In this document: positions 1 through 64,000 of the stretch, piece after piece
Position numbering within the stretch: the first letter of the stretch is position 1
Layout: each line of letters begins with the position of its first letter
DNA from: Lingula anatina
Lineage: Eukaryota > Animalia > Brachiopoda
Reading direction: 5' to 3'
Assembly: GCA_051362555.1 (NCBI GenBank)
Contig: CM120649.1
Coordinates: 19,978,567-20,042,566 of the forward strand
DNA: 64,000 nucleotides
Notes under the pieces: generated by a model
Database searches by the model: none
Told to the model about the DNA's origin: nothing
The model's input: the letters and a program-made list of their open reading frames with translations, nothing else
Made by a program: the position numbers and the translations under genes

Positions 1-483
1 TCTACCTCATGCTTTATTCAAGAGTGACTGATGATACTGTTTATACATTTTAGGCAGAAATTATCCAGGCACGGCCTCAGAGAAACCCTTTTCTCTCCAT
101 TTTCCAAGAACTTGTCTGCTGTGAGAAGTGGTGGCTTATATCTCCAGAACTGAGGAATAACACTTCGTACTTGTTAGCAGTGAAATCTTGCAGAAATGGC
201 TCTAATAATGGCTTCTGAAGCTGACATAGTCAACAGATCTAGTGTAACAGTTTTTTTTCCCTCAAAGCTTGACCTGTTTATCTTGATTTTCTCAGAATTA
301 TGATGAAGTAGAAATCAGAACACCCCCCACCCCCCAGTGAGTTCAAACTTCATGTAAATGCAAATGTAGATTAAAGGGCAGCACAGAGACTGGTACAGAA
401 TTGATGTGTTACGAAATCACAACAGAATCACAAGGTCCACCCCCATGATCACCTAGATCTTGGTGTGTAGTAGTTCTGTGGTC

Positions 484-575
484 AATATATGCATGATCAC
501 ATATGACAGGAATTAATATATGTATGGTCACATATGACAGGAATTAATATATGCATGATCACATATGAGAGGAAT
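484..575. repeat. 31-bp tandem repeat, 3 copies
   Basis: AATATATGCATGATCACATATGACAGGAATT x3. Confidence 0.85.
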
Positions 576-681
576 CACAGGGAAAGCTGTACGGGTAGGC
601 TCATGTTTGTAGAGGTTATAGATAAACAACCCAAGTCTTTATGGAGAATTCAGTGGTTACTGAAGACCATGATCAGCAAAC

Positions 682-1320
682 GGGGACAGCGCGCTGTGCC
701 GAAGGTTCGCTGTGCCGAGGGTTCACTGTGCCGACAAAACCGGAAAATTGGTCTAAAATCGGCTAAGTTTTTCCGGAGCCCCAAAATCAAAGGTTCGCTA
801 TGCCGATGGTTCGCTGTGCCGAAAGGGTCGCTGCGCCGAGGGTTCGCTGCGCCGAAAAAGTCGGCTACCCATCACCCATTGTGCTTGTTATGTAACGTGG
901 CGAGCAGTGGCCTTTTTTGAAAATAAACGAGTTTTAAAAGTTCTCTTCTTCTATCCGTACCATTTGGATTTGTTAAAACTGCGCATTGAAGATTTATCCT
1001 TATGGACATAAACATCTTAAATCGCTTTAAATAATCAGTTCTGTAAGTTAATATATTAATTATTTTTGGCACTATGGGCGTCACCCACATTTAGGAAATT
1101 ACTGACAAGAAAACATTCTCTAATTATTTTTGGCGAACTTGTTGTAGTTATTGGGTGTGTGTAAAATTAACATCTTTTTAAAAACAATCGGCATAGCGAA
1201 CCCTCGGTATAGCGAACCTTCGGCTCAGCGAACCCTCGGCATAACGAACCTTCGGCATAGCGAACCCTCGGCACAGCGAACCTTCGGCATAGCGAACCTT
1301 CGGCATAGCGAAGCGCACCC
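682..1320. mobile_element. Non-autonomous DNA transposon with 16-bp tandem subterminal repeats (Merlin-like)
   Basis: 8-bp TSD CAGCAAAC at 674-681 and 1321-1328; GGG..CCC ends. Arrays of CGCTGTGCCGAAGGTT on the left and its reverse complement (~8 copies) on the right. Confidence 0.75.
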
Positions 1321-2073
1321 CAGCAAACAAGTTTCTAGACTAGATCTTGTGAGATATCTTCAAAAGTTTGTTAGTTAGCAATATGCCTAGATTCTAGTAT
1401 GTCACTAGAGGGCAGGTCGATATTCAGGCTTTTAGATTTAAATAAATATGTTATATTTAACATATCAATATGTTAAAACTGTTATTGGGTAATAGTAAAC
1501 ACAGGCAGAAAATAATGTGTCCTGTCTCCATAGCTTTGTAGTCAAATCTTATCATCCCAATACTAGGCATGGGGGCTTACTCTGTAATCAAACACATTCA
1601 AATAAAGCCATCTGCCACATGTTTCAATTTTTGGCAACATGTTTGAAAATGTCAAAAGCAGTTAACTGCAGCAAACCATACCAAGACCAAGGAAGTCTTA
1701 ATGCCAAATTTACTCTAGTCTGAAATCACCCCATTCTCAATTTATACACAAACACGTAATTTCAAATCCAAGATGACATTTCAGAAGGTCAAACAGAACA
1801 TTTCAGCCACATTTCCCATCTTTGCCTTAACAGAATAAGACTTTTTACTGCCTTATGGTCAATAACCATTGAGAACAGATTACAGGAATCCAAAGTCCAA
1901 ATAAAACACTGAGTACCTGCAAAGTTTACAACCACAGGAGGCGCAAGGCACAGCCTCAATTTCGCGTGACCTTTGAGGACCTTTTACCTGATAAGGTAAC
2001 TGAGAAAAGGATGGACACCTCTTTCTTCTCTCAACCACATCTTACATTCTTTACAAGAACTACATACTTTTAC

Positions 2074-2245
2074 TAGGGTAGCACTAGAAAATTTTTCGCT
2101 TAGCCAAATCACCACTTTTTTTTTTGTCAATTAGTTATCCAAATGGTTAGAATTTGACTAAAACAAGTCAAATCAAACCCTTTCTGTTTGGCCAATTTAC
2201 ATCAGTTTTAGCATTTGGCTGAATTGACCAGCGTTAGCACTACCT
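2074..2245. mobile_element. ~170-bp dispersed repeat (MITE-like); further copies at ~15640-15786 and ~17080-17262 (inverted)
   Basis: Shared core TTAGCCAAATCAC...CCAAATGG..GAATTTGACTA...AGCATTTGGCT with short GGGTAGC/CTACC ends. Confidence 0.6.
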
Positions 2246-2605
2246 CAGCTTTAACCATCTCTTGATGGCAGCAAACAGCCTAAAGCATTGGTCTGCCACT
2301 GGTCTTTTGCATTGCCTACTACTATTTCTGACAATATGTATACCTTTGTAGTAATTTTAATGTTCTTACTTTCAGCAAATACTCACTAATTTGAAGCAGC
2401 ATATTTCTTAGTTATAGGGTGTTCACATTGAAACTATTCCCATGCTGTTGACCAGAATACCAAAAAGCTGATGATTGTATAAGAATGTTGGCATATAAAT
2501 CTGTTAATCAGATTGCATTCAGCAAGAGTCTCCACAGAGTGAGTTCTCACTTCCCAGTATGACAGTTTCATTGTAATTACACCCAAGGCTGTATTTTTCA
2601 CCTAC

Positions 2606-2738
2606 CTAAACCGCTGTCTCCGCTCTCCTGTCTGGCGTGGTAATCTGAGGAGCCCTGATTCAGGAACGGGTCGACCCCCGTATTACTAACTGCCAGCTCG
2701 CTCTTCATCCCGTGTTGCCGCAGCATCATCTCTTGCAC
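2606..2738 (-). CDS. YAP1: YAP coding exon 4: phosphodegron (missed by the ORF track)
   Basis: TACAG acceptor and GTAGGT donor; phase 0->1. Encodes VQEMMLRQHGMKSELAVSNTGVDPFLNQGSSDYHARQESGDSGL(G), i.e. HxRxxS plus the DSG degron equivalent to human YAP S381/S397. No terminal FLTWL exon was found in 1-2600. Confidence 0.93.
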
Positions 2739-2740
2739 CT

Positions 2741-2819
2741 GTACCAATAAGAGGGGGAGACGGTATGGATAAGAACCAGTGTACCAATTAGAGGGAGAGA
2801 CGGTATGGGTAAGGACCAG
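2741..2819. repeat. 40-bp tandem duplication at the YAP exon-4 acceptor
   Basis: GTACCAAT(A/T)AGAGGG(G/A)GAGACGGTATGG(A/G)TAAG(A/G)ACCAG x2. Confidence 0.8.
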
Positions 2820-3106
2820 AACACAAGGACAACATGATCAGAAGTTTTCAACTTTTCACTTTGTTGAGGATGAGGCTGCCTTTCATTGGAAAATATGGCG
2901 CTAGTCATGTTTTTGGCTCGCAAAAAGTTGAAAATCTACTGATAGTCGGAAAAAACCTTATCCCTGCTTCCTACACAAAACTGAAGCCATACCCAAGGCT
3001 TTGTGAGGTATAGCTTCAATTTTGCATAGAAAGTAAAAAAAATTTTAACTATGTGGGTCTGAAGAAGGCACAGCCACATTAACAGCTACCACATTATTAC
3101 GACTAA

Positions 3107-3149
<43 letters not shown>

Positions 3150-5127
3150 TGAGAGAGAGAGAGAGAGAATGTTTACAAGCTGTATAGTCTTATGCTCCAT
3201 CTGTATGTTCTATATTGGGAAAGTCTGACATCCACTTCACTCACTACACTGCACACAACACAGGTGGCATCTTGATACCAAGCCAAGCCATACTCCTTTT
3301 TTACCTCTTCCAATTTTCCCTGTCAAACACAAATTCTATACAATACACTTGGTTTCATTTCCTCTGAAATCTTTCTCTCCCTCACCATACCATTGGGCAT
3401 GGTTTGCCTACAATGCCAGGGTTATTCCTATTGTCTTGAAAAGCCAATTTATTGTTTAAACCAGATAACCCCTCTTTCGCACACATACTCTTTTTCTCTC
3501 ACTCTTTCCATTCATCTCTTTTCATCTCTCTCTCTCTTCTCTCCATCCTCCCCTTCCTCCCTGCCCCATTGTTTCTCCAGTCACTGCCCAGCTCTTGACC
3601 CCTGCACTGGTCAAGAATGGTCTTTTCTATTCACCCAGTAACCTAATCTAGAAATCCAATTAAACTGAAGATCACAGTCCCTGTTGCTAGGGTTTGTAAT
3701 ATGAGACCTGGAGAGTGCAAGGCTTTGGCTATGCAGCACCAGGGCCCTGAAGGACAATATGACACCAAGGGAATGTGCATGGTCAATATACACCAACCAT
3801 TTCACCATGGCAACTGATACTATACCAGAATGGCTGACAGTGATGTGTTCTATATCTTTTGCAGCACAGGGTAATTGGGGGAGGGGGGTAGACAGGAGTG
3901 TTGTGATTTGGAACAGAAGGGGGGTGGAGGAGGATGGGGCTAAATCATGAGAATTCTAACTTTGTAGATGCTTTGCCTTCACAGGGCCCCAGAAGATGAA
4001 ACAGGTGCCCTGATAAAGTAACGCAGCCAGTACACCTCTTGGTGATAGGTGAGTGGGCAGATTACTACAAAATTTGTTGAGAGCATTTTGATGTTGGGTA
4101 CAATACAATCTTCTGTTATCTACAGTGAGGGACTTAAATCTTATGATGTGTAGAGTAAACCCTGCTCAATAACAGCTTCATCTTCAACAGTTTATTTTAG
4201 TGAACAATTAATATGTAGATGAATATTGTATTGGTGTACATTACAGCTGTCTTTGTTGGTCTCACCAAGACAGTTCCAGACCATTTCAGACTTCTGAAGC
4301 AATCACTTGGGTGCCTATGACTAACTGCCTTATGACTTCTTAAACTTCAAATTACAATCTCTTAAACTGATCCAAGCACCTGCCTTCTCCATCACTACAC
4401 CACATCTCTGCCCACTCTCAGATCAAGTTCTCCAAACTTTATCTCCTCATAAAGAAGGGCTGTCCCCAGTGTGGGGGTTGACTAAACCACAAAGTTTCTT
4501 TTTATTATTTCATGTAAGTGATCTTAAGCTAGGAAGGAATATTTTGTTAAGACTGAGAAGTTGTGTATAGGTTTTGAGGAAAAAATTTGTAATGGAGGCA
4601 GATTATTCACTTTAATCCAGAGCTTACCTGACATCAAATCATCCAAAATGTTTAGGTATCAAGGGCAGATTATATAAACTACAATGAGTTGAAGAGAGGG
4701 TGAACTTGTCTGTTACCCTGGAGTGGTTTATCATTTAAACTATTCACCAATACTGGTAGAGGAAATAACAGAATCCTTGTAAACAGCTTTACATAAACAC
4801 TCCGCGGTGTTCTCTTTCAAATTAAATGGTTTTTTAACAGCTGGGCTGTAGAAGTCAGTAAATTAGGCGACATTACACCCGCCCTACTGCCCACGCAGTC
4901 GCTACAGTTACCAACAAGGGGAAATTGTTAGGGAGAGACTTCAATGTAGTCATCCAGTTATTTTATGGCCCCCTTTTAGCATGCACATTCAAATCCTTTC
5001 TTAGCCACACCCAATGTTGGGAACCTGATCACACACTTCTTATTCTTTCTTGTTGAAATGTCCTTTTCTTTATCTCCTTCATATACAAGACTGTGCAGGA
5101 TTGTTGACAAAATAAAACTCTCTACCC

Positions 5128-5208
<81 letters not shown>

Positions 5209-6293
5209 ATTTGATAGTCATCCAACAATCTGGACATAGTGTTTACCAGTTAACTGTGTAAAATTTCTCCTTTTCAGTCCAGACAGCCCCTACTTGGCCC
5301 TGGTCCAAACCCTCCTGGCTCTGATCAGAGATCACAGCAGCAGGGAAGTCTCCACTGGCAAATTTGTAAATTTATAACTTGCCCTGGTGAAGTTCCTCTA
5401 AAATCTAGAATAACCTTCTCACGAACAAGCAGACCATCCTAGTAATCTGCTTTTTCTCTGTCAAGGTATTCTAAGCAATCACAGAAACCTCCACTGTATT
5501 TAGATATAATATTATCGAAGCCAATTTATTGTACAAATTCTTACACATCTTTTACTTTTAAATACAGTTTTTTTTGTTCTCCCAATAAAAAAGACAGAAC
5601 TTCCTTAACCTAATGAAACTTTTCCCTTTCTAAAATATCACGACCCAAAATCACACGAAAGAAACCATCTATGACATTTCTAACTTCTTCTTCATAAAAT
5701 CACGCTCCACCCCCAATCATTAAGATACAATCTCAGGAAGTAAAAGTACACAGAATCTGTTTGTAAATAGTTCCGCATACTGCTAGCAGCGTTAATGTTC
5801 CAAAATTATGCCAACTATTTCACAAGTTTAGCCTTACATTGCTTTTTTTTAAAGCAGGGGCCATTACACATTCTTCTATCCAGAAATGACCTAAATGTTT
5901 ACTGACTGACAACTGGGAAGCAAGTATGGAAATAGGCCTGAGAAAGTGTGCTTGAGAGAGGTTTTTTCTTATTCTTTTGAATAGCTAAGTCCTTAAATTG
6001 GCTTTCTGCTTTAAACAAATCACACAAAACATTTTCTGCTCATACTGCACAGGAATAAAATTACATAAACATTATTGACTACAAATTGTGTACAGTAACA
6101 GCCAAGATAAGTGTCCTTGGAAGGTAAATCCTCTCTGGTGTTTTATATTATTGAAAATGACCATCAGGCACACTGTCCCACCCAACACACTGTCACAACT
6201 AACACACTGTCACACCCAACACACCATAACAACTAACACAATGCCACATCTCACACACTGTCACACAAAGCACAAACCAGCTTAAATACTCAC

Positions 6294-6544
6294 TTGTTTT
6301 GTAATCTCTTCTTGTCGTCTTTTTAACAGCGCCTCTTCTCGCTGGAGCTCCTGTAACGTTCTCTGTCGGCCATTAGGCCCTGTCATTTGTGGGGAAGGTA
6401 ACTGCCGAGGTTGCTGTTGCTGCGCTGCCTGTTGTTGTTGCTGCTGCTGTTGCTGATGCTGTTGCTGTAATTGATGCATCTGTGGAGGAAGTGATCTCTG
6501 ATGTTTCTGCTGCAGGTTCATTGCTGGCTGCTGCAGATGCATGG
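6294..6544 (-). CDS. YAP1: YAP coding exon 3: polyQ tract and coiled coil
   Basis: TTCCAG acceptor and GTGAGT donor; phase 1->0. Encodes (P)MHLQQP...polyQ...RQRTLQELQREEALLKRRQEEITKQ, matching the YAP coiled-coil region. Confidence 0.92.
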
Positions 6545-6550
6545 CTGGAA

Positions 6551-6902
6551 CAGACAGAGAACACACTTAGTATATGACATGTAGATAGTATATAAAACAG
6601 AAGACAGAGAACCCACTTAGTATATGACATGTAGATAGGATATAAAACAGAAGACAGAGAACACACTTAGTATATGACATGTAGATAGGATATAAAACAG
6701 AAGACAGAGAACACACTTAGTATATGACATGTAGATAGGATATAAAACAGAAAACAGAGAACACACTTAGTATATGACATGTAGATAGGATATAAAACAG
6801 AAAACAGAGAACACACTTAGTATATGACATGTAGATAGGATATAAAACAGAAGACAGAGAACACACTTAGCATATGACATGTAGATAGGATATAAAACAG
6901 AA
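6551..6902. repeat. 50-bp minisatellite, 7 copies
   Basis: Unit AGAACACACTTAGTATATGACATGTAGATAGGATATAAAACAGAAGACAG with exact 50-nt period. Confidence 0.95.
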
Positions 6903-8035
6903 CAAAGGTTGGGAATAGAAGGGAACTTATAATTTGACTTATTTATACTCATAGCCCTAACTATTTTGGACAAGGAATTAAAATATGTGTCGAATATTTT
7001 GCGACTTTTTTCAGGCTGCAGAATTTTTGGAAAGGAAGTGCAGATCTGTAATGTTTCACATAATATGGAAGAGTTCAATGGTAGTGACTGTCTGTGTAAA
7101 AACACAACTGAAGGAGGGAGGGAGAGAGAGAGAGAGAGAGAGAGTAGTATAAATAACTATACATGTACATAAACCGTCAGTCAGATTCCTATCAATCTTA
7201 GATTAAGGGAATGGCACACTCAATGGTTTGGAAGGCTTTATTTATTACGCTTACAAGATATGATACAGTATCTATGGCCATTCAGAACTAATAGAGGACC
7301 AGCAGGCTTCTGAAGTGAGGTAAAGCTGAAACCTGACGTCACTCAGCCAATTACACAGGTGCACAAGTCTTTTTTTTTCAGTCAGTATTACTTGCCAAAG
7401 GCTTATGAATTATACATACAGCCCTATCAAGTTCAATGATCACACGTATAAAATTTCAATTAAAATAGGAGCAGTTCTGTGCCTTTACCAAATATATTAT
7501 CCCATGATATTTAAAAAGGTCATCTTCAAAATACTTAAAAAAATCAAAGAAATTGTGATAGTTCATCTGCTACAGCATTTATTACACCAAACACATAGCC
7601 AGCTGACTGATTTGAAAAATGTCTCAAAATTTGACAGTTTTCAAAGGTCATCCCTTGGTTACAAGATGCTCCCTACCAGCTGGGTAATACTGCAGCCGTG
7701 TTCACACACAGATACAGACCTAGACCGATGTAGGTCTAAAACACCACCAGTTTTAAAGCAGTGTACATTCAAGCCTGTAGATACAAACCTGTCAGCACTG
7801 AGTAATTCAATTAATTCACTATAAGCAAAATGGAAGAGGGCTGATGTAATGCAACACACCATGCAAAGTAAGATTATCAAACAATGTGCCACAGTTTGAT
7901 CTGAAGCAGTTTGGTTCTATCCCTGTGTGACCCCAGATGAAGAGAGAGGTAGCAGGAGGCCAGGTGGTTACCCCAGGTGTCACTGTACACTGACACAGCT
8001 GAGAAACCTCTCATTATTGACTTCATGAGCTCAGC

Positions 8036-8088
<53 letters not shown>

Positions 8089-8782
8089 GACCCATGAAAT
8101 AATTCTATTTTAAATTAAAGACGAATGGCCTAACGTTAAGTTTCCATACTGCACTTCAGAGAAAGTGAAAAAAGGGAGGAGTGAAAGAAATGAAGGTAGA
8201 CCCAAGAAAAAATTTATTCAAAACTGAAGACAAAAGACTAAAGTTTCCATTCCCATCAAATCAATATCCATACAATAACTTGGACTAGGTTATCAAAGTA
8301 CCAGTCTCTTTGAGACCCTGAAGCAAGCAGAAGTCCCCAACCACATCAACCCTTTCCCCATGGGATTGACATTGGTCTCCTCCTGTGATATCACTGCCCT
8401 CTGGCAGCAGACAAGTTCAACTGAACATGGCCATGTATTTGAGTAGATGCACTTCATTACCAAGACTGTTTTTACAGGTTATTGTAATCAGTCTGGAATA
8501 TGAATGAGTTCTTCAGGCAGTCAATGAGTACAACTGCCAAAACAAAGACTAGATGCTCACTCACAGTCGAAAGGAGTTAGCAGTTTCTCTTATACCGGAT
8601 TTCTTTTAAAACTGCCCTTCATTTATGACAAAAGAAAAAGAAGATAAGGTAACAGGTTCTACAGATGAAGGGTAATTAGTAACCCAAAGCGTATGAAGTT
8701 CACCTTAAATTGCAGTATACAGTGTTCAAGACAGATGAAAAGACAGACAAGTACACAGAGCTATGTTAACAGACCAACTTAA

Positions 8783-9407
<625 letters not shown>

Positions 9408-12400
9408 TCAAATAAATTTTATGTTGAATTTTGTGTCTTTAGATAGCCCCCATGGGTCTTCAGCTTGGGATTGTTGTCTGTCACCTGCTGCTGCGGAAAT
9501 ATAAACCAGAGATCAACGTCCTAGCAAACATTTTATATCTTTTTGAAACGAGAATCTTCGCAGTTTTATAATGTTCCTGAAATGTAATCCATTGGCAAAA
9601 AAGGTATCAGTATGCATGCAAACACACTTACCTACACACAGCACGCACACACAACATGCACACACACGCGCACACAACATGCACACACACACACACAACA
9701 TGCACACAAACGTACTTCAGACACTAATTTCTTTTTTGTCTAAAAGCTTCAGTCAAGTCCTGAGTAAGACACTATGAAGAACCAAGTGATGTTTTTCTAA
9801 CAAATAGCAAAAGTTTCTTAAATCCTCATTTGGCCTGGGATGCAATGCAGTCCAACACCAATAATTACAAAATATTTATTTGCAACTTTTTTATTTAATC
9901 AATAACTATAGCATCAACAAGTCTGTCACTGAGCAAACTATGTAATTCTCTAATCTTCAAGTGTGTAAGAGTTCAATGACATGTACATTTTTCCTTTTAA
10001 TTCTATTATTTTTCACTAAACTTCATCTCTTAACAACAAAACATACCTCCACTGATAATTCCTGCAGAATTGAAACATTTCTCAGGACAACAAAAAGAAG
10101 GCCATAATGGTGCGGATGTTATCAAACAATGAGTTTGGCCCCTAACACCAACCTTAGACTTTTACCCTCATTAAAGAGGTGATCTGGGTCCTACCAGTCC
10201 CTCTCATGTCTAGAATTCACCTTTACTTACAGCCTAATTGTAATATAACCTTCACAATATAAGATCAAGTTTCCCCAGATTTGATTTGTTTAGGATCTGG
10301 ACCCCAGCAGTCAGTTCTGTAAACTTTTATTTGAAACTACACCTTAATCAAACCCTTCCTCTGTGCCTTTGATTGGGATCAATGTCTTCCCTATAAGTGA
10401 AGTTTAACAAAGGCTTCAATAAGGTGTTTTATTCAAGTTAACCTCAAGTTCGATGTACTTCAATCACAGCAGTTGGGGTGATGAAAAGTGATGCAGACCT
10501 GTTCATATCAGTGCTAACTTAGTCTTGATGTTTTTTGTAAAGGTACCTGGTCTTCTGTAAATTGGAAAGGTTGTAAATGCACCTCATAGACCTTAAACAA
10601 ATCAGATGGGTGGTACACAATGTCTTCTTCACCCAACCAATCTTTTATTGTTTCTGTAAGTTTTTGAAGTCTCAACCAAAACCCTTTCCCTTGGTATCAG
10701 TATAATATGACCAGTGTTTACCAGAGACACTGTAACTGGACCCCTCTTCTCCTTTCTCTACTGTCCCCAGGTGAGGTCACTTAGTGCAGCCAGAGCCTGA
10801 GCAGGGAGGGGGGGGGGGGGAGGAGGGGGGGTCACCAGAGCCTGCAACAATTCCCACTGTTCAACACTGGTAGAGAAGCGAGAAGGACGAGGAGGGAGGG
10901 GGTTGAAATATAAGATATGGGAGAGTTTCTTATTGAGGGAAGGAAGAACAGGTCCAGAACTTGCTGTAACTGACCACCAGAGGGCGCACACTAGGGGACA
11001 CTTGTTCAAATCAAATGATACATTACCATAATGATTCCTAATGTACATTATACCAGTGCTGCCAGGGTTTCATCTAGGGATATTGAACCTTTGTTTATAT
11101 ATAGCACTAGAGTTTCAAAAACATTGAGTATATTTATAGCCCTGATACTCTCTAAGGAGACTGGTACCTTGGAATGGATCCAACCTGACTTTTGGTCTAA
11201 CTATAGTGCTCACTGAGGTAGTACTACTATCCTGGACCTGATGTGCTGGGAATACAGGTATATTCACCTGAGACTGACCTTGTCAGGGCCACCTAATTAT
11301 TTTCTGTCTGTACTATAGCTTCACTGACACCATTAGGGTAATGATTTCATAACAGTGCGCCACTGTTTTAACACTTGTGAAGTCATAAAGTGCATACGTG
11401 ACTGAGAAATAGGTGATAGCAGAGTTGTGAAGTACAGGAAAGATGTCTGAGGAATACCTCTCTGACATGAAAGGTTTAATGAATTGTACTCTCTCTCTTT
11501 CTGTCCCAAACTGCAATGCATTCTATCATTCTTAATGGTACAGAATGAACTCATCTAGAACAGCAAACAGCCCAATCAAAATGATATATTCCACTCATTT
11601 ACCCCTTATCTAAATTTTAACCAGTTCAAAATACAAGTACACTGGCCTGTTTCTTTTTAAAAGTCCATCTTACATCTCACAAACAATTTTCTTTAGCTTT
11701 GGGGCAAGCACTGCTGTGTTCACTCCTGCTCATAAAACCATTAGAAAAACAACATCAATTTATACCAAATAAAGCCATTAACCATGCCTTGTTGACCCCC
11801 CCCCCCCCCCCAAGGGTCAGGGCTGTTTACTACAATGTCAGTGTCCTCAATTTAACTGTTTTAGTATGTGTATCAACATCACCATACCGAGGCTATAGAG
11901 AGGAGATGGGCCATGTTCTTTAACTGTTTAAGGGTGCATTCCCAATGTATCTATCATTCGACTTCATATTGTAGATTGATCCAACTCTTGCTTAATGCAG
12001 TCAGATTAACAGACTAACATGGAGTACAGTGGAACCAAGAGGAGGCAAGTTAATTGTACTCATTGAGAGTTCATGCAGAGTTAGATCGATCTACGAAGAA
12101 TAGTAGCCGTACTGGGAATGAGCCCAAAGAAACTTCAGATACAAATCCATGTCCATTAATCTCCAATAATGTCAGGGTCATGAAAGGTTTACAGATTTCT
12201 CTCCCCACATTAACACTGCATCATTCCTCTGCTTTGGCCTGAAATGCTTCACATTATTACAACTTAATCTCCTTTATAGCCATGTGTTCTCTGGGCTGAT
12301 GGTAAAACCAGATTTTTTATTTTCACCTTATTTTTCCCACCAGTGTGTGTGCAGCAGTGGTTGTGTTGGTTTGTGGTGAGAGTTGGTTCCTGTGAACCAC

Positions 12401-13789
12401 ATATTGCTGTGGTCACACGTCACCATGCCTGCCATCTTCATGACAGCAAAACTCACCCTACCTTGGTGTGATGAAAGCTTCAAGTTTACCTAGAAATTTT
12501 ATTTTTACTTTTGAAAACGTCAACCCCTCCTTCTACAAATACTATGATGTGGGGTGGATCCCAGACAGTTACTTTCATCCACCTCCCTGTTTCTAAACAA
12601 AACTCTAATGCTATTATTTCAGAATACCGTCAACAACAAGACAGTTCTACTCATTTCTAAAGTAATTTAAGATCATACATAAAATCATAACTTTGTAAAG
12701 AAGAGGCAATTAAACCCCCTTCCCTGGTCCAGCACATAATGTCTCTTTTATACATAAGATAATGAGAAATCTCACAGGTCAGTTTTTTAACGTTGTTTTA
12801 ATGGGAATAAGTGGATCAAAAACATTGCCTGCTGGCCAGTTTAACCTACTATGTAAAAGTCTGAGGCAGATTGTATTGTGTATATATATTCCCTTCCTCA
12901 CAGTGAGCTGGCCTGTGAAAACATGGATTGAAGCCCCGCTTTAGACCAACACTTTTAACTTCAAAGCCAGTTCAGCCACAGCGCTGGTACAGATGAGAAG
13001 AAACAAAGAGATGTAAGTCCCTCTCCCCCTAAGTAAATACCACCCCCGCACCTCTCTCAGGTTATAGGGCAATCCTATTGACTGAAGGATTGTGTACATA
13101 GATTACTATAAGTGGGTAAACAATGCAGCATACAATACAACCCCTGTTATTATGATCTATATAGTGGGGTGGTGCTGACCTCACACACCCCTAGTCATCA
13201 ACACAATGAACTGGAAATCATGGTTTTCTTGTGAAAAGCTGTTTTTTTTTTCTTTTTCTTTCATATTTTCCATTTTTCTCAGTGCAATTGTCATGGTGTT
13301 TGAGCTTTTATTTTGGTGAAATGGCTGGATTTTTAATTCTTTCTCTCCTTCTGTGTGAGTGTGTGTGTAAATGGAGGATAGGATTATCAAACTGAAAAAC
13401 CTTACTTTTCTTTTTGTTAAGTTTCTTTAATTAGAAACAATTCCTCTCCAGCATGATTTAGGTGCGTTTAGAAGAGTCATAACAAGACAACTTCCTTGAT
13501 TTTATCTTCCCAGTGATGTCTGTATTTGTGAAGATACAAAGAAATGATTAACTAACAGTAAGTGTCGTGGTCAAGTCTTCTCTGTTGTTTATTTCCACAC
13601 CGCAGCAAGAGGTCACTGAGCTATAACAAGGTGAAGACAACATAACAAGGACCTATGACTGGTAAGTGGGAGCCCAAGATGTACTCATCATATCCTGATG
13701 CTATAGAGCTGAATTTGGTGTACAGAGATGTGAAATATCTAGTAATTTATTTATTTTTTAAAATTTAATTTTATTATTTAATATTATTA

Positions 13790-15615
13790 CAGTGTTTGAC
13801 CTTCGTTTGAAATAGTACAGGCCAATTTGGCCAGTGTGCTCTGAAAGTTACTGGCCAAACCGAAAATGCACAAGCCAGACTTTGGCCAGCTTTATTACGA
13901 AGTTACTGGCCAAATATTCAAAGTGCAGGCCATGTGGTAATGACTCATGATGGAGATGTTATCATAAGCAAATAAAGAAAAAAAATTTAAAACCTTTTTT
14001 AAACCTAGAACTGTGTTTATTCTTTAGTCTACAGATTTCGCACATTCTAATCTAAATTAAACATAAACTATATGCATATTTATTTACCCCACTTTACCTA
14101 GAGATACTTTGATTAGATTTTAAATAAAATTTTCTGTACATATATTTCTAAAATTTTCTGAACTTGTACTCCGTGAACATAATTTGTTTAATGAAATTTA
14201 TATTTTGTATCTTTAAGTTGCATCATCACACCAAGAAATATTCATACAATAGATGCAAGGATTTAAGCTTCATGCTCTTTCCTATATATTTGTACATAAA
14301 TGTATATTCTTTGGGGGGAATCGGCCGGGGTGAAATTGTCCTGATACCGATGAAGAGATAAAAGTCAGTATAAAGATCAATTTTGTCTTAAAAACTGCTC
14401 CACATCCTTCTCAGTCATTTCATTGTCTTCATCTGAATCACTATAACTGTCATCAAACCCCTCATCACTGTCACTGCATCCCTTTTTTCAATTCTTGGTG
14501 TTTTTGGTTTGGTACCTGCAATTTTTAAGTGTCAAGTTTATTAAAGACTGCCAACACAATCACCGAGTCAGACATAATCAATTACTGGTACATGTGATAA
14601 AGAGCTAAACATTTAACAACGTTAAAATCAACAATTGGGCCAAACAAGTAGACCGTTCAGATATGGGGTCTTAATAAATATATATAAAGAAATACTCGTT
14701 TCAAAATAAATATCAAAATGAGGTTAAATTAAGCACTATCATTATTAGAGAACTTGTGATATTCAGGGTGAACTCCGTAAGTCGCACTGACGGAGATGCA
14801 GTCGGTGAACTGCTGAAAACCTAACGAGATTGTTAAAAGATTCAGTTGTATCCGAGTTGAAATAAAATTCATTATTTTGTATTATTTGTATAGTATTGCA
14901 CTGTACTGTAATAGCGTGCGCTATGTAATTCAATTTCTCTTACCCTACACACGTTGCACGTCGCACGCATTTAACCCCCTCCCCCCCCCCCTTTTTTCTT
15001 TTTTTGTTCCGCTCAGGAAAAAAAATCAGAAAACGTCAAAAACATGCGTTGGGTCAAAGAGCTCAGACTATTAGTTCGTTTCTGCTTTGATTTTGTTTAC
15101 TTACCACTTGAAGTTGAAGCCGATTCTGCGACGCTCTCACTCTCAGTCTCTTCTACTTGGCGTTTTGAAATTTTTAAAAACTTTTCCATGCAGCTTGATA
15201 ATCCACGTGCATCACGTTTTCTCCCGGAAGCGTCAACTGCGCAAAATCGCAAGACGCAAGTGAAACGAAACAGACAGCATTTCCTATACTTCGTCAAAAT
15301 CCGGCGCGCAAACGAAGGCTAGATGCTTTCAAAAACGACAGCGAGACTGTGAATACGTCATTACGGAATTCCCCACTTTCAAGCAATCACGATTATGAGA
15401 GTGAAAACGATGTTAGCAGTAAGGGTAATCCCATGAACTTCCCTGTAATTTTTGGCATACGAGTCGGACTTAAATTGAGTCTAAATTTTGCCGATAAACT
15501 TGATACAGTAAGTTGACATAAATCGCCAAAATGGCGACTTGCACCATCATTTTCACTCGCCAGATTTAATTTTAACTCGCATTGGCGAGCTGGCGAGTGC
15601 GAGTGTCAAACGCTG
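13790..15615 (-). mobile_element. Internally deleted hAT-like DNA transposon in YAP intron 1
   Basis: TIRs CAGTGTTTGAC / GTCAAACGCTG; ATTATTA duplication in low-complexity flanks (TSD length ambiguous). Retains an N-terminal-like exon (MEKFLKISKRQVEE..., ~15105-15190) and an acidic C-terminal-like exon (~14410-14515). Confidence 0.65.
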
Positions 15616-16261
15616 ATTATTATTAAATTATTATTTTTTTTTTTTAGCCAAATCACTACTTTTCCATCACTTTTTTCTCCAAATGGTAGAAATTTGACTA
15701 GCACAAATCAAATCAATCCTATTTTGGTTAGCCAATTTAAGTCAGTTTCAGCATTTGGCTAAATTGGTGAATATTAGGGCTATCCCATTACGTCAGCTTG
15801 CATTGCCTGATACAAAAAACTTTACATGAAAAACTAAGAAAATAATGAATGGGTGGTTGAAGGCGTTTATAAATAATTAAGTGTAACAGTCAACAGGGGA
15901 GGACCTGAGCTTGTAAGGATAATGTAAGAGTTAACTTACTGGTTTATGTCCTCAAGAATTGTGTCCCACCCTGTTTACCATATGTAACCACATCAACTGC
16001 TGGAACTTCACACTGACAGGATATATGGACACTTTTGATGACCCCTGCAGCCTCTTTATAGGGTTCAGATTAACATTATTCATGTTGATTAAAAAAACAC
16101 ACTCTTATACAGCCACAATATCCCCTTCACTTTAAATGTGTATCTGAAAGTGCAGTTGTGCCCTAACTCTAGAAGACAGAATCAGAAAAAGCCACTAGCA
16201 CTATCTTAGTTCTTTATTCCAAAAATAATTCTCTAGTGGCTTAAGATTTGTTGAATTCTTA

Positions 16262-16442
16262 GGCCCCATTCAGAATAGGGGACTTATTAGTCCAAGGGTC
16301 AAATATGGCTACCCTGAACCACTACAAAGCTTGTCGTCTAATCTGCTTCTAGACGCTGAATATATTTCCCTTGGGGAAGTATTCAAGTGGGTCGGCCATA
16401 TTTGACCCTGGGACTAGTTAGTCCACTGTTGTGAATGTGGCC
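16262..16442. mobile_element. PIF/Harbinger-like MITE
   Basis: Long imperfect TIRs GGCC(C/A)CATTCA...GGGTCAAATATGGC with TTA TSD. A partial copy lies at ~34760-34797. Confidence 0.65.
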
Positions 16443-17744
16443 TTAGTGAGTGTAACTGTGAACACAGCCAGCTTCACAGTGAAGTTTCAGATCTCTGTGG
16501 CAGGTAAGGTAGCAGCTTTAGACAGGTGTGCTCTGACAGGGTGCTCACCTCAGCTGTGAGAGATGTGTCATTATCTTGCTCACTTCACATCTGCTGTTCA
16601 ACTATTATATTAATAATCACATCCACCTCTCTGGCATCAAACAGACAAGGCTATAAAACTGGACCTAGACTCACACCTACCAAAAGAAATCAACTTTGAT
16701 TCCTGCTAAAAAGGGTTGAATGCATTCAGATGCTTGCTAGGACGTTCTTGTAATTACTGCTTACGGCTAATTTTGTATCACTTGGGCAGTTCAGAACCTT
16801 CCTACATTATCTTGGGGTAATTTACAAAGATTGAAATAAGTCTGATTACTATTGGGCAATGTATCTGATTCTTTTAAGGGGTAAATAAGCTTTTTTTTTA
16901 ATGTAACCTAGAAATACAGACACTGGAAGATATATTTAAATTTCACTGTTCTACAAAGCTTAACATTTTTCCAAAATATAAAAAAATGATACAAGGATAA
17001 AACAATTAAGAAACACTTTCCGTCCTCCAGCTGAAAAAACTTTTTATGATCTGCCAATGCCCATGAGAAGCTGAATCTGGGATAGTGCTCACACTCGCCA
17101 ATTTAGCCAAATGCTTAAACTGACATAAATTGGCTAAACAAAAAGGACTTGATTTCACTTGTTTTAGTCAAATTATAACCATTTGGATAACAAATTGACA
17201 AAAAATGGTGAATTAAGCAAAGCCAAAAAAAAAAAAAAAAAAAAAAATTCTAGGGCTACCCCAGTGAAGCTATTATTTTTTCTGAACACCAACGATCACT
17301 TCTACCTCTTGCCCTGAAGACAAAATGGCAGCCTAGTGGGAGCACCTGGAGTATGATATGTTTACTATCAGCTAAGATCTCACCAGTATTTGTTGAAACT
17401 TAAGTCAGCTCCTGTTTGTTATTCTTTTATTTGTCTGAAAAGTGGATGCTTTGTTTGAGCAGTCTGGGCATGTATTGAAGAGAAGGGGGGATGGGAGAGT
17501 TGAACATGAACCAAAATTCAAAGCTGGCCTCAACTTTTAAGTCTGTGAACGCATCCTCTTAGGATGAAAGAGCACACGCCTAGTCTGCGTTAACAGGAGA
17601 CCCCCTGTTCTCAACAATTACACCTTTCTCTAGGGGGTTATGTACTAAGGCTGTTTGAATTTTAATATTCATTACTCTACCCTTGTGTATTGTGCTAGGA
17701 CTTGGACAATAAAGTCTAGAATATTGTAGTCATACTGATTGAAT

Positions 17745-17789
<45 letters not shown>

Positions 17790-19974
17790 TGTTTGTGTGC
17801 GTGTGTGAGATAGAGAGAGCACCTTGTTAGTATACCTGTGAAACCACTCTCCTCTAACCCCACCAGTTGTTACCCCCCCCCCCCCACAAGGCCCTCTCCC
17901 TTCCTTTCTAAGGGCACCTGACCTGACATGAATCAAGTAGCCTTTCTGTTTAGCTGACCAGTTCTTTTATTGGAACTGACATATCCTAACACACACCCAA
18001 GCACCACTGCTGAAAGCTAGCAGTTTATGGAAAACATGGGAGGCTGGGCTTGTTACATTCTATGCAGGGCAGTGTGTGTGCATGTGCTCACGCGTGCGTG
18101 TGTGTATGTGTGTGGCAGTATAATCAATTTGAAATCAAATTTTCAACTGCTCAACTTCAGTAGAGATACTTCAGAAGACTCATTATGATAATTGAACCAC
18201 TTCCACATGCTGCACTTGTTGAGAGGTATAAGGATCACTGACCACTAAACCTTGCTCTACATGGCAACACTGAAAGGGCAAAAAATAACTTAGCAATCCA
18301 AAAATTACACTGTGAAACATTCACCTTCAAGGAAATCTCCTCACCAGATCTAGGGCCCAAACTGGGTCACCCCCAGGCCTGTGGAGGGGTAAAGAAATGA
18401 GGTCATGGGGATGCCATAACATGTAGTATCTGGAGCTGCCTGGTACTACCTCAGTATATACCATACTAGACACAACATGTGTGGCAGTTACTGTATACTA
18501 CAACTTAACATCTTCACTGGGATAGTTTATGTAGAGAAAATAGGTTTATGGCATTTTGAACTATGTCACTGACACTAAACTAGCCACAATATCATACAAT
18601 CAACCCCTCTTTCTCTCTCTCTCTCTCTCTCTCAAACTCTCTGTCTCTATCGTGGAAACAATTAATCATTGCCATAACCAAGGTGACTGACATTAAATAG
18701 CTACAACTCCATTTAACCAATGTCATAAAGTTGATGTTATTATGATGTGTTCAGAATGAAAACTCCCTGTCCCTGAAGGCTAGAACTCTCAACCTGTATA
18801 CCACTGGGACTTGAGCCCTGCCAGTAGTTAGTGTATAGCCCTCCCCCCCATCCTCCAGGCCTCTGTGCCCCCCCCCCCCCCCCCCCGCTCCCCCCCCCAA
18901 TGTTGATTACTTCCCACCTTTATCCTGGACTTGTTAATGAGCACTGCACCTGGGACTTCTACTGGTCTCAGTTCATCACAAGACTTAGTTAAGTTGGTAT
19001 GCCATGTTGCCATACTAATAGGCTTACCCTACACTCCCCCCCACCTTTCCACCCTCTCCCCACCCACACCCCTCACTGTTACTTTAATACATCAACCACA
19101 AAGTCAGCACCAATACCTACATCAGTCCATTAACTGTAGTATTAATTCCCTGTCACCAGTATTTGCAGACTAATTAATGGGGCCTCCACTGCAAATTAAG
19201 ACATCAATATACATGTTTTCACCCTATGTATATTTCACCCTATGTATATTTCTACCATTACAACTAGCTAACTCTGCTAGGGTAGCGTTTCTAGTCCTTC
19301 CCCCCCCCCCCCCGTCCCCCACCCCCCAATCAAGACTTCCTACCTGTCAATACTACACTGTTCACATATTGATCTCTCCCCACCTGGACCTAAGCCTAAT
19401 TGGTGAGGTCTGCATTGTAATAATAACAAAGTGCTACAGTGGGATCAATACACTCTCACTGGTCACTTGCCTGACCCACTTCATGAAGAGAACTTAGACC
19501 ACATGTCTGAACTCCAGGAACTTGAATAAAGGTAAACAGAGCAAGCAGACCAGGCTGAGCATCTGGTTGTAGTTTCAATACTGAATTAGCTAAATATCTG
19601 ACGTAAGTGAAGTCATATCAATGATATTATGAATAAATGGAAAACCCCTTTCTACTAATGTTGATATGGTGTAAGGCAATAAATTCACCTATTTCTCTTT
19701 CTCATAAGGCAGGGGGCACTTGTCGCTATGGACTCATTAAGCTGGCAGTTTCCCTTGAGAAAGTTTACGCTTCATGTAGTCAATGTGATATAAACCTGTC
19801 ACAGAACTATACACATCAGAGAACACACTGTAAATACCAACTCTTTTTGACTTGGGAGGAGGAAAGTGTGTGTGTGTGAGGGGGAGGGGGGTAGAATCAG
19901 TAGTTAGAGCTATATCTGAGCCAGGTGAACTTCTCCCTATACTCAGCAATGCAAACTTCAATATTTCTGTCCTT

Positions 19975-20331
19975 CAACCTGAGGAGCAGACTACCACCCA
20001 AGGAGTAGACTACCACCCGAGGAGTAGACTACAACCCGAGGAGTGGACTACAACCCGAGGAGTAGACTACAACCTGAGGAGTAGACTACAACCCAAGGAG
20101 TAGACTACAACCTGAGGAGTAAACTACGACCCAAGGAGTAGACTATACCTGAGGAGTAGACTACAACCTGAGGAGTAAACTACAACCCAAGGAGTAAACT
20201 ACAACCTGAGGAGTAGACTACAACCTGAGGAGTAAACTACAACCCAAGGAGTAGACTACAACCCAAGGAGTAGACCACAACCCGAGGAGTAGACTATACC
20301 TGAAGAGTAGACTTCAACCTGAGGAGTAGAC
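19975..20331. repeat. 19-bp minisatellite, ~18-19 copies
   Basis: Unit GAGGAGTAGACTACAACC(T/C) repeated head-to-tail with no spacers. Confidence 0.93.
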
Positions 20332-22124
20332 AGAGCCCACCCCAGATTAACTTTTCAGTTTGGTACTATTATTATGCCCAAGGGTGAAAGTTGTAAAGAC
20401 TGAAAACATACCTTGCAATGTCTCATCATGTCTCATATAGACCGTATGAAAAAACAATCAAACGAAGACTGAAAATTTTGAAATCATGCAAAATCCTGAA
20501 AAATTTCACCCATGCATTTGCAAGTCACATGGAAGTTATGCTAAGAAGAATTTCTGTATGTATCAATTATAATTTCTGATCAAGGTAATCCTAATGTTGG
20601 TCATACTATTATTTTGTCTTGGCCTTTAGTTGGGAGCCGGATGTGCGGGGGTTGGAGAAATCAAGATAAATCAACCTGACTTTCAAACCTCATGAATCGA
20701 GTCATGTGGAAACTTGAAATATTTTGTTTTAAATGTTTCAAGTTCCAAAGACTATACAATACAAAGAAAGCCAAACTGCTGCTGTAAAATGTCAGAGTTC
20801 ACTAGACAGCAGTGCACATGACAGCTGTGTTAATTGAAGAAGCAAATCACACCATAAAAAGAAGGATCCAATCTGTTCGTTTCAAAGTTTAAGGTCAAGG
20901 CAAGACATTCACACTGTCTGCTGAGTGTAACAGAGTTCAGATGACTTTTAGTCTCGGGTAAAAAATCCTAAGTTGTATGAATTTAGCCTCCTGCCTTCAA
21001 ACACATGAACATACACACGAATAAAAACACACACACACACCAGTAACTTGTACACTAGTACTGTGGCCACAATGTCCTGGTCACAGCTATGGTGATTAAA
21101 ACTACATGAAACAGAAACATTGGAAATAGGGAAATAGTTTCAATCCCCCAATTTTTCTCCTCCACTCTTCTCTCATTCACTCTTAGACATTCCATCTTTA
21201 ATATCTCTACCAGTTGTGATCACCAACAACTGCTATAAAACAGAGCTGTACGACAATCTTGTCTCCCATTTAATGACTTCTTCGTGTGGGTGGCAGAAGG
21301 ACCCCCCAGGCTGAGCTATCTTGTTTATTACAGACCCCCCATGAGGACGACGTCTGGGACCTCTCTTACAGTCAAACAATGGTAGCTTTATTGCAAACCA
21401 AGCCGCTTTCTGATACAGTACGGCTTTCCACTTGTATTCTGACCTTACTGTTATGATTTTTTCCTGATGACTATAAGTTTTTATATATTTTCTGATAGCC
21501 TGGTCCTTAGTTGTGTTTATCAGACATGCTACACAGATGACGGTTCATAAATACATGCACACATACAGTACACATAATTTCACCATTGACTTCATGTACC
21601 TTCTTTCTCCTACTTGTAAAACATAAACAAGAGTTGTATCTTTAAAGAAGAAAAAAATTACTCAAGAATATAAATGTTAAACATATCACTACAACATGCA
21701 GACCAGAGCATGAAATCTATAAAACATTGAACAATACCTTTGAAAATTTAATACAGTACACATCATAAAACTAGTGTGATAAGAACATAATGTACATGAT
21801 AAATATTCCATGTCTGCAGTAGTGTGTGACAAGAGAGGATGTGAATATATTAAATTGATTATAAAAAGGACATGTAATTAATGTGTCTGGGACAGAATGA
21901 TATCCATATTTATCAACTTTTATTTTACATGTACATTTTACATATACATCAACAAATTTTAAAATGAAAAATATACATGAGAATAATACGTTAAACATAA
22001 CTCATTAAAACATAAATGAAATATGAAATATGACAAAAATCAACATGGAATTCCTTCTTAAAATCATGAACAGGATAATTTTATTACATAAATGTCCAAG
22101 CCTGGAATCTCGGGGTTCACTTAC

Positions 22125-22591
22125 TTGATGTAGTAGGGCTGTCCACTGGGGGTTCGTGCCATGTCCCAGCCCGGGGGGAGACCCAGGGGGCTGTCGTCAG
22201 CGATAGGGTCCCCCAGACTTGACTGTCTGACGTGGTGTCGTGCAGGCGGCTGCTGGGGGGCCACAGACAAGTGCCCGCCCAGTACAGCCGGGCTGGACAG
22301 CGTCTTTTGGTGGAGGGGCATCATTCCTCCAGGCCCTCCCTGGGCCAGACTGTGATAACCACTGGTCATCGAGTCCGTACTGGACTCCCGGCTGTGGTTA
22401 CCTGTCCGCTGGACACTGGGGTTAAAAAACGATGGAGGCAGACCCCTCTCCTTCCATGATCTCTGTGGCTGAAGGGGCTGTTTATTAAGAACGTCAAACA
22501 GAGCGTCTAATTCTTGGTTGGAGTTCTCACGAACATGGACGATGGGCTGAGTTGACCCGACTTGCCTGTTGCCTTCGGGTTGTTGAGCCAT
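22125..22591 (-). CDS. YAP1: YAP/Yorkie coding exon 1: TEAD-binding domain, LATS motifs, start of WW1
   Basis: Translates MAQQPEG...IVHVRENSNQELDALFDVLN...LPPSFF (TEAD-binding signature), HSRESS, HQKTLSSP, HVRQSS and LPPGWDMARTPSGQPYYI (WW1). Ends at a GTAAGT donor (phase 2), 467 nt. Confidence 0.96.
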
Positions 22592-25349
22592 GTTTTTAAT
22601 CGTCCCAGACCCCGTTTAAGTGAACAAATTCCGCGTCCCTGGGGTATCTGCAGATCCTGGGCGGTTTCTGTTTAACCAGCAATACGATCCGTGGGGAGAA
22701 ATCTTGAAGTTTTCCTGGGAAACTCGCAGGAGGCCACTCGAAAAAAGTTTCTCTAACTTGACTTGCTCCTTTCACCTCTTCACCACTGACTTAAAGTAGG
22801 TTATAGTGACGCGTCATAAACTAGGTCATTAATGAGATTACTCTCTTCAAGTACTATTACATACAAGTGAAATTTATTAGTGCCAAAAAGACGAAACTGT
22901 ACCTGCTGTGTAAATGAATTACTAGCATAACTGAGAGGGGATATATTCTTAATTTTAGCATTTTGATATTAATACGCAGTTTAACCTCTTGTTTGCTGGG
23001 GGTCTTCCGGACGCTTACGTCACACATTATTGAAGAGGGGAGAGGTCACGAAGTTTCATTCATTAAGCCGTTCATTCCGATACTTAACTGCGTTCTCAGT
23101 TAACTTTCCTCGTGTAGGACCGCAACTTGCGAAGAGATACTAACAAAGAGAGATTAAAACTCAAATCTGTGTTTATCTTTTTCCTTAGATTAGGCGACTG
23201 GGTCTTTGATCTTTCGCAACATCAAAGTTATAGCCGCTTGTTGACTCTGAGTCATGTCAATGAATCGGCAGGTGAATTTATCGTGGGCGGTCGTCCACAC
23301 CTGTTATTGCGACTTTAAATATCAGAATTGAAAGTACAAAACTTTGTTACTGAATGAGTATTTTATATGAAAAAGGATACAGTTTGTTTACATTTGTAAA
23401 AGCACAATGGTGTCTCATCTGCTGCATTCTAGTCGATGCCCTTATAAGGAAGTCCGCCTCACGCACGATTAGATCAGAGAGGCCAGAGCTTTCTCCAGTA
23501 CTTTTTAAAATGTAAAAGAAAACTGACATATTTGGCGTGCCACACTTTTTCTTTATATATTAAAAATGAATAGATGTTGTATAAAATTACCTAAACTAGG
23601 ACTATTGTTGAAGCTGGCTTAAGAATTAAAGCCAAGATGAAGGGTCGTTCTTTTAAAATGAAAAAAGGAAATTGGCATTCTTTGGATTTTCCTCCTTTGT
23701 TCTATTTTAGTTTTTATGAAAAATTATTTGACATTGAATTCAATAAATGTAACCTTCAGAATTTTTTATCAAAAGATCAAATGGACCGCACTTTCTCATA
23801 AATAAGAATTAAGTACAGCCAATAAAATCAGTTTTAGAAAACAGTCATACACTATACATTTTAAAATCACATCAAAACAGGCTTTGAGCGCCTTCAAACC
23901 AAAAAAAAAAAAAAAAAAAGGCTCTATCATTTAAAACCATTATATGACTTAACCACACCAGGAGATTAATTTTCTTTCAAAAATCGAGATTGAGCACGGA
24001 TACTTATAATGGTTATAGATGGCAACAGAATAACTGAATTACTGTTTTGGCTTGGAATATAAGAAAATGATCAGGAAACACATTTACATATAGCGTTTCA
24101 AGGATGAATAGAGTAACATCGGGCATTTAGGGAAAAAAGTAAAAAATGTGCAATAAATATTTAAATTACCTTAAAATAGTCCTTGGCAACGATGAGTATT
24201 TTTCTTCTCTTAACCCTAAAACAAAATAAAGATTTTTGCAGCCTCTCAAAAGAGATTTAATTTTGAACATTTTCTATTTTTTGTGCAAATTAAGGGGAAA
24301 AAAACGATAATTGGAACAAAGGTCATATCATCCCCCTCTCACATTCCCTCTAGTCCCTCATCCAAACACTAGTGGATTCAGGGTGTCAAAAATAAGGGTG
24401 GTCACTGGACTTGATCGACCTGGCCCTCCTGGGTTCGATTGCTGTGACGTTCAGTTGGGGCGATGCTTTTATTTCATTGCGATAGTTGCGACTTGCAACG
24501 CAATCAGACACAACCGATTGTGAACAACACATTGCGTCACAACTACACCTGTAGTCTTCTCTACACGAATCGGCTATGATTGAAGTGGCCACATTTCCTT
24601 TAAACTTTATGAGTTTAAAAAGCTTGATCAAGAATATATATTGGTCGGTTCTAGTGTGGAAATACCAGTACGTTGATAGAGCTGAATTATACGACGATCA
24701 AAGCGAAATCGATCATGTCTGATATTATTTTTACCCCCTAAGGCGACCCAATATGAAAATACGCATAGAACCTAGATCAAAATTTACTCAGAGCGGACTT
24801 TTCCCACCCATACAGAATTGTTCTTTCGCCTCCTCCCCTATCACGCTTACGTGCGTGCGGACTAATATCATTCTCACGAAGAGATGGAAGTTAACTGAAG
24901 TCTGCACTCATGTATTTTTCACAAATCGGTGTAAATAGAAATGCATTCCCATAGACAGTATCGGTCTAAATGGAGCGACCTAATCCTGCAGACACTCTAG
25001 CTGACTGAAATCAGCTTGACTGAATCACACACCTCCTCCAGGCGTGAAGTAGTGTACAGAAAAGCTGGCGATTATACGAACACGGTGGACACAAAGGAAG
25101 TCGTGATTGCACTTAGCGAGAGTCCCTGCAGAGTTTGGTCGATCTACAAAGACCGATGGTGTCCATGGGAACGAGGTCATAAGACCTAATTATATTTGTC
25201 CACACATTTCATGTTTTTTTTTTTTTTTTTTTTTTGCACAGAAACAATGTACTTTAACACGGAAAGGGGTTTCAGCACACCAGAGCGACGTAGAACGGCA
25301 TGCAAAACTTCTTTAATTTCTTATTTTCATTCTTTCTCTCTCTTTCTTT

Positions 25350-25401
<52 letters not shown>

Positions 25402-26133
25402 TGCGCGCGGATGCGATTCATACTTTATTGTATTTCGAAGAGCTATATCCGTCATGAATTTTGTTACCAACAAAACAATTTCAAAATTTACGTTTTTACC
25501 TCGCTATATAGGCCTAAAGACTTGTCTTTTTTTCTTCTTTGGTTTTCGGCCTTGTCCTTTCTCAGACTTATATATTCTTGATTTTTTGTCTAAAACGCGT
25601 TCCCAGCGAAGGATAATAATTTAATACATTGACTGATAACATAATGTGCACCAAAATCTTAGTTCTTCGTGTAAACCCCTCATTACATTTTTAAACTGTC
25701 TGTGACCAGCGAAGGGCGTAAATATACATTAACTGTAGCAGTAGTAGTCGTTAACGCTAACTTCCTGTTATACGACGTGGCAACATTAACAACCATTTTT
25801 CTGATGAATTTTTTTTCTTTCAAATCCTTTTTCTGATGTATGATTTTTTCAATTAAAGATTACAGTTGTCAATATGATACGATATTTTACACCAAATAAA
25901 ACTCTGCGGCAGAAATTGAGAAAATGGGGAGGGGGGGGGGGTTAAACCTTAATACGTTCAAGTCACGGAAAGTCTCCTTACTATAGCGATGGTTTTGGTC
26001 ACACTGGTGCCTGGTACAGATATAACTGCCACTTTCTCCTCCTCGCACAGTCTCAGTGGACGGCAAACCGGAAGGTTTCCCCCTGAAGTTAAGGTGTCCT
26101 CTGCATCCTGTAGGTCCTATAGACGACAGAAAG

Positions 26134-27909
26134 ATGAAGATTGCATTTACAGTTGTTTTCATTGGTAGGTAAGCGCGGTTTAAGACTGAATGGTCAATGC
26201 ATGTTGGTGCTGTGAACGCCGCGTACGTGATATTTTACTTTTAATTAAAATTGGAATATATTTTACTTTTAATTAATATTTGGAATATAAACATGTGGGC
26301 GATACTTTCCCATGTGCAGATAGGCTTTTTTTTACATATGTTTTACCAAGTTGAAACGTGGAACTTATTTAGGTGGTAACTTTCATATTTCTCTGCTTAC
26401 AGTCATGTATGCAGTCACTGCCTGCATGTGTGAGAATGAAAAGAGTAGCGTTCATTCACGTAAGAAGAGGAACGCTGTCCAGTTAGGCTGGATGATCTTC
26501 AGTCGCACCAGGAGGTCTGCCCTGGCTTATAACGGTTATGGTTGTTGGTGTGGTCTGGGTGGAAGAGGAACACCTAAAGACGGAGTGGACAGGTGAGAGA
26601 GAGAGAAAGAGAGAGAGACAGAACTGAAGAGGGGGGGGGGGGGCGAGTAAAGAGCAGACAGGGAAGTAAAATCTCAACACCCCCTCATCTAGATATCCTT
26701 GGTACACAAATATAAATTTGTTTAAAGAAATAAATAAAATCAAGTATAGACCACTGCGTTTCATGGAGTACGCCTTTTTTTGAGCCAAGAATTTTCCTAT
26801 TATGTCATTGCATAAAACATTGGACTAACCCTGACCCCCCCCCCCCCCCAAATCCGCACTGCTGAACTGCACTGACTGCCCAGTCCCATGTGTGATATAC
26901 ATATATATATTAACTGACCTCTGGTCATTTATTTCCAGCTGTTGTCTCGTCCATGACAGGTGCTACGGGCGGCTGACCAGAAGTGGATGTCCCAACCCTG
27001 TGCTGAATACCTATAGATACACGCTGCGCGGAGGAATTGTTTGCAGTAAGTACATGTAGGCCTACATAACGTCTCAGTGTCAGTGGTATACTGCCTTGGA
27101 ATTAAGTATTTGTCCTCAACTGCAATGATGATCACGAGAACGAAATGCGGTGATTAGGGAATACATGTTCGGAAATCGTGTTTATGACGTTATATTATGA
27201 CGTAACTAAGACTTTACGATTGCATGGCCACTGCAAAGATGAGTTTTTATATCGATAAACCTACACAAACCAATCTGTTATTTGTCTCGTAAACAGCTGG
27301 ACGTTTCTTGTAAATTATTAACAATCTCTGATCTCATTAGCACATTTCCTGGTTTTAGTTAAGGTCTGCAGGCAAACCTGCTCAGGTACTTAGTCGTGTC
27401 ACAGCTGTCAATCATAAACCAATGCGTACACGTCACATTCAATAAATGTGCCGCCTGAGACCACGTGACTACACACCTGCAGCGGGATGGCGTGGTAAAC
27501 ACACGGTCTAAGCATGATATTTAATGTATATAATACCAAACTGTTAAAACGCAAGAAGAACGCAGCGAAAAGCAAAGACGGAGACTAAAAGAAGTAGGAA
27601 CTAAAAGGTTGGAACGACCCACTGATAGAAATAAAGGACATCCAGAAAACTGAACTTCCATGATAGCCCTTTTGAAGGCTTATAACTGATAGCAATAGTA
27701 CTGTAGCATACACATTTTCTCATTGTATGGGTAAATGTATTATTTCAGATGTCAGCGAGTCTTTACGAGGTATGTTTTCTTTACTTGCAGATAGCAGAAG
27801 AAACGACGTGTGTGAGCAGATTGGCTGTGAATGTGACAGAGCACTTGCCTTTTGCTTTGCCCGGAACATTTATAACGTCCGCTACCGGAACTGGAGGGGG
27901 AGCTGTTAA
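26134..27909 (+). CDS. Secreted phospholipase A2, copy A (intact)
   Basis: Exons 26134-26164, 26403-26592, 26939-27045, 27791-27909, all GT-AG with phases 1/2/1. Signal peptide MKIAFTVVFIVMYAVTACMC, propeptide ending RKKR, Ca loop [22 protein letters not shown]; AATAAA at 28024. Confidence 0.95.
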
Positions 27910-29664
27910 ACGCTTCATGACGTCACACCACTTTTTAAAATTCTGACGTAACTATCTAAATTAATCAAAATGTTCTTGAATTATTTTTTAATGAGCAGTC
28001 TGAAAGATGTTCTATTAACTGCAAATAAAACAAGCATATCGGATGCCATTATCCATGCTTCGTATATACTTGTACCGTATTTATTGCTACACTTCTCCGT
28101 TTAATCCTGTATTCAATTATTGCTATATAAATTATATTGCGTCTGTAAACATGTCTTATTAGATAAAATTTTTTTGATGAAATCAGTAGTTTAAATGAAT
28201 AAAGGCATTCAATACAACTTCAGTCAAGTGAAGTAATCTTGTATTTTGATCTCAAAAAGTGACTTTTGAAATAAATGATGTTTTCCAGTTTATAAAGTAC
28301 CCCTAATGACGCAAACATGTTTGCCAATATTCATGCTAACATAGTACTAGATACCACAACTTTTATTTCGGTTCTTTAAGATACAGGTCCCTGACGAGGC
28401 AGGATTGTTTGTTACAGTTGTGATTTTCGAACAAATAGGTCCTAAAGAATTACATGGTTATACCACACTGAAAAAGGTCCTTAATTGGGTCAGTCTTAAT
28501 GCCCGTTTAAATGTCGCTCTACAACCTTTAAAATATCATTTGACTTCATTCAAAGTTCATGGCCTTGATAATACGCTAGTAGTGGCGTTTCTTGTTGATA
28601 GTTCATGCTGTGTCATCTGCAACATACGACCAATCTTAAAAGTTAATACCATGAATTTATTCAGTCATAAGTTATGGACATATGTCATTATAGTACGGTA
28701 CTGCCAGGATCCATCCATTATGTTCACATAGCCTAGATCTTGTTTACGTTTCCTGGTTTACTAATGGCAACAAAAATAATGATAATATAGATAACAAATG
28801 TATAAAGTAATAGGGACAAGGTCCGTTGAACTGAATATTGCGTGACTGTAAAACCTTACATTCAGGAAGTTGTACCGCGTTCCATTAATCAATGGCGACT
28901 TGCAGTTTACAATACTACACACACTGGACAATAAAAGTGTCACCCCCTGAATCAGAGTAATCAAAATTATTAACCTGAAGAGGCGGAATATTTAGCAATG
29001 TCAGAATATCGATACAGTTGAATTGTTCAGTCAGAACCGTTTATTTTGTGAAATTTGGTGTTAATAAAATAATATCAGGAGCATATCATTCCACAGTCAT
29101 TATCTCCCCCAAAGAATCAGTATGGGTGACACTTCTATTGTCCAGTGTGTGTACATAGAAATAACTATACAGACAAAATGTACTTACACGCACACACACA
29201 CACTTAAACAAACGCACACATACCCCCGTTAAAAGTTATTTTTAATCAACGGTCTGTTCTGTACGACGTGTATCTGGTAATAATAAAATAAATTCTGTGC
29301 TAACCGGTGGGTACCTGGGCGTTTGTAACAAAAGAGACGCAGCAGACTATGACACAGGGTCCTCTGGAAGTTTAACCACGTACTGGTACATACCAGTATC
29401 AGTAACCATTTCTCTGAAATACATTTCAAATAACAAATTACCTAGGCGAATTAAGACAGGGCAGTATTATCCCATACTGGAATACATTTAAAATGAAATA
29501 TTGTCAAGGAAATAACGTTTGAAACGCCGATTCACTCCTTTCAAGTTTCTGGTATAAATGTAGCGTCCTCACTGCAAGATAAAACAGACGAAAGTTCAGC
29601 TGAGCAGGAGTCATTCTCAAGACAGCCACTGTGAGCCAAGAAATCGTCTGTGTTGTAATCTAAG

Positions 29665-30000
29665 ATGAATACTGCAGTCCTGTTCATCGGTAAGTATACG
29701 GCCTTTGGTCTTAGGTCTTTTTTTAGCAAAAGGATCAAAAATAATCAGAGAAATGTCTTGAATAAATAGTGAATATATCAAAACGGAACGTTTTTTTTTC
29801 CAGTATTCTTTTAATTGCAGCTGCCTGTGCAGTCGCTGTCTGCACGTGTGAGGATGAAGCACATTCTCGCGAGAAGAGAAATGCCTTTCAGTTTGGCAGG
29901 ATGATCAGAAGTCGTACAGGAAGATCTGCCCTGGATTATAACGGTTATGGTTGTTGGTGTGGTCTGGGAGGAAGAGGGACACCTAAAGATGGAGTGGACA

Positions 30001-30036
<36 letters not shown>

Positions 30037-31832
30037 GAGAGATTGTCCTTCCGTCAGCGTGAAAAAGAACAAACATGTGGTAAGAAACAATCTAATTGCT
30101 TTCATGGTACATAAGACCATTCAAATGATAAAGAGTATTTTCTGATTTATCAGTAAGACTTGAATGCTTCATATTTGGAAATAGGTGTAAAGGACTTTAT
30201 CTGAGATCGCATACACTTTCCTAGGTTGAATTACTTAGATGTAGCTGATCTTGGGATAGAAAACCGAAAACACGACCAAATTACGTTTCATTGAGTATTT
30301 CTCACCGACAGTTTACCCTCTTTTACTTTAGAGTGTAGGCTTGGTTTCGTAAATATATATGCTATATAGTTTTTACTATCCAAAGCAGTTGCCGATAAGT
30401 AGAAGCAAAGACAAACTCATGGCAAGAAAATATCTACAACACTTGCATGCTCTCGAGTTCCAGTTTTCTTGTTTTGTGTGTTCATAATATTATGTAAGTT
30501 TTTCCTCGAGTAACATTTTGTACCTTTTGGGACTATGTCTTACATCACCAACAATGCACATTAAAATCGGGCCATTCAATAGGTCAGCAACTGGGTCATA
30601 TATTTTTTGTGCATATTTGGTTTGAAGAAAGCCAAGATACGCAGTTTCTTCGCAAACATATCATTGTCCTACCCTTTTTTTTTACAAATAAAATAAGACA
30701 AAATGCAAGGACTAACCTGTTGAATAACCTATTGAACGTTCATGTACTTCCGGTTTGAGAGATACCCCCTTCATCCTGTCACGTGCTAGTTGCACGTGCA
30801 CGTGTTGCCGATCCTAATCCTGTCCAGAGTTATTTTCTAGCGCTAACCCATACTCAATGCAAAGGCTAGGGCCTTGGATCCAGTATACTTGAATAAGACT
30901 ATATAATGTTCTAGTGGAATAAACACGAGGGAAAGTTATGCGTATGATACCTTTCGGTAAAAATTACCGATATGTGTCGGAGAATATTGTGGTACAATGT
31001 TAATCTGACACTGTTTGTGCTAGACTATACTGCATGTTTTGTACTAAAATATAACAGTTCATTGACCAGTACTTATCATTACAGATGCTGCCAGGCCCAT
31101 GACCGCTGTTACGATAGACTTATCAACAGTGGATGTCGTAATCCTGTGTTGAACGCCTACAGCTACACTCTAAGCGGAGGAATCGTTTGCAGTAAGTTCT
31201 AGTTACATCTTACAGTAGGAAATTCCTTCTAACCAAACACAGAATAATAGATCTGATTGATTAAGACATATCGCGTGAGAACACGGGATTACTAGATGAC
31301 GTAATTTTATAAATTGTGGGACGTACACTTGACGCTAGCAGGGCGTAGTGGTAGCAGTTCTACCATCTGAAATGGTCCCAGCATATCAGGAAGTGGCGTT
31401 TACAAAGAACGTAAAAGGCAGCTAGCTCGCCTTTTTTTTTTCAGTAACCATTTTCAGTAACCCATAGTATAGCACATGGCAATGGATTTTCCTCTCAGTG
31501 ATGGTAAAAGCCTACTTACTTGTGTCATCTACAGATAGGCCTACTGTGGTTCAGTCGTTCAAAGAAAGTTCTTGGCGAACCAAATGAACGCAATGGCTAT
31601 CCAATTTTACCAGTCAAGGCTAAAACCAAAATCTTAATTCATTTATATACACATCCAAGTAAACAAGGAATTGTTTTTATGCTACAAATGTGCTTATTCA
31701 TTTTCAATTACAGATCGCAGTAGAAATGACCGCTGTGAACAGGGAGGCTGTGAATGTGACAGAACAGCGGCGTATTGCTTCGCCAGGAACCGGTATAACA
31801 GTGTGTACAAGAACTGGAGAGGAAGCTGTTAG
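29665..31832 (+). CDS. Secreted phospholipase A2, copy B (intact)
   Basis: Exons 29665-29689, 29821-30001, 31085-31191, 31714-31832. TATAAA at 29553. MNTAVLFIAACAVAVCTC..REKR|[37 protein letters not shown]; AATAAA at 32101. Confidence 0.95.
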
Positions 31833-32268
31833 ATGGCTGACTGCGTCTCTCGTCTGCAGTTAAATGTTAAATCGGACATTTATTAACAGAAATATTTTAT
31901 AGCAGACGACTATTAAGAGACGCCTCCCAAATATGCTTCCCGCAAACCTGAAAGCATTTAAAGGAGAAGTTATCATATGAACAGTCACACAGACACATAA
32001 TTGAAATTGATTCGTTGTCAAGTTTGTAGCTGTCTTTAAAAAAAGCACTTAAAAAGAAAGGAATCGTTCAGAAATTCTGATAGAATTGCACTGCAATTGT
32101 AATAAACTGCAACTTGTTTTTAGTGTGTTATTATGAGTTGTAATAATTGGCATTCCCAAAGTTATCTAAAAAGAGAATAGGAAACATGGCACGCCTCGTT
32201 AGCATGGCTTCTGTCTTAGTTATGGGACAGAGTTACAACAAGAAGAGAATGTACGAGACCTACCTTGT

Positions 32269-32305
<37 letters not shown>

Positions 32306-32560
32306 ACAGTGTAACGCAGTCAAAATGGCGTGGAAATCGATCTTACCTCACCTATATCATTGTCACAGTTCCAGTCTGGTTAGTCATCATAATGACTCCA
32401 GGATTTTCAACTTTTCTGTAATATCTGTCAACAACTAGTGTAAAACCACCATTTTTATCCCCCCTCGATTACTATATGCCATGCCGTGTGCATAACACTA
32501 ATGAAGCACCACATGTATAGACACACGTGATATTATACTATAGTTCTTTATCATACTTAA

Positions 32561-32619
<59 letters not shown>

Positions 32620-32698
32620 CAGTTGATAATACGGATAAAATACCACAGGACACGACAACATAAGAAAGAAACGATACAAGATAGGCAGTCAACTCTAA

Positions 32699-32902
32699 GG
32701 GCGTATTCCCAGACATTTAGATCGATCTATCCTCTTGGGGAGTCTCACTAGATTACTGTCAGATAATCCGGCTTAAATGTCCGTCCCGCCTACTACAAGC
32801 TGTAAGGGGGTCGTGCCCGCTTGGCTGACAGCTATTTAGCGTGAACCCACAGGGAGTTAGGTCGATCTAGTTTGGATCGATCTAATCTCTGGGAATGGGG
32901 TC
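32699..32902. mobile_element. Harbinger-like MITE family (GGG..CATTCCC / GGGAATGGGGTC)
   Basis: TAA TSD and internal inverted AGATCGATC. Related copies at 41348-41572 and, more diverged, at 11932-12125. Confidence 0.7.
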
Positions 32903-33599
32903 TAACATAATACACGTGACAGCTACATGTAGGATATGTTGTTATGTGGAATATATAATGCTGACAAATGTTACAGACCTTAATTTGAGGCGCGTGTGTG
33001 TGGTGGTGGGGGGGGGGGGGGTACAGTCTTCAAATAAGAAGGCTAGATTTACCATGTTTAACCCGCGTGTACATATCATCATGAAGAGATTATGATAAAT
33101 TGACACAACACCATAACATACACACCATCATGGAAGCATTGAGTTACTGTCACCCACCACTGCCTCATATGACACAAGGTTGAACACAAGATATACATGT
33201 GTAGGACATTGTTTATTATTCTAGCTGGAATACTTAGAATCCCGAGAGTGGTCTCACATCACAATATTAATTTTTGTTTCTTTAAAAAATAAGTAAATAA
33301 ATCAAAAACAGCGTGACCCTAAAGTTTGCACGTTTAAATAAAATATTTTGTATATAACATTCTGTAAACACCCACGCTTTTAGTTAAAATCTATAAAAAT
33401 CGAGGATCAAAACAGACCCAGGCAATGGAGCTTTTCAAAGGTCCACGTATCAGCCGCCGTATGAGCTGCCGTGATTGACTTTTCCAGGCGTTAGACCAAA
33501 ACAGAGTCTCTCAGGCTTAAAAAAAAGTCCGGGGACCATATTCGTTCCGAAGACTAGATTGCTGCTGAAACAGGCGTCTGCGCATGCATGCGTCTTGTT

Positions 33600-34890
33600 T
33601 ATGTTAACTGAACTCGTCACGATTTTACCCTGGGAGTAACTGAAACTGATAGACTTATCTGATGTCTTTTCAAAGAAATCACTGTAATAAAGTAGTAAAT
33701 TTTGTCACATTTCCAAGATAAATATAGACACAGAACAATGGTTCGTACGGGAGTGTAGAGATAAATCAGAGTGATAAAGACGTTTACTGTGTCTGTCACT
33801 CAAGCACTCATGCCTTTATAGTCTTCTTGATGCCTTAATTGCTTGTTCAACTGGCGCAGCTTTCAACGTATTTGCACAGACACAGGTAAATAACGGCCTC
33901 TCTCTCTCTCTCTCTCTCAGTTATGTATTTGTACTTATCGACACATCCAAGATATTATTAGGTGTTGATGGAGACATCGACCACCAAGTCGCTTAATTTA
34001 TTAAAAAGGTAATAATTAAAGTAATTGTGAAAGGATGGTGCTTCAATTGTCACAGTTCCTTCGGTGTGCCGTTGATTAATGAAAACATGGAAACTTCTTT
34101 CAACAGAAGTTGACCAAATCCTCTGACTATCGATCTCTTCGTTTAATTTAAATTTTATTACAGCCTTTATTTATTGTATTTTTAGATATACCAAGGACAA
34201 CAGTACTGTCGTACAGATAGCGTTTAATCATTGAAGAGCGATGAAGGTTGCCCCGATCTTTTTTATTGCAGGTAGGCATTGTTATATTAATTATCCAATA
34301 ACAGCATGTTTTACGTAGGCTTCAAGAATAAAGTCATACGATTCATTCGGACACAAAACGGCTCTTTGTTACATGCATGGGCAGATGCACTCTGTATGAA
34401 GAATTAGTCTGATTTTTCAGTCGTTTACGTTGTTAAGGGATATCTGTGTTGGTTTTTATATCAGAATTACAGATATGATTTGTAATATGCAATTGTTGAC
34501 TATGGGTGAGGTTGCCTCGCGGTTATTTTCGATCCGATCCTGGAATAATTGACCGCAGCTGAAGAAAAAAATCCATAGTCACTTTTCTGGCTAAAATCTT
34601 TGATACTAACCTTACTGCGTTGTGTTACACTAACAGGCCGCGTCTGGTAGTTGGGTAGGCCTGACTAAGATTCTTAAAATTCCGCTTTTCCAGAGGGAAT
34701 CTATTCTGTGTCTATCAGCGCATTAGATGGCAAGCTTTGTAGTGGATCGCCATAATTGACCCGCGGACTAGTTAGTCCACTATTCTGAATGCGGCTACAA
34801 AGCTCAACTAAAATTCAGTAAATGGGAGCACAATCAACAATTATTTCAAAAATACGTACTTTTATCAAGCCATTGTGTTTTAACGTTCAT
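33600..34890 (+). pseudogene. sPLA2 copy C: orphan promoter, non-coding exon and signal-peptide exon only
   Basis: Non-coding exon donor at 33886, acceptor at 34185, ATG exon 34241-34271 (MKVAPIFFIA, GTAGG donor). Homologous to the 5' ends of F, H and I. No exon 2 was found before the next duplicated block starts at 36373. Confidence 0.75.
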
Positions 34891-34904
34891 TGAATACTTC
34901 TGAA

Positions 34905-35415
34905 GACAGCTTTTAAAGAGCTGTAATCAATACTTACCAACTAAAGCTGTCAATAACAACAAAAAGAGTATAAGAAACATATATATGGCCTTGCATACGG
35001 ATGCCAAGCATGTACCATACAGTGTATGTGAATGCATTTACAATGGGGTGTTACAGTCCTACTTAAAATACAATACACAGCACACAAGACAAACGAAGAG
35101 GTACAGTTGCCCTCCATCTTGCAGAAATCACCTGGCGACTTTTAAGTACAATAAGAAAGAGACAATGTACTTTTATCATACACTGCATAAGAAATAGTGG
35201 TCTGGAAGCCATCATAACCACAGGAAAGATTTCGGGGGAAATGAAGCAGGGGAAGACGAATATTGGAGATACCAGACGGCATGACAACCTGGGTCAGAAC
35301 AAAGGCAGTACACGAAACCCTAGAAATTACTGCAGGCAGAGAAAATCGAGGTCCATGGTCGCCGAAGCCTATCGGCATGATACTTCATGGTGGTGCTGAT
35401 GGTGCTGATGATGAA
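34905..35415 (+). mobile_element. 5'-truncated, degenerate RTE-class LINE (3' end of ORF2 plus TGA-rich tail)
   Basis: Broken frames give AFKEL..ILT..KLSITT..YIW..AYGCQA..LLKIQYTAHKTNEEV..GLEAIITTGKISG..RGR..MVAEAYRHDT, resembling RTE ORF2 C-termini, followed by (GGTGCTGAT)2GATG. Confidence 0.65.
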
Positions 35416-36126
35416 TGCTACTGAAATTAATTGAATTTTAAGTCTATAACTGTTTTGTTGCATGCATGATCATGGATTTTGTAATCAAGTCACAAGAGAT
35501 TATTCCTATATAGGAATAAATGCATGATAGTGTCAACAAATCAGACCCACCTCAGTGCAATATCACAAGTGTGAGAACGACAACATAAAACTACTCAGCC
35601 AGTTTAACATTAGCCTATATATATGTTCCTTTAATCAATCTGTTACGAGAGAGGATCCTGGGAAATATGGAACTGGAAAATCGAGCATTCTTCTACAGCA
35701 TACACTATGAGAGATCTAAAACACGATGTGCAACCACGGGTCCATTGGAGTCCCAAAGTATCTGTCTTAAACCATTAATTTAGTTTTATGTGTGTCTTAA
35801 AGTTTTTTATGCAGCTTTAAAATACATACTTTATTAATTCCTAGAGTATAACAGCGAAACAGAGATACGTACATGCACCTGTCCAAACATTTAAAATAGT
35901 ATGAGCCTTTTTGGTGACTGATTCATACGCACTTTTTTCAAGAAGTGTTGACAAATGACGACTTATCTAGATCCAAGATGGCAGACCAATACGAACCAGA
36001 TAGGATCCATACTTTATTCATTTCTTAAGTATAACAATGCAAAAGGGATATACGTGCGTGTATCTTTTAAACGTGTAAGATACGATGAGTGAATGTCCCA
36101 AATTTCTATGCACATTAATAGAATAT

Positions 36127-36180
36127 TGGTTAGAGTGTTCCCCTCTTGAGCAGGAGGTCAAGGATTCGAATCTCAGCCTT
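36127..36180 (+). mobile_element. tRNA-derived SINE-like fragment
   Basis: A-box-like TGGTTAGAG and B-box-like GGATTCGAATC at tRNA spacing; no acceptor stem. Confidence 0.4.
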
Positions 36181-37660
36181 CGAAACCTTATCAGATGATG
36201 AGGTTGGGATGTGAATATGGCCTGATATTGACCAGCACGTGACTGCTCAAGACCAATTGATGAGTGTCAAAAGTCGTGATCACGTACAGCCACCAATATC
36301 TCACACCAATTTACAAAGCAGCACGCTAATAATTAACGCTTGACCACTCTACTTGCAGAAGCGCGAGTAAACCACATCAAAACAGGCTTTGAGCGCCTTC
36401 ACCCCCCCCCCCCCCAAAAAAAAAAGGCTCTATCATTTTAAACTTTCATATGACTTAACCAAACCAGGAGATTAATTTTCTTTCAAAAGTCGAGACTGAG
36501 CACGGATGCTTATAATGGTTCTAGATGGTAACAGAATAACTGAATTACTGTTTTGGCTGGGAATATTAGAAAATGATCAGTAAACACGTTTACATATAGC
36601 GTTCCGTGGATGAATAGAGTAGCATTGGGCATTTAGGGAAAAAAAGTAAAAACAAAATTAAGATTTTTGCAGCCTCGCAAAAGAGATTTAATTTTGAACA
36701 TTTTCTATTTTTTGTGCAAATAAAAAAAAACGATAATTGGAACAATGGTCATATCATCTCACTCTCCCTCTAGGCCCTCATCCACAAACTAGTGGATTCA
36801 GGGTGTCAAAAATAGGGGTGGGCTTGATCGACCTGGCCCTCCTGGATTCGATTGCTGTGACGTTCAGTTGGGGCGATGCTTTCACTTCATTGCGATAGGT
36901 GCGACTTGCAACGCAATCAGAAACAACCGATTGTGAACAACACATTGCGTCACAACTGTATACAGCTGTAGTCTTCTCTACACGAATCGGCTATGATTGA
37001 AGTGTCCACATTTACTTTTAAAAATTTAACTTCATGTGTTTAAAAAACTTGATCAAGACTATTGGTCGGTTCTAGTGTGGGAATACAAATATGTTGATAC
37101 AGCTGAATTAAACGACGATCAAACCGAAATCGGTCAGGCCTTATATTTTATTTTTACCCCTTAAGTCGGCCCAATATGGAAATACGCATAGAACCTAGAT
37201 CAAAATTTACTTCAGAGCGGACCTTTATCAGGCATGCAGAATTGTTCTTTCGCCCCCTCCCCTATCACGCTTGTACGTGCGTGCGGATTATTATCATTCT
37301 CACGAAGAGATGGAAGTTAATTGAAGTCTGCACGCATGTATTTTTTTCACAAAATCGATGTAAATAGAAATGCATTCCCATAGACAGTATCGGTCTAAAT
37401 GGAGCGACCCAATCCTGCAGGCACTCTCGCTGACTGAAATCAGCTAAAATGAATAACACACCTCCTCCGGGCGTGAAGTAGTGTACAGAAAAGCTGGCGA
37501 TTATATACGAATATACGCTGGACACAAGGGGAAAGCATGTCAGTTAAGCTGATTGCACTTAGCGAGAGTCCCTGCAGAGTTGGGTCGATCTACACAGATC
37601 AGTGGCGTCTGTGGGAACGAGGTCTAAGACGTAATTATAATATTTGTCCACGCATTTCAT

Positions 37661-37703
<43 letters not shown>

Positions 37704-37971
37704 ACAGAAACAATATACTTTAACACAGAAAGGGGTTTCAGCACACCAGAGCGACGTAGAACGACATGCAAAACTTCTTTAATTTCTTATTTTCATTCTT
37801 TCTCTCTCTTTCTCAGACTCATATATTCTTGATTTTTTGTCTAAAACGCTTTCCAGCGAAGGACAATGATTTAATACATTGACTGATAACATAATGTTCA
37901 CCAAAATCTTAGTTCTTCGTGTAAGCCCCCATTACATTTTTAAACTGTCTGTGACCAGCGAAGGGCGTATA

Positions 37972-38282
37972 TGTCACAGGCAAGATTGAAATCCAGGCGA
38001 GATTCAAATCCAGATTCTGGGTTGCGCGTGTTCTCTGCATTTTATGATCCACGAGTAAGAGGCAGAGAAGCAAAAGTAATATCAGTGGCATGCGAACCCG
38101 TAGAAAAATACATACCTTTGTATTGTCGACTTTGGTTTGAGGCTGAACACAAATACTATAATGGAACTATCAGAGGGAACATATTGACTGATGTCCGTCG
38201 AGGAGTGCTTGAATATATCCATAGGGTTGACAGAAATGGGAGGTATTTTAGAGATGTACATGTATAATATTCATTTGTGATG

Positions 38283-38328
<46 letters not shown>

Positions 38329-38393
38329 GATGTGATTTATGTAGCTGTGACCTGGATTTGAATCTCGCCTGGATTTCAATCTTGCCTGTGACA
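37972..38393. mobile_element. MITE with ~41-bp TIRs upstream of copy D
   Basis: TGTCACAGGCAAGATTGAAATCCAGGCGAGATTCAAATCCAG and its reverse complement, TA-flanked; absent at the homologous site in block 1 (~25720). Confidence 0.8.
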
Positions 38394-38793
38394 TATGTCT
38401 AAATATAAATTAACTGTAGCAGTAGTAGTCGTTAACGCTAACTTCCTGTTATACGACGTGGCAACTTTAACAACCATTTTTCTGATGAATTCTTTTTTCT
38501 TTCAAATCCTTTTTCTGATATATGATTTTTTCAATTAAAGTTTATAGTTGTCAATATGATAAGATATTTTACACCAAATAAAATTCTGCGGCAGAAATTG
38601 AGAAAATGGGGAGCGGGATTAAACTTAAATACGTTCAAGTCACGGAAAGTCTCCTTACTATAGCGATGGTTTTGGTCACACTGGTGCCTGGTACAAATAT
38701 AACTGCCACAGTCTCAGTGGACGGCAAACCGGAAGGTTCCCCCTGAAGTTAAGGTGTCCTCTGCATCCTGTAGGCCCTATAGACGACAGAAAG

Positions 38794-40357
38794 ATGAAGA
38801 TTGCATTTACAGTTGTTTTCATTGGTAGGTAAGCGCAGTTAAAGACTCAATGGGCAATGCATGTTGGTGCTGCGAACGCCGCGTACTGTGATATTTTACT
38901 TTTAATTAAAATTGCCGCATTTGGAATTTAAACATGTGGGCGATATTTTCTTATGTGCAGATAGGCCTTTTTACGAAGTTGAAACGTGGACTTTATTTAG
39001 GTGTAACTTTCATATTTCTTTGCTTACAGTCATGTATGCAGTCACTGCCTGTATGTGTGAGAATGCAGAGACTAGCGTGCATTCACGTAAGAAGAGGAAC
39101 GCTATCCAGTTAGGCTGGATGATCTTCAGCCGTACCAGGAGGTCTGCCCTGGATTATAACGGTTATGGTTGTTGGTGTGGGCTGGGTGGAAGAGGAACAC
39201 CTAAAGATGGAGTGGACAGGTGTGAGAGAGAGAGAGAGAGAGGGGGGGGGGGGGGGCGAGTAAAGAGCAGACAGGGGAGTAAAATCTCAACACCCCCTCA
39301 TCTAGATATCCTTGGTACACAAATATAAATGTGTTTAAAGAAATAAATAAAATCAGGTATAGACCACTGCGTTTCATGGAGTACGCTTTTTTTTTTGAGC
39401 CAAGAATTTTCCCTATATGTCATTGCATAAAACATTGGACTAACCCTGCCCCCCCCCCCCCCCCAAATCCGCACTGCTGAACTGCACTGACTGCCCAGTC
39501 ACATGTGTGATACCCATATACATATTAACTGACCTCTGGTCATTTATTTCCAGCTGTTGTCTCGTCCATGACCGGTGCTATGGGCGGCTGACCAGAAGTG
39601 GATGTCCCAATCCTGTGCTGAATACCTACAGATACACGCTGCGCGGAGGAATTGTTTGCAGTAAGTATATAACGTCCCAGTGTCGGTAAAAACTGGCCTT
39701 GGAATTAAGTATTTGTCCTCAGCGGCAATAATGATCACGAGTACGAAAAGTGTGATTATTCCCTTGAATTTCTGTTCGTTATTATGATGTTATTTGATGA
39801 CGTAACTATTACGTTATGATTGTATGGCCACTGATGAGGTTTTATATTGATAAACCTACACAACTCAATCTGTTATTTGTATCGTTAAGAACAGCTGGAC
39901 GTTTCCTGTGAATTATTAACAATTTCTAATCTCATTAGGACATTTTCTGGTTTTAGTTAAGGTCTACAGGCGAACCTGCTCAGGTACTTAGTCGTGTCAC
40001 TACTGTACATGTCAATCATATACCAATGTCACATTCAATAAATGTGCCGCCTGAGACCACGTGACTACACATCTGCAGCGTGATGGCGTGGTAAACACAC
40101 GGTCTTAGCATGTTAGCTATTTTGAATGCTTAAAAGATAACAATAATACTGAAGTATACGGATTTTCTCTGTATATGGGTACATGTATTATTTCAGATGT
40201 CAGCAAGTCTTTACCAGGTATACTTCCTTTACTTGCAGATAGCAGAAGAAACGACGTGTGTGAGCAGACTGGCTGTGAATGTGACAGAGCACTTGCCTAT
40301 TGCTTTGCCAGGAACATTTATAACGTCCGCTACCGGAACTGGAGGGGGAGCTGTTAA
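38794..40357 (+). CDS. Secreted phospholipase A2, copy D (intact, duplicate of A)
   Basis: Exons 38794-38824, 39030-39219, 39554-39660, 40239-40357, same lengths as A. HD and CECD intact; AATAAA at 40466. The exon-2 donor is the weaker GTGTGA. Confidence 0.94.
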
Positions 40358-41347
40358 ACTCTTTATGACGTCACACTTTTTTACAATGCTGACGTCACTA
40401 TCTACATTAATCAATTTGTAAATCATTTTTTAATGAGCAGTCTGAAAGATGTTCTATTTACCGCAAATAAAACATGCATATTGGATGCCATTGACCATGC
40501 TTCGTAAATATCTGTACCGTATTTATTGCTACACTTCTCTTTTTTCTCTCGTATACAATTATTGGTATATAAACTATGTTGCGTCTGTAAACATGTCTTT
40601 TTATATAAAAAAAGTTTTGATGAAATCAAGAGTTTAAAAGAATAAAGACATTCAATACAGCTCCAATTAAGTGAAACAATCTTAAATTTTGATCTCAAAA
40701 AGCGACTTTTGAAATAATAGATGTTTTCAGTTTTAATAAAGTACCCCTATTGACGCAAACATGTTTGCCAATATTCATGCTAACATAAGAGGTTTGAAGC
40801 TAGGTACCACAAGTTGTCTTTCGGATCGTAAAGATACAGGTCTCTAAGGACACAGGATTGTCTGTTACAGTGGTGATTTTCGACCAAATAGACCCTAGGA
40901 AATTATATACAGAAAAAAGTCCTTCCTCGGGTCAGTTAAAATGCCCGTGTATATGTCGCTCTAAAACATTTTTAATATTATTAGACTTGATTAAAAGTTA
41001 TTGTCCTTGTCCTTGTCCTTGGCTAGTAGTTGCGTCTCCCGTTGATGGTTCACGCAGTGCCATCTCCGACATAAGGCCAATCTTAAAAGTTAATGATGAG
41101 CTTATTCAGTCATAAGTTATGGACAGGTGTCATTATGGTACCGGTACTGCCAGCGTCCATTTATTAATTTCACATAGCCTACGTCTTGTTTACGTTTCCT
41201 GGTTAACTTATGGTTACAAAAATAATGATAATAGGCCCCTATCGATAACAAATGTATAAAGTAAGAGGGACAAGTTCCGTTAAACTGAATATTGCGTGAC
41301 TGTAAAACCTTACGTTCAGGAAGTTGTACCGCGTTACATTAATCTAT

Positions 41348-41572
41348 GGGTGCATTCCCAGAGATTTAGATCGATCCAGAGATTTAGATTTAGATCGACC
41401 TAACTCCCTGGGGGTTCACGCTAAATTGCAGTCAGCCGAGCGCGCACCATAGTTAATTACCCCCTTACAGCTCTTAGTAGGAGGGGCAGACGCTTAAGCC
41501 GTCTAAGCTGACAGTAGTCTAGTGAGACTCCTCGCAGGGATAGATCGATCTAAAATCTACGGGAATGGGGTC
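41348..41572. mobile_element. Harbinger-like MITE upstream of copy E
   Basis: 3-bp TSD TAT; absent at the homologous site in block 1 (~28890). Confidence 0.75.
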
Positions 41573-42067
41573 TATGGCGACTTGCAGTTTACAAGACTAC
41601 AGAGAAACAACTATACAGGCCAAACGAACAAACACACACATACTTTTGTTAACAGGTATTTAAATCAACAGTCTGTTCTGTACGACGTGTAACTGGTAAT
41701 GATATAATAAATTCTATGTTAACCGGTGGGTACCTGGGCGTTTGTAACAAAAGAGACAGCTGACTATGACACTGGGTCCTCTGGAAGTTTTACCACGTAG
41801 TATCAGTCAGTATCAGTAACCATTTCTCTAAAATACATTTCAAATAACAAATTACCTAGGCGAATTAAGACAAAGCAGTATTATCCCATACTGGAATAGA
41901 TTTAAAATGAAATATTGTCAAGGAAATAACTTTTGAAACTCCGATTCACACCTTTCAAGTTTCTGGTATAAATGCACCGTCCTCAGTGCAAGCTAAAACA
42001 GACGAAAGTTCAGCTGAGCAGGAGTCATTCACTGTGAGCCCAGAAATCTTCTGTGTTGTAATCTAAG

Positions 42068-45000
42068 ATGAATACTGCAGTTCTGTTCATCGGTAAGTAT
42101 ACGGCCTTAGGTCTTTTTTAGCAAAATGGATCAAAAATAATCAGAACATTTTTTTTTAATAAATACTGAATATATCAAAACAGAACGTTTTTTTCCCAAA
42201 AATTTCTTTAATTGCAGCTGCCTGTGCAGTCGCTGTCTGCACGTGTGAGGATGACGCACATTCTCGCGAGAAGAGAAATGCCTTTCAGTTTGGCATTATG
42301 ATCACTAGTCGCACAGGAAGATCTGCCCTGGATTATAACCGTTATGGTTGTTGGTGTGGTCTGGGGGGAAGAGGTACACCTAAAGATGGAGTGGACAGGT
42401 GAGAGAGAGAGAGAGGGGGGGGGGGATGAGAAATTGTCTGTTCGTCAGCGTGTAAAAAGAACAAACGTGGTAAGAAACAATCTAATTGCTTTCATGGTAC
42501 ATAAGACCATTCAAATGATAAAGAGTATCTTCTAATTGATCAGTAAGACTTGACTGCTTCATATTTGGAAATAGGTGTAAAGGACTTTATCTGAGATCGC
42601 ATACACTTTCCTAGGTTAAATTACTTAGAAGTAGATTATCTTAGAAGTAGATTTATGTTTTGTACTAAAATACAACGGTTCATCGACCAGTACTTTCATT
42701 ACAGATGCTGCCAGCTTCATGACCGCTGTTACGATAGACTTATCAACACTGGATGTCGTAATCCAATGTTGAACGCCTACAGCTTCACTGCAAGCGGAGG
42801 AATCGTTTGCAGTAAGTTCTAGTCACATCTCATAGTAGGAACTTACTTCTAACCAAGGAGTTATAACAGAAGGAGATTACACGCAAACCTCTCTATTGTC
42901 CGATGTCTGTTACGGTGGGCGGAGCTAGCTACGGGGGGCCTCCGGTTTCAAGGTTTCGTCTGGGTCGCTCTCCTCCTCAGTAGTGTCAAAGCGGCGCTGT
43001 ATGCTGACGATTTTTTTCACAGGTAGTTATTTGGACGATGTGCTGGGAGGAAACGATATCATAGAAAGCGATTATAAGGTGGTGACTGAGGATGGTCGCC
43101 ATGAGTTTTTTGAGTCAGTGATAGAAGGCTTTTCTTTTGCATAACACAGTAAAAAATCACCAAGGATAAGTCAAAAGAAAACGTCCCAACTGTGGTTTGT
43201 GAAAATGACATTCAAGTGAACGTCTGTCCTCACTGCCAAAGAACGTAATATTAATACATAAACGTTTGGACATTCCTGCCTTTGGGTCCCATAAACATAT
43301 ACATTGAGACAGTGCCTAAGCTTTGTGACTGGTTTTAAATTTTTTAAGTATTTTTTTCTCTCACTCAGTATAATTTTAATATTATAATGCATTAAAGTGA
43401 AAATTTAATCAAAGGTTGAGGCAATGCCACGACATGTCAGTTAACTAAATACTCATTATAAATTTCTTTATCTTGGAAATCTCCCTTTTTTTCAGGATTA
43501 TTTTGACACATACTAACACTTCATATTTGTCGGTAAACAAGTACACAGTGCTAAACATTAAGAATAATTTTTATTCATTCATAAATATATTTATGTACAA
43601 AATATATCAGAAATTTTAGTATTAACTGAGCTCTTTAAAGTGAAACAAATAGAGATGAGAATTTTGAATTTCAAACTATTATTTACTATATTAACTTAAA
43701 ATATCTTTTAAGTCAACTCTTTACTCAAGCATCATGATAGTAGCGTCTGTGAGTAAAACCATTTTATTATATCAATAGAAGAACAAAAACAAAATTTTAC
43801 ACATAAGCAGTAATTAATGAAGTCATAAGAATGATTAAGTTGCTATAGTTTTCCAGTTTTATGCAGTCTTTGTTGGCATTTTTTTCAACCGTGCAAATAG
43901 AAATAATTATATTCTTTTTTATCTGATTTGCTGATACCAGTCTGTGCCAGATACTTTTCCACTTACAGGCCAGCAAGGTCTGAGAATCTAATGGTCTGAA
44001 TGAAAAAAAACCCTAGAAGATAAAGTGGCTGATTCTTACAAATAGGATAAAAAACATGGGATTTTCAAAAGGTTATTATAAATCAAGACAACACTGAGTA
44101 AGAACATTTATAAAATGAACTGGAGTACATGTTACAGCTGAAAAAATTAACTGGGCCAGTAAGTGACTGCTTTAAAGAAATTTCACTGAAACAGTCCAAA
44201 TTTTACTGGCAATCAAGTAGACTGTTATACCATGGCACTCAACAAATTATATAGGTTTTGAATTTTTTCCACGTGACAGTAACATAAAATTTATGTCAAC
44301 TTTTGAAATGTATAGAGTCAGTTAGGTGACTGAAAATATTTTAAAATGTCATGAAGGAGCACTATTAATTTAATGCAATTTCTGTTGGCCAGTCTTATCC
44401 AGTTTCTTCTCCAAAAAGGACAACTCATGTGAGAATTTCTTCAGGGCTTTTTCTTCTGCCTGCCAATGCCATGCCACTCAGAAAAGAGAGAAACCTGTAG
44501 GTTAGAAAAAAAACATAATAATAGCATTATGAACTACTAGTATCCATGTAGACATTATGGAATTACGCAGTGAAGTTTAATGTGTCTTGTTATGACTTGA
44601 CTGAAATAATGTTCACCACATAAATGAACAATTTACAACTAAATTTATATAGAATATCAAGATTCATGATCACAAGCTAATAACCCCAAGAAATTGAAAG
44701 AAATTGTACTTATTACAAGAAATTATTTAAATCCGCCCTGGTTCCTACCCTTCTGACAGGACAAAAAGGGGATTTCAGAGAGGCTGGTTGCTAAAAGGAA
44801 AATGCCCAAGGTTGTTGTATTTTGAAAAAAAAAATTGAAAAAGGGTACTGTTGTTAGTGAATGTTTAATGCATCGTAGGCATTATGACAATAGTAACTTA
44901 CCCCAGACACGCTGACCTCCTTTTTTCATTGACATTTTTTATTTTTTTCCAGCCTGACCATAATTCATATATTCAATGCAGCCTTCTCCCATATCTATAA

Positions 45001-47279
45001 TAGAAGAAAAAAAAACTTGAGTAGTGTTAAGATAAGCATGTAAAATTCATTATCATTATCAGAGAGAATTTCTGTTTCAGCACTGCAAGATGAAATATTT
45101 ACTTTCAAGTAATGAATAAACCTTAATAGAGTTCTATTCTTTTGTAACCACCAAGGCAAAGCTTCTTTCTTAAAATGAATTGAAACATCCAAGCTTGCCA
45201 CCTAACATGCCAAAGTAGTGAAGTATAATTAAAGTAGAGAAGCAAGTACCCCTTAATTATAGAGGTGTCTTACACAATAAGGTGTGTCTTACACACCTTG
45301 ACTCAAAGGGAGATGTGTAGTGAGATAACAGGTAAAGTAATTGGTGGAGCCTAGGTGAACTTATAACCTTAAGACTTTAAATTAAGAAGCACCAGGATTC
45401 ATGTGTGTTCTTTTTTTCAAAGGTTTAATATGAATTAAAACATATTTATGTAAAAAGAAGACTAAATAAGTTTAAAATAACTATACCAAAGACACTGTGA
45501 AGTCAAACTTCCCGTTAGACCGCCATGATGGAAAATGCTGGGTGGAGGCAAAACTTTTCCAGTCAAAATAATTGAGCACCTTACTTTAACAACAAAGTTG
45601 CCACTCCAAAGCCACCCACCATGGTGAGAAGAAAAATGATGACCAACTGTCATGATAAGTCTTTTTAGTTTTAAACACGAAAAAGGTAAAGGCAAAAATG
45701 GTACATTTACCCATAACACTAAAGTAAAAAATTGGTATTCTGAACAAAACAGGTTATTTTTTTCAGGAAATATTGGAGCAATACCAATGCAATATATACC
45801 AAGCCATGACCAAGATGTTCCAGAATCTAAACACACCAAAATCTTTTATAATCACGCATTTGAAAAGTGCAAAAAACGTTCAGGCTTTTGGCCGTAACAA
45901 GCGTAACACTTTTTGATCTGGACTCGTGAAAATTGTCCCTTGTCGTATTCGAGCTAGAACACATGTAAAATCGAAAAAACCAACAATACTGCTCAAGAAA
46001 ATGTCTTGCACACACACCAATTAGTTAAATTTTATGACTGTCATGTGACAGAAATATCAAAAAGTAGGAGGAAAATGTCTTTTGGAGTTATTTTTTTTCG
46101 AAACATAAACAAGATGGCGGCTTATGCATCTGCTTGTTATTCGGCTACTGAAAGTGCACCCAAGTTTTATTCTATGCTATGGCCACAAATAACTAAACAA
46201 TTGCAACTGTATAAAGAACAAACTTTCTTCATCTGATACTATATTTATAAGCACTTGTTATGAGTGGGAAATATTTTTCGTGCAATATTTATTCTCCACA
46301 CACCACCTCGCGAGATCGACGTGAAGCTGGACACTTACACAGTGAGACCCCACGGCATAAAAGTTGCAATTTATCTTCATTTTCGAGTAGTTATGCATTT
46401 AAAAGCACTTACCTGTTTTTTTGATAACCTTATCCAACGTTATATCCTCTGCACTCTGTAATTCTCTCATTTTAAGATACTTTTGACTGCGTTTCTGTTT
46501 GTGCCCTCTCCAAACGACAGACGAAGGCACCTATTCTTACAAACGAGATTTAAACGAGAGTAACAGAAAGCGTAACAGAGATAGGAACCCATTGTTCACT
46601 GGGTTCTATTCATTCCGACCAATGAGAGACCGTAATACGGGCTCCGCCCCCACGCGTGTAATCTCCTCCTGTTATAACTCCTTGTTCTAACCAAACACAG
46701 AATAATAGATCTGATTGATTACGATATATCGCGTGAGAACACGGGATCACTAGATGACGTAGATTTATAAATTGTGGGACGTACACGTGACGCTAGCATG
46801 GCGTGGTAGTAGCAGTTCTACCATCTGAAATGGTCCCAACAGATCAGGAAGTCGCGTTTACAAAGAACGTAAGAGGCAGCTAGCTCGGGTTTTTTTTTTT
46901 AGTGTTACCTCTGCCCATAGTATAGCACATGACAATGGATTTTCCTCTCAGTGATGGTAAAACCCTACTTAGTTATGCCAACTTCAGATACTGTGGATCA
47001 GTCGTTCGGAGAAAGTTCTTGGCGAACCAAGTGAACGCAATGGCTGTCCAAATTTACCAGTCAAGGCTAAAACCAAAATCTTAATTCATTTATATACACA
47101 CCTAAGTAAACAAGGAATTGTTTTAATGCTACAAATGTGCTTATTCATTTTCAATTACAGATCGCAGTAGAAATGACCGCTGTGAACAGGGAAGCTGTGA
47201 CTGTGACAGAATAGCGGCATCTTGCTTCGCCGGGAACCGGTATAACAGTGTGTACAAGAACTGGAGAGGAAGCTGTTAG
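42068..47279 (+). CDS. Secreted phospholipase A2, copy E (intact ORF, duplicate of B, 3.8-kb TE in intron 3)
   Basis: Exons 42068-42092, 42218-42398, 42705-42811, 47161-47279. CCQLHDRCY and CDCD present; AATAAA at 47567. Confidence 0.92.
42854..46684. mobile_element. P-element-like DNA transposon, 3831 bp, probably non-autonomous
   Basis: 31-bp TIRs (CAAGGAGTTATAACAG(A/G)AGGAGATTACACGC, one mismatch) and a 7-bp TSD TTCTAAC at 42847-42853 and 46685-46691. The empty site is visible in copy B (~31227). No intact transposase ORF. Confidence 0.85.
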
Positions 47280-48119
47280 ATGATTGGCCACGTCTGTCGT
47301 CTGCAGTTCAAATGTTAAATCAGGCATTTAACAAAAAGATTTTATATCAGACGTCTATTAAGAGACCTATCCCAAATATGTACCTTTCAAATTTAATAAT
47401 ATTTAAAGCAGAAATTATAATATGGACAGTAACATAGACACATATTGAAATTGATTATTTTTAGCATACCAGTTTGAAATTGTCAAGTTTGCAGCTATGT
47501 ACTTTTGAAAAATACCCAAAGAAAAGGAATTACTTAAAAAATCTGATGAAATCATGTTGCAATTTTAATAAACTGCAACTTGTTTTTACTGTTTTTATGA
47601 CTTGTTATAGTCAATAGACCGGTAGTCCAAACAAAGCAAAAACCAAATGCCGTGAGCGGGGATGGCTGGGAGGAGGGTGGAGGGGGGAGGTTCCAATGCA
47701 ATAAAAAATAATCATTATTAAATATTCATAATTATGCATATAAATAAATAAATAAATTATTAATAAATATAAGTTCATGTATTATTTATATTTTTTTTTA
47801 CTTTTTATATTATAAGCAATAGGATTTCTCATATGACAGGTTGATCACAAGTTATAGGACACCGTCTATATTTATATATGAGCTGGAATCCTTAGAATCC
47901 CACGATCACCCCCTCAGCGATTTTTAAAGTGAAGATATCAATATAAAAAAAAAAATGAAATAAACTTACAGTGTGCAAGATTAAATTAAATATTTTGACA
48001 TTTTGTGTATACCTACGCTCTAAGTATGAAAAAATTAATCTATGAAAACCAACGATAACAACAGACTGAGCTGAGAGGGTCCCACGGGGTATTTTCGTTA
48101 CCCGTTAAAGCCACTTTTT

Positions 48120-48150
<31 letters not shown>

Positions 48151-48329
48151 TCTCTAATCTTAGCTCTAAGGCACATGTTAAGTACCAACCTACATCTGAC
48201 CTACCTGAGGTTGATTTTTCCAGGTAAGGACAGAGCAACGCCTCTTGGGGACTAAATTAAGTCCAAGGACCATATTTGATGTGAAGACTAGATAACAGCT
48301 AAAACAGACATCTACGGATGCATGAGTCT

Positions 48330-48629
48330 GGTTTGTTTATGTTAACTGAACTCGTCACGATTTTGCCCTGGGAGTAACTGAAACATAAAGAATTATCTAG
48401 TGTGTTTTCAAGGAAACCATTCTAAGAAAATAGTCAAGTTTGTCACATTACCAAGATTAAGGTAAATATAGACACAGAACAATGGGACGTATGGGAGTGT
48501 AGAGATTAATCAGAGTGATGAAGATGTCGCCTTTGTTTATCTTTCACCTACTCGGGTCTATATAATCTTCTCGGTGGTTTGCCTGCTCAGCTGGCGCAGC
48601 TTTCTACCTACCTACTGGCACGGACACAG
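48330..48629 (+). promoter_or_regulatory. Conserved sPLA2 promoter module plus non-coding exon 1 (copies C, F, H, I)
   Basis: (G)TAAATATAG(A/G)CACAGAACAATGG...TGTAGAGAT, then a TATA-like element, CTGGCGCA and a GTAAAT donor. Recurs at ~33700-33885, ~56170-56337 (diverged) and ~61530-61700; a partial extra copy lies at ~55610-55780. Confidence 0.6.
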
Positions 48630-49008
48630 GTAAATAATGCTCCCTCCCTCTCTCTCTCTCTCTCTTCTCTCTCTCAGTTATTTATTTGTAGTATATGTAT
48701 TTGTAGTCCAAGATATTATTAGGTGTGCTGATGGCGGAAATCAATCACCATGTCGCCATCTCTATTAAAAAAGTGATAAGGTAAACGTGAAATATTGGTA
48801 CCTATACTATCAGTTTCTTTGGTGTGTCCTTGATAAATAAAAACTTACAGACTTCTTTCAACAGATGTTTAGGAATTTTCTGAGGGCCAAACTATTTGTT
48901 TATTTTAAATTTTAATACAGCCTTAATTTATTGTATGTTTTCAGATACACCCGGGCAGCATTTTGTTGTAGCTTAGAAGAGTTAAAAGTGGACGGGCACT
49001 GAAGAACG

Positions 49009-52000
49009 ATGAAGACGTCCCTGATCTTGTTTATTGCGGGTAAGTTAATTTTATATTAAACAAATAGTTTCCTATTAACGGGGTAATACGAATAGTTGAG
49101 GAATAAAGTCATATGATCCATGTCGGACACAATACGGCACATTTTATGGACATATGCAGATACATTGTGTATGAAGAAGTATCCTTCATGTGCATTACCT
49201 GCATCTGCCGTTGCCGCTACAGGCAGTTGTCTGATACCTTTACTTGTTAACCTTTTAAAAGAATATTCCAGTTTTTTTTTTCACACTTACAGGAATTATT
49301 CGGAATAAACAATTTTTGACTTTGGATAAGATAACCTCGAGGCTATATTTGATGCGAAGCTGGGATATTTGACAGTTTTCTGTCTAAAATATTTTTTACT
49401 ACGTTGTGTTTAACAAATATTTCTAAAGGCCGCTCACCATTTACATTAGAAGCTTTTCAACATCAACTACTTTTTGCTTCCTCGGAAGCCGCCTAAACTC
49501 AAAGTTAGTCAGCAAAGCTCAGCTAATACTCGATAATTGAGAGCATAATCAACAAAATTTTTCTTTTTTCAAGACATTGTGTTTTAAACGAAATTTAGTG
49601 AATTAAAATAAATAAATGTGTTCCCTTTTTTACATATTTAATAAAAACAAAACGGAATAAAAGCAGTTTTTCAAACATAAACTTTTATAAAACATTGTAC
49701 CCACTTCAGGTAAAAATGCCATTTTTTCAACTATGAATGTCTCTACTCAGGCCATGCGGTTAGAAAAGTGGAGAGTCCAATTTGCTATACTTCATGCACT
49801 AATAGCTATCATCAAATTATTTAGCTCCTAATCGTTACTTTTTTAATTGCAGCTGCATACGCAGTCACCGCCTGCATGTGCGAGGATAACGTGCATTCTC
49901 GCGAGAAGAGAAATGCTTTTCAGTTCCGCAAAATGATAAAGGATCGCACTGTTATATAGCCGTTATGGTTGTTGGTGTGGTGTGGGAGGGAGAGGAAAAC
50001 CAAAGGACGGAGTAGACAGGTGAATATATATGATGAAAATATTATATTAATTTTAGAATAAGGAGTTCCTCACTTTGCAAGAAATATAGCGCAGTCTCTG
50101 ACTGATCAGTATTTTATTATTAGACTGCTTCGTATTTGACTTATAATAACTTGGTGTATCAGTAAGAACAAAAAGGAGAACAATTAGATTCATAGTAATT
50201 CGTTTTGCCGTCAAATAAAAGCTTTGTTAAACGCGTTTTGATGAGTCCATGGAAAGTTTCCAAGCAAACCAATAGAAGGTTCCATCTAGAGATGGAACAG
50301 CAATTACGGTCTTTCTAAAATATCTAAACACCATACGTTCAGTAATGTTTGCAAGTATGATTACCCGGAACGTATGGACGAATACGTTTATAACTTAAAC
50401 AATTCAGGAAAAAATAGTCCCAAGCGTAAGTGCGAAGAGTAGCAAGCTGGGCTCGATCTCCACTTTTTAACCACGTATGTCACAAACACAAGAAGCAGGT
50501 ATTGGGGGGGGGGGGGTAGTTTTTTCCTGAATGAGCAACCCCCCCCCCCCCCACACACACACTTAACATGGGCTTCCAACGTATACGCACCTATTTAATG
50601 GCTGACAGCGGGGTTTTGCAGTCCAAGTCAACCCCAAAACTTTTATATTCTTGTGCAACAGGCTGAAGAGCCATTGGTGACTATTTGGAAACAACAGATT
50701 TTTGCGTGGGGCTAAAGCATGTCCCTTGTTTGTTTGCGTCGTGCAATATGGACATAACACTGCTTGAAATGCACTAAACAATATATTTTACAATACACAT
50801 TGAACAATACGTATTATTACAGATGCTGCCGCTCCCATGACTACTGCTACGATAGACTTAGAGACAATGGTTGTTACCCAGTGATTAGCAAATACACCTA
50901 CAGTCTGAGCAGTGGAATTGTTTGTGGTAAGTTCCATACCTGGTTAAAATCTTGATTTAAATCTCTCATAAGTTATTGTCTTGTCTACTTGTATTGTACT
51001 CTTTTGTGTTGTGTCATATTTTGTTGTATTGTATTGTGTTGTTGTTTTTTATGTTGTAATGTTGTATATATTGTGTTGTATTATACTGTGTTGCATTAAT
51101 GTGTACTGTATCGTATTGTATTACATTGCGTGGTATTGCATTGAGTCGCGTTGTGTCGCATTGTATGGTATTATGTCGTATTGTATTGCCTTGTCTTGTA
51201 TTAAATTATATTGTTTTTTTTATTGTTGAACAGTTTCATTAGAAAAGTCCGTGTTGGAAATGACCATAAAGTTTCATTTGTCAATAGCTTTAAAAATATT
51301 AAGTGACATTTACCAGCCAAAATTTCATCTGCTGACAGTCAGATTCATCAGGGAAATGAAATCCGTGATAGGTATTACCACCTGTCACCCCTCAGGTGTG
51401 CTGTTTAGTCAGGTGCCCCCTCCTCTTATAATGTGTTGTGTTAAATAGTATTGTATTGTGTTGTATCGATTGTACTGGGGTATTGATCTGAGTTATATTG
51501 CACTGTTCGGTTCTGTTTTTTTGTATTGTGTTTTACTGTCTGGTTTTGAATATTGCAGTGTTTTGTATTTTGTTGCGTTGTGTCCTGTTGTTTTGTATTG
51601 TATTGTTTTGTGTTGTACTGTATAGTATTGTTTATATAGTTTACCTAGAAAAATACATCTCTATACTGGCAAGAATATTTTGACGGGGAATACATATATA
51701 TAACGCTTACAGAGAAAAATGCGTTTTTTATCCTTTAATGTTATGCTTCACAGATAATGTGAAATTCATCTTACCTCGTTTATTTTTGTAGCTGTTAACT
51801 TTGCTCATAGCTTATATTTGAATTTGAGGCAATAATTACCCATATAGGTATGTCATTAGATTTCATTGTGGGCCAGTCGAGCCAAAGTCCTATAACACTT
51901 CAACCAATATTGCAAAATCACCTGTACGAAATATGCTATTAGGGGTATAACCTAAGAAAACCCTAAGACGTTTTAACTTTTAGACACAGGCTCTGGTACT

Positions 52001-52177
52001 TACCAGGGGATTGCCATAGACTCGGGCTGTACTCTTTTATTTTCAATTGCAGATAGCAGTGAAAATAACAGCTGTCAACAGGGGGCATGTGAATGCGACA
52101 GAACAGCGGCGTATTGCTTCGCTAGCAACACCTTTCACAAGAAATACATCAGCTGGCCTAATTTCCTCTGTAGATGA
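49009..52177 (+). pseudogene. sPLA2 copy F: frameshifted pseudogene
   Basis: Exons 49009-49039, 49853-50019, 50823-50926, 52053-52177. Exon 2 is 167 nt against 181 nt in B/E/H (14-nt deletion), giving an in-frame TAG at 49957-49959. Exons 3-4 are open with HD and CECD intact. Confidence 0.88.
50980..51640. repeat. Degenerate (TATTG/TGTTG)n pentamer tracts in intron 3 of F; shorter tract in intron 3 of H (60062-60108)
   Basis: Read directly from the sequence. Confidence 0.8.
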
Positions 52178-53138
52178 TTGCCCAACACTCGTCGGCAGAT
52201 CAGTATATAACCGGACCGGACTAGCATAGACCACCATTGAAAGTCTCATTCATATTTGAAATATCAATGTAAACGTAAAATAGATCTAATTTTAATTCAC
52301 ACTTTTTGACATATCCTTTGAAAATATAATGCTTGCAATTTGAAATAGGGAAACGAAGTAAACAGAGAAAAGAAACTACTTGAGAATTTCTGTTATATTG
52401 CGAATATATTTAAATAAAGTGTTCTGATCAACTTGTTTGCCGTGATTGAGGAGTCGAGAATTTTAGAATTTCCCCATGCAGTTATGCAGAATCACAAAAG
52501 TAAATAGTAAGATGCAGCTCATAAATAGTAGGCCTATAACACTGCAGTAGTCCTCAAAAAGTTGCAATATCCGAAGTAAAGATGTATAGCAAACGAGAAT
52601 ATACATGTAGTTGTTTAAGTTTATGATACCACACAGGGGATATGCTTTACTAAAATGTTATTACATCGATATATTTCATTTTTCACTGCTGATAGAAAAC
52701 ACATAAATCAACAACGTAGTGTTCTTCAAAAATATTCTTTAAAAATCATCATTTAGTTGTACACATCGTTTTCAGTGTCATTCTACAGAATCAGTAGCTG
52801 GCCAATATTATGTGCAATGTAACGCTAAACTTGTGGCAAGTAATTCTGCTTTGGGATAGTTAATTCGTTGCTGGAGTCGTTCATTTATGCATGTGCTCCC
52901 AAATCAAAGACTCGTGTTAGAAAACGGCAATTATCGTTTATGAATCCTGTACGACCGAGTACTCGTTTACCTCCAAATCCGCAAAAAAACTCAGTAACTT
53001 GCCATGTGCTTTGATAAACGTATTTTAACTACCCCAATAGGTGGCAGTCAGTAAAGACACAGCTAAGTAAATGTTGTGCATTAGCAGCGCACTTTGACAA
53101 AGAGACTAATCTGAGTCAGCGCCGAGTTTCAATTCAAG

Positions 53139-53491
53139 ATGAATACTGGGATTTTATTCCTATTTATCGGTACGTTTACAACTTATAAACCACTGTTTTG
53201 GTCACTGGGTAGTTGCAGCGAAAAGAAAGAAGACCAAATTTTATGCACCGGCCGTATACTTTATGTATAAAAGTGTATTGTTTTGTACACATTTCTCTAT
53301 TTGCAGCTGCATGCACAATCATTGCCTGCATGTGTGGGAATGATGTGCTTTCTCGCAAGAAAAGAATTAAATTTCGTTCAGTTTGGGTTTATGATCGCGA
53401 ATCGCACAGGAAGATCTCCCCTGGATTATAACGGTTACGGCTGCTGGTGTGGTAAGGGAGGAAAGGGTTTACCCAAGGACGGAGTGGACAG
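53139..53491 (+). pseudogene. sPLA2 copy G: frameshifted and 3'-truncated remnant
   Basis: Exons 53139-53169 and 53307-53491. Exon 2 is 185 nt because of a 4-nt insertion right after RKKR. No exon 3 or 4 was found before the promoter of H. Confidence 0.85.
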
Positions 53492-56347
53492 GTGAGAGAG
53501 AGAGAGAGAAAAAGAGAGAGAGAGAGGAACGTGGGCGAGAGAGAGAAAAGACACGACTTTATCTGTCGTCGGCGTAACACAGCATAAAGGTATCGATAAG
53601 AAATGTTACTTTAAAGGTGCATGGGGCCATTAAATGAAAAAGCGTATTTTGTGATTGATCCATATTTAATGACTTGGTAGTATCATATTTACAATTAGAT
53701 GTAAAGGGGCTTAATTTGAGATCGCATACACTCTACTAATTAAAACATATGCAGGCAGTGACTTACAATTAGTGGTCTGGAAAACAATGTGTTATAAATT
53801 GAAGATGACATTAGGGATAAAAAGTACAGCGTTGATCACGTGATCAGCCAATTATGATGGAGTGAAAAAATATGTGCATATACAGGTATATAAAATGTTC
53901 AACCACTATTTTATTTGAGCTACGTGTTTTCATTGAAGTTACTTACTGATAAAATTAATGTGACCTGAATTTATGCCACGCTTAAGCATATGCGGCTGTA
54001 AAACATTGAAGTTCCAGCTTTCTGTTGGAGGTTTAAAATGGCGACGGATATTGAATAATTAAACACTGCAAACCACGGCATATCAAACAGTTTTCTGGAG
54101 ATCGCGTTTATGTTCAGTGTTTTTATCGCAGCTTATACACTAAATAGGCATCTGGCGACAATTGCAGTGCATTATCAATGAATGAAATGTGAAGTTTAAT
54201 TCATGATAAAAATGCAGTCAAAATTAGTTTCACTTTTTGTTTCCCTGCTGTTCACCCGGATGTTTGCTTTAAAGAATAAGCCCGATTATAGGAAGACCTT
54301 TTGCTACTATTCACAGCTGTTGTCATAGACAAGGAAAGCATAATAAAAGATGCCACTTGAAAATAATAGATAATTTTGTACAAAAAACGCCCAGCAAATT
54401 TTGTGTTTGGGTGACCAATCCCCATGTCATTTTGTGTTTAAATCTAGGACCAAGCCTGTACGGTCTAGCAAAAAAAGTTAATTAATAGACTTATAGAAAA
54501 TTAAAAAAAGGAAATTAAAAAACCTTCAAACGTATGTCATTCCAAAGTATTCCAAATTTGTTTTGTTAAATGGATTTTTAAGGCTAATGCGGAATGAATG
54601 AACATAATTCTGATAATGATGTACTTTGTATATAATTATCGGAACTAATGGTCACGTACAAGTCACGTAAAGGACCCTGTCTATGTGTCAGAGTGACCAC
54701 ATTACATCTGGAGGAAATACTCAAGAACTACTAATCCAGTATAAAAACAGATTTGAATACCGTATTTGAATAACAGATGTGAAAACATTACTTTTTTTAT
54801 GAACATAAAGTTGTAATTACTATTTAATGAAGAATAATGATGAAAAAAAAAAAAAAACATTTACAAACAGAGTGGGTACGCGTCAGAAGTGTTACACCAT
54901 GTGTCTCATTTTCAAATCATTATAATAGCAAGCTTATCATTCATTACAACTGCCATCCGCCCTCCTGTCATTTCGCATATCACGCACGACAGAGAATCGG
55001 GATGGCCTCGTTTTCACTTTGGAATAAAAACCGCGATTTTATTTCTAAGTGGGTCCAAATGACCAGAAGGCCAAAACGACATCAAGAATGCTTCAGATGA
55101 ACTTTTACAACGGGGTTTAATGCCGATATTAAGGTCATGATTTGGAAAGATAAAAAACTTGTGGCCATTTTGAGATGTTCGCAGAATACATGTAACATCC
55201 ACCCACAGTGGTCACCTCTCAAAGCTTTTATTTCAAAAGATCTGAGAATTAAACCTGTCTCAAGTTTAACTGAAATAATATGCTTGAATGAAATCCATAA
55301 AAACTCCAAAAACCATATCATTGTTACCTTTACATTTATCGATGTGAGTGACCTTTTAGTAATAACATTTACTTAAATTTACTTGAACGCTTACTTTCCT
55401 ATGTTTAAAGCCTACTGCTCAAAATTAAATGTGACGTAATATATGAAAATAATGACATCCTGGTATTTGGAAAAGAAAATACCCATTGTTTGGCCCATAT
55501 CAGCTCATTTTCATAACTGCCCAAGGAACATACAGGGTATATACAGGTATAGGCCTACATTTCGACCACGTTTGTTCATGTAAATCCTATTCACCACTAA
55601 TTACACCCAGGGTTGACAGGAACATTAATACTTGAGTATTTAGACGAAAATGCACGTTTTTCCCCGCGAAACAATTTTCAAGGAAATAGTTGACTTGCTA
55701 ATCTTTCCAAGAAACGGTAAAATATATACACATAACAGAGACCCATGGAAATGAAAATGGCGGACTAGAGATGTCTCCTGTCCAAAATAAACTTCCCATC
55801 GAACAATTTGTTAAAGAAGGTGAGAAGATACAGGGGTATGTCCACCATGTAGCCCAACGTACTCTTTAATGGACTTACACACTCAATTTGGTATCCTCAG
55901 GTTTTTCTGGGGAAACTTAAATATGATACAGTAATCTGTGACAAAGATGAAATTTTGCATTCTGTCAAAAAAAGCCATTTTAATTACCCATATCACCACA
56001 ATTACACAACGCCCAAAAGAAAGTGTATAAGGAAACATTTCTTCACTGCTTGTTCACGTAAACCTTATTTATCTTTAATTAGATCTAAGGTTGACAGGAA
56101 TATCGAAACTAAACTCACGTCTTTCTCGCGAAATTCAAAAGGAAATACATGTAGTTAACTTACTAATCTTTCCACGAAACGGTAAAAATATACACAATAC
56201 AATGAGGACCATAAAAATGAAAGTGGCAGAGATGTCTCCTATCTATCCTCATTATACACTCTTGCCTTATATATTCTGCGCAGTAGTCGACTATCTTGTC
56301 TATTCGGCTGGCGCACCTTTCCACGGCATTGAAACGGGTAAATAACG

Positions 56348-56383
<36 letters not shown>

Positions 56384-56692
56384 GTTATGTATTTATATAG
56401 GCAGTGGCACACGTTATATATAATAACGGGGTGTCAACTTTTCAATCTCTTTTCTCTCTTTCGCTCTCGGTTATGTATTTCTTATTAGCGGCAGATCTAA
56501 AATATCATTGCACGCGCGCGCGTGTGGATGGGTAGGGGTTGTCATGTCCAGTAATTTAAAAAAGTGATAAACTAAATATGGTAACAACCATGTATAATGG
56601 TTCTTCTGTTATTGCAGCCTTATTCTTTATGTTTTCAGATTTACCAGAGACGATATCGGAAGAAGTAAAAGCATAAACGGATACTTTGAAAT

Positions 56693-59600
56693 ATGATGAA
56701 GACCACCTTGATCTTGTTTATACTGGGTAGGTACATGTATGGGGTTTCTTCTCAATCAGACATTCATTTTTCAATGACAGTGTAAGACAATTACTTGAAG
56801 TACGTGGGGTGTGGAATAAAGTCACTGAACACAAACCTTTTAAGGAGAAGCATGCTGTGAATGGACTTATATGGCCTTTTCCTACATCGACTACATCTTC
56901 TCTTGTCGTGCATTTTCGCTAACCTAATAGGAAATTTCTACTGATTATTTTCGAAAATACACAGATGGTTCATGTGCCTCCAACTTGAGTTCGAAAACAG
57001 CATTAGTTAAGTTGCTTTTCGTAAAATTATGTTGGTATTGTCCAGGTGTGAAATTAAATTTTCATTGTCGTGAAGTCTTTCGGTAGTTATATTTCCTTAA
57101 TGCCCACAGTGACAGTGGCAAATCATCAAAATTGATGGTGACAATGGTATTAAATATTATGTAACAATGCACCTAAATTGACCAAAAGCGTAATCAGTGC
57201 ACATTCATCATTAATTAAACTGATAAAATGAAAACCGAGTAAGCGTGTTACCTATTATTTTTTGTTACCGATTTCACTTTGGTGTGTGTGTGTGGATTTT
57301 TTTCACAAATTGTATTTTTTTGTGTGTGTGATTTTGAAATTCCGATACTGTTTTGTGCTAGTTTAAGCCACAAAAAGTAAGAAAACCAAGTTTTTTGTGT
57401 CATTTGTACTGCCGCTAACATTGCCCTCCTCCTGGATGCTGCAATGTTGGTACTCAGTTAGAATGGCACGTTGCCTATACTGTGTCAAACAATGCTACTT
57501 GTTAAAGTACAATGCAGGGGCGGATATAGGCCGTCTTCTGGGTCTTCCAGAAGACGGTCAGCTTTTCAAGTTTTCATTGATGGGTATCCAATTTTTTTCT
57601 GTTGGAAGACGGTCAAAAATGGAGTCTTGATCAACAAAGATAATTTGGAAGACTGTCAGAAAATATCTCTGGATCCGCCCCTGCAATGTTTACATCCGCC
57701 AATTTCTCCACTACACTTAGACTAAGGCCACACTTTTTTAATTTTATGGATGACATCCTGCGCGCGCACCGATTTTCGTCCGTTCTCCAAAAAAAAAAAA
57801 AAAAAATCCCCCCCCCCAAACCGCTCCCCCCCCCCCCCCCCGAGGAAGTTGGTTGTCGCAAACATCGTTATTGAATTTGCAGGAAAATGCAATCGGCAAT
57901 TCTCGGCTAATTCCGCAAGCTCTTAAGAGATTTTAACAAAAAACCAAACTTTTTAGAAAAAAAACAGGGACTAACTTTGAATGTAAAAATGGATTCATAA
58001 CCATTGGTAAGTATGGGAAAATTGTTGTTTACTCCAGGAAAATTCATTTTTTGGCCGAAACGAAGAGTTATTATTGCTTTAATTTCAAAATACACGACAA
58101 TTAAAGTCATAAAGAGAACGGGGGCCGTCTTTTTGGATTGGTTTGCCATTGATATTGGACATGGAGATATCACCCTTTTACAATTATGCGAAAGGCTGGC
58201 CGCGGCCAGCAATCATCGCCCGAAAAATTTCAGTGACATTCTGTCCAGAGCAGCACATACCAGTTTCTTTTTGGAGCAAAAAAAGGGTCGACAAGAGCGT
58301 CGTGGTATTTGGTGGACTGAAGGTCGGACAGGCCACCCGATAGTTGGCTGCTAGCGTTTGAGTCGAAGTAGACAAAATGGCATCGACCGAAATTACCTTA
58401 GTAGTAGGAAGCATAGGCCTATCTTTGCTTCATTTTTTTAACAATTCTGTGAAGTGTTTACAATGCTTTAATTTTCTGAGAGTACAAATTAAGACACGCT
58501 GTTTATTTGATATTTGTTTTATTGGATGCTATACCAACAGAATGCATGAAATAACCTTAAATAGATTTGGTATTTGGTGCAGCATATATATTCATGACTT
58601 TTTACCTTTCTACGAAATAGGCCCTATTCACAAAGCTTTAATATTTTGAGAGCATGGATAAAGACATGTTGTTAGTTTGATACGTGTTTCTCTGGTAAAT
58701 TAGTGTTTCCAGCTGTGTACTGAAAACATAACTTTTCTTAAGCAGTTTTTTTTTTTTCGGACTGTTTTTTTTTTTTTTTTTCGCCCGCTCGCACCTACTT
58801 TGGGGTCCCCAGAGGATGTCATCCATAAAAATAAAAAAGTGTGGCCTAACTAGCACAATTATAAACCACAGAAGCAGACCAACACTCCAATTACAGAGTA
58901 CAAGTCTATCAGAAAGCAGGATCAGAGTTAGGATACTCATTTTTATGAAGAAGATTACGTTATGTTTTTATGTTATGAAAAATGCACATTTCAAATCTTA
59001 CCAGTGTAATCTGTATGTCGTTATTATGAAAACATTCTTTATCTTCCGTGTACTGGTAGGTTTAGGGTAAAAGGAGAAAGAAACAAAAATTCTATGCATC
59101 TATACATGTAGTATACAATAGATCATTAAACTTCATGTCTCATACATATTTCTTCCTTTGCAGCTGCGTGCGCAGTCATTGCCTGTGTGTGCGAGGATAA
59201 CGTGCATTCTCGCGAGAAGAGGAATTTCTTTCAGTTTGGCAGGATGATCAAGAGTCGTACAGGAAGATCTGCCCTGGCTTATAACGGTTATGGTTGTTGG
59301 TGTGGTCTGGGAGGAAAAGGAACACCTAAAGACGGAGTGGACAGGTAAAATATGATGAAATATATGATGGTTATTTTAAACATAAAGAGTTCCCATGTTT
59401 TTTTTTCTTGACTGCGCCATAAAGTGTATACATGACTGACCAATAGAGACGATGGCAACTATTTTTGGACCATTGATTGACAATCTTAACTGTCTGAGAT
59501 TCTACCTGTAGTGACAGTCCTTTCACCAAGATCGCACACAAATAAAATATTTTAAATTCTATAACCGTACACAGTATTAAACGTGTGCAATCAGTTTTAT

Positions 59601-60701
59601 ATGTTAGTACCGATGCCGCATATCGAAAGAGATATTTGGCCAAGAACATTCACCCGTGGACGCCGTTAAAACATCGTTAACAGTGTAATACATGTATAAC
59701 TTACATAACATCATATAATGATACGCCTTGAGCAAAAAAAGTGAAGAATCCACTGTGAATGACAACTACTATAGCGCGGGACCATGCCATATTCGTCTTT
59801 TTTGCGGTTTTGCGGTTTTGACATTGCACTGCTTGTAACTGCAGTATACAGTTTATCTTTCAATATACATAGACCAAATCTAATCATTACAGATGCTGTC
59901 GCGCCCATGACTACTGTTACGATAGACTTATCAAAAGCGGATGTCGCAGTCCAGTGTGGAACACCTACAGATACACTCTGCGCTGGGGAATATATTGTTG
60001 TAAGTTCCATACATACGACTTCCTACTAATCAAAAACAGAATAAGGTCCCGATTAAAAACCGTATTGTATTGTATTGTATTGTATTGTTTTGTATTGTAT
60101 TGTATTGTAGGGCGTGGCCTGTTGACACGATATTTTTTAAATCTCAGTTATGCATATACTGTTAAACCTCGTATAGCAAAAAAAAAAAAAAGCTTAATGT
60201 TGGAAAAGTATTTCCACGAGGAATATAACGCTTACCGAAAAATATATTCGACTGTCGAGTTACGTTTCACAGATATTTTCAAATGCATCCTACCTCTTCC
60301 ATAGAAGCTTTTAACTTTGTTCCTAACGTTCCCTAGCGTGACAAAAATTACCCATTTGTGTATGTCCACAACATTGATCCTGAGTCAGTCTTTGGTAGGA
60401 ACTATATAACTGCTTAGACCAATATCGCGAAATCATTTGTACGTAGTGCCTATGCTATCCCGTTTTAGAGGTCTAAGAAAAAAGTCTAAGAAAAAGTTTT
60501 AAAAATTTATGACGCAGACCCCAGTACTTTTCGTGCAAATAAGGCTTTGCCATCGGCTCAACTCTGGTATTTCCAATTACAGATCGCCGAGGAAATGACC
60601 GCTGTGAACTGGGAGGGTGTAAATGTGACAGAACAGCGGCGTATTGCTTCGCCAGGAACACCTACCACAATAAGTACAAGAACTGGAAAGGAAGCTGTTA
60701 G
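56693..60701 (+). CDS. Secreted phospholipase A2, copy H (intact, most cationic)
   Basis: Exons 56693-56726, 59164-59344, 59893-59999, 60583-60701; upstream non-coding exon ends at 56337. REKR|[29 protein letters not shown]; AATAAA at 61190. Confidence 0.94.
57515..57683. mobile_element. hAT-type MITE in the first coding intron of H
   Basis: TIR CAGGGGCGGAT / ATCCGCCCCTG with a 5-bp CAATG duplication. Confidence 0.65.
57726..58846. mobile_element. Harbinger-like non-autonomous element with a nested Kolobok-like fragment
   Basis: TIR GGCCACACTTTTTTA.TTTTATGGATGACATCCT at both ends with TAA TSD. Contains the 8783-family fragment at ~57920-58082. Confidence 0.75.
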
Positions 60702-60757
60702 ATGATTGGCCACGTCTCTGGTTACTCTACATCTGGGCATTTACCTTGAATGTCTAA

Positions 60758-61016
60758 GGCTTCGTTCACATGGAATGTCTATTTTCTAAATTCTATTTTC
60801 TATTCGCGGTATGTCTTATGATCACGGTCTGTGCCCTGAATATCCCGCGGCGTAATTACTGGCAGCGCGAGCCAGTTACTTATAGTAACTTCTGGTAACT
60901 GGCTCGCGCTGCCAGTAATTACGCCGCGGGATATTCAGGGCACAGACTGTGATCATAAGATACCGCGAATAGAAAATAGATTTTTAGAAAATAGACTTTC
61001 CATGTTGAACGAAGCC
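60758..61016. mobile_element. Fold-back palindromic MITE in the 3'UTR of copy H
   Basis: Arms of ~120 bp are near-perfect reverse complements (GGCTTCGTTCA...GCGCGAGCCAGTTAC / GTAACTGGCTCGCGC...TGAACGAAGCC) with TAA/TTA flanks. Confidence 0.85.
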
Positions 61017-61716
61017 TTACTCAATCTGAAAATAGACTTGAAAAGAACACAATTTAAAATATCCCATTTACGGTATATAGTGTTTATGTATACTCTAATT
61101 TTGTGGTATAAATTATATTAAAATATATCCTGCTGAAATGTCACGAACCATTTGAAATGGAATTTTGGATAGAGTAATGAAGCAATTTTAATAAACTTCT
61201 CAGAGCAACTTCACTTTTATGCATCTTTAATTTCGCCCAAGAAAGTAATTGACTAGGATTTCAACATTATTTCTCCCGATTTTAGTTCGGGGTGTGGGGT
61301 GGGCGGGAGAAGTGGGGTACATTTATTGGACTCTTTCAATTCTGCGTTATTTGTATGTCACGCACTGCGCCATGGTAGCCGTTAGTCTACTCGGAGACAA
61401 GGATTTTCTCGTTTGCTTATGTCTCTAACTCATCTACGAAGTGCATCTCTGTATGACTACTATTTTAGGACGTACTTGTTGTTTTTCTCGCGAAATCAAT
61501 CTAAAGGAAACAGTAAACCCAGTATTTTTACCAAGAAACAGTAAATATAGGCACAGAACAATGGGGCCCATGGACGTGTAGAGATCAACCAAGGAGATAG
61601 GAGATGTCTCAGGTGTCTGTCCATCATGTTCTCGTGGCTTTATGTACTCTGTACAGTCTATAGCAAACTGTTCAGCTGGCGCACCTTGCCGAAGACACGG
61701 GTAAATTACGAGGTCA

Positions 61717-61751
<35 letters not shown>

Positions 61752-62224
61752 TTGTGTGTGTGTGTATGTGTGTTTTTTTAATCACAGGCAGATTCAAGAT
61801 ATTGCTATGCATTACTCGAGGAATATTTGGTAACTGTTTATTTATCATTACTAACATACTACATGTACTGTACATGTAGGTTATCACAGGAGCTTTGGCA
61901 ATTTACGCAGCTGAACTGAGATGATGCTAATATAATTTTCTAAACATTCCATAATCTTAAGCAAGAATGTAATTATCAAGTGTGTAGATGTGTGTGTGAA
62001 TTAGGGGAGGGGGTCGTATCATCGCCTTATTTAATTAAAAGAGTGACAAAATAGATACGGCAATGACGTAATTAACGAAAATTTTCATTTTTTTTGACAG
62101 ATTTTAACGAAATTCTTTAATGACAGACATCCATGTTCTTTTATTTGCTGTATGTTTTCATGTTTACCAGGTACAACAGTACTGTCGTTACTCGGAAATA
62201 CTAAAACAGTGCGATTGAAGTAGG

Positions 62225-63878
62225 ATGAAGACCACTCTAATCTTGATTATTGCAGGTAGGCATTTTTTAAAACAAATATGACGTTTTGTTTGCTACAATT
62301 GATGTCATAGCGCAAAACATATACAAGGAACTTTCCTGTGCTATGGCTACCATCAGTTCATTGTTTTCTTTGGTATGGGACTATATCCCGCGACTAGTGT
62401 TCAATCATAGAACGTTAGGATATAATAGAACATTTAAATATTGTCCAATGTTATATAAGTAAACTCAGTGTCACTACACCGAATGTTACCCGACAGGGCT
62501 AGCCTACGTTTTTAAAGATATGTTAGTATAACATAAAATCCGCTACCGATTTCCAGGTGCGTGGACCTGCACGTGCACAAATATCGCTCTTTCTCGCGCG
62601 AAGAGGGACTATAGCCAACTTGCCGCAATGATAGCCCACACGACGGGAAGAGCTGGCTTAGATTATTACGGCTATGGCTGCTGGTGCGGGCTGGTAGGCA
62701 GGGGGCAGCCGAAAGACGGAGTGGACAGGTATGGTGAAGTTTATTATAGGCACACGTTTGTGGACAGGTACGATGGATTTCCATTAATAGTATAAGTTTG
62801 TACCCGCATGGTGTGACTGTCAAATTCGCAGAGCAGAAAATAACACAACTCAAGGGAATAGCCCTTTTTTAATGTACTTCCTTGTCTAACTCTAAGGTGC
62901 TATGCAGGTTGCATTCATTCTTTCGTTGAAAAATAAACCTGCTATTTTTTCAATAATAAATAAACCTTGCCTGGATGGCCCGCTTGTGGCCCGTACCACA
63001 AGTGTGTGTGTATGACTGTGTTTATAATATATCACTGTCCACTTGCAGGTGTTGTCAAACGTTAGCCAGGTGCTACGAGGCCCTGTCCAGGAAATGGTGT
63101 CTTCTACCTATTTGGCAAGCCTACAACTTTCACCTGAAGACTGGGATCGTGTGCGGTATGTTGACTTACTTGTCTCTTAAAGTTTACCGGTACAAACTTA
63201 TGTCTACTCCGTCTTACAGGGTTGAAGCAACCTCTACCAAGAAAACGATTTTAGCGGAGGCAACTTTTTAAACCCATTAAATCATCACAAAGATGCGTGG
63301 CATCACGAAAAGCTGCCCTCGCAACGAGTATTGCTCTAGAATCGAAAAGCAGTCCTGAATGCACGTGTTGACACCATAAGTTGCCATTATATACAAAGCA
63401 ACTCTGAATGGATTCTACCACTTCATGTATGCGTCCTCCTTGAATCATCGCTTCTTGACGTCTGGATAGATTCTCTTCACTGATACTTCCTATACGACAA
63501 TAGATAGATATATGATAGATAGGTAGATAGATAGACAGACAGACAGACAGATAGATAGATAGATAGATAGATGGCACATGGCAGGATAGTTAAATGGTCC
63601 ATGTAGTTTCTCAGTAGTGAGATGCCAAGCATACGTTTATGTGCATATCCAGTCTGCGAACACCTATAGGTTTGAAAACTCCTTCTTTGGAAATGATCAT
63701 CAAAAAGGAAAACATAAAATATTGTGTTTGATTAATACATATATGTTTTTTTATTTCAGACGGCAACAAAAACAATCGCTGTGAACAAGGAGCCTGTGAA
63801 TGCGACAAGGCAGCAGCTGATTGCGCCGCTCGGCACACCTACCACAACCAGTACAAGAACTGGATGGGGATTTGTTAA
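62225..63878 (+). CDS. sPLA2-like protein, copy I: intact ORF, catalytic residues lost (H48L, D49A, G32V)
   Basis: Exons 62225-62255, 62557-62728, 63049-63155, 63760-63878 splice in frame. RAKR|DYSQLAAMI..YGCWCGLVG..CCQTLARCY..CECD..NWMGIC; all 12 mature Cys retained. Confidence 0.92.
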
Positions 63879-64000
63879 AATTAATACAGAATGTTCTTGT
63901 CATCTTTGTTTAAAATAGAAATGGAATAATTTGTTGTAATTTCCCATAGTTTCAACGCTTCATATTGATGTAACTCCATATTTCTTTATGATTGTATGAA

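What the first reader, a model, noticed from the sequence alone, without database searches (positions are those of the whole stretch)
62225..63878. Intact but catalytically dead sPLA2 (H48L, D49A, G32V) at the end of an array of active paralogs
Seen: CCQTLARCY replaces CCxxHDxCY (codons TTA GCC at 63062-63067; CAT->TTA differs at all three bases). The Ca2+-loop Gly32 is Val (62694-62696), Phe106 is Ala and the mature N-terminus is Asp. Yet all four exons splice in frame, and the signal peptide, RAKR site, all 12 Cys, Tyr52, Tyr73 and Asp99 are kept, whereas neighbours F and G died by frameshift. Hand-counted net charge is about +3, against +7 to +15 for the active copies. Known: His48 and Asp49 are essential for catalysis and Ca2+ binding; inactive sPLA2 folds have been repurposed as Lys49 myotoxins, chaperone/inhibitor subunits (vipoxin, crotoxin), otoconins and PLA2G12B (His->Leu). 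Inference: a secreted pseudo-enzyme under purifying selection, possibly a partner, inhibitor or targeting subunit for the cationic enzymes encoded beside it, or a non-enzymatic effector or matrix protein.
Basis: partly seen in the sequence, partly recalled or inferred. Interest (0 to 1): 0.88.

Follow-up and report, generated by a model that had tools for sequence, protein, structure and literature searches.

The report
Disarmed phospholipase A2 in a brachiopod
A lamp-shell (Lingula) gene in a cluster of secreted phospholipases has lost its catalytic and calcium-binding residues but keeps an open reading frame and all its cysteines, so it likely makes a folded, non-cutting protein that is likely kept by selection as a lipid binder, a kind of reuse already known from snake venoms and vertebrates.

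Summary
Gene I (62225-63878) is an intact four-exon, 142-aa sPLA2 of Lingula anatina with His48Leu, Asp49Ala, Gly32Val and Phe106Ala. A second assembly has the same dead motif (XP_013393807.1). Of 31 columns conserved in 122 homologs, I changes 5, all at the active site or lipid channel, and no cysteine. A model that keeps the fold beats pure decay by about 12-14 log units. Coding variants lean synonymous (6 of 9 shown), and the predicted fold is a normal sPLA2. So a constrained pseudoenzyme is likely (about 0.8).

Corrections: I is not the end of the array. F is intact in the other assembly. Low charge is not special to I, as intact paralog J is +1. RNA is sparse (17 reads in one run; exons seen in 2 of 4 runs). 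Nine reads splice exon 3 in frame to exon 2 of paralog J, more than use exon 4.

A vipoxin-like partner or otoconin-like matrix role fits poorly: I is not acidic, and the shell-proteome PLA2s match its neighbours. No cross-species ortholog was found. It is a new, independent case of a known kind.

The parts
62225..62255 (+). Gene I exon 1 (first 10 codons of the signal peptide, phase-1 donor)
   Evidence: matches the P0001 N-terminus; no RNA read on it in 4 runs
62557..62728 (+). Gene I exon 2: end of signal peptide, propeptide, N-terminal helix, Ca2+ loop
   Evidence: PF00068 E 4.7e-9; sparse RNA in X11 and X17
62595..62606 (+). R-A-K-R predicted convertase site before the mature chain (R-V-K-R in the other assembly)
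   Evidence: sequence; cleavage is inferred
62694..62696 (+). Gly32Val in the Ca2+-binding loop
   Evidence: Gly in 119 of 122 homologs, Val in 0
63049..63155 (+). Gene I exon 3: active-site helix and beta-wing; its donor is spliced to exon 2 of paralog J in 9 reads
63062..63067 (+). His48Leu and Asp49Ala codons (TTA GCC)
   Evidence: His and Asp in 122 of 122 homologs
63760..63878 (+). Gene I exon 4: helix 3, Asp99 (63804-63806), Phe106Ala (63825-63827), stop
   Evidence: about 3 RNA reads in X17
63879..64000 (+). 3' UTR, covered by oligo-dT RNA; an AATAAA appears to begin at the window's last bases
   Evidence: tables 2 and 7 (contigs of X3 and X9 read on past the end); none inside the window
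56696..60701 (+). Paralog H, intact His-Asp, net +15 (exons 56696-56726, 59164-59344, 59893-59999, 60583-60701)
   Evidence: = P0002
53139..53491 (+). Paralog G, fragment: exon 1 and an out-of-frame exon 2, no exon 3 or 4 found
49009..52177 (+). Paralog F, exon 2 out of frame in this haplotype; intact allele annotated in another assembly
   Evidence: P0011
38794..47279 (+). Paralogs D (38794-40357) and E (42068-47279), intact; recent duplicate of the A-B pair
34241..34271 (+). Lone exon 1 (remnant C) with upstream likeness to F's upstream region
26134..31832 (+). Paralogs A (26134-27909) and B (29665-31832), intact His-Asp
   Evidence: = P0012 and P0010

Best explanation
Gene I is an intact four-exon secreted phospholipase A2 paralog of the brachiopod Lingula anatina that has lost His48, Asp49, Gly32 and Phe106 but kept all 12 cysteines, so it is predicted to fold without cutting lipids or binding calcium, and it is likely kept by selection as a non-catalytic lipid- or membrane-binding modulator, likely secreted in the gut beside its active paralogs. 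Shown: the gene structure, the substitutions, a second intact allele, low-level transcription. Inferred steps: (1) a duplicate in a Lingula-specific sPLA2 array lost catalysis long ago; (2) selection kept the signal peptide, R-x-K-R site, disulfide frame and the Tyr52/Tyr73/Asp99 core; (3) the polar catalytic centre became a non-polar pocket (Leu48, Ala49, Val32, Ala106) and the N-terminal helix lost its positive charge, which would suit binding a lipid or fatty acid, or occupying a lipid surface, rather than attacking anionic membranes; (4) the tissue is taken from family-level data only. Odds: constrained pseudoenzyme of any role about 0.8; this role about 0.45.
For: Of 31 columns at least 80% conserved in 122 homologs, I differs at 5 (F5L, G32V, H48L, D49A, F106A), all active-site or channel positions; the 26 others are kept. 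Chance of such clustering is 0.0007, or 0.01 with F5L left out and the first hit given free (site classes chosen by me, in part from recall). A per-codon model in which the fold stays constrained beats all-neutral decay by lnLR 11.9-14.3 in 6 of 6 settings, best fit about 0.5 substitutions per site since the loss. Coding variants among haplotypes: 6 synonymous, 3 non-synonymous among the rows shown (P 0.004-0.016), and 0 of 12 indel rows shown are coding. Window against the other assembly: 3 of 115 mature residues differ, within the 0-5 of A, B and H; about 10-11 expected if neutral, P 0.004-0.014. AlphaFold2 mean pLDDT 85.5, with mature-chain blocks at 89-98; Foldseek rmsd 1.6 A over 116 columns to bovine pancreatic PLA2. 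RNA on exons 2-4 in 2 of 4 runs, at about the level of intact H. Net charge of residues 1-16 is 0, against +2 to +4 in the five intact window paralogs. The Lingula PLA2 family is expanded and highly expressed in digestive cecum (PMC4595640 Suppl. Table 14).
Against: No protein evidence. RNA is very sparse: 17 reads in 11.05 million records in X17, none on gene I in X14 and X15, none on exon 1. No exon 2-3 or exon 3-4 joint reached the 3-read threshold, while 9 reads join exon 3 to paralog J. Only 40 of 181 substitution rows and 12 of 34 indel rows were shown; adding the two further amino-acid changes of P0001 weakens the test to 6 of 11 (P 0.016-0.051). Against the five active paralogs alone, invariant sites are not significantly better kept than variable ones (20 of 68 against 22 of 47 changed, P 0.076). 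I has the longest branch in the Lingula group (0.70 against 0.49 for J). No ortholog outside L. anatina, so no between-species dN/dS. Homologs were collected by shared words, which favours His-Asp sequences. The fold prediction leans on active homologs. Lipid binding and tissue were not tested.
Confidence: 0.45

Rival explanations
1. A slowly decaying or merely relaxed duplicate: catalysis was lost, the gene is still leakily transcribed, and it has not yet been hit by a stop or frameshift.
For: The array turns over fast: F is null in one haplotype, G and C are fragments, D-E is a recent duplicate. I has the longest branch. RNA is sparse and mostly skips exon 4. The invariant-versus-variable test is not significant.
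Against: At least 7 base changes at four functional codons with none at 22 fold positions; lnLR 12-14 against neutral decay. Synonymous excess and few amino-acid differences between haplotypes. Intact in both assemblies. Intact H is equally sparse in the same runs.
Confidence: 0.17
2. A partner, inhibitor or targeting subunit that forms a heterodimer with an active cationic paralog, as vipoxin's acidic chain does.
For: Precedent: the vipoxin acidic chain lacks His48 and shields and modulates the basic chain (PMC13414281 passages). I is less cationic than H by 12 charges, lies in the same array and is seen in the same two runs as H exon 3.
Against: I is net +3 (pI 8.3), not acidic, so it lacks charge complementarity with +7 to +15 partners. 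J, to which it is linked by RNA, is +1.
Confidence: 0.15
3. Gene I is kept mainly as a promoter and leader for paralog J. Read-through splicing gives an in-frame precursor of about 241 aa, from which the R-P-K-R site would release active J.
For: 9 X17 reads leave exon 3 exactly at donor 63155; their letters, read by hand in I's frame, give AFGACFLYIS, residues 11-20 of P0013. Both junctions are phase 1. Exon 3 depth (about 6.7) exceeds exon 4 depth (about 2.5) in an oligo-dT library. A 240-aa shell-proteome model matches an F exon 1-3 plus H exon 2-4 join on all six listed numbers.
Against: One run only. Second-to-last exon joined to second exon is the usual pattern of read-through between neighbours (PMC4450057 passages). 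Exon 4, which the fusion skips, keeps its 5 Cys and Asp99, which a leader role does not explain. The fused piece of I lacks helix 3 and would carry unpaired cysteines (inference).
Confidence: 0.1
4. An otoconin-like matrix protein of the calcium-phosphate shell.
For: Two adjacent PLA2 models are in the Lingula shell proteome, one unique peptide each (PMC4595640 Suppl. Table 25). PLA2-like proteins occur in Nautilus and limpet shell (PMC8700984; best hit a scorpion PLA2, so probably another group). Inactive sPLA2 folds are otolith matrix proteins.
Against: By length, mass, pI and composition the two entries match F+H (1 of 30 pairings) and B with a 15-aa deletion (1 of 6 proteins), not I. The PF08398 hit listed for entry 09129 is found in F and J but not in I. 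Otoconins are very acidic and bind Ca2+; I is basic and lacks Asp49 and Gly32. Neither entry is marked mantle-specific.
Confidence: 0.08
5. A non-enzymatic membrane-disrupting or antimicrobial effector like the Lys49 myotoxins.
For: Shares the loss of Asp49 and a bulky residue at position 32 with viper PLA2-like proteins (PMC10893444 passages).
Against: Those keep His48 and depend on a cationic-aromatic C-terminus; I has less charge there (+2 against +3 or +4) and overall than its active paralogs. Lingula is not known to be venomous (recalled).
Confidence: 0.05

Closest known systems
Group I/II/V/X secreted PLA2 (Pfam PF00068)
   Same: PF00068 at 103.7 bits against a cut-off of 32.1; same three-helix fold; signal peptide, basic propeptide, Ca-loop outline, Tyr52, Tyr73, Asp99.
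   Different: Lacks His48, Asp49, Gly32 and Phe106; 12 Cys; short C-terminus.
Vipoxin acidic chain (VAC)
   Same: sPLA2 fold without His48, alongside an active basic homolog; described as a pseudoenzyme modulator at lipid interfaces (PMC13414281).
   Different: VAC has Gln48 and is acidic; I has Leu48 and Ala49, net +3; no partner shown.
Lys49-type PLA2-like viper myotoxins
   Same: Asp49 lost, Ca loop altered with a bulky residue at 32 or 33 (PMC10893444).
   Different: They keep His48 and Asp99 and have a cationic C-terminal region; I lost His48 and lost charge.
Otoconin-90 / otoconin-22
   Same: Catalytically dead sPLA2 domains; the host also builds a biomineral (PMC3105080).
   Different: Otoconins are very acidic and Ca-binding; the long multi-domain hits that I take for otoconin-90 (label recalled) keep His48 with Arg49. 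I is basic and is not matched by the shell-proteome entries.
PLA2G12B
   Same: Inactive sPLA2 used for lipid handling (PMC10920679); His-to-Leu change (recalled, not in the passages read).
   Different: Group XII, vertebrate-only, ER-retained, keeps an essential Ca-binding site; I is group I/II-like and has lost the Ca site.
Read-through (cis-spliced) transcripts of adjacent genes
   Same: Same strand, second-to-last exon joined to second exon (PMC4450057).
   Different: Here the two genes are paralogs and the join is in frame by shared intron phase.

Membership tests
Group I/II/V/X sPLA2 fold (PF00068) | Pfam score above the gathering cut-off | tested here: met
   103.7 bits against 32.1
Group I/II/V/X sPLA2 fold (PF00068) | Three-helix, disulfide-rich fold with beta-wing | tested here: met
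   predicted model pLDDT 85.5; rmsd 1.2-2.6 A to the solved sPLA2s listed; 12 Cys kept
Active sPLA2 enzymes | His48/Asp99 dyad | tested here: not met
   Leu48; Asp99 kept
Active sPLA2 enzymes | Ca2+ ligands: Asp49, Gly30 and Gly32 loop | tested here: not met
   Ala49, Val32; Gly30 kept
Active sPLA2 enzymes | Measured phospholipid hydrolysis | not testable with these tools
   needs an assay
Vipoxin/crotoxin-type partner subunit | Catalytic His48 lost | tested here: met
   VAC has Gln48
Vipoxin/crotoxin-type partner subunit | Acidic chain complementary to a basic enzyme | tested here: not met
   net +3, pI 8.3
Vipoxin/crotoxin-type partner subunit | Stable heterodimer with an active sPLA2 | not tested
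   no binding data or model of a pair
Lys49-type PLA2-like myotoxin | Asp49 replaced, His48 kept | tested here: not met
   both lost
Lys49-type PLA2-like myotoxin | Cationic-aromatic C-terminal region | tested here: not met
   net +2 in residues 100-115, below the active paralogs
Otoconin-like matrix protein | Very acidic, Ca-binding | tested here: not met
   7% Asp+Glu, pI 8.3-8.8
Otoconin-like matrix protein | Present in the biomineral matrix | tested here: inconclusive
   published entries match F+H and B by composition, not I; raw spectra not searched
PLA2G12B | Group XII sequence, retained Ca site, ER retention | tested here: not met
   PF00068 only; Ca ligands lost; features
Pseudogene | Disrupted frame, splice sites or neutral evolution | tested here: not met
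   intact in two assemblies; non-neutral pattern; within-species data only

The most novel reading that the evidence does not exclude
A brachiopod has independently turned an sPLA2 into a fully disarmed, calcium-independent lipid carrier or regulator, and the same locus doubles as a regulated leader: in-frame read-through splicing makes a pseudoenzyme-enzyme precursor whose convertase site releases active paralog J, so one dead gene controls both delivery and activity of a digestive or defensive lipase.
Probability: 0.12. Interest if true: 0.75.

Novelty: new variant of a known kind. Interest (0 to 1): 0.5.

Why it matters
Dead sPLA2 folds have been reused several times in vertebrates (venom subunits, Lys49 myotoxins, otoconins, PLA2G12B). 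This would be an independent case in a lophotrochozoan, more completely stripped than those, since both catalytic His and both Ca2+ elements are gone, and it sits beside live, null and fragmentary paralogs that act as natural controls. It makes a small, testable model for how a pseudoenzyme arises in a birth-and-death array and whether read-through splicing between paralogs is noise or a route to new proteins. Five literature searches found nothing on it. It is not a new kind of system, and its role is untested.

Tried and rejected
Assembly error at the active site: rejected. No whole genome is held for this window, so J and the DNA past 64000 could not be read. The run index listed no RNA holder, which is no evidence on expression; I laid 4 of 9 raw-read RNA runs and 3 of 10 DNA holders. 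The first lay was swamped by repeats in H's intron and at 60755-61019. The 30 letters behind the exon-3 donor are not in the window at up to 3 mismatches; they were then identified with J. Pairwise dN/dS of I against paralogs is unusable: pS 0.70-0.81, saturated. The tree does not resolve I's sister (Lingula group 89/96, open; 37 rows, of which 25 outgroups picked by me). The idea that shell proteins 09129 or 09130 are I or the I-J fusion was tested by composition and rejected. No ortholog among 941 hits in the 50% library; the best 150 were examined. The ESM Atlas gave only ordinary PLA2 clusters. No model of I with a paralog is available, so the partner question stays open. PMC13121700: 'phospholipase' occurs 0 times in the main text, and 4 terms had 0 hits in the 3 supplementary files held; its larger data tables may hold expression values I could not see. 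Earlier findings of the scan: none.

Full report
Observation. The stretch 62225-63878 holds a four-exon gene with GT-AG introns that splices to 142 codons without a stop. Its active-site helix reads CCQTLARCY; the codons at 63062-63067 are TTA GCC, where all five intact paralogs in the window have CAT GAC, and 62694-62696 is Val where they have Gly. Twelve Cys, Tyr52, Tyr73 and Asp99 are kept, Phe106 is Ala, and the mature chain is net +3. Numbering follows the standard sPLA2 scheme (His48, Asp49, Gly30, Gly32, Tyr52 and Asp99 as in PMC10893444, passages read; Phe5, Tyr73 and Phe106 recalled).

Source and a second allele. Exon 2 retrieved one protein, P0001 = XP_013393807.1 of Lingula anatina, automatically named 'A2-actitoxin-like'. 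It has the same dead motif and Val32 and differs at 4 other residues, so the substitutions are not an assembly error. In RNA run X17 the only two T>A places are 63109 and 63911, so the His codon is not present there either. For DNA runs X3, X9 and X10 no row at these codons is shown, but only 40 of 181 rows were printed.

The array. The window has intact A, B, D, E and H, a lone exon 1 (C), F with exon 2 out of frame and the fragment G. The other assembly has A, B, H, I, an intact F (P0011) and a further paralog J (P0013) with intact His-Asp that is not in the window. So F is not a fixed pseudogene, I is not the last gene, and His-Asp paralogs range from +1 to +15. I is 51-57% identical to its neighbours with saturated synonymous sites. 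In a tree it falls in an unresolved Lingula group on the longest branch, 0.70.

Is the loss selective? Among 122 homologs (from; four near-duplicates left out; one search listed the best 120 of 205), 31 columns are at least 80% conserved. I differs at five: F5L, G32V, H48L, D49A, F106A. Val32, Leu48 and Ala49 occur in 0 of 122. All five are active-site or channel positions. Chance of that clustering is 0.0007, or 0.01 with F5L left out and the first hit given free; the site classes are my choice. A simple per-codon model sets the multiple base changes at His48, Gly32 and Phe106 against the absence of any change at 22 fold positions, any stop, frameshift or splice loss. Keeping the fold constrained beats all-neutral decay by 11.9-14.3 log units in all six settings, with a best fit of about 0.5 substitutions per site since the loss. 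The model is rough and assumes independent single-base changes. A weaker test gave less: against the five window paralogs, I changes 20 of 68 invariant and 22 of 47 variable sites (P 0.076).

Variation within the species. Nine of the 40 rows shown are coding: 6 synonymous, 3 non-synonymous (P 0.004-0.016 against neutrality for kappa 1-4). Counting the two further P0001 changes gives 6 of 11 (P 0.016-0.051). None of 12 indel rows shown (of 34) is coding; contigs of X9 and X10 across exons 2-3 have gaps that were not all listed. Between assemblies I differs at 3 of 115 mature residues, against 0 for B, 2 for A and 5 for H; about 10-11 would be expected at 3.8-4.5% neutral divergence, a figure taken from X3 and X9 (P 0.004-0.014). 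No ortholog from another species was found, so there is no between-species test.

Expression. Four of nine raw-read RNA runs were laid (3 studies, tissues unknown). Exons 2-4 of I have reads in X11 and X17 and none in X14 and X15; intact H is as sparse. In X17, 17 reads of 11.05 million records lie on the gene: depth about 6.7 on exon 3, about 2.5 on exon 4 and the 3' UTR, none on exon 1, and no joint reached three reads. Nine reads leave exon 3 exactly at the donor, 63155. Their next 30 letters are absent from the window and, read by hand in I's frame, give AFGACFLYIS, residues 11-20 of J. [quoted passage not shown] It would encode about 241 aa: signal, propeptide, 76 residues of dead I, then J behind its own R-P-K-R site. 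That J lies just downstream is inferred. One run cannot say whether this is regulated or noise, and it does not explain why exon 4 keeps its cysteines and Asp99.

Structure. AlphaFold2 with an 82-row alignment gives mean pLDDT 85.5, mature-chain blocks 89-98, with three long helices and a beta-wing; the best Foldseek match is bovine pancreatic PLA2 at 1.6 A over 116 columns. The model borrows from active homologs and says nothing on function. From the sequence, the polar centre is replaced by Leu, Ala, Val and Ala, and residues 1-16 are neutral against +2 to +4 in the active window paralogs; J is +1 there. That suggests a non-polar pocket and weaker attraction to anionic membranes (inference). 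No model of a pair is available.

What is in print. PMC4595640 (main-text passages, supplement parts 6 and 9 and search rows) reports 21 PF00068 genes in Lingula, a 12-copy PLA2 family highly expressed in digestive cecum (not shown to include this array), and two adjacent PLA2 models in the shell proteome with one peptide each. Model 09129 (240 aa, 27 kDa, pI 9.2, Ala 6, Gly 11, acidic 9%) is matched on all six numbers by F exons 1-3 plus H exons 2-4, 1 of 30 pairings. Model 09130 (128 aa) is matched by B with a 15-residue deletion and by no deletion of I or the four others. These are composition matches, not sequence matches, but they point to the neighbours rather than to I. PMC13121700 has no hit in main text or three supplementary files. 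Searches found no paper on an inactive brachiopod sPLA2; subscription papers are not covered.

Comparison. I belongs to the PF00068 fold but fails the tests for an active enzyme. It works, if at all, like the dead sPLA2s already known but is a member of none. The vipoxin acidic chain has Gln48 and is acidic (PMC13414281, passages). Lys49 myotoxins keep His48 and a cationic tail. Otoconins are very acidic and bind calcium (PMC3105080, passages). PLA2G12B keeps its calcium site and is vertebrate-only (PMC10920679, passages). Loss of the motif is not unique: 22 of 268 other motif sites in the proteins fetched lack His-Asp, 4 lack His48 and 3 lack both.

Verdict. A real, intact, likely constrained pseudoenzyme (about 0.8). 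My best guess at its work is non-catalytic lipid or membrane binding in the gut (0.45), ahead of slow decay (0.17), partner subunit (0.15), leader for J (0.10), shell matrix (0.08) and membrane toxin (0.05).

Noticed in passing
window 63155 (exon 3 donor of gene I): Nine RNA reads of run X17 splice in frame into exon 2 of paralog J (P0013), which is not in the window; more reads than use exon 4.
   Followed up: partly
window 49009-52177 (gene F): Out of frame here but intact in the other assembly (P0011): a null allele that appears to segregate, or an assembly difference.
   Followed up: partly
window 29665-31832, 49009-60701 (B, F, H): The two PLA2 entries of the published Lingula shell proteome (09129, 09130; one peptide each) match an F+H joined model and a shortened B by length, mass, pI and composition, so cationic sPLA2s of this array may be in the shell matrix.
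   Followed up: partly
window 23864-32145 and 36369-47609: Tandem duplication of about 12.6 kb (84-89% identity) that made D-E from A-B; no D or E protein came up for the other assembly, so copy number may vary. E has 13 mature changes against B with few synonymous ones (dN/dS 0.65) and an intron 3 about 3.8 kb longer.
   Followed up: partly
window 34241-34271: A lone sPLA2 exon 1 whose upstream kilobase resembles that of F (72%); no further exons found before 38790.
   Followed up: partly
window 22121-22615, minus strand: Exon with a WW domain start and a weak TEAD-interaction hit: likely the YAP/Yorkie gene, diverging from the array (name inferred).
   Followed up: partly
window 60755-61019 and 57500-59000: A 265-bp palindrome between H and I, and repeats in H intron 1, draw hundreds of RNA reads that run on into unrelated sequence: likely abundant transposon-derived repeats.
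   Followed up: no
proteins P0186, P0206, P0238, P0131: Unnamed homologs that also lack His48, three of them Asp49 too (Leu-Gly or Gln-Gly): other doubly dead sPLA2s exist; sources unknown.
   Followed up: no
P0012 (gene A allele of the other assembly): Has Arg in place of Trp28 in the Ca loop.
   Followed up: no
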